Shown here: one piece after another, positions 1 to 64,000 of the stretch
Position numbering within the stretch: the first letter of the stretch is position 1
Layout of the letters: every line of letters begins with the position of its first letter
Assembly: GCF_009914755.1 (NCBI RefSeq)
Contig: NC_060946.1
Origin: the human T2T-CHM13v2.0 reference genome, Homo sapiens
Direction: 5' to 3' (one strand)
Length of the DNA: 64,000 bases
Position numbers and translations under genes: made by a program
The notes under the pieces: generated by a model
The model's database searches: none
What the model saw: only the letters and a program-made list of their open reading frames with translations
Told to the model about the DNA's origin: nothing

Positions 1-32
1 CGCCCTTTCCGCTGCTAGGCTGCGCCCGAGGC

Positions 33-66
33 TATTTAAACCCACCCTGGCTGGCCTGTACTCAGA
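33..66 (+). promoter_or_regulatory. Core Pol II promoter: TATA-like box plus initiator
   Basis: TATTTAAA at 33-40 and CTCAGA at 61-66 (fits the BBCA+1BW Inr). The first T lies 31 nt upstream of A64. Local context is CpG-containing. Confidence 0.55.
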
Positions 67-190
67 TCTTCGCGGAGCGGATCAGCGGCCGGAGCGTTTG
101 GCGGACTCTGCGTGGACTTGGAGCTCACAGTGTCTTGCGACTTGGAAGCGGATTCAGAGGACAGGACAGAACACGTGGGCAAGTGAATCT

Positions 191-327
191 CTGTCTGTCT
201 GTCTGTCTGTCTCATTGGTTGGTTGATTTCCATTTTCTTAAGGGGCACATACCTCACACCGCACACACACAAACACACACCGCACACACAAACACACACA
301 CACACACACACGCGCGCACACACACAC
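191..327. repeat. (CTGT)n and interrupted (CA)n microsatellites
   Basis: ctgtctgtctgt at 191-211; CA-rich run at ~256-327. Confidence 0.9.
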
Positions 328-388
328 TCCTTCCTTCTTCGAGTTAGAAAATTGGTACGGGCCCCTGGGAGCTGCAGGTTTCCTAATC

Positions 389-1201
389 ATGTCTGCACCT
401 AAGAACAGTAGGGTCTTGTCTGGCTCTTCTTATGAACGGTCCCCCAGCCCAGACTCCCCAAGGTCCATGCGAGCCTCACCCAGCTTCTTCCTCTCCCCTC
501 TCAGAATCTCTTGCTTAAGGGGAAGCTCCTCACCAGGGATCCGGAGCTACCATTCACCATCCCCTAGGGCTTCACCACACTCACCTCTGTCATCACCAGA
601 ATCCCACAAGCTCCCATTTCCCTGTCCTCACCGTGATGGGCAATCAATGAAGACATTGGGCTCTCCCGTGTCCTCCTCTGAGGATTCCTCAGAGTCCCCA
701 CGTTCATCAATAATATACCACATGCTCTTACTGCCATCACCCAGCAGCTCACCCCCAGCTCTCGGGGGGTCTCCTTTGTCTCCCAGCTACTCTCCAAACA
801 ACCCCAGATTTCAGCTGGAGTCAGCCCCCCACACCCAGGAATCACCTACAAACTCATGAGCCTCACGGTGCTCCACCCCTGTGTCTTTCATCTCTTCACC
901 CCCAGGCCTCAGGGACTCTCCTGTGGCTCCCAGTTACTCTCCAGCCATCCCCAGGTTCCTGTGGGAGTCAGCCCCATGCACCCAGGAGTCCCCCAGAGAC
1001 TCACAGGTCTCGGGAGAATATGAGTGGTCCCCCAGCCCTGACTCCTCAAGATTCATGCCTGCCTCACCCAGCTTCTCCCTCTCCCCTCCCAGAAACTCAG
1101 ACCCAAGGGGCAGCTCCTCACCAGAGATGTGGAAGTATTCTACATCACCACGCATGGCTTCACCACTCTCCTTACCATTAGAACACTCAGTAATCATATG
1201 A
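389..1201 (+). pseudogene. Interrupted SP-rich ORF with Pol II CTD-like heptads (one in-frame TGA at 857-859)
   Basis: ORFs 389-859 and 881-1201 share a frame. The ATG has A at -3. Translation gives heptads such as SPLSPSY, SPNNPRF, SPVAPSY, SPAIPRF. Confidence 0.45.
410..1180 (+). repeat. ACRO1-type 147-bp satellite (degenerate, ~5 units)
   Basis: ctcccag(c/t)tactctcca recurs at 780 and 927 (147 bp apart); ggtcccccagccc recurs at 438 and 1026 (588 = 4x147). The period matches the ACRO1 satellite of acrocentric arms. Confidence 0.8.
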
Positions 1202-1709
1202 ATTGTGCAGTTGTTGTTTTGCTTAACTCTTTTTGTTTGTTTATGCTTGGGGTTTTATTGTTGTTGTTTCACTTTTCTCCCATCTCTTCCTGACTTGGTC
1301 AAATCCAAAGGAATGTTCCAAATTATGGGGAGCAAGTCCTCTGAATTGGCTAAAACTCCTATGGCTGCAAAAAAACAAACAAATAAACAACAAAAAAAAG
1401 CATTCCAGTTAGCAGAAATTATTTTTTAAACCTTTTTTTTTACGTAACTGGTCTCATCTACATAAAAAGGTCATCCTTTTGCTAGCCAAGGCCAAACTGA
1501 AGGAGTAGTGGTGGTGACCCAATGTGAAGATTCTGCCCTGTTCACTACAGAAACCTGAGTTTGGTTCCTAAGTCTAGTTCTTTCTGTTTGATATTTGTGT
1601 TACTTTTAAAACGTCAGCAGTTTGTCCCAGCTATGATGTGGTAGTAAAAGATTCAAAAGGGGTTTCTTTACAGGTTCTATGATTAAAAGCTTAATTTAAA
1701 GCAAATTTC

Positions 1710-2806
1710 TTTTTTTTTAAATTATACTTTAAGTTCTGGGGTACATGTGCAGAACATGCAGGTTTGTTACATAGGTATACACATGCCATGGCGGCTTGCT
1801 GCATCCATCAACCCATGATCTACATTAGTTATTTCTCCTAATGCCATCCCTCTCCTAGCCCCCCACGCTGACAGGCCCTGGTGTGTGATGTTCCCCTTGC
1901 TGTGTCCATGTGTTCCCATTGTTCAACTCCAAGTTATGAGTGAGAACATGTGGTGTTTGGTTTTCTGTTCTTGTGTTAGTTTGCTGAGAATGATGCTTTC
2001 CAGCTTCATTCATGTCCCAGCGAAGGACGTGGATTCATCCTTTTTATGGCTACATAGTATTCCATGGTGTATATATGCCACATTTTCTTTATCCAGTCTA
2101 TCATTGGTGGGCATTTGGGTTGGTTCCAAGTCTTTGGTTTTGTGAAAAGTGCCGCCATAAACAGACAGGTGCATGTGTCTTTATATTAGAATGATTTATA
2201 ATTTTGGGGGTATTTACCCAGTAATGGGATTGCTGGGTCAAATGATATTTCTAGTTGTAGATCCTTGAGGAATTGTCACACTGTCTTCCACAATGGTTGA
2301 ACTAATTTATATTCCCACCAACTGTGTAAAAGCGTTCCTATTTCTCCACATCCTGTCCAGCATCTGTTGTTCCCTGATTTTTTAACGATAGCCATTCTAA
2401 GTGCTGTGAGATTGTATCTCATTGTGGTTTTGATTTCCATTTCTCTAATGACCAGTGATGATGTGCTTTGCTTCACATGTTCGTTGGCTGTATAAATGTC
2501 TTCTTTGGTAAGTGTCTGTTCATATCCTTTGTCCACTTTTTGATGGGGTTGTTTGTTTTTTTTTTTCTTGTAAGTTTGTTCTTTGTAGATTCTGCATATT
2601 AGCCCTTTGTCAGATGGATAGATTGCAACAATTTTCTCCCATTCTCTGGGTTGCCTGTTCACTCTGATAATAGTTTCTTTTGCACTGCAGATACTGTTTA
2701 GTTTAGTTAGATCCCATTTGTCAATTTTGGCTTTTGTTGCCATTGCTTTTTGTGTTCTGGTGATGAAGTCTCTGCCTATGGCTCTGTCCTGAATGGTATT
2801 GCCTAA
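1710..2806 (-). mobile_element. L1PA 3' portion (ORF2 C-terminus, 3'UTR, poly-A)
   Basis: Poly-T at ~1710 followed by the reverse-complement L1 3'UTR (attatactttaagttctggggtacatgtgcagaac). ORF 2276-2845 matches the ORF2p C-terminus ([14 protein letters not shown]...[16 protein letters not shown]). Confidence 0.95.
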
Positions 2807-2829
2807 CACAAGGACATTTATGTGCCTGA

Positions 2830-3330
2830 GTGCTATACCACCCACAGTAATTTATAGATTTATTGCTATCCTCATTAAGCTACCATTGACTTTCTTCATA
2901 GAATTAGAAAAACTACTTTAAATTTCATATGGAACCATAAAAGAGCCCACATAGCCAAGACAATCCTAAGCAAAAACAACAAAGCTAGAGGCATCACAGT
3001 ACCTGACTTCAAATTATTCTACAAGACTACAGTAACCAAAACAGCATGGGGCTGGTACCAAATCAGATCTATAGACCAATGGAACAGAACAGAGGCCTCA
3101 GAAATGACACCACACATCTAAAAGCATCTGATCTTTGACAAACCTGACAAAAACAAGCAATGGGTAAAGGATACCCTATTTAATAAATGATCTTGGGAAA
3201 ACTGGCTAGCCTTATGCAGAAAACTGAAACTGGGCCACACCCATACACCTTAAACAAAAATTAAGTAATATGGATGAAAGAGTTAAATGCAAGACCTAAA
3301 ACAATAAAAAATCTAGAAGAAACCTAGGCC
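2830..3330 (+). mobile_element. Inverted 5' segment of the same L1 (twin-priming inversion)
   Basis: Plus-strand ORF2 sequence ends at ctagaagaaacctagg, the L1 position where the minus-strand segment begins (taggcaataccattcagga). Confidence 0.85.
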
Positions 3331-3388
3331 AACAACCTCAGGGGAAATGTACCTGTAATGAAATGCATGGTACAAACACGCATTCCTT

Positions 3389-5292
3389 GCTTCCTTGAGT
3401 GGGTGACGTTGATGGCTAGTCCAATCACTCCAGCCACACCCTTGCAAACGTGGCTGGTTCCTTTTTGAGCCAGCTTGGCTTTGCCCGGCATGCACAAGTC
3501 AGTGCAACAACTGTGACACAAATGGAGCCATACAGAGAAAATGAGCAGCAGGCTCAGGAGCAGGGTGTGCGCTGCCTTGGGGGCTCCAGTCCATGCCTCA
3601 GGGCTCATATGACACTGCGGGCTTCTTGGGTGCAAAGAGGCAGACCACAGGCCATCTTCAGGAGGCCTTTATTTTGAAGTGCAGAAAGCAGCCAGGATTA
3701 CCACCCGTGGGACTCGGCCTTTTGTGACCCTGGCCTGACAGAGTTTGGCCCAAGGCAGGACAAGCTCACTCAGAGCAACGTGTCAGTACCTGGGGCCTGT
3801 GCATGCCAGTCAAGGCCAAGCTGGCTCAAAGAGCAACCAGCCACCTCTGCAAGGGTGTGCCTGGAGCAGGTGGACCAGCCACCAACCTCACCCACTGAAG
3901 GAAGCCAGGATGGCCAGGTTTCCACAGCCTGAGTGGCTGCCTCCTGATGGCTGATGGAGCAGAGGCCTGAGGAAAAGCAGGTGGCATGTTTAACTCTTTA
4001 ATCTATCTTAAGTTAATTTTTGTATAAAGCAGATGGCACCGGTCCATGCCTCGGGGTTCATATGGCACTGTGGGCCACAGAAGGCTGAGTCCCCTGGGTG
4101 GTAATCCTGCCTGCTTTCTGCACTTGAACATAAAGTCCTCCTCAAGATGGCCTGTGGTCTACTTCTCGGCCCCACCTTTAGGGTAGAAGAACTGATGTAC
4201 CACGTCTGACAGTGAGTGAGGTTGACGGCTGGTCCACCTGCTCCTGGCACACCTTGCAGAGGTGGCTGCTTGCTCTTTGAGCCAGCTTGGCCTTGCCTGG
4301 CATGCACAAGCCTCACTGCAACAAGTGTACAACAAATGGAGCCATAAAGAGGAAATGATCAGCAGGCTCAGGAATGGGGCGTGCACTGCCTCTGTGGCTC
4401 CAGTCCATGCCTCAGGGCTCGTATGGCACTGTAGGCTTCTTGGTCGCCAAGAGGCAGACCACAGACGGTCTTGAGGAGGACTTTATGTTCAAGTGCAGAA
4501 AGCAGCCAGGATTAGCACCCAGGGGACTCGGCCTTCTGTGGCCCTGGCCAGAGGTAGAATTTGGCCCAACACACTACAAGCTGACTTGGAACGGCATATA
4601 GGTAGCTGGGGCCTGTGCATGCCAGGCAAGGCCAAGCTGGATCAAAGAGCAAGCAGCCACCTCTGCAAGGGTGTGCCTGGAGCAGGTGGAGCAACCACCA
4701 ACCTCACCCACTCAAGGAAGCAGGGATGGCCAGATTCCTACAGCCTGAGGGGCTGCCTCCTGATGGCTGATGGAGCAGAGGCCTAAGGAAAAGCAGATAG
4801 CACTGTGGCCCTAACTGTAGGGTAGAAGAACTGATGTAACCCGACCGGCAGCAAGTCAGGTTGGTGGCTGGTCCACCAGCTCCAGGCACACCCTTGCAGA
4901 GGTGGCCGGTTGCTTTTTGAGCCAGCCTGGCCTTCCTCAGTATGCACTAGTCAGTGCAACAACTGTGACACAAATGGAGCCACACAGAGAAAATGAGCAG
5001 CAGGCTCAGGAGCAGCGTGTGCGCTGCCTTGGGGGCTCCAGTCCATGCCTCAGGGCTCATATGGCACTGCGGGCTTCTTGGTTGCAAAGAGGCAGACCAC
5101 AGGCCATCTTCAGTAGGTCTTTATGTTGCAGTGCAGAAAGCAGCCAGGATTACCACCCGTGGAACTCGGCCTTTTGTGACCCTGGCCTGACAGAATTTGG
5201 CCCAAGGCAGGACAAGTTCACTCAGAGCAACGTGTCTGTACCTGGGGCCTGTACATGCCAGGCAAGGCCAAGCTGGTTCAAAGAGCAACCAG
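3389..5292. repeat. Three tandem foldback units (A' - B - A), partly SNX18-derived
   Basis: A ~100-110-bp module alternates in orientation: minus at 3389-3498, 4211-4312, 4858-4950; plus at 3796-3905, 4610-4712, 5246-5292. The ~295-bp spacer B encodes KRQTTDGLEEDFMFKCRK, similar to the SNX18 PX-domain segment EKQATGRFEEDFISKRRK. Confidence 0.85.
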
Positions 5293-5296
5293 AGCA

Positions 5297-6071
5297 TCCA
5301 TTCTGGTGGATGAGCCAACCACATGGCCAGCTTCTGGGTGTGGGCACAGTGCCACATCTTCCATCACTTTCTGATATATCCCACCAGCACTGAAGAGACA
5401 GCCTGGAGAGAGTGCAAGAGGAAGGCTGAGAAGGATGAGATGGTGAGTGCTGGCTTCTTTCTGACCCTCAGCACACCCCCAGGTGGTGACCATCAACCTT
5501 TAGGGGTGGGAGAGCAAGATTGATGGCTTCAAATACTTCCCCAAGAAGATGGACACAGGCCACTCAGCTCAACCTCACAGCCAATGAGTTGACATGCAAG
5601 CAGATGACAGTGACAGGCTTTTAGAAAGAGCTTCAGAAGGCGGCCAGTTTTTCTTCGGCCTCAGCCAGGCCTTGGAACTTGACTAGGCCATCCACTTCAC
5701 CAGAGATGCCTTCAAGAACATCAGTGAGCTCCTTGCCAATCCGTCCAGGAAGGACCTGGACCCAGCCATGGACCTGTTAGTGCTGTCTCAGGGACACCAG
5801 ACCAACATCCTGGACATCATCCTCATATACAAGGAAGCTCTTACGACAGTCACGGAGAACAGGCAACATGTGGCAGAAGGGAAGACAGAGGTACAGAGGC
5901 TGATGGCATCATTATCACAGGAACAGGATTTCTTTGGCCACTTTGGCTGAAATTCACCACTTCTATCCAATCCACTCAAGCGAGAGACTTGAAATCACAG
6001 ATGGAACATTTCTTGCAACAAGAGATACTATTTTTTCAAAAAGTCACCTAAAATTTGATAGTGTTGAATGA
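5297..6071 (+). pseudogene. SNX18P: Processed SNX18 pseudogene (end of PX domain plus BAR domain), frameshifted
   Basis: Fragments [41 protein letters not shown] and MDLLVLSQGHQTNILDII..KEALT..RQHVAEGKTEVQ match the SNX18 C-terminal half. The sequence is contiguous across the parental QKG|ALTK exon junction and ends gatagtgtt (DSV). Confidence 0.9.
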
Positions 6072-6450
6072 CTAGCTATTCGAGTGTGGACTTTTTCCAG
6101 TGCACGGGTACTTTCTACAGCAGAATGATAACAGTATCAAAGGGCTGGTGCCAGCTATCGGTGGTAGTACAAGGATGACTTTGTGCTCAACTGAAACCCA
6201 GCTGAATATAGACTTGTGTAGGAAAGTGTTAATATGGTGATAGAATAGAAACAGTAGCAAATGAACTAAATCATACTATGAATGCCTACACTACCATTAT
6301 AACTTTTTGAAGAATGATAATACCACTTACTTTATTGCCTTTTGAAGTAGGAATATTTTAGTGGATATGCTATAGACCAGAAACCCTATAAAGAACCCCA
6401 AAGAAGCTGGCTGGATAAAGCCTGCTATGGATGTCTTTATACTCAAAGAC
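6072..6450 (+). other. Probable SNX18 3'UTR remnant of the pseudogene
   Basis: AT-rich non-TE sequence directly after the pseudo-stop; assigned by position only. Confidence 0.45.
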
Positions 6451-6459
6451 TGATGAGGC

Positions 6460-7590
6460 AATTCGAATATGTGTCCCCACCAAATCTCATGTTGAGTTAT
6501 GCTTCCTAATGTTGGAGGTGGATCCTGGTATAAGGTGATTGAATCATGAAGGCAAATTTCTCATGAGTGGTTCAGCACCATCCCCTTGGTACTGTCCTCA
6601 CAATCATGAGTGACTTCTCGTGAGATCTGGCCACTGAAAACTCTATATCACTCCCTACTCTCCGTGATTTCCTCTTGCCATGTGAGACAATTCACTCTTT
6701 CATTACCTTGCACAATGATTGAAAGATTTCTGAGGCCCCCCAGAAGCAGAAGCACTAAGCTTCCTGTCCACTCTGCAGAACCATGAGCCAATTAAACCTC
6801 TTTTTCAAAATAAATCTTACCAAAAATGGCAAATGAGGACTGGAGCATTCCTATAAAGATACCTGAAAATGTGGAAGCAACTTCGGAACTGGGTAATGGG
6901 TAGAGGTTGGAAGAGTTTGGAGGGATCCAAAGAAGACAGACAGATGAGAACATTTTTGGACCATCTTAGAGACTGGTTAAATGGCTGTGACAAGAATGCT
7001 GACAAAAACATGGACAGTGAAGGCCAGGCTGAGGGGGCCTCAGATAAAAATAAGAAGCTTTCTGGAAAATGTCTCTCTTTTGGATATAGAAAGCTTACAC
7101 AATGCCTGTACCATCATTGTACCTTAGACACAGTGAACTTGCTTTTTATTTCAGAGACTCGTAGGCAAAAGAGAATGTAGCCTTGACCCAGATGAGACTT
7201 TGGACTTTGTAACTTTGAGTTAATGCTGAAATGAGTTAAGACTTTGGGAGACTGCTGGCAAGGCATGACTGTATTTTGCAATGTGAGAAGGACATGAGAT
7301 TTGTGGGGTCAGGGACAGAATAATACGGTTTTTCTCTATGCCCCTTCCAAAACTCATGTGAAAGTACACTCCCTAATGTTAGAGTCGGTGCCTAGGTGGA
7401 AAAAGCTTTAATCATAAAGGGGTGGGAGTGGATCCTTCACAAATGGCAAAGCACCAAGCCCTTAATGCCATCCTCCTGATAGTGAGTGAGTTCTCATGAG
7501 ATCTAGTAGTTTAAAAGGCTGTGGAACCTCTTTCCTCTCTCTGTCTTGTTCCAACTTCTGCCATATGAAACATGTCATTGCCGCTTGGAT
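6460..7590 (+). mobile_element. MaLR (MST-type) element: LTR, internally deleted int, partial LTR
   Basis: LTR motifs ccaaatctcatgttg...ccatgagccaattaaacctc (6470-6810); int start aaagatacctgaaaatgtggaagcaact; int end gagactttggactt...ggacatgagattt; second LTR from ~7321. Confidence 0.85.
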
Positions 7591-7609
7591 TTCCGGTGTG
7601 GTTAGGAGG

Positions 7610-8520
7610 GACCTGATCAGTGTGGGCCTGGTCAGTGGACCTAGGTCAGTGAGGACTATTTAGTGGGATCGTGGTCAGCAGGGGTCTGCTTAGAGAGGGT
7701 CTCATTAGTGGGGTCTAGTAGTGGGGTTTTGGTGAGTGGGGACCTATTGGCTGCCAGTTGTTTGGTGTCTGGTCAGTGCAAACCTGGGCTGTGGGGCTTG
7801 ATCAGTGGAGACCTGGTCAGCTGGGGCTTAGTGCTGGCCTGGTCAGCATGGGCTGGGGCACTGGTGACCAGGTCAAGGGGTGCTATTCAGTGGAGGACTG
7901 GGCACATGGGACCTAGTCAGCAGACCCTGGTGGGCATGTCCTCATCAGTGAGGCCCTTGTCAGTGGGGCCCTGGTCAGGGCAGCCTTGTCAGCGGGACCT
8001 AATCTGTAGCATCCTGGTCAGAGACGACTTGGTCAGTGGTGACTTTTGCAGCACTGGTCTACAGGGTGACCTGGTCAGCGGAGATCTCAGCATTTGGTGC
8101 CAGTTCAGTGGGGTCTACTCACTAGGGTCCCAGTCAGGGGCATCTGGTGATCTTAGGCCTGGTTATTAGGGGCCTGATCAGTGGCAACCTGTTCCCTGGA
8201 GGTCTGGTCAGTGGGGCCTCATCTTTGGGGCCAGGGAATGAGGTCATGATCAGTGGAACTTGATCAGTGAGGCCTTGTCAATAATGACCTACTCAGTGAG
8301 GACTTGTCAGTAAGGACTTGGTCCGTGAGGCCTTGTCAGTGAGTCCTTGTCAGTAAGGTCCTGGTCAGTGGAGTCCTTGTCATTGTGGGCCTGGCAGTGG
8401 GGGCCTTGTTAGTGGGGCCTGGTCATGAGGGTCTAATCAGTGAGGGTGTCATCAGGGAGGACCTGATGTGTGGGGTCTGGTCAGCAGGGACCTGGTCAAT
8501 GTGGGCTGCTGAGCACTGCT
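7610..8520. repeat. Degenerate ~14-15-bp tandem repeat (consensus ~ctggtcagtggggc)
   Basis: Dozens of ggtcagtgg/gtcagtgagg variants at ~14-15-bp spacing; G-rich plus strand. Confidence 0.8.
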
Positions 8521-8849
8521 TGGATAAGCCAGGTGCAATGTGCATTATTGAAGGCCCTGTGGACAGCTGGGATAGCCCAGTGATGCCCAAGGGCCTAGTC
8601 AAAAGTGGACAAAGCACGTATTTGGATGGACCTGGGAGATCCTGCTCAGAGATTCTGACAGGACAAAGGTAAAGGAAGGGCCAGAGTGGCTGGAGAGATG
8701 GTCACAGTCTATGGGCTGCACAGGATGGAGGAGGCCAGGGAAAAGGCAGGGTGGGCAGTTGGGGTTCAGGGAGAGGCAGGTGCATGCTGGGAGGTCAGAC
8801 CCTGTGAAGGCTTTGGGGGCGTCAGGTTGGGTAGGCTCCAGGCACTCTC

Positions 8850-11800
8850 ACTCACATAGGATTCCAGAACACTGCTACAAGGCTCTGAGTGTTTGTCCCT
8901 CACGTAGGATTCCAGAACACTGCTGCCATTGTCTGAATGTTTGTCCCCCACATAGGATTCCAGAAGCCTGCTGCTGGGGTCTGAATGTTTGTCCCCCATC
9001 TAGGATTCCAGAACACTGCTGCGAGGGTCTGAATGTCTGTCCCTCACATATGATTCTAGAACATTGATGCTAGGGTCTGTATGTTTGCCCTTAACATATG
9101 ATTTCAAAACACTGCTCCTGGATTCTGAATGTTTGTCCTTCACATAGGAATACAGAACACTGCTGCTGGAGTCTGAATGGTTGTCACTCACATAGAATTC
9201 CAGAACACTGCTGTGAGGATCTGAATGTTTGACCCTCACATGGGATTCCAGAACACTGCTGCGAGTGTCTAAATGTCTGTCCCTCACACAGGATTCCCGA
9301 ACAATGTTACGAGGTTCTGAATGTTTGTCCCTAACATAGGATTCCAGAGCACTCCTGCTGTGCTCTGAATGCTTCTCCCTCACATAGGATTCCAGAACAC
9401 TGCTACGAGGGTCTGAATGCTTATCCCTCATATAGGATTCCAGAACACTTCTGCTGTGGTCTGAATGTTTGTTCCTCACATAGGATTCCAGAATACTCCT
9501 GCCGTGGTCTGAATGTTTGTCCCTCACATAGGATTCCAGAACATTCATGCTGGGGTCTCAATATTTCCCTTAACATAGGATTTCAGAACACTGCCCTTGG
9601 GGTCTGAATGTTTGTCGCTCACATAGGATTACAGAACACTGCTGCTGGAGTCTGAATGTTTGTCAGTCACATAGAATTCCAGAACACTGCTACAAGGGTG
9701 TGACTATTTCTCCCTCACCTAGTATTCCAGAACACTGTTGCAAGGGTCTGAATGTTGGTCTGCCATATAGGATTCCAGAACACTGATGCTGTGGTCTGAA
9801 TGTTTGTCCCTCACATAGAATTCCGGAACACTGCTACAAGGGTCTGAATGTTTGTCCTTCACATACCATTCCAGAACACTGCTGCCGTGGTCTGAATGTA
9901 TGTCCCTCACATAGGATTCCAGAACACTGCTACTAGGTTCTGAATGTTTTTCCCACACCTAGGATTCCAGAACACTTCTGCTGGTGTCTGAATGGTTGTT
10001 CCTCACATATGATTCCAGGACACTGCTATGAGAGTCTTAATGTTTGTCCTTCACGTAGGATTCTAGAACACTGCTCCCGTGGTCTGAATGTTTGTCCTTC
10101 ACATAGCATTCCAGAACACTGCTGCTGGGGTCTGAATGTCTGCCCCTCAAATCAGATTCCAGAGCACTGCTGCTGGGGTTTGAATGTCTTTCCCTCACAT
10201 AGAATTCCAGAACACGGCTGGGAGGGTCTGAATGTTTGTCCCTCACATGGGATACCAGAACACTGTTGCGAGGGTCTAAATGTCTCTCCCTCACATAAGA
10301 TTTCAGGACACTGCTACGAGGTTCTGAATGTTTGTCCCTCACATAGGATTCCAGAACACTGCCACGTGGGTCTGAATGTTTGCCCTCACATAGGATTCCA
10401 GAACACTACTGCTGGGGTCTGAATGTTTGACCCTCACATAGGATTCCAGAACACTCCTGCTGTGGTCTGAAAGTTTGTTCATCACATAGGACTCCAGAAC
10501 ACTCCTAAGAGGGTATGAATGTCCCTCACATAGTATTCCAGAACACTCCTTCTGTGGTCTGAATGTTTGTTCCTCACATAGGATTCGAGAACACTCCTGC
10601 TGTGGTCTGAATGTTTGTCCCTTACCTAGGATTCGAGAACATTCACGCTGGGATGTAAATGCTTGCCCTTAACATAGGATTTCAGAACACTGCTCCTGGG
10701 GTCTGAAAGTTTGTCCCTCACATAGGATTCCAGAACTCTCCTGCTGTGGTCTGAAAGTTTGTACCGCACATAGGATTCCAGAACACTGCTGCTGTGGTCG
10801 GAATGTTTTTCTGTCACATAGGATTCCAGAACACTGCGGCTGGGTTCTGAATGTTTGTCCCTCACATAGGATTTCAGAACGCTGCTACGAGGGTCTGATT
10901 GTTGGTCCCTCACATAGGATTCCTGAACACTGCTGCTGGGCTCTGAATGTTTGTCCCTCACATTGGATTGCAGAACACTACTGCTATGGTCTGAACGTTT
11001 GTCCGTCACATAGGATTCCAGAACGCTCCTGCTGTGGTCTGAATGTTTGTCTGTCACATAGGATTCCAGAACACTGCGGCTGGGCTCTGAATGTCCCTGA
11101 CATAGGATTCCAGAACATTGCTATGAGGGTCTGAATGGTTGTCTTTCACATAGCATTCCAGAACACTGCTACGAGGGTCTGAATGTTGGTCCCTCACACA
11201 GGATTCCAGAACCCTCCACCTGGGGTCTGAATGTTTGTCCCTCACAAAGGATTCCAGAACACTGCTATGAGGGTCTGAATATTTGTCCCTCACATAGGAT
11301 TCCAGAACACACCTGCTGTGGTCTGAATGGTTGTCCCTCACAAAGGATTCCAGAACACTCCTGCTGTGATCTGAATGGTTGTCCCTCACATAAGATTCCG
11401 GAACACTTCTGCTGTGGTACGAATGTTTGTGTCTCACGTAGGATTCCAGAACACTGCTACGAGGGTCTCAATGTTTGCCCCTCACGTAAGATTCCAGAAC
11501 ACTGCTGCTGGGGTCTGAATGCTTGTCCCTCACATACGATTACAGAACAGTGTTGCTGGGGTGTGAATGTTTGTCCCTCACAAAGGATTCCAGAACACTG
11601 CCATGAGGGTCTGAATATTTGTCCCTCACATAGGATTCCAGAACACTCCTGCTGTGGTCTGAATGGTTGTCCCTCACATAGGATTCCAGAACACTCCTGC
11701 TGTGGTCTGAATGGTTGTCCCTCACATAAGATTCCAGAACACTTCTGCTGTGGTACGAATGTTTGTGTCTCACGTAGGATTCCAGAACACTGCTACGAGG

Positions 11801-13130
11801 GTCTCAATGTTTGTCCCTCACATAAGATTCCAGAACACTGCTGCTGGGGTCTGAATGCTTGTCCCTCACATACGATTACAGAACACTGTTGCTGGGGAGT
11901 GAATGTTTGTCCCTCACATAGGATACCAGACCACTGCTGCTGAGGTCTCAATGTCTGTCCCTCAAAAAAGGATTCCAGAACACTGTTACTAGGGTCTGAA
12001 TTTTTGTTCCTCACTTAAGACTGCAGAACACTGCTTCGAGGGTCTAAATGTCTGTCCTTCACATAGGATTCCAGAACACTCCTTCTGGTGTCTGAATGTT
12101 TGTCCCTCACATAGGATTCCAGAGCACTCCTGCTGTGGTCTCAATGTTTGTTAATCACATAGGATTCCAGAACACTGCTACAAGGGTCTGAATGTTTGTC
12201 CCTCACATAGGATTCCAGAATACTCCTGCTATGGTCTTAATGCTTGTCCCTCACATAGGATTCCAGAACATTCATGTTGGGGTCTGAATGTTTGCCCTTA
12301 TCATAGGATTTCAGAACAGTGTTCCTGGGGTCTGAATATTTGTCCTTCATATAGGATTTAAGAACACTCCTGCTTTTGTCTGAAAGTTTGTCCCTCACAT
12401 AGGATTCCAGAACTCTCCTGCTGTGGTCTGAAAGTTTGTCATTCACATAGGATTCCAGAACACTGCTGCTGTGGTTTGAATATTTGTCCCTCACATAAGA
12501 TTCCAGAACACTGCTAGGAGGGTCTGAATGTTTGTCCCTCACATAGGATTCCTGAGCATTGTTGCCATGGTCTGAATTTTTGCCATTCACATAGGATTCC
12601 AGAACAGTGCTACGAGGGTCTGAATGTTTGTCCCTCACATAGGATTCCAGAACACTTCTGCTGGTATCTGAATGTTTGTACCTCACATAGGATTCCAGAA
12701 CACTGCTGCTGGGGTCTGAACGTCTGTTCCTCACATAGGATTCTAGAACACTGCTGTTGGGGTTTGAATGTCCCTCACATAGAATTCCAGAACACTGCTG
12801 CGAGTGTCTGAATGTTTGTCCTGCAGATGAGATTCTAGAACACTGCTGCGAGGGTCTAAATGTCTGTCCCTGACATAACATTCCAGCACACTGCTACGAG
12901 GTTTTGAAATGTTTGTCCCTCACATAGGATTACAGAGCACTCCTGCTGTGGTCTGAATGTTTGCCCCTCACATAGGATTCCAGAACATTCCTGCTGTGGT
13001 CTGATTGTTCCTCACATAGGATTCTGGAACACTCCAGCTGGCTTCTGAGTGTTTGTCCCTCACATAGGATTCCTGAAGACTGCTGCTGTCACTATAGTCG
13101 TTGCGAGTGTCTGAATGTTTGACCTTCACC
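8850..13130 (+). repeat. CER (D22Z3-type) 48-bp satellite, ~89 units
   Basis: Unit cctcacataggattccagaacactgctgctggggtctgaatgtttgtc, with gctgctggg and gctacgagg variants as in the 96-bp CER dimer consensus. Confidence 0.92.
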
Positions 13131-13257
13131 AAACACTAAATATCCTGCCCCTTTAGTCTTGGACTTTCCAGCCTCCAGATCTGTGAGCAATATCTCTGTT
13201 GTTTATGAATTACTCAGTCTAAAGTATTTTGTTATAGTAGCCTAAAGAGACTAAGAG
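13125..13257 (+). mobile_element. MaLR (MST/MLT1A-type) LTR 3' end
   Basis: cttggactttccagcctccagatctgtgagcaat...cagtctaaagtattttgttatagtagcctaaagagactaaga is a typical MaLR LTR terminus. Confidence 0.8.
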
Positions 13258-13269
13258 AGCATCACCTGC

Positions 13270-15178
13270 CCTGTCACCTCATCACCGCATTACTAAAGCT
13301 ATACTAACAGCAGTCACTTTTAGTGGGTGCTTCATGCATGAGAATAAAGGGAAAAAATTGCAAGGCATACTAAAATCCAAAAAAAGAAAAAAATATAATT
13401 TGTGTCAACAGAGCAAGCTTCAGAAGCAGACAAAGATATGATTTTGGAATTTTTTTTAAACCTCTGGAGAATATGCTAAGGGCCTAATGAATGAACTAGA
13501 CAGCATTCAAGTATAGATGGGTAATGTAATCAGAAAGACAGACATCGTAAGAACCTTCAACATAATGTAGTGGTAAAAAATGTGGTAAATAACTGAAGAA
13601 TACCTCTGATGGCTTATTAGTAGACTGGACTCAGCTGAGTAAAGAATCTCTGAGCTTGAGGATTTATCATCAGAAACTTCGAAAACTAAAGAAAAGAAAC
13701 ACTGAAAAGAACAGAAGGTGATATCCAAGACTGTGGGACAACTACAAAAGGTGAAACAGAGTAATGAGAATACCAGGAGGAGGAGAAGAAATAGAAGAAA
13801 GTTCTGCAACAACCATGTCTGAGAACTTCCAGTATTAATGTCAGACACCAAACCAAAGATCCAGGAAGCTCTGAGAACACCTGGCAGAATAAATGCCAAC
13901 AACCTACACTTGGACATATAATTTTCAAACTATATGAAATAAAAAATAAAGGAAAACTCTGAAAGAAACCAGAGGTGGGGCAGAAAACACCTTACCTACA
14001 GAGACACAAAGATAAGAACTGCATTCAACATTGCAGAAACTGTGAAAGCAAGAAGACAGTGAAATGAAAAAATCAAAATGTTGACAGAAAAAACCCACCA
14101 ACCTAAGTTTCTGTACCCACTGAAACCACCCTTCAAAAGTGAAGGAGAATTAAGGCCTTCCTCAGAAAAATAAAAATTCAAGAAACTTGTTGCCAGGAGA
14201 CCTGTCTTGCAAGAAATGTTAAATGAAATTCTTTAGAGGGAAACAAAAGATATATAACTGAAACCTGGATCAACATTTTTTTAAAAAGAGCATTAAAGAA
14301 TTGTGGTACAATAAAAACCTATGTATTTATTCTTAATTGATCTGACCAAGAAGTTCATAGACAATAACAAATACACACAGATAGATTATGTATGCTTAAA
14401 CACAAGTGAAATGAGTAACACTAATACAAGGAATAGAATGGAAGGATGGGAGGGAGGAATTGTGGTACAATAAAAACATGTATTTATTCATAATTGATCT
14501 GACCAATAAGTTTGTAGATAATAATAAATACACACAGATAGATTATGTATGCTTATACACAAGTGAAATAAGGAACAATAATACAAGGAATGGAATGGAA
14601 GGATGGGAGGGAGGAATCAGGTGTTTTCTTTGTTAAGCAGGTAGTCACCCGTGAAGTGGGATAGTGTTATCTGAAAGTGGACTTTAATTGGTTGTAAATG
14701 TATATTGAGGAATTAGGTGTGTTCTTTGTTAAGCAGGTAGTCTTATTTGTGGGATAGTGGGATAGTGTTATTTGAAAGTGGACTTGAATTTGTTATAAAT
14801 GTTACTGAGGAATTAGGTGTTTTGTTTGTTAAGCAGGTAGTCTTATTCGTGGGATAGTGGGATAGTGTTATTTGAAAGTGGACTTGAATTTGTTGTAAAT
14901 GTATATCGCAAATTCTGTGGCAACTAGTTAAAAAAAGTTTTAAAAAGAGAAGTACATGCTAAGAAAGACAGGGAAAATGTAGTCATCTAAAATCATCAAT
15001 GAAAACTGCAAAAGGCAGAAAAAGACTGGTAGACAAAAGAATGGAGACTGAGGAGAATGAATAGAAAACAGTAACAAATATAGTAGATATTAATCCAATG
15101 ATATCAATAATCACTTTGAATGCTAATGGTATGAATGTACCAATTCAAAGATAGAGATTGTCAGAGTCTATCAAAAGA
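13270..15178 (+). mobile_element. Old L1M ORF1/inter-ORF/ORF2-start fragment with internal tandem duplications
   Basis: A-rich L1 ORF1-like sequence (aacctaagtttctgtacccactgaaaccacccttcaaaagtgaaggagaa). Duplications: 159 bp x2 (14298, 14457) and ~98 bp x3 (14611, 14707, 14807). Confidence 0.7.
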
Positions 15179-15880
15179 CTTGATTCACTGCACTTTGCTT
15201 TATTGTGTTTTGTGACCATGTGTTTTACATATTGAAGGTTTGTGGCCACCCTGCAATAAGCAGGTCTGACTGGCACCATTGTTCCTACAGCACGTGCTCA
15301 CTTCACGTCTCTGTGTCACATTTCGGTCATTCTCACAGTATTTTAAGATTTTTATTATTGAATCGTTATGGTGATCTGTAATGAGTGATCTTTAATGCTA
15401 CTGTTGTCATTGTTTTGGGAACCACAAATCACACCAGGATAAGACAGCAAACAATTGACAAATGCGTTTGTTCTGACTGCCCCACCAACGGGCCATTTCT
15501 CTTTCTCTCTCTTTTTCTCAGGCTTCTTTTTATTAATATTAAAATGTGGCCAATTAATAACCCTACAATAGCCTCTGTATGTTCAAGTGAAAGAAGACTT
15601 GTATGTCTGTCACTTTAAACCAAAAGAAAGAAATAATTAAGCTTAGTGATTAAGGCATGCTGTAAGCAAGACAGGCCAGTAGCTAGACCTCATGCAACAA
15701 ACACTTAGCCAAGTTGTGAATGCAAAGGAAGTGTTCTGGAAAGAAATTTAAAGTATTACTCCAGTGAATACATGAATGATAAAAAGCTAAACAATCTTGC
15801 TGCTGTTATGAAGAAAGTTTAATTGATCTAGATAGAAGATAAAAAAAATCCACTAAGCCTAAGCCTAACTCTCTTTTTAC

Positions 15881-16179
15881 TTTTTTTTTTGTTTTTGAGA
15901 CAGAGTTTCATTTTTCTTGCCCAAGCTGGAGTACAATAGCGTGATCTTGGCTCATCGCAACCTCTGCCTCCCAAGTTCAAGCTCTCCTGCCTCAGCATCC
16001 TGAGTAGCTGGGATTACAGGCATGCACCACCACACCTGGCTAATTTTTTGTATTTTTAGTAGAGACGGGGTTTCTCCACGTTGGTTAGACTGGTGTCGAA
16101 CTCCCGACCGCAGGTGATCTGCCTGCCTCGGCCTCCCAAAGTGCTAGGATTACAGGTGTGACAGCCACCACACCCGGCC
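15881..16179 (-). mobile_element. Alu
   Basis: Poly-T followed by a reverse-complement Alu dimer. Confidence 0.95.
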
Positions 16180-17037
16180 TCTCTTCAATTCTATGAAGAC
16201 TTAGAGAGGTGAGGCAGCTGCAGAAGAAGAGTGTGAAGCTAGAAGAGCTTGTTTCTTGAGGTTTAAGGAAAAAAGTCATCTTCATAACATAAAAGCGCAA
16301 GATAAAGCAGCAAGTACTGATGGAAAAGCTGCAGAAAGCTATCTAGAAGATAATTGATTAAGATGGCTACACTAAACAGATTTGCAATGAAGACAAAACA
16401 GCATTCTACTAGAAGGAGATGCCATCCAGGATGTTCCCAGCTAGAGAGGAGTTGATGCCTGGATTTAAGGCTTCAAAGGACATGCTGACTCTTTTGTTAA
16501 GGCCTAATGCAGTTTGTGATGTTAACATGAAACCAATGATGATTTACTATTCTGAAAATCCAAGGGCCCTGAAGAATTATGATAAAACACAGCTCTGCCT
16601 GTACTCTACAAATGGGAACAAAGCCTGGATGACAGACTATCGGTTTACAAATACGGTTTACTGAATATCTTAAGCCCACTGTCGACAACTACCGCTCAAG
16701 AAATAAGATTCCTTTCAAAGTATTACCACTCACTGACAATGCCCCTGGTACTCAAGGGCTTTTACAGAGATGTATAAAGAGCTGAATATTGTTTTCATGC
16801 CTACTAACCCAACATTCATTCTGGTGCCCTTGGATCAAAGAATAATTTCAACTTTCAAGTCTTATCACTTAAAAAATATATTTCATAAAGCTATAGCTTC
16901 TCTAGCAAGTGATTCCTTTGATGGATCTGGGCAAAATAATTGAAAACCTACTGGAAAGGATTCACCATTCTAGATGCCATTGAGAACATTCATGATTTAA
17001 AAAAGAAGATCAAAATAGCAACATTAGGAGAAGTTGG

Positions 17038-17378
<341 letters not shown>

Positions 17379-17906
17379 TCACCACTTCTGTGGAGGAAGT
17401 AACTGCAGATATGGTGGAAATAACAAGAGCACTAGAATCAGAGACAGAGCCTGAAGATCTGGCGAGACTGCAGCATCCTCTGGAGAAAACGTGAGAGGAT
17501 GAGTTGCTCCCACGGATGAGCAAAGAAAGTGGTTTCTTGAGATGAAATCTACTCGTGGTGAAGACAGTGTAAACAATGTTGAGATGACAACAGATTTAGA
17601 ATAAACTTGGTACAGCAGAAGGAAGGCTTGACAGGATTGAACCCAATGATTTACAATAATACATAAACTTAGTTGGTACTGCAGTACGAAGGTTTGACAG
17701 CATTGAATCCAATTTTGAAAGTTCTACTGTGGGTAAAAAGCTATCATCGTATGCTACAGATAATTCTTTTGTGAAAGGGAGAGTCAATTGACACAGCAAA
17801 CTTCAATGTTGTCTTTTTTTAAGAAATTGCGACAGCCACCCCAGCGCTCAGCAACCACCACCTTACATTAAGGTAAGACCCTCCATCAGCAAGAAGACTG
17901 AAACTT

Positions 17907-18170
17907 GGCCAGGTGCAGTGGCTCACACCTGTCATCCCAACACCTTGGGAGGCCAAGGTGGGTGGATTGCTTGAGCCCAGGACATCAAGGCAACATGGCA
18001 AAACCACATCTCTACAAAAAAAAATACAAAAATTAGCTGGACACGGTGGCATGCACCTGTAGTCCCAGCTAGTCAGGAGTCTGAGGTGGGGGTTTGATTG
18101 AGCATGAGGTTGAGGCTGCAATTACTCCAGCCTGAGCCACAGAGTAAAACCCTGTCACGCACACAAAAAA
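17907..18170 (+). mobile_element. Old Alu (AluJ-like)
   Basis: Diverged Alu dimer with gattgcttgagcccagg. Confidence 0.85.
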
Positions 18171-18256
18171 AGATTGCAGCTTTCTGAAGGCTCAGATGAC
18201 TGTTAGCACTTGTTAACAATAAAGTATTTGTAAATTAAAGTGTGCATACTTTGTAG

Positions 18257-18749
<493 letters not shown>

Positions 18750-18876
18750 TCATTTTTTAAAAAGGGTGAGAATGAGAAATATATGGGGAGTGATGGTCAA
18801 GTTTACGGCATTATTTGTTGTGATGAGTCCTGGGGCGAATACTTATCTCTATACTCATTAAGATGTATATATTCGG

Positions 18877-19833
<957 letters not shown>

Positions 19834-19984
19834 CAATTTTTAAATACATATAATTAAAAATTAATAAAAAACAGGTATTTGCAAGTTTCTGTTTTGTTAT
19901 ATGCTTATTATTCTTTATCTTTATGTCAGGTTGCTGTGTCAATACACTTAGGAGATCATAGTTTCTAAATTGAAATACAAATAA

Positions 19985-20326
<342 letters not shown>

Positions 20327-20512
20327 TAAAATTTACATTTCTGAGTTAAGAATGCTTAAAATATTATAAAAACAGAAGCACAATTCATTATGTGTTTCAT
20401 TAATTACCTTTATTAAAAACAACACAATTATATTACAATAGGACAAAAAATGTTTTAGCAAATGAAAACGAAACCATGACATACTCAAACTCAGGAGGAG
20501 GCAACAAAGGCA

Positions 20513-20756
20513 GTGCTAAAGGCAAGCTTACAGCTGCAGATGCTTAAATTAAAAAGAAGAAAGATCTCAAACCCATGCTAAAGGGAAGCTTACAGCTGCA
20601 GATCCTTAAATTAAAAAGAAGAAAGATCTCAAACCCGTGCTAAAGGGAAGCTTACAGCTGCAGATGCTTAAATTAAAAAGAAGAAAGATCTCAAACCCTT
20701 GCTAAAGGGAAGCTTATAGCTGCAGGTGCTTAAATTAAAAAGAAGAAAGATCTCAA
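20513..20756 (+). repeat. 62-bp minisatellite x4 derived from L1 ORF2
   Basis: gtgctaaagggaagcttacagctgcagatgcttaaattaaaaagaagaaagatctcaaaccc at ~20513, 20575, 20637, 20699. Confidence 0.92.
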
Positions 20757-21782
20757 ATAAATAACCTAATATTACACCTGAAGGAGGAAAAAAAAAACTA
20801 ATGACAAACCAAGCAAAAGGAAGAAAATAACAGATTAGAGCAGAGATAAGCAGAATAAGACCAGAAAAAAAGGAAAAAAAACACTGAGTTTGTTTTTTTA
20901 AAGATCAATAAAAATTTTAAAACTCACAGCTATATTAAGAAAAAAAGAGAAATCTCAAATACTAAAATCATAAATAAAAGAGTTGACAATACAACAGATG
21001 CCACAGAAATGAAAAAGATTACAAGACACTAATGTGAGCAACCATATGCCACAAAACTGGGCAACCTAGAATAAATTTATAAATTCCTAGAAACACAAAC
21101 CACCATACTGCATCACGGAGAAATAAAAAATCCAAAGAGACCTGTAACTAGTATGAAGATTCAACCAGTAATCAAAAACCCCACCAAAAAGAAAATTCCA
21201 GGTCCAGATAACTTCACTGGAAAATTTTACCAAACATTTCAAGAAGAATTAATGCCAATCCTCTGCAAAATATTCCAAAAATGTTCAAAAACCAGAAGGG
21301 GACATTCCAATCCATTCTATCAGGTCAACATTTATCTGGTTCCAGAGCCAGATGAACACCTTTTGTAATAAAAACACTCAAAGAATTAGTAATATATGGA
21401 AACTCCTCAGTAAATAAAGATTATACATGAAAAGCTCACAGCTAACATCATACTCAATCGTGAAAAACTAAAATCTTTTCCTCTAGGGTCAGGAATAAGA
21501 TAGCAACTTCTCTTCCTGCCACTTCTATTCACCACAGCACTGGAATTTCTACTTAGAATAATTAGGCAAGAGAAAGTAATAAAAAGCATGCAAATTGGAA
21601 AGGAAAAAGTACAAAATTTTGTTCACAGACAACATGATGTAATGTGTAAAAATTCTGAAATTCCACAAAATACTGGTAGAATAATGAAATTCAACAAAGT
21701 TTCAGGATATAGTAACACACTCAAGTCAGTTGCATTTCTATAAACTAACAATGAACAATCTGCAAATAAAATTTTAAAAAGA

Positions 21783-22479
<697 letters not shown>

Positions 22480-23266
22480 TTAAAAAAATTATAAATAAGC
22501 TTAACCAAGAGGGCAAAAGATTTGAACACAGAAAACTACAAAACACTGTTGAAAGAAATTAAACACAAATACATGAAAAGAAAAGCTGGGTTTGCAGATT
22601 AGATGATTTCATCTTGGAATGATGTCAACACTACTCGAAGTGACCTAGATTCATTACAATCCTTATAAAGATTCCAATGACATTTTTGATAAACAGAAAA
22701 ACCTATCTTAAAACTCATATGGAATCTCCAGTGCCCATGAATAGGCAAATCGATCTTGAAACAGAACAAAATTAAAGGTCTCAAAACAATTACAAAACTG
22801 CAATAAGCCAAAAAAAAAAATGTGGTCATGGCATAAAGACACTCTTGACACACTTATGGACCAACACAACAGAGACCTTAGAAACCAACCCTGGCATATA
22901 TGGTCCAATGACCTTCCACAAGGATGCCAAGACCACTCAATGGTGAAGGACAGTTTCTGCAACAAATTGTGTTGGGAAAATTGTATATCTACATGCAAAA
23001 CAGTGAAGTTGGACTCTTACCTTACACCACGTTAAAATTAATTCAAAGTGAATTATAAACCTAAATGTAAAACTAGAACTATCAAACTCCTAGGGAAAAC
23101 AAATTTGGAAAATGCTTTATGATGATGAATTTGTCAATAATTTTTAGGATATGACATTAAAAGCTCAGGCAGTAAAAGCAAAAATATATCAAACCTAAAA
23201 ACTTCTGTACCACAAAGGTCACAACCAACAGGGTAAAAGGCAAACTGTAGAATAAAAGAAAATACC

Positions 23267-23478
23267 AGTTGAGTGTCCCTTATTTGAAATGCTTGGGATG
23301 TATTTCAGATTTTGTAATATTTGCACTATTCTTACTGGTTGAGCATCTCGAATTCAAACACCTGAGTCTGAGATGCTCCAATAAGCATTTCCTTTGAGTG
23401 TCATGTTGGCACTCAAAAAGTTTCAGACTTTGGAGCATTTGGGATTTCAGATTTTTGGATCGGAGACATTCAATCTAT
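23267..23478. mobile_element. Tigger4/MER46-type non-autonomous DNA transposon
   Basis: cagttgagtgtcccttatttgaaatgcttggga...ttcctttgagtgtcatgttggcactcaaaaagtttcag...atttcagatttttggat. Confidence 0.75.
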
Positions 23479-23829
23479 AGTTGCTCATCATGTATCTCAT
23501 AAGAAGTGAACATACAGAATACGTAAAGAACTCCTACAGAGAGACTTCCAGAAGCAGAGAGGAGCAAACACATTTTCACACTAGGGCACCTCCTATCTCT
23601 CCTGGATTCCAATTAGGGCAGAGTAAGTGCTAGTTCTCTGCCAACCTAGGATTAGGCCCTGCAGCTGCAGTGAAAATAATCACAGAAGAAAACTAAGAAA
23701 TAAAAAATGGAGAAAGTGAGACATCAAACTAGAATTACTAGAATCCCCTAGGAAGAAGGAAAAAAAAAACAAAACAGAAAAACAATCAAACCAGATAATT
23801 AAACCTTGGTGTGACCAGAAGATCAGGGT

Positions 23830-24409
23830 TTCCTAAAGGAGTGGAAATTTATTGACTTGAAGACGATTTATTGATTACTGATTTGAAGAGGAAGAAAAAC
23901 CATGAATGGTCTAAAGCAAAAGCCTAGTGTCTGAAGAAGTCAGTAGGGTGAAAACAAGAGCTGGCCAGAATGTCCACAGATGGTGACAAGTTTGCAAAGC
24001 CTTTACTAGACTACTTGTGAGGCTAACTAGAGGCCATGGAGCCAACACTGCCCCTGTCCTTACAGAGAGACCCTACACAGGATTCCCAGATATACATGGA
24101 AGGACAACATCTTATCAGGTCCTCTCTGTGCAGATGTGATCATTCCAAATAATGAGCTCCAGCCCCAAGACTGTTCCATCCTCAATTGCTTTGAGTGGGC
24201 AATGTAGGCTTTCCACACACGAGCTACATGTAGGTTCCTTGGGTACCCAGATGAGAGCCGTGAAACACAAACCTTCCATGGTCAGGTCCGTATCTGTTTC
24301 CTGCCTTTTCCCCAGCAATCCCCAGGCCTCAGCAGCAGTGGTCTACCTCTGCTGATTCTCATTCAGAATCTGAACTTAGAAACAATTAGAACCTAGACCC
24401 CAATTCTAC
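23830..24409 (-). other. Candidate non-coding terminal exon of the minus-strand unit
   Basis: Minus-strand acceptor gttattctgttactttcag|G at 24410/24409, a non-TE-like body, and two AATAAA signals on the minus strand (tttatt at 23848 and 23867). Confidence 0.35.
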
Positions 24410-24559
24410 CTGAAAGTAACAGAATAACATAATCTATACCCTGCAGCATGACTGTTTGCCCAACGTAATGAGGATGAACTGAGAGATAATGAATGACCAT
24501 GACCCTGGCCCAAGTAACAAGAATGAACTGTGAGATAAATGAATGATCATGACCAAAAA

Positions 24560-25687
<1,128 letters not shown>

Positions 25688-25798
25688 TATAAAAAATTAT
25701 TTCAAAAAGCCAAAAGATTAATCAAACTGGAATATTTAGAAATATTTAACCCAAAAGAAGTTAGGAAAGAATATATAGAAGATCAAAACACAGACTAA

Positions 25799-26100
25799 GG
25801 CCAGGCATGGTGGCTCATGCCTGTAATCTGAACAATTTGGGATGCCAAGGTGGGTAGGTTGCTTGAGCTCAGGAGTTCAAGATCAGCCTGTGCAACATGG
25901 CAAAACTCTATCTCTACAAAAAATATAAAAATTAGCCAGGTGTGTTGCCATGCACCTGTAGTCCCAGCTACTCAGGGGGCTCAAGTGAGGATTGGTTGGG
26001 CCTGGGAGGCAGAGGTTGCAGTGAGCCAAGATTGCACCATTGCACTACAGTCTGGGTGACAGAGTAAGACCCTGTCTTAAAAAAATAAACAAACAAATAG
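25799..26100 (+). mobile_element. AluJ-like
   Basis: Diverged Alu dimer. Confidence 0.9.
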
Positions 26101-26900
26101 AAAATAAGTAGAAAAATGGCAGACCTAAATCCAACCTTAGCAATGATTAGTTACAATGTAACTGGACAAATACTCTACTTAAGACAGAGACTGCCATACC
26201 TGAGAGGAAAGCAAGACCCAACAATATGGCATCCACAGAGACACAATTTAAACACAAAGACACAAACAAAGTATGAGAAAAAATATGCTATGCAGACACT
26301 AATCTTAAAAATATGCTATCCAGACACTAATCATAAAAAGCTTCAACAGAGATGTTAACACTAGATGAAAGAGGCTTCAGAGCAAAATATATCACCAGAA
26401 ATAAACAGGGTAATTTAATAAAAATAAAATAATCAGAGAGGATGATGTTACAATTATAAATTGTGCCTCAAAGTGCACACAAATTACACACACACACAGA
26501 GCCTCAAAGTATGTGAATCAAAAACAACAGACAAAAGCAGGAAATTGACAATCCAAAATTATAGCTGGTGAATTAATACTGCTCTCTCAGTAACTGATGG
26601 AACAACCAGATAAAAATATAGGAAAAATATGGATCTAAATGACAAAATCCTGACCCAAATGGTACTTGGCAGTACCAAGATAAACTGTATGTCGATCGAT
26701 TGAGAAAAGGTTCAAGCCTGAAATAGTATACAAAAGATGTTGTCTGAACACTCGAAATTAAATTAGAAACCAACAACAAATTGATATCCAGAAAAGCCTC
26801 AAATGTCTGAAAACCAAGTAATAAACTTTGAAATACCCTGTGAGTCAAAAAGTATTCAAAAGGGGAACTGGAATGTATTTGGAACAAACTTGTTATAAAA
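26100..26900 (+). mobile_element. Highly diverged L1M ORF2 (endonuclease region) fragments
   Basis: aagcaagacccaacaatatgg...gagacacaatttaaacacaaagacaca; aaattaaattagaaaccaacaac. Confidence 0.55.
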
Positions 26901-26909
26901 ATCTCATTT

Positions 26910-28970
26910 CTGGTAGACTAAAGGTGACAACTTCTTTCCTGCTCCTCTCTCTGTGAGGACCAATTCCCCTTAAACCTTGACCAGACTACTGACTTATTTG
27001 GCCAACAGAAGGTGACAAAGGTGGTATTTGGGGACTTCAGAAGCCAGGCTGAGAAAACAGAACACTTATCCAGGAGAAAGCCAGTCACCAGGCAGGAAAT
27101 CCCACTACCCTGAGACATGATGGAAACCACACTGCCAGTCCATGACTAGCTACATGCATTGACATCCCCCACTGAGCCTCCAGCAACACCGATTTCCAAC
27201 AACTAGTGAGCCTCCAGCAACATCCACTCCCAACCACTAGTGAGCCACCCTGCACACCACCCCACTGTGCTTTCACACAATCCAGCTTGGCTGCAACTGT
27301 GTGTGAGATGAGCTGACCACCAAGACTCTCAAAGCCAAAAAACAAGTAATAATGAGTTGTTTTAAGCTGCCAAGTTTTGGGGATGGTTTCTTCAGAATAG
27401 AAAACTGGAACAGAATATGACCGCTGGAAATGAGCTGCTGTGGTAATCAGAAGCTACAATATGTGACACGACTGTGAGGCTGACCTGTAACTGGGCCTCA
27501 AGGAGACCATTCATGCAACCTGGAAGAGCATCAAGACTCTTGGTCAGGGCCTGAAGGATGGTGAGAAAATGTCATTGGAAACTGGAGAAAAGGCCTGAGA
27601 GTTACGTGCTGAGGGACTGTGGGAAAACTACGGCCACAACATGGAAACTGAAAGGGCACTGCACCATCTCAGGGATCTGCCTAAGGAGACATCTGGGAAG
27701 AACATGGAAAGTGCTACCAGCCTCCCCTAACTGTCACTGAATAAATATGACAGGAGAGGGACATGATCTAAACAAGGAGGTTCAGTTTTCAAACAGAATT
27801 TAGAGAAAATATAAAGAAATAATTTCTTGTCTCAAAAGGCCAAAGTAGAAAAAAGAAAGAAAAGAAAAGGAAAAAAAATGAAAAAGAAGCCATTGAATAC
27901 CCTATTGACCATAAGAAAAAGGCAGGGAAACTTGGTCAAAGGCAACCCAGGCACTGAAGGAAAAAGGACACAAACACCATTCTCAGGGACCAGGACTGGG
28001 CGCCGTTCTCAGGGACCAGGACTGGGCACTAATCACAGAACTGTAACAGGCACCCCATGGGAATGACCAACTGTTAGACGGGGCCTGCAGGGCAGCACTT
28101 CCTTCTTGCCTCCCACCAACAGCTTCTAAAGGGAAATGCCGACTGTTTTCACACCAGTCCCCTCACTGCGGCTGAGTTTGTGGGCTCAGATGATAGGTCA
28201 CCACAACCTGATTCAGTCCCCACTGTGGCTGTGTGTGGGGGGTCAGATGACAGGCCACCACAATCTGATTCAGTCCACACTGTTGCTGTGTCGGGGGGAG
28301 GGGCAGATGACAGGTCACCACAACCTGATTCAGTCCTCACTGCAGCTGTGTGTGTGTTGGTGCAGATGACAGGCCACCACAACCTGATTCAGGATTCAGT
28401 TGGGCTACCAGCCAGTGCCATAAGGAAAACCATTCTGGGCTCTTGAGAGGGGCAAAGCATAATTTGCATGTAGCAGAAATGTTAATAGTTTGCGACCAGA
28501 GGACAAGCTGTGGTTTATTAAAGACTGCTGCAGGTTCCTACTATGCTTCTCATCAAGAGGTGGAATCTAATCACCTTCCGCCCTTGAATCATGGCTGGCC
28601 TCAGTGATGAGTGCGACTGGGCAGTGTGGCAGGAGAGATGCTCTGGGACTTCTGAGGGGCGATCATGAGAGGCCTTACAGATTCTGCCTGGGCCTCTGGG
28701 ACACACACCCTGGGAGAAACCAGACAAACCTGACTACCTGACGCTGCCAGACTGGGAGGAAGTCCGTGCTGGCCACGAAGAGAGGGCTGGGTGCCTGTTC
28801 CATGTCCCCAGCCACTAGAGTCCTTCCAGATGAGACCAAGGACATCATGAAGCAACCAACCCACACCGCCCTGTCCAGTGTCTTGACCCAGAAAATTGTG
28901 ACATGTAAAAAAATAAATTCCTGGTTTAAGCCAGTAAGGTTACTGGTACATTGTTACATCTCAGATAATT
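26910..28970 (+). mobile_element. MLT1-type MaLR remnants (LTR ~26910-27410, int-like, LTR ~28490-28970)
   Basis: LTR ends gttgttttaagctgccaagttttggggatggttt and ggtttaagccagtaaggttactggtacattgttac. Confidence 0.55.
28187..28393 (+). repeat. 57-60-bp minisatellite x4
   Basis: cagatgacagg(t/c)caccacaacctgattcagtcc at 28187, 28244, 28304, 28363. Confidence 0.9.
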
Positions 28971-29698
28971 AAAACCTTGAAAAACTCATGAGAGATCACA
29001 AGTAGAACCTTGATCTGAAACGGCATGTAGCGATTTATATTGAGTATTAGGTTAAAAATGCAAGAATGGAGCATAGTTAATATTTTACGTTAAAGCTAAA
29101 ACTATAATTGCCTACTTAAAATTTTCAGTTAATTAGGTTGTCACTTTTTGTTCTTAACCAAGAAATCAACTAGTTTTAGTCCATAAACAGTTAGAACTGA
29201 TGCACACATCCGTTTCTCCTTACTCATTTTAAACAGCTATCTGAAATAGGAAGCGTAATATAATCTTTAAAGAATCTGAAAACATGACAGAAATGTTTAA
29301 ACTATAAACATATATTGTATATGTTAGCATATTGTATACATTGCGTATTAACATAAGCTAGAATCATTGACATAAATTTATATAAACGAAAGGTGTAACA
29401 TATGACAATGTTCTTCTTGATTTTTGTCTTTGCATATTTCTTTATTGGCCCTTGTCAAATGTGACCCACTAACTCCTGAATACTTTCTCCCTCCCCATTG
29501 ATTCCTAAGGATGTCACCACAGTGTTGGCCAGATGCATAGGTCACAGGGGACTGAATCTCATCACCCCACAAACATACCATTCAGGTTTTGCCAAGAATG
29601 ACACTGTAAATGTAACAAAGCTTCCGTGCTTGTTAGTGAACACCAACTCAGCTCCTCTCCTGTATTCAGAAATCAGGATGAGATGAAAACAACAAGCA

Positions 29699-30005
<307 letters not shown>

Positions 30006-30883
30006 GAACAAGGAAACAAAAGTAACAAGGCTTGACACCAGATGAGCCTGAATCTAAGCAAGAAAAGCCCAGAAGAAATCCCATTTTGGATCACTGGCTG
30101 CATGGTAGTAATACCATACACATAAAGGAAGAGAAGAGGATGTGGCTTTCAGTTTGAATTTTTTGAGCTTAAGGTAAATTTTGTGTAGCTACAAAGAAGC
30201 ATTCAACAGAGAGTTAAACCTATGATGGAAAGACTGAAGAGGTCCAAGCTGTAGAGAAACAGGACTGCAAACCACAAAGGGCTGAATCAGTCAAGGAGAA
30301 CTGCAGGGCGGGATGAACAGGGACTAATGGAACATTTGGATAAGCTGTTGAGAAGAAAGGAGAATTCAGAGAAAAAGAACTGTCAGTGAGGTCATAATAG
30401 AAACTGTTACAGTGAACTAAATATGGCCTGGGAAGGACTCTGTACTTCTAGATTTGAGTCCCTGTGGACAAACTGCAACCTAAATTAATAGGTAGAAAGA
30501 CTGAAAACCTAACTTAGGAGTATGCACCTGTAACTATAGCTGAGTCCTGGCCAATCCCAACTGCCAAACTTCTGCCACTCACACACTGCTGAGTGTTCAG
30601 CTGTGTTCAAATAAGGCAAATGCTGAGCACTGTAACCAGTCCAGTTGTTTCTGGACCTCACTGCTGAGAACGGTAAGGGACCCAGTTGCTTCTGGACCTC
30701 ACTTCTCACTTCAGATTTCTGTACATCACGTTCCCTTTATTGTCTATAAATCTTCCACCATGTAGCTGTGCTGGAGTCTCACCAAATCTGCTGTGATTCT
30801 GGGGGCTGCCTGATTCGTGAATCATTCATTGCTCAATTAAGTTCCTTTAAATTTAATTCAGCTGAAGATTTTCTTTTAATAGA

Positions 30884-30901
30884 TGGTGTCAGAAGTGGGA
30901 T
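30884..30901 (+). other. Retroviral primer-binding site (tRNA-Leu type)
   Basis: TGGTGTCAGAAGTGGGAT starting 3 nt after the end of the 5' LTR. Confidence 0.8.
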
Positions 30902-31019
30902 CTGTGGGAGCAGGACTGCTAGGGCCTCCGGAGCTATAGTGTGGTGAGCAGTGTTGCTAGGGCTTCTAATGACCCCCAGGAGTGCTGAGGTACAAGAAAG
31001 GCACCTGCAAGGACTGCTC

Positions 31020-32282
31020 TGTGATGGCAGCAGTGGTCCACGTGGAGCAGTTGCTACGGAGACACTGGCTGCAGTGGGGAGGAGTGGCTGGGGCTGTGCG
31101 CTCCTCGAAGCTGGTGGGAGCCAGGAACGGGTGGGAGCCCCACCCCTTCTAAATTGGCAAACAGGAGCCCCGCCCTCCCAGGCACAGCTGCAGCCATCCA
31201 GCCATGACTGCAAACCCGGGCATCTTTGCACTCTTAGAGGTCCAGCAAGCCCCCTGCCCCCACAGGCTCAGTCGTACCTGGTCCCACCATCTGGCATCTC
31301 TCCACTCCCAGAGCCCACTCCAACTTCGGATCCAAGTTGAGGCTGAACCCAGGCACAGTCGCAACCCAGCCCGGTTTGTGCAAGCTCAGGGCAGTGCTGA
31401 CATGCCAGCCTCCTGCCACCTCAGCACCCTCCAGACTTTGGGCAGTGACGAGCACAAGTGGGAGGTTGAGGTGGGTCTAAGAGTGGCTCAGCACTGGCCT
31501 GAAGGCACTCCTCAGCTCGAACAGCCTCAGCAATGTGGGCACAGCTAACCACAGTGCATCTCTCTCAGCTGCTGAGAGCTGAACAGATTTTGGGATGACC
31601 TGCCTGCAGAAAGGAGTTACCCACTGCAGTTCTCCTCTGAGCTCTACTGTTGCTCAATAAAGCACCTCTTCACCTTGCTCACCTTCTACTTGCCCACATA
31701 CCTCATTCTTCCTGGACTCAGGACAAGAACTCGGGACCTGCCAACTAGCAGGGCTGAAAGAGGTGTAACATAAACAGGGCTGAAACGCACCCCTTGCTTA
31801 CCAAATTGCAGGCAAGAAGAAGAGAAGAGAGAAGGAGACAAGAGCTGTGGCCCTTCAGGGAGCCCAGACCTAGGAGCTCCCCAAGCCAGGGCTGTGATGC
31901 CTTCTTTGGGGCTCTGCAGTTCCTGCATCTCCAAGTTTCCAGGCACCACTGCATTCCCTGATACACACAGTGGAAGCTGTTTGCAGTCGGTCTGGTCCAG
32001 CTGCAGCCTCACAGGGAGCTGGCACCTGTGCCGGTACCTGGAGCTGCCCACCCCACTGCAGCTGGCATGCTTGGCTGTGTGCAGTGGCCAGATCCCATGC
32101 TTGCTTGCTCACACACCCTTCACTGCTCTGTACCCAGCTCATCCTTGGCAGGTGTGGGATCCACACCACTAGCATGAGCCGAGTGGACAGAACGAACCCA
32201 GTGGGCCTGAGCAAAACACAGGTAAAGGCACCACCAGCCAGAGGTTTCAGGCAGAAAAGTGACGTCTCAGGATTCTGTAACA
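31020..32282 (+). mobile_element. MER52-type solo LTR nested in the MER57 internal region
   Basis: GC-rich ~1.26-kb block from tgtgatggcagcagtgg to ggattctgtaaca, with ctcaataaagc poly-A signal. Confidence 0.7.
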
Positions 32283-33217
32283 CTTGTGCACTTTGACCTC
32301 TCAGAGCAGCTGGGGATCATGGTAAATTCTCTCTCGGATTTCATAGCTCCATGGATTTGTGTTTTGAGCTCTGAGTTTCTTTGAGCAATTTTCTGTTCCA
32401 AACTGCTATCCAGCCATGACTGACTGGATGTTTTAGAACATCCAGAAACGGGACAGTGTCCAGGATCAGATTTGATCCAGTAGTTAACTGTCTTGAATCC
32501 AGTTCCAGTTAGAGACCTCCTACATCTGAATGGGTCAGAAGGAAAGTGGTAGTAAATGATAATTTTGGAGGGTTGTAAAATTTGGCTTTTGAAAATTCAC
32601 AGGGATTTTTGTGTTCTACCCCTTTGTTTCATTTTCCTCGCACGCTTAGGTAGGAAAAAAAATCATTGGCTAAGTCAATCAAGGGAACCTGGGAGTAAAG
32701 ACAATATATTAGGTAACAATAGGATCATTAATTTCTGGAAAACTTAGTTCCTTCTGGCTAATTCATTAGGCCTGGGAAGCAGCAAAGTCTTACAGAAATG
32801 GCAAAATCTTACTAAAGATAACTTACAGTGGAACATTCCAAATGAATAATGCCCTGAAGTGCATTTAAAAATGAGGGCTCCCAAATTAGTCTCGTCTAGG
32901 GATGCCTATTAATATGCAGAAGCTTCTAAAAAGATTTAGAGGTGGCACGGCCTATCTGAGAGCAAGTTTGGGTCTTACCAGTTTGACACTGGGTGCTAAG
33001 CAAAGTGGCACGTGTCTATGTTTTGTCACATGTATTTTGCTCTGAGCAGAATGAAAAATGTTAATTTGGTTACTCCAAGCAACCCCTTGGGCAGCATCTT
33101 ACAAAGCTGAGTGGATTCTTCTTGTGGCTCCATGATTATCATTGTGATGCAGCTTGGCCCCAGAGCTATAATATGGTGAGGAGGGTGACAGAGCAAGACG
33201 TTATCTTTAAAAAAAAT

Positions 33218-33515
33218 GGCCAGGGGCAGTGGCTCACACCTGTAATCCCAACACTTGGGGAGGCCGAGACAGGTGGATCACCTGAGGTCAGGAGTTCAGG
33301 GCCAGCCTGACCAACAAGGAAAAACCCCGTCTCTACTAAAAACACAAAATTAGCTGGGCATGGTGTGACATGTCTCTAATCCCAGCTACTCAGGAGGCTG
33401 GGGCGGGAGAATTGCTTGAACCTGGGAGGCAGGGGGTTGCAGTAAACCGAGATCGCATCATTGCACTCCAGCCTGGGCAACAAGAGGGAAAATCCACCTC
33501 AAAAAAAGAAAAGAA
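33218..33515 (+). mobile_element. Alu
   Basis: Alu dimer. Confidence 0.93.
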
Positions 33516-34647
33516 TAATAGATTTGCCTATAAGGTTTTATGAAAAAGTGGGTGACATTTGGCTTTCTCTCTTTAAAGAAGATTTTCAGAAAATATTAAA
33601 AAATAATGGGAGGAGAAGCCAAGATGGCCGAATAGGAACAGCTCGAGTCTACAGCTCCCAGCATGAGCGACGCAGAAGACGGGTGATTTCTGCATTTCCT
33701 TTTGAGGTACTGGGTTCATCTCACTAGGGAGTGCCAGACAGTGGGTGCAGGACAGTGGGTGAAGTGCACTGTGCACTAGCTGAAGCAGGGCGAGTCATTG
33801 CCTCACTCGGGAAGTGCAAGGGGTCAGGGAGTTAGTTCCCTTTCCTGGTCAAAGAAAGGGGTGACAGAAGGCACCTGGAAAATCGGGCCACTCCTACCCT
33901 AACACTGTGCTTTTCCGACGGGCTTAGGAAATGGCAACCCAGGAGATTATATCCGGCACCTGCCTCGGAGGGTCCTACGCACACGGAGTCTCGCTGATTG
34001 CTAACACAGCAGTCTGAGATCAAACTGCAAGGCAGCAGCAAGGCTGGGGGAGGGGCACCGGCTATTGCCCAGGCTCTCTTAAGTAAACAAAGCAGCCAGG
34101 AAGCTCGAACTGGGTGGAGCCCAACACAGCTCAAGGAGGCCGTCCTGCCTCTGCAGGCTCCACCTCTGGGGGCAGGGCACAGACAAACAAAAAGACAGCA
34201 GTAACCTCTGCAGACTTAAATGTCCCTGTCTGACAGCTTTGAGGAGAGCAGTGGTTCTCCCAGCATGCAGCTGGAGATCTGAGAATGGGCAGACTGTCTC
34301 CTCAAGTGGGTCCCTGACCCTGACCCCCAAGCAGCCTAATTGGGAGGCGCCCCCCAGTAGGGGCAGACTGACACCTCACACGACCGGGTACTCCTCTGAG
34401 ACAAAAATTCCAGAGGAACGATCAGACAGCAGCATTCGCGGATCACGAAAATCCACGGTTTTGCAGACACCACTGCTGATACCCAGGCAAACAGGGTCTG
34501 CAATGGGCCTCTAGCAAACTCCAACAGACCAGAAGCTGAGGGTCATGTCTTTTAGAAGGAAAACTAACAAACAGAAAGGACATCCACACCAAAAACCCAT
34601 CTGTACATCACCATGATCAAAGACCAAAAGTAGATAAAACCACAAAG

Positions 34648-35664
34648 ATGGGGAAAAAACAGAGCAGAAAAACTGGAAACTCTAAAAAGCAGAGCACCTC
34701 TCCTCTGCCAAAGGAATGCAGTTCCTCACCAGCAATGGAACAAAGCTGGACAGAGAATGACTTTGACAAGTTGAGAGAAGAGGGCCTCAAACGATCAAAC
34801 TACTCCGAGCTACAGGAGGAAATTCAAACCAAAGGCAAAGAAGTTGAAAACTTTGAAAAAACTTTAGACGAATGTGTAACTAGAATAACCAATATAGAGA
34901 AGTGCTTAAAGGAGCTGATGGAGCTGAAAGCCAAGGCTCGAGAACTATGTGAAGAATGCAGAAGCCTCAGGAGATGATGAGATCAACTGGAAGAAAGCGT
35001 ATCAGTGATGAAAGATGAAATGAATGAAATGAAGCAAGAAGGGAAGTTTAGAAAAAAAAGAATAAAAAGAAATGAACAAAGCCTCCAAGAAATATGGGAC
35101 TATGTGAAAAGACCAAATCTGCGTCTGATTGGTGTACCTGAAAATGACGGGGAGAATGGAACCAAGTTGGAAAACACTCTGCAGGATATCATCCAGGAGA
35201 ACTTCCCCAATCCAGCAAAGCAAGCCAACATTCAGATTCAGGAAATACAGAGAACACCACAAAGATACTCCTCGAGAACAGCAACTCCAAGACATATAAT
35301 TGTGAGATTCACCAAAGTTGAAATGAAGAAAAAAATGTTAAGGGCAACCAGAGAGAAAGGTCAGGTTACCCACAAAGGGAAGCCCATCAGAATAACTGCT
35401 GATCTCTCGGCAGAAACTCTACAAGCAAGAAGAGAGTGGGTGCCAACATTCAACAATCTTACAGAAAAGAATTTTCAACCCAGAATTTCATATTCAGCCA
35501 AACTAAGCTTCATAAGTGAAGGAGAAATAAAATACTTTACAGACAAGCAAATGCTGAGCGATTTTGTCACCACCAGGCCTGCCCTAAAAGAGCTCCTGAA
35601 GGAAGCACTAAACATGGAAAGGCACAATCGGTACCAGCCACTGCAAAAACATGCCAAATTGTAA
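34648..35664 (+). pseudogene. L1 ORF1p, broken by tandem in-frame stops at 34975-34980
   Basis: MGKKQSRKTGNSK...CRSLRR** continues in frame to ...ERHNRYQPLQKHAKL. Confidence 0.93.
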
Positions 35665-35727
35665 AGAACATCAAGACTAGGAAGAAACTGCGTCAATTAA
35701 CGAGCAAAATAACCAGCTAACATCATA

Positions 35728-39542
<3,815 letters not shown>

Positions 39543-40196
39543 ACAATGAGAACACATGGACACAGGAAGGGGAACATCACACTCTGGGGACTGTTGTGGG
39601 GTGGGCAGAGGGAGGAGGGATAGCATTAGGAGATATACCTAATGCTAAATGACGAGTTAATGGGTGTAGCACACCAGACTGGCACATGTATACATATGTA
39701 ACTAACTGGCACATTGTGCACATAAACCGTAAAACTTAAAGTATAATAATAATAATAGTAATGATAAAATAAAATAATGAAAAATTTGTTTGCCTTGTAA
39801 ATAAATTACCAAAAAAAAAAAGGAAAAACAAGAGGCAGATTATTTGTGGAGATAAGTCTTCCCCCTATCAATGAGTAAAGATTTTTGCCCTTTAAAAATT
39901 TTTTAAGTCATGATTTTAGGTAAATGAATGACTTACGTTGACGTGGAATTCTATTTCATAACATCAAGTGTTTAAACCTTTAATATATTTAATAGGCTTC
40001 CCAAAATCAAATTGCATCTTCAAAATTTTATGTTCTGACCTCTAACTTTGGGATACTACAGAGGCCCCTGAAGCACCCAAAAGAGAGGTAAACAGGACTA
40101 TTTAACATGTTAAGTCACATGGCTAGCACTGTCAAAATAAAAAATAATGTTGAACCTTCTTTAGGTTATATTCAGTGTGTCATCAATCCATTCTAA

Positions 40197-40515
<319 letters not shown>

Positions 40516-40826
40516 CCTAATTATGGTTATTAAGTTATTGTAGACCACAGAAATAACCAAATTTCCTTGTCATTTGTCTTTATCTATAACTATTTAAAGT
40601 CATTTCCACAGTTAATTGCTTAATGGTGATGCAGTTTCTAAAAACTTCACAAGCATGCAAAATTCTAGAATATGGTGTCTCTTAGAAGATTCATGAAAGA
40701 ATGAAAAGGATCCTGAAAAACACTCGTGAACACAGATTTTTAATAACTTTAATATCATGGGTAAAAATTCCCCATAAGTTCCCTGATACCCCAAGAATTG
40801 GACAGGTTAAGAATTCTCAAAAGTTA

Positions 40827-41115
<289 letters not shown>

Positions 41116-42425
41116 TCCCAAAAATTTAATAAAAAGACCAACTGGTTTATAAAACTGCTAACCTAAGTAAAACAAAAATTGTATACCAAGGAAATATTTT
41201 GCCACATTTGCATGCTAAATCACCAATATTGAAATTGATTAGATATATAATTTAAATAATCTCCATGGTCTAAGTCAAATCACCTATAACTACTCATCAG
41301 TTACCAGTGCCATGCACCTAATTTGGAGAAACAGCTGGTATTCAAGAGGATGTAAGTCTAATGTTAATTAAGCACAGACTTATGAAGAACCAGGATGGCC
41401 ACCTTATCCTTCTTAAGTCCTTAAAACTTTTGTTATTAAAAGTTCTGCATTCCATAACTCATCATGGAAAGAGAAAATGATCCAAATTAAATATATTGGT
41501 GTGGTGATTTCTAAACTGCTAAAATAGTTTATAACCAATGTTTGGTTTGTCAATACTATATTTCTAGGAAAACAATCAAAACTTCAGGTACATTTGGTTA
41601 CCTGATGGGCCATTTAAACATTTTATAAAGGGATTTCATTCAGTTGTCATTTTCAGTGCATGTTTTCTGATTGTATAAAAACTTCCATGCGAGAGAGTTG
41701 ATGTTAAAACAGTAGATAATTACCCTGAAGTGTATTTTCACCAGGTAAAGAAAGCCTTTTATGGTTCACTGAGGACAGTCAAACCCTTCAAAATCTAGAA
41801 TCTGATGACTGGATCTTCTGAGAACATCAGAGAAGGACTGCCCTTGCCATCCACATGACAGCAAAAATTTAAAACCTTAAACTTTGGGTTCATAGTCTCA
41901 CAACTCAGAAGGGTCCCTCCACACTCGGAACCATATGCCCATTGGAACCCTTAAGGTAAAGCTAACAAGGACAGTTCCCCCCAGAAGAAGATGGCATCCT
42001 TAATGTGAACAGCTTTTCCCAAGATCACAGATCAAGACTTCTCTACTATCATGAGACACTTATCTTAAGTATCTGTGCAGCTGCTAACACTTACAGCATG
42101 TGGAGAAAACATGGTGTATTATAAAGATTTGGTTGTAGGGAATTAACAAAAAAACCCACTTAGTTAAGCAAGTAAACTCTTTATCTAATTCATTCTTTAA
42201 TCTATTTGATTTTAGGTGGTTTGATTTATGGGGACCCTGAGTTAGGAGCATATACCAAATTCTTGGTGTTATCCCAATAGTCATAAGAGTCTCCCTGGTG
42301 CACTGTACTTACTCAAATGTTTTAAGAGTTTGCATGCAGGCATCTCTAAAATATCAAATGGTATCTCTTCAACTGGAATGACAAGAGATTAAAAAAAAGT
42401 GCAACCATAAGGACACCGTAACCTA

Positions 42426-43305
42426 TGAGTGACATGCTAAACCGGAAACCCAAAACAATGGGGGTGACATGCTAAACCAGAAACCCAAAACAATGGGAGC
42501 GATGTACTAAAACTGGAACCCAAAACAATGGGAGTGATGTGCACTAAAACCAGAACCCAAAACAATGGGAGTGACGTGCTAAACCAGAAACCCAAAACAA
42601 TGGGAGTGACTTGCTAAAACTGGAACCCAAAACAATGGGAGTGACGTGCCAAAAGCGGAAACGAAAACAAGGGGAGTGATGTGCTTAAACCAGAACCCAA
42701 AACAATGGGAGTGACCTGCGAAACCAGAAACCCAAAACAATGGGAGTGACGTGCTAAACCAGAAACCCAAAACAATGAGAGTGATATACTAAAACTGGAA
42801 CCCAAAACAATGGGGGTGACGAACACTAAAATCAGAATCCAAAACAATGGGAGTGACTTGCTAAAACTGGAACCCAAAACAATGGGAGTGATGTGCTAAA
42901 ACCGGAAATGAAAACAATGGGAGTGATGTGCTAAAACCGGAACCCAAAACAATGGGAGTGACCTGCTAAACCAGAAACCCCAAACAATGGGAGCATCCTG
43001 CTAAACCAGAAACCGAAAACAATTGGAGTGATCTGCTAAACCAGAAACCCAAAACAATGGGAGTGACGTGCTAAAACTGGAACCCAAAACAATGGGAGTG
43101 ACGTGCTAAAACCGGAACCCAAAACAGTGGGAGTGACCTGCAAAACCAGAAACCCAAAACAATGGGAGTGACGTGCTAAAACCAGAAACCCAAAACAATG
43201 GGATCATCCTGCTAAACCAGAAACCCAAAACAATGGGAGTGACGTGCTAAAACCAGAACCCAAAACAATGGGATCATCCTGCTAAACCAGAAACCCAAAA
43301 CAGTG
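42426..43305 (+). repeat. 35-bp VNTR, ~25 copies, inside the ERV internal region
   Basis: Unit ctaaaacc(a/g)gaacccaaaacaatgggagtgacgtg. Confidence 0.95.
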
Positions 43306-43382
43306 GTAACTAAGAGTGATGCTAAGGCCCTACATTTTGGTCACACTCTCAACTAAGTGAGAACTTGACTGAAAAGGAGGAC

Positions 43383-43674
43383 TTTTTTTTTCTAATACAG
43401 AGTCTTGGTCTGTCCCCCAGAGTGGAGTGCAGTGGCACAATCTTGGCTCACTGCAAGCTCTGCCTCCCAGGTTCAGGCCATTCTCCTACCTCAGCCTCCT
43501 GAGTAGCTGGGACTACAGGCACCCACCAACACACTTCGCTAATTTTTTGTATTTTTAGTAGAGATGGGGTTTCACCATATTAGCAAGGATGGTCTCAATC
43601 TCCTGACCTCGTGATCTGCCCACCTCAGCCTCCCAAAGTGCTGGGATTACATGTGTGAGCCACCGCGCCCAGCC
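43383..43674 (-). mobile_element. Alu (Y-like)
   Basis: Reverse-complement Alu flanked by an aaaaggagga duplication. Confidence 0.93.
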
Positions 43675-44488
43675 AAAAGGAGGAATTTTTTAAGCAAAAT
43701 TATGGGAGGCCATTGTTTTGAACTAAACTCATGCAATAGGTCCCAACAGACCAAACCAAACCAAAATGGAGTCACTCATGCTAAATGTAACATAATCAAA
43801 CTAAGACTTTAAGGAAACACATAAATCCTAGAACAAACTAGGTTTTGTTTTTCTCCTGTAAACAGGATGTTCCAGCATAAGAAGATACCTTCTACTCAAG
43901 TCCTTGTTCCACCTTTTCAAATCTCACTGGTCTATTTCCCAGTGGGTTTCTAAACCAAGTAAGTACATTTGCAATGGTAATAGTCACACCAGTGACTGAA
44001 GTTTTGGCCAATCTCTCATAATTGAGAAAATAACCAAAGGGAAGGCATTGTTAAAGTGAACTAAGTATGGCCTGAGAAGGACTCCATAATTCTATATATG
44101 AGTCCTTGTGGATGAACTGTAACCTACCTTAATAGGTATACAAGAATGAAAAACTAACTTAAGAGTATGCACCTGGAACAACAGCTACATCTTGGCCAAT
44201 CCCAATGACCAAACTTCAACCTCTCAGGCACTGCCAAATGTTCAAAATGTGTTCAAACAAGGCAAACACTGAGTTGTTTCGGTACCTCACTTCCGATTTC
44301 GGTATGCCATTTCCCTTTTGTCTATAAATCTTCTTCCATCACATGACTGCGCTGGAGTCTCTGTGAATCTGCTGTGATTCTGGGGACTGCATGATTCGTG
44401 AATCGTTTATTACTCTATTAAACTCCTTTAAAGTTTTTCTTTTAACAGAACTAACACAGAAGAATTTCCAGATCATGAACAGATGTTT

Positions 44489-45091
44489 TGTAATACCCAA
44501 CGTTGTAACATGAATAGACTCTTCCTTAGATAGCTAACCTTGTTTTTAATATGAATAGACCCTCCCTTAGCTGAGAAAACCAGACAAACTCCATTTGGCT
44601 CCTTCATTTACAAGACATCAAGGGCTCCCTACCCACCCCCTTTCCTCAAGGACTTTAACTTGTGCAAGCTGACTTTCAACATATCAAAGAGTGGAATTAA
44701 CTGATAAAGTGCTGAGACAAGCGATGTCTGCAGTTCCCAGCAATTTATTCAGAGATAATATCATAAAGCCCCACATTTGTCTGGCAGATATTGCCCAGAG
44801 CCCCCTCACCTATCACTTTGTGGTGAATTTAAAGCCCCTGCACTGGGAACAGTTTGTTTTCCTGTAACCATCTGTCTTTTTAAATTTTTTGTCTGTTATT
44901 ATCTTCTGTAAAGTTGCTGCAGCTAGAATCCCCCCTCCCCTCTTTAAACCAAAGTATAAAAGAAAATCTTGTCCCTTCTTCGGGGCCGAGAGAATTTCGT
45001 GCGTTAGCCGTCTCTCAGTCACCAGCTAATAAAGGACCCCTGAATTCGTCTCAAAGTGTGGCGTTTATCTCTAAATCACTCGGGTACGACA
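44489..45091 (+). mobile_element. Solo ERV1 LTR (LTR10-like)
   Basis: TG...CA ends (tgtaatacc...gggtacgaca), perfect 4-bp TSD GTTT (44485-88 and 45092-95), TATA gtataaaa and AATAAA. Confidence 0.8.
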
Positions 45092-45871
45092 GTTTCAACT
45101 ATGGTAGAAGACTTGAGTAAGGCAAATACAGTCCCCCTAAATTTGACTATTATTTACGTTAATGGTGAGTTTAGAAGAAATAAGTTAAGACTACAAAGAG
45201 TGGGCTAAAGTGCAAATAAACACTGGAAATATTTCCCAGAAAATATGACTTTGAACAGGCTGCTGCACACCCTGCATGTAGAGATAAACTAAGAAAAATA
45301 TCTGGAGAGTTATTTAAGGACCTATGGTTAACTCAGTACTCAAGATGTTCTGGGTTTCATCCATGAATCAAGGAGGACCTCCCAAAAGCTGTTTGGGACC
45401 ACACTCTTTGAGCAATGAGCACAACTTATGATGGAAGCTGTGCTTTAGCGGAAGATGACCGTTTCCACTGCACAACACTACAAGTGGTTACTGCCAGGCC
45501 GGTGTGAAATATGTTCCAGCACATAATCTATGTCACCAATGAAGGTGGTGGTTCGGACTTGGTACACACAAGCTTTCCTGTCCCACAAGAACACAGCATG
45601 CTCTCTTCTCGGGTTCCATTCCAATCACGTAACAAATATGACTGCCTTTTTTGTCTCGGCATCAGAAAGATCAGAGGAAAATTTCCACCCAACTTAGACA
45701 ACTCTAAGCTCTTATAACCTGCCTATATCTACAGGTCAGCTTTATCTTATTTATGTATATTTCCTTCAACCTGAGTTTTACTTATTTCTACTTTTCCTTT
45801 TTAATTCACAGACACCCATAAACTCAGAAAATACAGTGTAAAACAAAGTGAAGAACAAGTAAACAACTCAC

Positions 45872-45930
45872 CAGAGATTTATTCGTTTCTTGTTGCTCTT
45901 GGAAACACCCAGAGGACACTGGAAACATAG
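45872..45930 (-). pseudogene. ZNF717-like first coding exon (MFPVSSGCFQEQQETNKSL), orphaned from KRAB/ZF exons
   Basis: Acceptor ttgccttctatcccag|, ATG at 45928, phase-0 donor CTG|gtgagt. The peptide closely matches the ZNF717 N-terminus as recalled (MFPVFSGCFQELQEKNKSL). Confidence 0.8.
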
Positions 45931-47860
45931 CTGGGATAGAAGGCAAATGACGTGGATTAAGGAGAGAACTGGTGTGGTGTGGTCCCAGATTCTTCTGCCC
46001 AATGCTCTAGACACATTACCTGGGAAAGCCCTCCTCCCTCCTGAAAAAGAAAAACTTCCCCGTGGGAGAAGAGTCCTTCACGCCTCATTAGGGGCAGCAG
46101 AGGCTCAAGTTAAGATAAGATACATAGACAAGTACATTAATTGGTAGACATTAGATGCACAATTTATTTTTGAATAAAAATATGTATTACCTACTAATTT
46201 AGTAACAATATTATCTAAAGATATAATCTAATAATTTAATACAAAGAAACATTATAAGTTCACTAAAATAAATGTTATAGAAATATACTGGGCTGTATTA
46301 ACTATTTTCCTATTAATATGTAGATTCCACAAATAACTTCATATGAGTGTTCCCATGACAGTACCTCTTGCTTTTCTATACCTGAACATCGTGGAAAGTG
46401 CATCTTGCAAACCAGCAATTTTGGCCTACAATTACGTTTTTTAAAATGTACATAATATGTATTTCCTGCAGTACACCATTCTACTCATGTTTCCCAATAA
46501 CACCTTTCCTTCTATCCAAGCCCTCATATTATGCTCTGACAATAAATTGGGCTTTTCCATCTGACTTGTCCAGTGAATGGACAATGGAAAATGTGATGCA
46601 AATATCCATTGGTTCTTCCCTTTTTGGGAGAAATTTTGAAGAGGTCTGGAGCTACCCTGTTGGAGACACAGGGCCTAGCCAAGAGTCACCACAAACCACC
46701 AGATTGTGAAGGAAACTATCTTAAACCAACCAGGCTCAGTCAACGCACCAGGTGACTAAGGCCTTTTTGTAATCCAGGCAACACAAATATATCAACTACC
46801 CAGCTGAATCCACCACACCAAAGTGCAGATCCACAGAACTTCATACAAATAAAATGGTGATTGTTTTTTATAAGCCAGTAAGGTTTAATTAGTTCCTTAA
46901 ACAGCAAGTATTAACTGTTACACCTAAGTGAACAGAATTCACTTCTGTGTTTTTAACAAAATTATGTAGGGGGAGAAAATCTTAAATTACAAATCAAATA
47001 CAATCAATAGAACTTCGCAATCTAATGCTAAATTTGGGGATGGACTAGGTTTAATATATCTCAGACGCGAAAAAACGAGCTAAGATTGAAGGAATGGGAC
47101 TGTGTTTGGAGAGTATTTTAATCCTCTCAAGTATGACAGGTCACTGCTGTACCCCAGACCACACTTTCAGGCCCCTTCAAATAAGGAATATTTCCTAAGT
47201 CCTTGCCTGTTCTTCTCAGCTGAATTCACCTCAACCTTCTGAAAGTTCGTCCAAACCTTCTACTATCACCTAGTCTTTGCAAATCTTGTGCATTCTAGGG
47301 AGTAGAATTAATATTTCCTGAGCAAGGAAAACTGGGATCTTCACCTGTGACCTTTTTTCCTCCTCTGAAGCACCAGTGAGAGGTTAGACCAGATGGCTGT
47401 TCTTTCAAGTGCGCTTCTTATTCTTAGGGAACCCTCCCTTTCAAACTTTGTAACACACAGTTAAGACTGAAGTACCCTTAAGGCTGACGACCATCATCTA
47501 TTATGCCATCTCCCTTGTGGAATCAGTGAGTTCTTCCCTGGAAACTAGGTCTCGTATAAACTTCTGTAAATGCGACCCAGGAGGACTAGGCAGGTCACAC
47601 AGTGAAGGAGGGAACCAGAAACTTCACTTGCTAAAGAGACACCAGGAAACCCAACTAATACAAACACCAAGTTTAAGACTAGCGGCGCACGCGTTTCACA
47701 CTACTCCTCTGGGAATGGGGAAAGTCTCCTGAGAACTGTGTGTTAGCACTGGGACAGATGGGCAAACTGAGCATCATGCGGGTTGGTAACCGTGTCCCTC
47801 AGCGGCAGGACAGGAGCGCGGCCTGCAGACTCTGGGCCTAGGGCCACTGGCCTCTCCTAC

Positions 47861-48150
47861 CCGCTCCTGTGCCTCTAGAACCCGCTTCACTGCTGGGACC
47901 CCACGCCTGTCCTCCCAGCCTCCGCCTGGGTCCGTGGCCCGCACCTGCTCTTCAGGCCCTGCCCTCCCGCGATTCGCCCATGCGTCTGCTTCCACAACTA
48001 GGGAACACTGGTCCGGCCCCCTGGGATTCCCTGAGGCCTACGGGTTCCTCTTGGCCCTTGCACCGACCCACAGGGACATAGAACCAAGCCCCAAGCCGGC
48101 CCAGCTACAGGACCGACTCTGGGTGCCACACTTCCGGAGGAAAATGGCGG
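47861..48150 (-). other. Non-coding exon 1 of the ZNF717-like unit
   Basis: GC-rich segment ending in donor GCGG|gtagga (47861/47860), just downstream of the promoter motif cluster. The 5' end is approximate. Confidence 0.6.
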
Positions 48151-48255
48151 AGTGGGCCGGGCGGCGCATGCGCAGAGAGAAAAGCTGGTTCCCAAGGTCC
48201 TTGATGGTAACATCATTGGAAGGAGACACCACAATTCCCATGAGGCTTTGCGGTC
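48125..48255. promoter_or_regulatory. CpG-rich housekeeping/KRAB-ZNF-type promoter: ETS, YY1, NRF1 and ZNF143 motifs
   Basis: CACTTCCGG 48129-37, AAAATGGCGG 48141-50, GCGCATGCGC 48164-73, ACCACAATTCCCATGAGGCTTTGCG 48228-52. Confidence 0.85.
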
Positions 48256-48465
48256 CCCCGTTAGGAACCCACGCCGGACATTCTGTTTTGCCCAGCACTT
48301 GAGTCCAGTTACCCAGAGACCCGGACTTAATGTATCAGGACTGGTCCCTACCCAGGTGACACAGATGTGGCATTCTGGTTCTTTATTAAATCCTGGTTTC
48401 ACAGCCTGGGACATTGTGAAAATAATGGAGAAATTTCAATAGAGGCCAATTGGTCTATGCTATGA

Positions 48466-48769
<304 letters not shown>

Positions 48770-49379
48770 CTCAAGTCTATTTTTTATAGATGCATTCGAA
48801 AGCATGAAAACAATCATGCCTCTATTTTACTTTAAAATTTTAAAAACACAACTAATGAATATGGTAATTCTCTTCCAATCCGTTATCTTTTCTCTCACTA
48901 AACTAATTTGTGAGCCTTCAATTACACAGTTAGAAAATATGCTCTAGTGCATATACTAGGATAAAATAACAGGGTCATAAGACAGGTGCACTCCATAATC
49001 TTTGTGACAACTTTCACTTCCAGTGTCTGATAAATATTTGCCCATAGACTCCCACGTTTCATCCATCCATCCATCCATCAATCAAATCTACCTATCTTTA
49101 TTTATTTATTGTGAGAAAGACCTGAAATTTGCCTTTCCTTCCCTGATTTCTGCCACAACCTAGGCAAGGAGTTCTGTCTAGGGATTTCTCAGAGCTCCGG
49201 CTACCACCGAGGTTCCTAACAGGGAAACGCAGGCTTGAATGATCAGGGTTGATGTGGGAGTGCATCTGAAACGGGGGTGGGGTGAAAGGGCAGTGACGTT
49301 TGTAGGTGGGCAGATGAGGGTGTTGATGGGCTTTCAGGTAAGAGGCACAGAGGAACCTGGGAGAGGCAGCGAAAGCACC

Positions 49380-49740
49380 TCACGCCTCAGATCACCAGAA
49401 GACGCTCCCACCAGTGCCATGACAGTTTGCCAATGCCATGGCATCATGAGAAGTCCCCACCCCTTGCCATGGAAACAGATGGAAGTTACTGCCCATTTCT
49501 AGCTATTTCTGAATAACCTGCCCCTTAATTAGCATGCCATTAAAAGTGAATTATAAAAATGACTACAAGCCACCCCTAGGCTGCTGCTCTGGGAGCACAA
49601 CCCACGGAGGGCACCCTGCCCTGCCGGAGTGGATGCAGGGCTGTAACACCGCCAATGCCTCCGTAGAGCTGCTTTCTTCCACCACAGGCTTGCTTTTGGA
49701 TTTCTTCCTGAGCGACGCCAAGAACCTGCCCTTCCTCAGT
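49380..49740 (+). mobile_element. MER41-family LTR fragment
   Basis: cccaccagtgccatgacagtttgccaatgccatggca...gccaagaacctgcccttcctca. Confidence 0.6.
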
Positions 49741-50691
49741 GTGACTCTTGCCTAAAACCTATCCCTGGTATTCTCTTTTCCTAAGCATGCCTTGACTTGT
49801 TCTTTCATCTCCTCTGATCTTGCAATTGGTCCTCAGTGACTCTATTCTGCAGATCCAGAAAACTCAACCTTAATCTTCCCAGAGCCCTGTTGTCTCTAAT
49901 ATTGGAATCTCTAGCCTTGTTTTCTCAGACGCCTAGATTACAGGCTTCTCTCTTGAACACCTATTGGTATGGTATCTGGGGATCCTTTAAATACTTGATG
50001 ATTGGCAGGGGTTAAATAGCGGAAATCAGTGCCTGATAATTCACCTTCCAGGATATGGACTGTCATTCCCTCTCTTGGTGGGCCTCAGTCTCTTATCCAT
50101 AAAAGTAGAGTATATAATACTCAATTGAATTGCAGATACCTCAACCCGAACCCACCTAATATAATGTAAAAGCCAAGAATGCAACCCCTTTCTTCACCCC
50201 GTGAAGGTAAAGCCCTCAGAGCCAAGGAGAGAAGGCTCAGGGATGGTATCTGGGTGTTTCCAACGCTAACCATGTATTGTAGTTTTTAGTGTTCAAGTTT
50301 AAGCTTCCCCAGCTTTAATTCTATTGTAACAAGATTTATTTTTATAATTCCATTTTTGGATTCTTGATTTCTTGGTGAAGAAGTACAGTTATTTTTGTAT
50401 ACCAATCTTATATAGTGTTACATTCTTAAATTTGTTCATGAGTCCTAATACTTTTTAGTAAATTTCTTATGATTTTCTAAATGCAAGATCATGTCATCTG
50501 TACATAAAGATAACTGTACTTCTTCCTTTCCAATCTAGATGCTGTTTATTTATTTACATTGCCAACTTGTCCCAGCTACCACTGTTATCAAGTAAAAGGG
50601 TCTCACTGCCCAAAGCACAAGAAGCCGGTACCATGACACTGAGTTTTCAAGAAAAGAAAAAGTTTAAAGTCAAACCAAAACCTAGGGTACA

Positions 50692-52792
<2,101 letters not shown>

Positions 52793-52793
52793 A

Positions 52794-55700
52794 GAATGGA
52801 ATGGAATGGAATGCAATGGAATCAACCGGAGTTGAATGGAATGGAACGGAATGGAATGGAATGGAATGAAATGGAATGGAAAGGAATGGAATCAAACTGA
52901 GTGGAATGTAATGGAATGGAATGGAAAGGCACGGAATGGAATGGAATGGAATGGAATGGAATGGAATGGAATGGAATGGAATCAACCCGAGTGGAATGGA
53001 ATGGAATGGAATGGAATGGAATGGAATGGACTGTAACGGCATGGAATGCAATGGAATGTAATGGAGTGGAAGGCATTAGAATCAACTGGAATGGAATGGA
53101 GTGGAATGGAATGGAATCAACGCCAGTGGAATGGAATGGAATGGAATGGATAATAATGGAATGGAATGGAATCAATCCGGGTGGAATGGAATGGAATGGA
53201 ATGCAATGGAATGGAATGGAATCAACTCGAGTGGAATGAAATGTAACGTAATGTAATGTAATGTAATGGAATGGAATGGAATAGAATGGAATCAAATTCG
53301 AGTGCAATATAATGGTATAGAATGGAATGGAATGGAATGGAATGGAATGGAATCAACTAGAGTGGAAACGAATGGAAAGGAATGGAATGGAATGGAATGG
53401 AATGGAATGGAATGGAACGGCATGGAATGGAATGGAATGGAGTGGAATCAACCATAGTGGAATGGAGTGCAATGGACTGTAACGGCATGGAATGGAATGG
53501 AATGGAGTGGAATAAACACGAGTGCAATGGAATGGAATGGACTGGAATGGAATGGAATGGAATGGACTGGAATGGAATGGAATGGAATCAACCCGAGTGC
53601 AATGGAATGGAATAGAATGGAATGAAATAAACACGAGTGGAAAGGAATGGAATGGAATGGAATGGAATGGAAGAGAATGGAATGGAATCAACTCGAGTGG
53701 AAAGGAATGGAATGGAAAGGAATGGAATGGAATGGAAAGGAATGGAATGCAATGGAATGCAATGTTAGGGAATGGAATCAACCCGAGTGGAATGGAATGG
53801 AATGGAATGGAATGGAATGCAATGGAATGGAATGGAATCAACTCGAGTGGAATGAAATGTAATGTAATGGAATGGAATGGAATGGAATCAATTCGATTGC
53901 AATGTAATGGTATAGAATGGAATGGAATGGAATGGAATCAACCAGAGTGGAATGGAATGGAATGGAATGGAATGGAATGGAATGGAATAGAATGGAATGG
54001 AATGGAAAAGAATGGAATGGAATGGAATGGAATGGAATAGAATGGAATGGAATGGAACGGAATGGAATGGAATGGAATGGAATGGAATGGAATGGAATGG
54101 AACGGAACGGCATGGAATGGAATGGAATGGAGTGGAATCAACACGAGTGGAATGGAGTGGAATGGACTGTAATGGCATGGAATGGAATGGAATGGAGTGG
54201 AATAAACAAAAGTGGAATTGAATGGAATGGAATGGACTGCAATAAACCAGAGTGCAATGGAATGGAATAGAATGGAATGGAATGGAATGGAATGAAATAA
54301 ACACTAGTGGAATGGAATGGAATGGAATGGAAGAGAATGGAATGGAATCAACTCGAGTGGAAAGGAATGCAATGGAAAGGAATGGAATGGAATGGAAAGG
54401 AATGGAATGAAATGGAATGCAGTGTTATGGAATGGAATCAACCCGAGCGGAATGGAATGGAATGGAATGGAATGGAATGGAATGGAATGCAATGGAATGG
54501 ACAGGAATGGAATGGAATGGAATTCAATGGAATGGAATGGACAGGAATGGAATGGAATGTAATGGAATGGAATGGAATGGAGTGGAATGGACTAGAATGG
54601 AATGGAATGGAATGAAATCAACCCGATTGGAATGGAATGGAATGCAATGGAATGGAATGGAATCAACTGGAAAGGAATCAAATGGAACGGAATGGAATAG
54701 AATGGAATGGATTGGAGTGGAATGGAATGGAATGGATTCAACCTGAGAGGAATGCAATGGAAAAAAATGGAATAAACACGAGTGGAATGGAATGGAATGG
54801 AATGGAATGGAATGGAATAGAATGTAGTCAATTCGAGTGCAATGTAATGGTATAGAATGGAATGGAATGGAATGGAATCAACCAGAGTGGAATGGAAAGG
54901 AAAGGAAAGGAATGGAATGGAATGGAATGGAACGGAATGGAATGGAATGGAATGGAATGGAATGGCATGGAATGGAAGGGAATGGAATGGAATGGAATGG
55001 CATGGAATGGAATGGAATGGAATGGAATGGAATGTAACGGCATGCAATGGAATGGAATGGAGTGGATTCAACCCGAGTGGAATGGAGTGCATTGGACTGT
55101 AACGGCATGGAATGGAATGGAATGGAGTGGAATAAACACGAGTGGAATGGAATGGAATGGAATGGACTGGAATCAACCCGAGTGCAAGGGAATGGAATAG
55201 AATGGAATGGAATGGAATGGAATGAAATAAACACGAGTGGAATGGAATGGAATGGAATGGAAAGGAATGGAAGAGAATGGAATGGAATCAACTCGAGTGG
55301 AAAGGAATGGAATGGAAAGGAATGGAATGGAATGGAAAGGAATGGAATGCAATGGAATGCAGTGTTATGGAATGGAATCAACCCGAGAGGAATGGAATGG
55401 AATGGAATGGAATGGAATGGAATGGAATGGACAGGAATGGAATGGAATGGAATGGAATGGAATGGAATGGAATGGAATGGAATAGAATGGAGTGGAATGG
55501 ACTAGAATGGAATGTAATGGAATGAAATCAACCCGATGGGAATGGAATGCAATGCAATGGAATGGAATGGAATCAACTGGAAAGGAATCAAATGGAACGG
55601 AATGGAATAGAATGGAATGGATTGGAATGGAATGGAATGGAATCAAACCTAGTAGAATGGAATGGAAAGAATGGAATGAACAGGAATGGAATGGAATCGA

Positions 55701-58700
55701 ATGGAATTTAATGGAATGGAATGGAATGGAATGGAATGGAATTTAATAGAATGGAATGGAATGGAATGGAATCAAACTGAGTGGAATGGAATGGAATGGA
55801 ATGCAATGGAATGTAATGGAGTGGAAGGCATTAGAATCAACTGGAATGGAATGGAGTGGAATGGAATGGAATCAACGCCAGTGGAAAGGAATGGAATGGA
55901 ATGGATAATAATGGAATGGAATGGAATCAATCCGAGTGGAATGGAAGGGAATGGAATGCAATGGAATGTAATGGAGTTGAAGGCATTTGAATCAACTGGA
56001 ATGGAATGGAATGGAATGGAATGGAATCAACCCCAGTGGAATGGATGGGATGGGAATGGATTATAATGGAATGGAATGGAATCAATCCGAGTGGAATGGA
56101 ATGGAATGGAATGGATTATATTTGAATGGAATGGAATCAATCCTTGTGGAATGGAGTGGAATGGAATGGAATAGAATGGAATGGAATTCAATGTAATGGA
56201 AACAAACCGAGTGGAATATAATGGAATGGAAAGGACTGGAATCTAATGGAATGTATTGGAATCAACCTGATTCCAATGCAACGGAATGGAATGGAATGGA
56301 ATGCAATGGAAGGGAATGGAATGGAATGGAAAGGAATCAACCCGAGTGCAGTGGAATGGAATGCAATGGAAATGAATGGAATAGAACGGAATGGAATGGA
56401 ATGGAATGGAATCAACCCGAGTGGAGTGGAATGGAATGCAATGGAAATGAATGGAATAGAATGGAATGGAATGGAAAGGAACGGAATGGAATGAACCCGA
56501 GTGGAATGGAATGGAATAGAATGGAATGGAAAGGCACGAAATGGAATGGAACGCAATGGAATGGAATGGAATGGAATGGAATGGAATGGAATCAACCCGA
56601 GTGGAATGGAATGGAATGGAATCAAACTGAGTGGAATGGAATGGAATGGAATGGAATGGAATGGAGTGGAAGGCATTAGAATCACCTGGAATGGAATGGA
56701 ATGGAATGGAATGGAATGGAATCAACCCGAGTGGAATGGAATGGAATGGAATGGAATCAAACTGAGTGGAAAGGAATGGAATGGAATGGAATGGAATGGA
56801 ATGGAATGGAATGGAATCAACCACAGTGGAATGGAATGGAACGGAATGGATTATAATAGAATGGAATGGAATCAATCCGGGTGGAATGGAATGGAATGGA
56901 ATGGAATGGAATGGAATGGAATCAACTCGAGTGGAATGAAATGTAACGTGATGGAATGGAATGGAATGGAATGGAATGGAATGGAATGGAATGGAATGGA
57001 ATACAATGGAATCAATTCGAGTGCCATGTAATGGTATAGAATGGAATGGAATGGAAAGGAATGAAATGGAATGGAATGGAATGGAATGGAATCATCCAGA
57101 GTGGAATGGAATGGAATGGAATGGAATGGAATGGAATGGAATGGAATGGAATGGAATATATTGGAATGGAATTCAACGGAATCAACTGGAATGGAATGGA
57201 ATGGAATGGAATGGATTATAATGGAATGGAATGGAATCAATCCGGGTGGAATGGAATGGAATGGAATGGAATGGAATGGAATTCAATGTAATGGAAACAA
57301 ACCGAGAGGAATGTAATGGAATGGAAAGGACTGGAATGTAATGGAATGGATTGGAATCAAACCGATTCCAATGCAACGGAATGGAATGGAATGGAATGGA
57401 AAAAAATCAACCCGAATGGAATGGATTGTAATAGAGTGGAATGGAATGGAATGGTATGGAATGCAATGAAATCAACTAGAATGGAATGGAATGGAATAGA
57501 ATGAACAGGAATGGAATGGAATGGAATGGAATGGAATGGAATGGAATGGAGTGGAGTGGAATGGAATGGAATGGAATGGAATGAAATCAACCCGATTGGA
57601 ATGGAATGGAATGAAATGGAATGGAATGGAATCAACTGGAAAGGAATCAAATGGAACGGAATGGAATGGAATGGAATGGAATGGAACGGATTGGAATCAA
57701 CCTCTGTGGAATGGAATGGAATGGAATGGATTATAATGGAATGGAATGGAATCAATCCGGGTGGAATGGAATGGAATGGAATGGAATGGAATGGAATGGA
57801 ATGCAATGGAATGGACAGGAATGGAATGGAATGGAATTCAATGGAATGGAATGGAAAGGAATGCAATGGAATGTAATGGAATGGAATGGAATGGAGTGGA
57901 ATGGACTAGAATGGAATGGAATGGAATGAAATCAACCCGATTGGAATGGAATGGAATGCAATGGAATGGAATGGAATCAACTGGAAAGGAATCAAATGGA
58001 ATGGAATGGAATAGAATGGAATGGATTGGAATGGAATGGAATGGATTCAACCCGAGTGGAATGGAATGGAATAGAACGGAATAAACACGAGTGGAATGGA
58101 ATGGAATGGAATGGAATGGAATCAACTCGAGTGGAATGAAATGTAATAAAATGGAATGGAATGGAATTGAATGGAATAAACACGAGTGGAATGGAATGGA
58201 ATGGAATGGAATGGAATAGAATGGAGTCAATTCAAGTGCAATGGAATGGTATACAATGGAATCGAATGGAATGGAATCAACCAGAGTGGAATGGAATGGA
58301 AAGGAAAGGAATGGAATGGAACGGAACGGAATGGAATGGAATGGAATGGAATGGAATGTAACGGAATGGAATGGAATGGAATGGAATGGAATGGAATGTA
58401 ACGTCATGCAATGGAATGGAATGGAGTTGATTCAACCCGAGTGGAATGGAGTGGATTGGACTGTAACGGCATGGAATGGAATGGAATGGATTGGAATAAA
58501 CACGAGTGGAATGGAATGGAATGGAATGGACTGGAATCAACCCGAGTGCAATGGAATGGAATAGAATGGAATGGAATGAAATAAACACGAGTGGAATGGA
58601 ATGGAATGGAATGGAAGAGAATGGAATGGAATCAACTCGAGTGGAAAGGAATGGAATGGAAAGGAATGGAATGGAATGGAAAGGAATGGAATGCAATGGA

Positions 58701-61700
58701 ATGCAGTGTTATGGAATGGAATCAACCCGAGTGGAATGGAATGGAATGGAATGGAATGGAATTGAATGGAATGGAATGCAATGGAATGGAATGCAATGGA
58801 ATGGACAGGAATGGAATGGAATGGAATTCAATGGAATGGAATGGACAGGAATGGAATGGAATGGAATGGAATGGAATGGAGTGGAATGGACTAGAATGGA
58901 ATGGAATGGAATGAAATCAACCCGATTGGAATGGAATGGAATGCAATGGAATGGAATGGAATCAACTGGAAAGGAATCAAATGGAACGGAATGGAATAGA
59001 ATGGAATGGATTGGAATGGAATGGAATGGATTCAACCTGAGTGGAATGGAATGGAATAAAATGGAATAATGACGAGTGGAATGGAATGGAATGGAATGGA
59101 ATGGAATGGAATGGAATAGAATGTAGTCAATTCGAGTGCAATGTAATGGTATAGAATGGAATGGAATGGAATCAACCAGAGTGGAATGGAATGGAAAGGA
59201 AAGGAATGGAATGGAATTTAATGGAATGGAATGGAACGGAACGGAATGGAATGGAATAGAATGGAATGGAATGGAACGGCATGGAATGGAATGGAAAGGA
59301 ATGGAATGCAATGGAATGGAATGGAATGTAACGGCATGCAATGGAATGGAATGGAGTGGATTCAACCCGAGTGGAATGGAGTGCATTGGACTGTAACGGC
59401 ATGGAATGGAATGGAATGTAGTGGAATAAACACCAGTGGAATGGAAAGGAATGGAATGGACTGGAATCAACCCGAGTGCAATGGAATGGAATAGAATGGA
59501 ATGGAATGGAATGGAATGAAATAAACACGAGTGGAATGGAATGGAATGGAAAGGAATGGAAGAGAATGGAATGGAATCAAATCGAGTGGAAAGGAATGGA
59601 ATGGAAAGGAATGGAATGGAATGGAAAGGAATGTAATGCAATGGAATGCAGTGTTATGGAATGGAATCAACCCGAGTGGAATGGAATGGAATGGAATGGA
59701 ATGGAATGGAATGGAATGGAATGGACAGGAATGGAATGGAATGGAATGGAATGGAATGGAATGGAATGGAATGGAATGGACTGGAATGGAATGGAATGGA
59801 ATGGAATGGAATGGAGTGGAATGGACTAGAATGGAATGGAATGGAATGAAATCAACCCGATGGGAACGGAATGGAATGCAGTGGAATGGAATGGAATCAA
59901 CAGGAAAGGAATCAAATGGAACGGAATGGAATAGAATGGAATGGATTGGAATGGAATGGAATGGAATCAAACCTAGTAGAATGGAATGGAAAGAATGGAA
60001 TGAACAGGAATGGAATGGAATGGAATGGAATGGAATTTAATGGAATGGAATGGAATGGAATGCAATTTAATAGAATGGAATGGAATGGAATGGAATTTAA
60101 TGGAATGGAATGGAATGGAATGCAATTTAATAGAATGGAATGGAATGGAATGGAATCAAACTGAGTGGAATGGAATGGAATGGAATGACATGGAATGTAA
60201 TGGAGTGGAAGGCATTAGAATCAACTGGAATAGAATGGAGTGGAATGGAATAGAATGGAATGGATAATAATGGAATGGAATGGAATCAATCCGGGTGGAA
60301 TGGAATGGAATGGAATGCAATGGAATGGAATGGAATCAACTCGAGTGGAATGAAATGTAACGTAATGTAATGGAATGGAATGGAATGGAATGGAATAGAA
60401 TGGAATCAATTCGAGTGCAATATAACGGTATAGAATGGAATGGAATGGAATGGAATGGAATCAACTAGAGTGGAAACGAATTTAAAGGAATGGAATGGAA
60501 TGGAATGGAATGGAACGGCATGGAATGGAATGGAATGGAGTGGAATCAACCATAGTGGAATGGAGTGCAATGGATTGTAACGGCATGGAATGGAATGGAA
60601 TGGAGTGGAATAAACACGAGTGGAATGGAATGGAATGGAATGGACTGGAATGGAATGGAATGGAATCACCCGAGTGCAATGGAATGGAATAGAATGGAAT
60701 GAAATAAACACGAGTGGTAAGGAATGGAATGGAATGGAATGGAATGGAAGAGAATGGATTGGAATCAACTCCAGTGGAAAGGAATGGAATGGAAAGGAAT
60801 GGAATGGAATGGAAAGGAATGGAATGCAATGGAATGCAATGTTAGGGAATGGAATCAACCCGAGTGGAATGGAATGGAATGGAATGGAATGCAATGGAAT
60901 GGAATGGAATGGAATGGAATGGAATGGAATGGAATGGAATAGAATGGAATCAATTCGAATGCAAAGTAATGGTATAGAATGGAATGGAATGGAATGGAAT
61001 GGAATCAACCAGAGTGGAATGGAATGGAAAGGAATGGAATGGAATGGAATGGAATGGAATGTAACAGCATGGAATGGAATGGAATGGAGTGGAATCAACC
61101 CGAGTGGAATGGAGTGGAATGGACTGTAATGGTCTGGAATGGAATGGAATGGAATGGAGTGGAATAAACAAAAGTGGAATGGAATGGAATGGAATGGACT
61201 GGAATCAACCAGAGTGCAATGGAATGGAATACAATGGAACGGAATGGAATGGAATGAAAAAACACGAGTGGAATGGAATGGAATGGAATGGAATGGAATT
61301 CAATGGAATGGAATGGACAGGAATGGAATGGAATGGAATGGAATGGAGTGGAATGGACTAGAATGGAATGGAATGGAATGAAATCAACCCGATTGGAATG
61401 GAATGGAATGCAATGGAATGGAATGGAATCAACTGGAAAGGAATCAAATGGAACGGAATGGAATAGAATGGAATGGATTGGAATGGAATGGAATGGATTC
61501 AACCCGAGTGGAATGGAATGGAATAGAATGGAATAAACACGAGTGGAATGGAATGGAATGGAATGGAATGGAATGGAATGGAATCAACTCGAGTGGAATG
61601 AAATGTAATGTAATGGAATGGAATGGAATTGAATGGAATAAACACGAGTGGAATGGAATGGAATGGAATGGAATGGAATGGAATGGAATAGAATGGAGTC

Positions 61701-64000
61701 AATTCAAGTGCAATGGAATGGTATAAAATGGAATCGAATGGAATGGAATCAACCAGAGTGGAATGGAATTGAAAGGTATAGAATGGAATGGAATGGAATG
61801 GAATGGAACGGAATGGAATGGAATGGAATGGAATGTAACGGCATGGAATGCAATGGAATGGAATGGAATGGAATGGAATGGAATGGAATGGAATGGCATG
61901 CAATGGAATGGAATGGAGTGGAATAAACACGAGGGGAATGGAATGGAATGGACTGGAATGGAAAGGAATGGAAGAAAATGGAATGGAATCAACACGAGAG
62001 GAAAGGAATGGAATGGAGAGGAATGGAATGGAATGGAAAGGAATGGAATGCAATGGAATGCAGTGTTATGGAATGGAATCAACCCGAGTGGAATGGAATG
62101 GAATGGAATGGAGTGGAGTGGAATGGAATGGAATGGAATGGAATGGAATGGAATGGAATGGAATCAACTCGAGTGGAATGAAATGTAATGTAATGGAATG
62201 GAATGGAATTGAATGGAATAAACACGAGTGGAATGGAATGGAATGGAATGGAATGGAGTGGAATGGAATGGAATGGAATGCAATGGAATGGACAGGAATG
62301 GAATGGAATGGAATGGAATGGAATGGAATGGAGTGGAATGGACTAGAATGGAATGGAATGGAATGAAATCAACCCTATTGGAATGGAATGGAATGCAATG
62401 GAATGGAATGGAATGGAATCAACTGGTAAGGAAACAAATGGAACAGAATGGAATAGAATGGAATGGATTGTAATGGAATGGAATGGAATCAAACCTAGTA
62501 GAATGGAATGGAAAGAATGGAATGAACAGGAATGGAATGGAATGGAATGGAATTTAATGGAATGGAATGGAATTTAATGGAATGGAATGGAATTTAATAG
62601 AATGGAATGGAATGGAATGGAATGGAATGGAATGGAATGGAATGGAATCAACCAGAGTGGAGTGGAATGGAATGGAATGGAAATGAATGGAATAGAATGG
62701 AATGGAATGGAACGGAAAGGAATGGAATGAACCCGAGTGGAATGGAATGGAATGGAATGCAATGGAAAGGCACGGAATGGAATGGAATGGAATGGAATGG
62801 AATGGAATGGAATGCAATGGAATCAACCCGAGTGGAATGGAATGGAATGGAATCAAACTGAGTGGAATGGAATGGAATGGAATGCAATGGAATGTAATGC
62901 AGTGGAAGGCATTAGAATCAACTGGAATGGAATGCAGTGGAATGGAATGGAATCAACGCCAGTGGAAAGGTATGGAATGGAATGGATAATAATAGAATGG
63001 AATGGAATAAATCCGGCTGGAATGGAATGGAATGGAATGCAATGGAATGAAATGGAATCAACTCGAGTGGAATGAAATGTAACGTAATGTAACGTAATGT
63101 AATGGAATGGAATGGAATGGAATGGAATCAATTCGAGTGCAATATAATGGTATAGAATGGAATGGAATAGAATGGAATGGAATGGAATGGAATCAACCAG
63201 AGTGGAATGGAATGGAATGGAATGGAATGGAATGGAAAGGAATGGACTGTAACGGCATGGAATGCAATGGAATGGAGTGGAATCAACCCGAATGGAATGG
63301 AATGGAATGGACTGTAACGGCATGGAACGGAATGGAATGGAGTGGAATCAAACCGAGAGGAATGGAATGGAATGGAATGGAATGGAATGGAATGGAATAG
63401 AATGGAATCAATTCGAATGCAATGTAATGGTATAGAATGGAATGGAATGGAATGGAATCAACCAGAGTGGAATGGAATGGAATGGAATGGAATGGAATAG
63501 AATGTAATGGAATGGAATGGAATGGAACGGAATGGAATGGAATGGAATGGAATGGAATGGAAAGGAATGGCATGGAATGGAATGGAATGGAGTGGAATCA
63601 ACCCGAGTGGAATGGAGTGGAATGGACTGTAATGGCATGGAATGGAATGGAATGGAGTGGAATAAACACAAGTGGAATGGAATGGAATGGAATGGACTAC
63701 AATCAACCAGAGTGCAATGGAATGGAATAGAATGGAATGGAATGGAATGGAATGAAATAAACACGAGTGGAATGGAATGGAATGGAATGGAAGAGAATGG
63801 AATGGAATCAACTCGAGTGGAAAGGAATGGAATGGAAAGGAATGGAATGGAATGGAAAGGAATGGAATGCAATGGAATGCAGTGTTATGGAATGGAATCA
63901 ACCCGAGTGGAATGGAATGGAATGGAATGGAATGGAATGGAATGGAATGGAATGGAATGCAATGGAATGGACAGGAGTGGAATGGAATGGAATTCAATGG
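52794..64000 (+). repeat. Human satellite 3, (GGAAT)n with interspersed ATCAACCCGAGT-type variants
   Basis: More than 11 kb of GGAAT pentamers with CAACCCGAGT/CAACTCGAGT/AAACACGAGT decamers; continues past the window end. Confidence 0.98.

What the first reader, a model, noticed from the sequence alone, without database searches (positions are those of the whole stretch)
33..1387. The ACRO1 'satellite' sits in a complete gene-like cassette encoding an RNA Pol II CTD mimic
Seen: TATA at -31 from an Inr, a possible donor CAA|GTGAAT (182/183), a weak acceptor ctgcag|G (377/378), an ATG with A at -3 (389), a 270-codon frame with one stop, and AATAAA at 1382. The 147-bp period equals 7 heptads of 21 nt, and the frame reads SPLSPSY-SPNNPRF-QLESAPH-TQESPTN / SPVAPSY-SPAIPRF, a degenerate form of YSPTSPS. 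The single stop (TGA GCC TCA, 857) looks like a CpG-deaminated CGA (compare CGA GCC TCA at 470). Known: the POLR2A CTD is a YSPTSPS array. I recall that the ACRO1-CTD resemblance and Pol II-binding ACRO1 RNAs have been noted before, so verify this. Inference: ACRO units may be a tandemly amplified, unannotated gene family encoding a disordered CTD-like decoy or kinase substrate. This copy would be truncated to 156 aa.
Basis: partly seen in the sequence, partly recalled or inferred. Interest (0 to 1): 0.85.

Follow-up and report, generated by a model that had tools for sequence, protein, structure and literature searches.

The report
Truncated copy of ACRO repeat gene
This stretch is a broken front end of the 6.4-kb ACRO repeat unit of acrocentric chromosomes, whose intact copies carry a long, evolutionarily retained reading frame for a disordered protein resembling the tail of RNA polymerase II.

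Summary
The cassette, however, is not complete. Window 1-1170 is the 5' part of one ~6.4-kb ACRO composite unit ('ACRE'). It is cut at 1170/1171 and joined to an unrelated duplicated block, which supplies the stop at 1199 and the AATAAA at 1382.

Array copies on chr3, 15, 21 and 22 have the same TATA box, ATG-free leader and ATG. There the frame runs 993-1138 codons into a shared non-repeat tail, with ATTAAA 227 nt after the stop. The window's TGA is CGA in 38 of 41 sampled copies.

The CTD likeness exceeds composition: 23/49 identities against a shuffle maximum of 20, plus lag-7 periodicity. It was already published, together with the Pol II-binding ACRO1 RNA (Boots 2020).

The full gene anatomy was described in no paper my searches found. 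The frame is kept in a marmoset model and in more distant unnamed homologues, with a conserved CPSTCYCHTLASRR block. Against coding, variation among human copies looks neutral, and neither transcript structure nor protein could be tested here.

Verdict: a pseudogene-like fragment of a plausibly coding, DUX4-responsive macrosatellite gene. A CTD-decoy function is unproven.

The parts
1..32 (+). Last bases of the ACRE segment upstream of the promoter. The homology to array units runs from window -1764 to 29 (unit 4651-6444).
   Evidence: BLAST of the locus against one ACRE unit gave 95.8% over 1796 nt. The 400 bp before the TATA box have about 231 first-look candidates in the genome, close to the ACRE copy number and not the count of a high-copy transposon.
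33..40 (+). TATA-like box TATTTAAA.
   Evidence: Read. The 17-nt element around it is identical in 41 of 41 sampled copies. Promoter activity was not tested.
62..68 (+). Initiator-like TCAGATC with A at 64, 31 nt after the start of the TATA box.
   Evidence: Read. The match to the YYANWYY consensus relies on a recalled consensus. No transcript-start data were available.
1..200 (.). CpG-rich promoter and first-exon-like segment.
   Evidence: CpG observed/expected is 0.85 at GC 0.59, against 0.18 in 389-1170 and 0.12 in 1171-1720. This fits the published germline hypomethylation of ACRO1 (PMC5832720 passage).
64..388 (+). Putative 5' leader of 325 nt without any ATG. It contains (CTGT)n at 191-210 and (CA)n at 262-327.
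   Evidence: There are 0 ATG; shuffles give a mean of 4.35 and P(0) = 0.0095. (CA)n is and (CTGT)n. The array unit leader also has 0 ATG.
183..377 (+).
   Evidence: The dinucleotides are present in all 41 sampled copies. The donor lacks G at -1 and at +5, and the tract before the AG is only about half pyrimidine (read; the splice consensus is recalled). There is no splicing evidence. Because the leader has no ATG, ATG 389 is the first AUG whether or not splicing occurs.
389..1170 (+). ACRE-derived coding-like frame, codons 1 to about 260. It comprises a 14-codon N-terminus and five 147-bp units at 431-577, 578-724, 725-871, 872-1018 and 1019-1165.
   Evidence: It is 95-96% identical to array units over window 30-1170. 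The frame is shown and the internal repeats. There are no indels in the first 780 nt among 18 distinct copies.
857..859 (+). Premature TGA at codon 157, which is CGA in the paralogues.
   Evidence: The codon is CGA in 38 of 41 sampled copies and TGA only in the chr22 (window), chr14 and chr21 solo copies. The chr1 solo copy has CGA.
1170..1171 (.). Breakpoint where homology to ACRE ends.
   Evidence: Array copies match the query only to 1170. Window 30-1170 corresponds to unit 1-1148. Matches to the next block begin at its first base.
1171..1725 (.). Unrelated duplicated block. It supplies the stop at 1199-1201 and the AATAAA at 1382-1387. RefSeq places the terminal exon of the antisense lncRNA LOC124908441 at 1173-1364 (-).
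   Evidence: The own-genome search gave 44 matches; after the window itself, 21 are near-full-length at 87-99% (3 of them the sister solo copies on chr14, chr21 and chr1), and weaker ones of 68-71% lie elsewhere. Only 4 places, counting the window, adjoin an ACRE fragment. The lncRNA annotation comes from the hub table. CT at 1365-1366 is an AG acceptor on the minus strand.

Best explanation
Window 1-1170 is the 5' portion of one ACRO composite ('ACRE', ~6.4 kb) unit: promoter-like TATA box and initiator, a CpG-rich ATG-free leader, an ATG, and the first ~260 codons. It has been torn from its array and sits in a pericentromeric/acrocentric segmental duplication with four copies (chr22, chr14, chr21, chr1). 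It is non-functional as a gene. It lacks about three quarters of the frame and the conserved C-terminal tail. In three of the four copies it also carries a CGA-to-TGA nonsense change. Its apparent stop and poly(A) signal belong to the neighbouring, unrelated block.

The intact array units look like a real transcription unit. They share the same TATA box, leader and ATG. Their frame runs 993-1138 codons: a 14-residue N-terminus, about 19 repeats of 49 residues (each seven degenerate SP-heptads), and a ~150-residue basic Cys/His-rich tail. ATTAAA lies 227 nt after the stop.

Inferred, not shown: the unit is switched on by DUX4 at the 4-8-cell stage. Its mRNA is translated into an intrinsically disordered, heavily proline-directed-phosphorylatable protein. 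That protein's heptads could engage CTD kinases or CTD readers. The nascent RNA itself also binds Pol II, which was shown by others.
For: Fragment status:
- Array copies match only 1-1170 at 96%; four copies match 1-1400 at 98-100%.
- Window -1764..1170 corresponds to unit 4651-6444 plus 1-1148.
- The block from 1171 exists independently at many duplicated sites.
- Codon 157 is TGA in 3 of 41 copies and CGA in 38 of 41.

Gene-like unit:
- 20 of 26 array loci are open from the ATG for at least 760 codons, to the end of the locus.
- 5 of 6 complete units read 993, 1042, 1090, 1090 and 1138 codons to the same C-terminus.
- Frame 0 has 0 stops in all three segments, against 7/3/3 and 10/5/3 in the other sense frames. 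Shuffles give P(0) < 0.001, < 0.001 and 0.024.
- The leader has no ATG (P = 0.0095) and the promoter segment has CpG observed/expected 0.85.
- The TATA element is identical in 41 of 41 copies.
- ATTAAA lies 227 nt after the stop.

Retention of the frame:
- A marmoset protein P0002 (832 aa, named RPB1 by nr/UniRef) is collinear from the N-terminus to the tail.
- The unnamed P0109 (355 aa, from one 2371-nt contig) is collinear with P0007 at about 39% identity.
- The block CPSTCYCHTLASRR is more conserved than 4997 of 5000 column permutations.
- An old internal duplication (588 nt, 76% identical) has 0 gaps and dN/dS 0.59, against 1.39 and 0.92 in the control frames.
- Pooled old comparisons give pN/pS 0.75, p = 0.002, against 1.22 and 0.89 in the control frames.
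- The DNA alignment of 15 units has only 3-nt gaps.

CTD likeness:
- 23/49 identities, against a shuffle mean of 14.6 and maximum of 20; 0 of 1000 shuffles reach 23.
- BLASTP E = 5e-9.
- All 13 PDB sequences with E <= 10 are RPB1 CTDs.

Expression (passages from papers):
- A 4-cell peak (PMC6545021).
- DUX4 induction (PMC8990217; PMC11467316; preprint 10.64898/2025.12.22.696056).
- Germline hypomethylation (PMC5832720).
Against: Human copies vary as neutral DNA would:
- chr22p against chr3 and chr15p arrays shows 70-80 differences, spread 25:20:25 and 29:23:28 over codon positions. dN/dS is 0.84, against 0.80-1.01 in the control frames.
- Among 14 distinct array sequences (codons 1-406) there are 33 synonymous, 95 non-synonymous and 5 stop variants. 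The expectation is 36.2, 91.3 and 5.5.

Broken copies exist:
- 6 of 26 array loci and 1 of 6 full units carry stops.

Stop-poor composition:
- Canonical units are poor in stops in every sense frame (3 and 5 stops in 489 codons).
- Database ORFs read them in other frames (P0004, P0106).
- Even the POLR2A CTD exon has a 425-codon open alternative frame.
- Length alone is therefore weak evidence within the canonical array.

Other points:
- Unit pairs give only dN/dS 0.77, against 1.21 and 0.84 in the control frames.
- The marmoset model reads about 60 residues in the +1 frame.
- No Pfam family matches, including PF05001.
- Predicted structure is disordered: pLDDT 0.40 for P0002 and 50.8 for the tail.
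- Boots et al. found no stable ACRO1 transcript in HeLa and report that ACRO1 RNA blocks elongation in cis.
- No transcript start, strand, splice, ribosome or peptide data were available.
- Only one DUX4-type motif is present per unit.
Confidence: 0.7

Rival explanations
1. The window holds a complete, potentially active small gene (TATA box, initiator, one intron, ATG, ORF, AATAAA) that makes a 156-aa, or ancestrally 270-aa, CTD-like decoy.
For: All the listed signals are present at the stated positions. The leader lacks upstream ATGs and the promoter segment keeps its CpGs. The chr1 twin lacks the nonsense codon.
Against: Homology to the repeat unit stops at 1170, so the last 9 codons, the stop at 1199 and the AATAAA at 1382 come from an unrelated duplicated block. 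The conserved C-terminal tail and about 730-880 codons are missing. RefSeq annotates only an antisense lncRNA exon at 1173-1364 (hub table). The window ORF alone resembles the CTD only marginally: BLASTP E = 0.023, and its units score 14-21 of 49.
Confidence: 0.03
2. The ACRE frame is not translated. Its length is a by-product of C-rich, stop-poor heptad-like repeats kept uniform by concerted evolution. Whatever the unit does is done by RNA or chromatin: nascent ACRO1 RNA binding Pol II and damping its own transcription, or a structural role for acrocentric short arms and nucleoli.
For: Variation among human copies is neutral, including stop variants at the expected frequency. Canonical units are nearly stop-free in all three sense frames, and database ORFs are called in other frames. 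The marmoset model contains a frame-shifted stretch. Boots et al. showed Pol II binding and cis inhibition by ACRO1 RNA and detected no stable HeLa transcript. No fold or family was found.
Against: Frame 0 is also open through the non-canonical units and the tail, where the other frames have 7-10 and 3 stops. Collinear N-terminus, units and tail are kept in marmoset and in homologues down to about 39% identity. A short block is significantly more conserved than its surroundings. The old duplication has dN/dS 0.59 with 0 gaps. All unit indels are 3 nt. The leader is free of ATG.
Confidence: 0.3
3. ACRO1 descends from a copy of the POLR2A CTD-coding sequence, as Boots et al. speculate, so the likeness is homology and not convergence.
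For: The DNA-level local alignment score of the canonical array against the CTD exon is 73. With synonymous codons of the CTD permuted it is 42 +/- 9, with a maximum of 65 in 40 permutations. The best blastn hit is 70% over 92 nt, E = 1.6e-6. The array shows the same 3/4 sub-spacing within the heptad as the CTD.
Against: The N-terminus, units 1-2 and the tail have no counterpart in RPB1: PDB matches fall only within the CTD. The distant homologue P0109 has the same N-terminus, units and tail with only one clearly CTD-like unit. That fits an independent S/P-rich gene whose one repeat was later amplified. PF05001 does not score the frame. Codon usage for Ser and Pro differs. Periodic low-complexity DNA inflates alignment scores.
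Confidence: 0.1

Closest known systems
ACRO composite repeat, also called ACRE or ACRO_Comp (ACRO1 satellite plus L1PA10, MER21B and L1MB8 pieces). Sources: Boots 2020, PMC7714431; Hoyt preprint 10.1101/2021.07.12.451456; ape acrocentric preprint 10.64898/2025.12.22.696095.
   Same: The window piece is 95-96% identical to array units over unit 4651-6444 plus 1-1148. It has the 147-bp monomers. The unit is ~6.4 kb and forms arrays on chr13, 14, 15, 21, 22 and chr3. The 23/49 identity to the CTD is reproduced.
   Different: The window copy is a solo, truncated piece in inverted/direct arrangement with a second fragment. The passages I read in these papers do not describe the TATA box, the ATG-free leader, the ~1000-codon frame or the conserved tail.
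C-terminal domain (CTD) of the RNA polymerase II largest subunit (POLR2A/RPB1); Pfam PF05001.
   Same: Both have a heptad period with SP in register and a 3/4 sub-spacing. Natural stretches such as SPVCPSYSPTTPTF match two CTD heptads. BLASTP gives E = 5e-9 and PDB hits are exclusively RPB1. The ACRE frame has 108 S/T-P sites in 1042 residues.
   Different: The ACRE heptads are degenerate: lag-7 identity is 0.25 against 0.80 in the CTD. Tyr is 3% against 14%. There is no PF05001 match. The frame is not attached to a polymerase body, and it has its own N-terminus and a Cys/His/Arg-rich tail.
D4Z4 macrosatellite with the DUX4 ORF, and other tandem cleavage-stage gene arrays (recalled knowledge, not tested here).
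   Same: A kilobase-scale tandem unit in which each copy carries a promoter and an ORF. It is primate-restricted, silenced in somatic cells and expressed at the cleavage stage. Most copies are individually dispensable, so variation between copies looks neutral.
   Different: Here the ORF is itself built from a 147-bp satellite. The product has no DNA-binding or other recognisable domain. The unit appears to be a target of DUX4, not its source.
Gene fragments carried in pericentromeric or acrocentric segmental duplications.
   Same: Four near-identical copies on chr22, 14, 21 and 1. The piece is juxtaposed to unrelated duplicated blocks. It carries a nonsense change at a CpG.
   Different: The parent is a multi-copy repeat unit and not a single-copy gene.

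Membership tests
ACRO composite / ACRE unit | 147-bp ACRO1 monomers in tandem | tested here: met
   Self-matches at offsets 147 and 588 in the window. Tandem Repeats Finder reports period 147 with 11.6 copies in an array unit. No Repbase or Dfam ACRO1 consensus was available. The name rests on agreement with the published descriptions and on the reproduced 23/49 figure.
ACRO composite / ACRE unit | High identity to the ~6-kb composite beyond the satellite part | tested here: met
   95.8% over 1796 nt upstream and 95.4% over 1150 nt.
ACRO composite / ACRE unit | Complete unit within a head-to-tail array | tested here: not met
   The piece is truncated at 1170. It is preceded by an inverted partial unit, and no further ACRE sequence lies downstream within window 1-6000.
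RNA Pol II CTD (Pfam PF05001 RNA_pol_Rpb1_R) | Match to the family profile above its cut-off | tested here: not met
   There are 0 Pfam families at E <= 10 for the window ORF halves. There is no PF05001 match for the 1042-aa frame, P0002, P0007 or P0109. The own-genome PF05001 search hit POLR2A but no ACRO place among 150 scored candidates of 629.
RNA Pol II CTD (Pfam PF05001 RNA_pol_Rpb1_R) | Tandem heptads of the YSPTSPS type | tested here: inconclusive
   A lag-7 period is present but degenerate: 0.25 against 0.80 in the CTD. Identity is 23/49 against a shuffle maximum of 20.
RNA Pol II CTD (Pfam PF05001 RNA_pol_Rpb1_R) | C-terminal extension of the RPB1 catalytic subunit | tested here: not met
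   The frame stands alone with its own ATG and tail. PDB matches fall only within CTD residues.
Protein-coding gene | Reading frame retained across species | tested here: met
   Marmoset P0002 and the unnamed P0007, P0109 and P0104 are collinear with the human frame. Caveats: these are protein models only, no DNA was available, and P0002 has one +1-frame stretch.
Protein-coding gene | Fewer amino-acid-changing than silent changes (dN/dS < 1 relative to control frames) | tested here: inconclusive
   Old internal duplicates give 0.59 and 0.77 against control frames of 0.84-1.39. The pooled test gives p = 0.002, but the pairs share sequences. Recent human copies give 0.84, the same as the control frames, with neutral variant classes.
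Protein-coding gene | Capped, polyadenylated sense transcript, ribosome occupancy and peptides | not testable with these tools
   Only repeat-level expression statements from papers were available. Strand and transcript start are unknown.
DUX4-responsive cleavage-stage unit | DUX4 binding site near the promoter | tested here: inconclusive
   One TAATCCAATCA per unit lies about 495 bp before the TATA box, at roughly window -475 to -465. The expectation is 0.06 per 10 kb. The motif TAAYBBAATCA is recalled. No ChIP data were available.
DUX4-responsive cleavage-stage unit | Induction by DUX4 and a 4-8-cell expression peak | not testable with these tools
   This is stated for ACRO1 repeats in passages of PMC8990217, PMC11467316, 10.64898/2025.12.22.696056 and PMC6545021.

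The most novel reading that the evidence does not exclude
The roughly 230 ACRO composite units next to the nucleolar organisers are copies of a real, old gene. DUX4 turns them on together at genome activation. They then produce a ~1000-residue disordered protein of CTD-like heptads with a conserved Cys/His tail. That protein acts as a bulk substrate, sink or co-condensing partner for CTD kinases, phosphatases and CTD readers, thereby tuning Pol II activity during the first embryonic transcription wave. The 147-bp 'satellite' is the amplified coding repeat of that gene.
Probability: 0.15. Interest if true: 0.85.

Novelty: new member of a known kind. Interest (0 to 1): 0.55.

Why it matters
ACRO arrays are among the most acrocentric-specific sequences in apes, according to a passage of preprint 10.64898/2025.12.22.696095. 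They are transcribed at the 4-cell stage, and their role is unknown.

This analysis gives an explicit, testable gene model:
- a transcription start about 31 nt after a fixed TATA box;
- an ATG-free leader;
- a 993-1138-codon frame;
- a conserved tail motif;
- ATTAAA 227 nt after the stop.

That turns 'satellite expression' into ordinary questions about transcript structure, translation and protein partners. It also affects annotation. Solo fragments like this window's should be treated as pseudogene pieces. Automated 'RPB1-like' names in primate annotations, and in contaminated non-primate assemblies, refer to this frame and not to a polymerase.

If the frame is not translated, the finding still explains why the satellite resembles the CTD and why ORF callers keep predicting proteins from it.

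Tried and rejected
- Pfam scans of the window ORF halves, the 1042-aa frame, P0002, P0007 and P0109 gave nothing except a meaningless Adeno_shaft hit at E = 9.9.
- An Rfam scan of window 1-2000 at E <= 1 gave two matches far below their gathering scores.
- The PF05001 search of the whole genome found POLR2A and two other places but no ACRO place among the 150 scored candidates.
- Structure: the tail with an 8-sequence alignment gave mean pLDDT 50.8, pTM 0.11 and no secondary structure, so no fold search was run. The Atlas model of P0002 has pLDDT 0.40 and its structural neighbours all have TM < 0.4.
- I tried to decide whether the promoter is the MER21B LTR named in the ape preprint. No transposon library was available. 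Sub-queries return only ACRE copies, with about 230 candidates each. The question is unresolved.
- I looked for DNA of distant homologues for a true dN/dS. The search for related loci with P0109 in genome contigs found no relative. The species of P0007, P0109, P0104 and P0111 are unknown and were not pursued.
- The first frame-blind unit segmentation failed at the non-canonical units and was replaced by anchor-based units.
- My first CTD extraction picked an alternative open frame and was corrected.
Hoyt et al. under the PMC id I guessed is not held; the preprint was read instead.
- Literature searches. 'ACRO1' found 59 papers, 25 listed. 'ACRO1' + 'open reading frame' found 10, 8 listed, and none of the five I opened or word-searched describes the frame. 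'RPB1-like' + 'acrocentric' found 0. The main text of Boots et al. uses 'ORF' only for L1, and the supplement text uses 'promoter' only for T7. One 2025 preprint (PMC12746033) calls it 'a putative protein coding gene' in passing; its supplementary figure could not be seen.
Full report
**1. The observation**

- TATTTAAA is at 33-40. An initiator-like TCAGATC has its A at 64.
- CAA|GTGAAT is at 182/183 and CTGCAG|G at 377/378.
- ATG is at 389 with A at -3. AATAAA is at 1382.
- The frame 389-1198 is 270 codons, with one TGA at 857 and a terminal TGA at 1199.
- Over the same span the other sense frames hold 5 and 8 stops and the antisense frames hold 31, 6 and 9.

Tandem Repeats Finder does not report a 147-bp array in the window. 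Self-BLAST does show it: 749-856 matches 896-1003 (offset 147, 78%) and 431-582 matches 1019-1170 (offset 588 = 4x147, 78%).

The translated frame has a seven-residue period. Lags 7 and 14 give z = 2.5 and 2.8 in the window.

**2. What the stretch is**

A search of the window's own assembly with window 1-1400 gave 434 matches; 40 of 1043 first-look candidates were scored.
- Four places match 1-1400 at 98-100%: the window itself, chr14:5.83 Mb, chr21:7.63 Mb and chr1:127.77 Mb.
- Thirty-six further scored places lie in head-to-tail arrays spaced about 6.3-6.6 kb apart. They are on chr3 (95.75-95.85 Mb), chr22p, chr14p and chr15p, and they match only 1-1170, at 95-96%.
- Later searches added arrays on chr13, chr21 and elsewhere on chr15 and chr22.

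This is the ACRO composite ('ACRE' or ACRO_Comp) of the literature. It is described as a ~6-kb unit holding ACRO1 plus L1 and LTR pieces, arrayed on the acrocentric short arms. My sources are passages in PMC7714431, 10.1101/2021.07.12.451456 and 10.64898/2025.12.22.696095.

I aligned the locus to one 6444-bp unit.
- Window -1764..1170 corresponds to unit 4651-6444 followed by 1-1148.
- It is preceded, at -4881..-1769, by an inverted partial unit (3871 back to 612).
- That inverted piece carries a 911-codon open stretch, from about codon 83 to the normal C-terminus.
- Neither piece is complete.

From window 1171 onward the DNA is a different block. It occurs on its own at many pericentromeric duplications: 44 matches, of which, apart from the window itself, 21 are near-full-length at 87-99% (3 of these are the sister solo copies). 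The matches begin at its first base.

The stop at 1199 and the AATAAA at 1382 lie in that block. RefSeq places the terminal exon of an antisense lncRNA there, at 1173-1364. So the 'complete cassette' is a 5' fragment with a fortuitous 3' end.

**3. The intact unit**

In array copies the same ATG opens a much longer frame.
- Of 26 array loci, each holding 760 codons after the ATG, 20 are open to the end of the locus. The other 6 have one or two stops.
- Of 6 complete units examined, 5 read through to one shared C-terminus. These are 993 codons (chr3), 1042 (chr22p), 1090 (chr15p), 1090 (chr22:4.06 Mb) and 1138 (chr21). One unit, on chr13, is broken at codon 379.
- Three of these units overlap loci already counted among the 26.

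The frame is built as follows:
- a 14-residue N-terminus;
- a four-unit block (4 x 49 residues) present twice;
- about eleven canonical 49- or 48-residue units;
- a ~150-residue non-repeat tail, basic (pI 9.8) and rich in Pro, Arg, His and Cys.

Frame 0 has no stop in any of the three parts. The other sense frames have 7/3/3 and 10/5/3 stops. Base shuffles give P(0) < 0.001, < 0.001 and 0.024.

Other gene-like features:
- ATTAAA lies 227 nt after the stop.
- The leader from the initiator to the ATG has no ATG, in the window and in the array unit alike (P = 0.0095).
- The first 200 bp keep their CpGs: observed/expected 0.85, against 0.18 in the frame.
- The TATA element is identical in 41 of 41 sampled copies.
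Both sites are weak by the recalled consensus and nothing shows they are used. Because the leader has no ATG, ATG 389 is the first AUG either way.

The window's TGA is CGA in 38 of 41 sampled copies, including the chr1 twin.

**4. Is the frame a gene?**

*Evidence for.*

A word-indexed protein search found a marmoset entry, P0002 (832 aa). nr/UniRef names it 'DNA-directed RNA polymerase II subunit RPB1'. It is collinear with the human frame from the N-terminus through both four-unit blocks to the tail, at 67% identity. The search also found shorter 'RPB1-like' models from Piliocolobus and Papio.

An exhaustive search with the tail alone found 14 proteins. Several are much more distant. P0109 (355 aa, encoded on one 2371-nt contig, unnamed) aligns with the short form P0007 at about 39% identity. 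The alignment runs through the N-terminus, units 1-3 and the tail, with only small gaps and a one-unit length difference.

Conservation is uneven. Some 20-column windows share 4 identities and others share 15. Across eight sequences the block CPSTCYCHTLASRR is matched by only 3 of 5000 column permutations.

Within the human frame, the two four-unit blocks (588 nt, 76% identical) align without a single gap.
- Their 142 differences fall 37:46:59 over codon positions.
- dN/dS is 0.59, against 1.39 and 0.92 in the two shifted frames.
- Six pairs of canonical units give 0.77, against 1.21 and 0.84.
- Pooled, pN/pS is 0.75 (p = 0.002), against 1.22 and 0.89. The pairs share sequences, so this p is approximate.
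- A frame-blind DNA alignment of 15 units contains only 3-nt gaps.

*Evidence against.*

Differences among human copies are what neutral DNA would give.
- chr22p against chr3 or chr15p shows 70-80 differences, spread 25:20:25 and 29:23:28 over codon positions. dN/dS is 0.84, the same as the shifted frames at 0.80-1.01.
- Among 14 distinct array sequences, 133 variants split into 33 synonymous, 95 non-synonymous and 5 stop. A spectrum-matched expectation is 36.2, 91.3 and 5.5. The broken chr13 copy may add misaligned singletons to this count.
- With about 3 stop-creating changes expected among 70-80 differences, finding none in the three compared frames has P of about 0.04-0.06.

Canonical units are stop-poor in every sense frame.
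- ORF callers have produced proteins from other frames (P0004, P0106).
- The marmoset model reads about 60 residues in the +1 frame before returning to frame 0.
- Even the POLR2A CTD exon has a 425-codon open alternative frame.

Identity to the monkey models (79-83%) and to marmoset (67%) is no higher than I would expect for unconstrained codons. That judgement uses recalled neutral divergences.

No Pfam family matches. The predictions are disordered.

*Reading.* The frame and a few short motifs have been kept over long times, while most residues are free to change and individual copies are dispensable. That is the usual picture for a multi-copy, disordered, fast-evolving protein. It stops short of proof.

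**5. The CTD likeness**

I took the POLR2A CTD from the same genome, found with PF05001 at chr17:7.417 Mb.
- A majority unit built from 11 canonical units shares 23 of 49 residues with seven consecutive CTD heptads without gaps. This reproduces the figure in Boots et al.
- 1000 residue shuffles average 14.6 and never exceed 20.
- The window's own units score 21, 19, 18 and 14.
- BLASTP with composition adjustment gives E = 5e-9 for the 1042-aa frame and 0.023 for the window's 156 aa.
- All 13 PDB sequences with E <= 10 are RPB1 CTDs, the best at 2.8e-8.
- The lag profile copies the CTD's pattern: peaks at 7, 14, 21 and 28, minor peaks at 3-4, troughs at 1-2 and 5-6. Lag-7 identity is 0.25, against 0.80 in the CTD.
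- The family profile PF05001 does not score the frame.

So the frame works like a degenerate heptad array, with 108 S/T-P sites in 1042 residues. It is not a member of the CTD family.

DNA-level similarity to the CTD exon is somewhat above a synonymous-permutation null: 73 against 42 +/- 9, with a maximum of 65 in 40 permutations. This is a weak lead towards common descent. The N-terminus, units 1-2 and the tail have no polymerase counterpart.

**6. Expression and mechanism**

These statements come from passages of papers, not from data I could analyse.
- ACRO1 RNA peaks at the 4-cell stage (PMC6545021) and rises after cleavage (PMC12287470).
- DUX4 expression raises ACRO1 and HSATII transcripts (PMC8990217; PMC11467316, citing Hendrickson 2017; 10.64898/2025.12.22.696056).
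- ACRO1 is hypomethylated in spermatogonial stem cells and sperm (PMC5832720).
- Boots et al. found Pol II-binding aptamers in ACRO1 RNA that inhibit elongation in cis, and detected no stable transcript in HeLa.

One match to the recalled DUX4 motif lies about 495 bp before the TATA box in each unit, and before the window copy. The expectation is 0.06 per 10 kb.

The most likely working model has three steps.
- DUX4 opens the hypomethylated promoters at genome activation. This step is inferred.
- Sense transcripts start after the TATA box and end after the ATTAAA. This step is inferred.
- Those transcripts are translated into a disordered heptad protein. I put this at about 0.6. Whether that protein competes for CTD kinases or readers is open; I put it at about 0.15.

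The window copy takes no part as a gene.

**7. Novelty**

Already in print:
- the composite repeat;
- its CTD-like translation;
- its Pol II-binding RNA;
- its 4-cell and DUX4 expression.

A 2025 preprint calls it 'a putative protein coding gene' in one sentence (PMC12746033). Its supplementary figure was not visible to me. Annotation pipelines have emitted 'RPB1-like' models.

In the text I could search I did not find any of the following:
- the promoter, leader, ATG, ~1000-codon frame, tail and poly(A) anatomy;
- the retention of the frame in distant homologues;
- the conserved tail motif.

I class the finding as a new member of a known kind, namely macrosatellite-embedded cleavage-stage ORFs. 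The window's own feature is an ordinary truncated copy.

Noticed in passing
window 8851-13088: A 48-bp satellite with 88.6 copies at 79% matches. It fits the 48-bp CER satellite described for chr22 and the acrocentric arms in PMC3847771 (passage).
   Followed up: no
window 52794-63993: A long (GAATG)n pentamer array of about 2240 copies that runs to the window's end.
   Followed up: no
window 42427-43306: A 35-bp tandem repeat of 25 copies. It lies between annotated lncRNA exons (hub table).
   Followed up: no
L040, window -4881..-1769 (minus strand): An inverted partial ACRO unit just before the window. Its frame is open for 911 codons, from about codon 83 to the normal C-terminus. The locus thus holds two complementary, oppositely oriented fragments of the unit.
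   Followed up: partly
window 1171-1725: A block that also exists without ACRO sequence at many pericentromeric duplications (apart from the window itself, 21 near-full-length copies at 87-99%, 3 of them the ACRE-adjoining sister solo copies on chr14, chr21 and chr1) and at 68-71% on chrX, 6, 12, 3 and 7. The matches begin at its first base, as at the end of an old mobile element or retrocopy. Its identity was not determined. By eye, from about 1726 onward the sequence looks like antisense L1 (recalled, not tested).
   Followed up: partly
window 1173-1364 (minus strand): The terminal exon of RefSeq lncRNA LOC124908441 begins two bases after the ACRO/flank junction and has an AG acceptor (CT on the + strand at 1365-1366) (hub table).
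   Followed up: partly
L034:584-1858: The POLR2A CTD exon region has a 425-codon open stretch in an alternative frame. C-rich heptad-coding DNA is poor in stops in more than one frame.
   Followed up: no
P0002 residues ~609-668: The marmoset model reads the +1 frame of human codons ~806-866 and then returns to frame 0 before the conserved tail. This is either a compensated pair of frameshifts or an artefact of the gene model.
   Followed up: partly
P0009, P0015: Proteins 86-96% identical to the human frame are deposited under Plasmodium ovale wallikeri names. One is called 'RPB1, partial'. They look like host-DNA contamination, as described in general for ACRO1 in PMC6581058.
   Followed up: no
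L041 (chr13:5335001-5345000): In one array unit the frame leaves the repeat at codon 379 and enters unrelated residues. This could be an array edge or an insertion.
   Followed up: no
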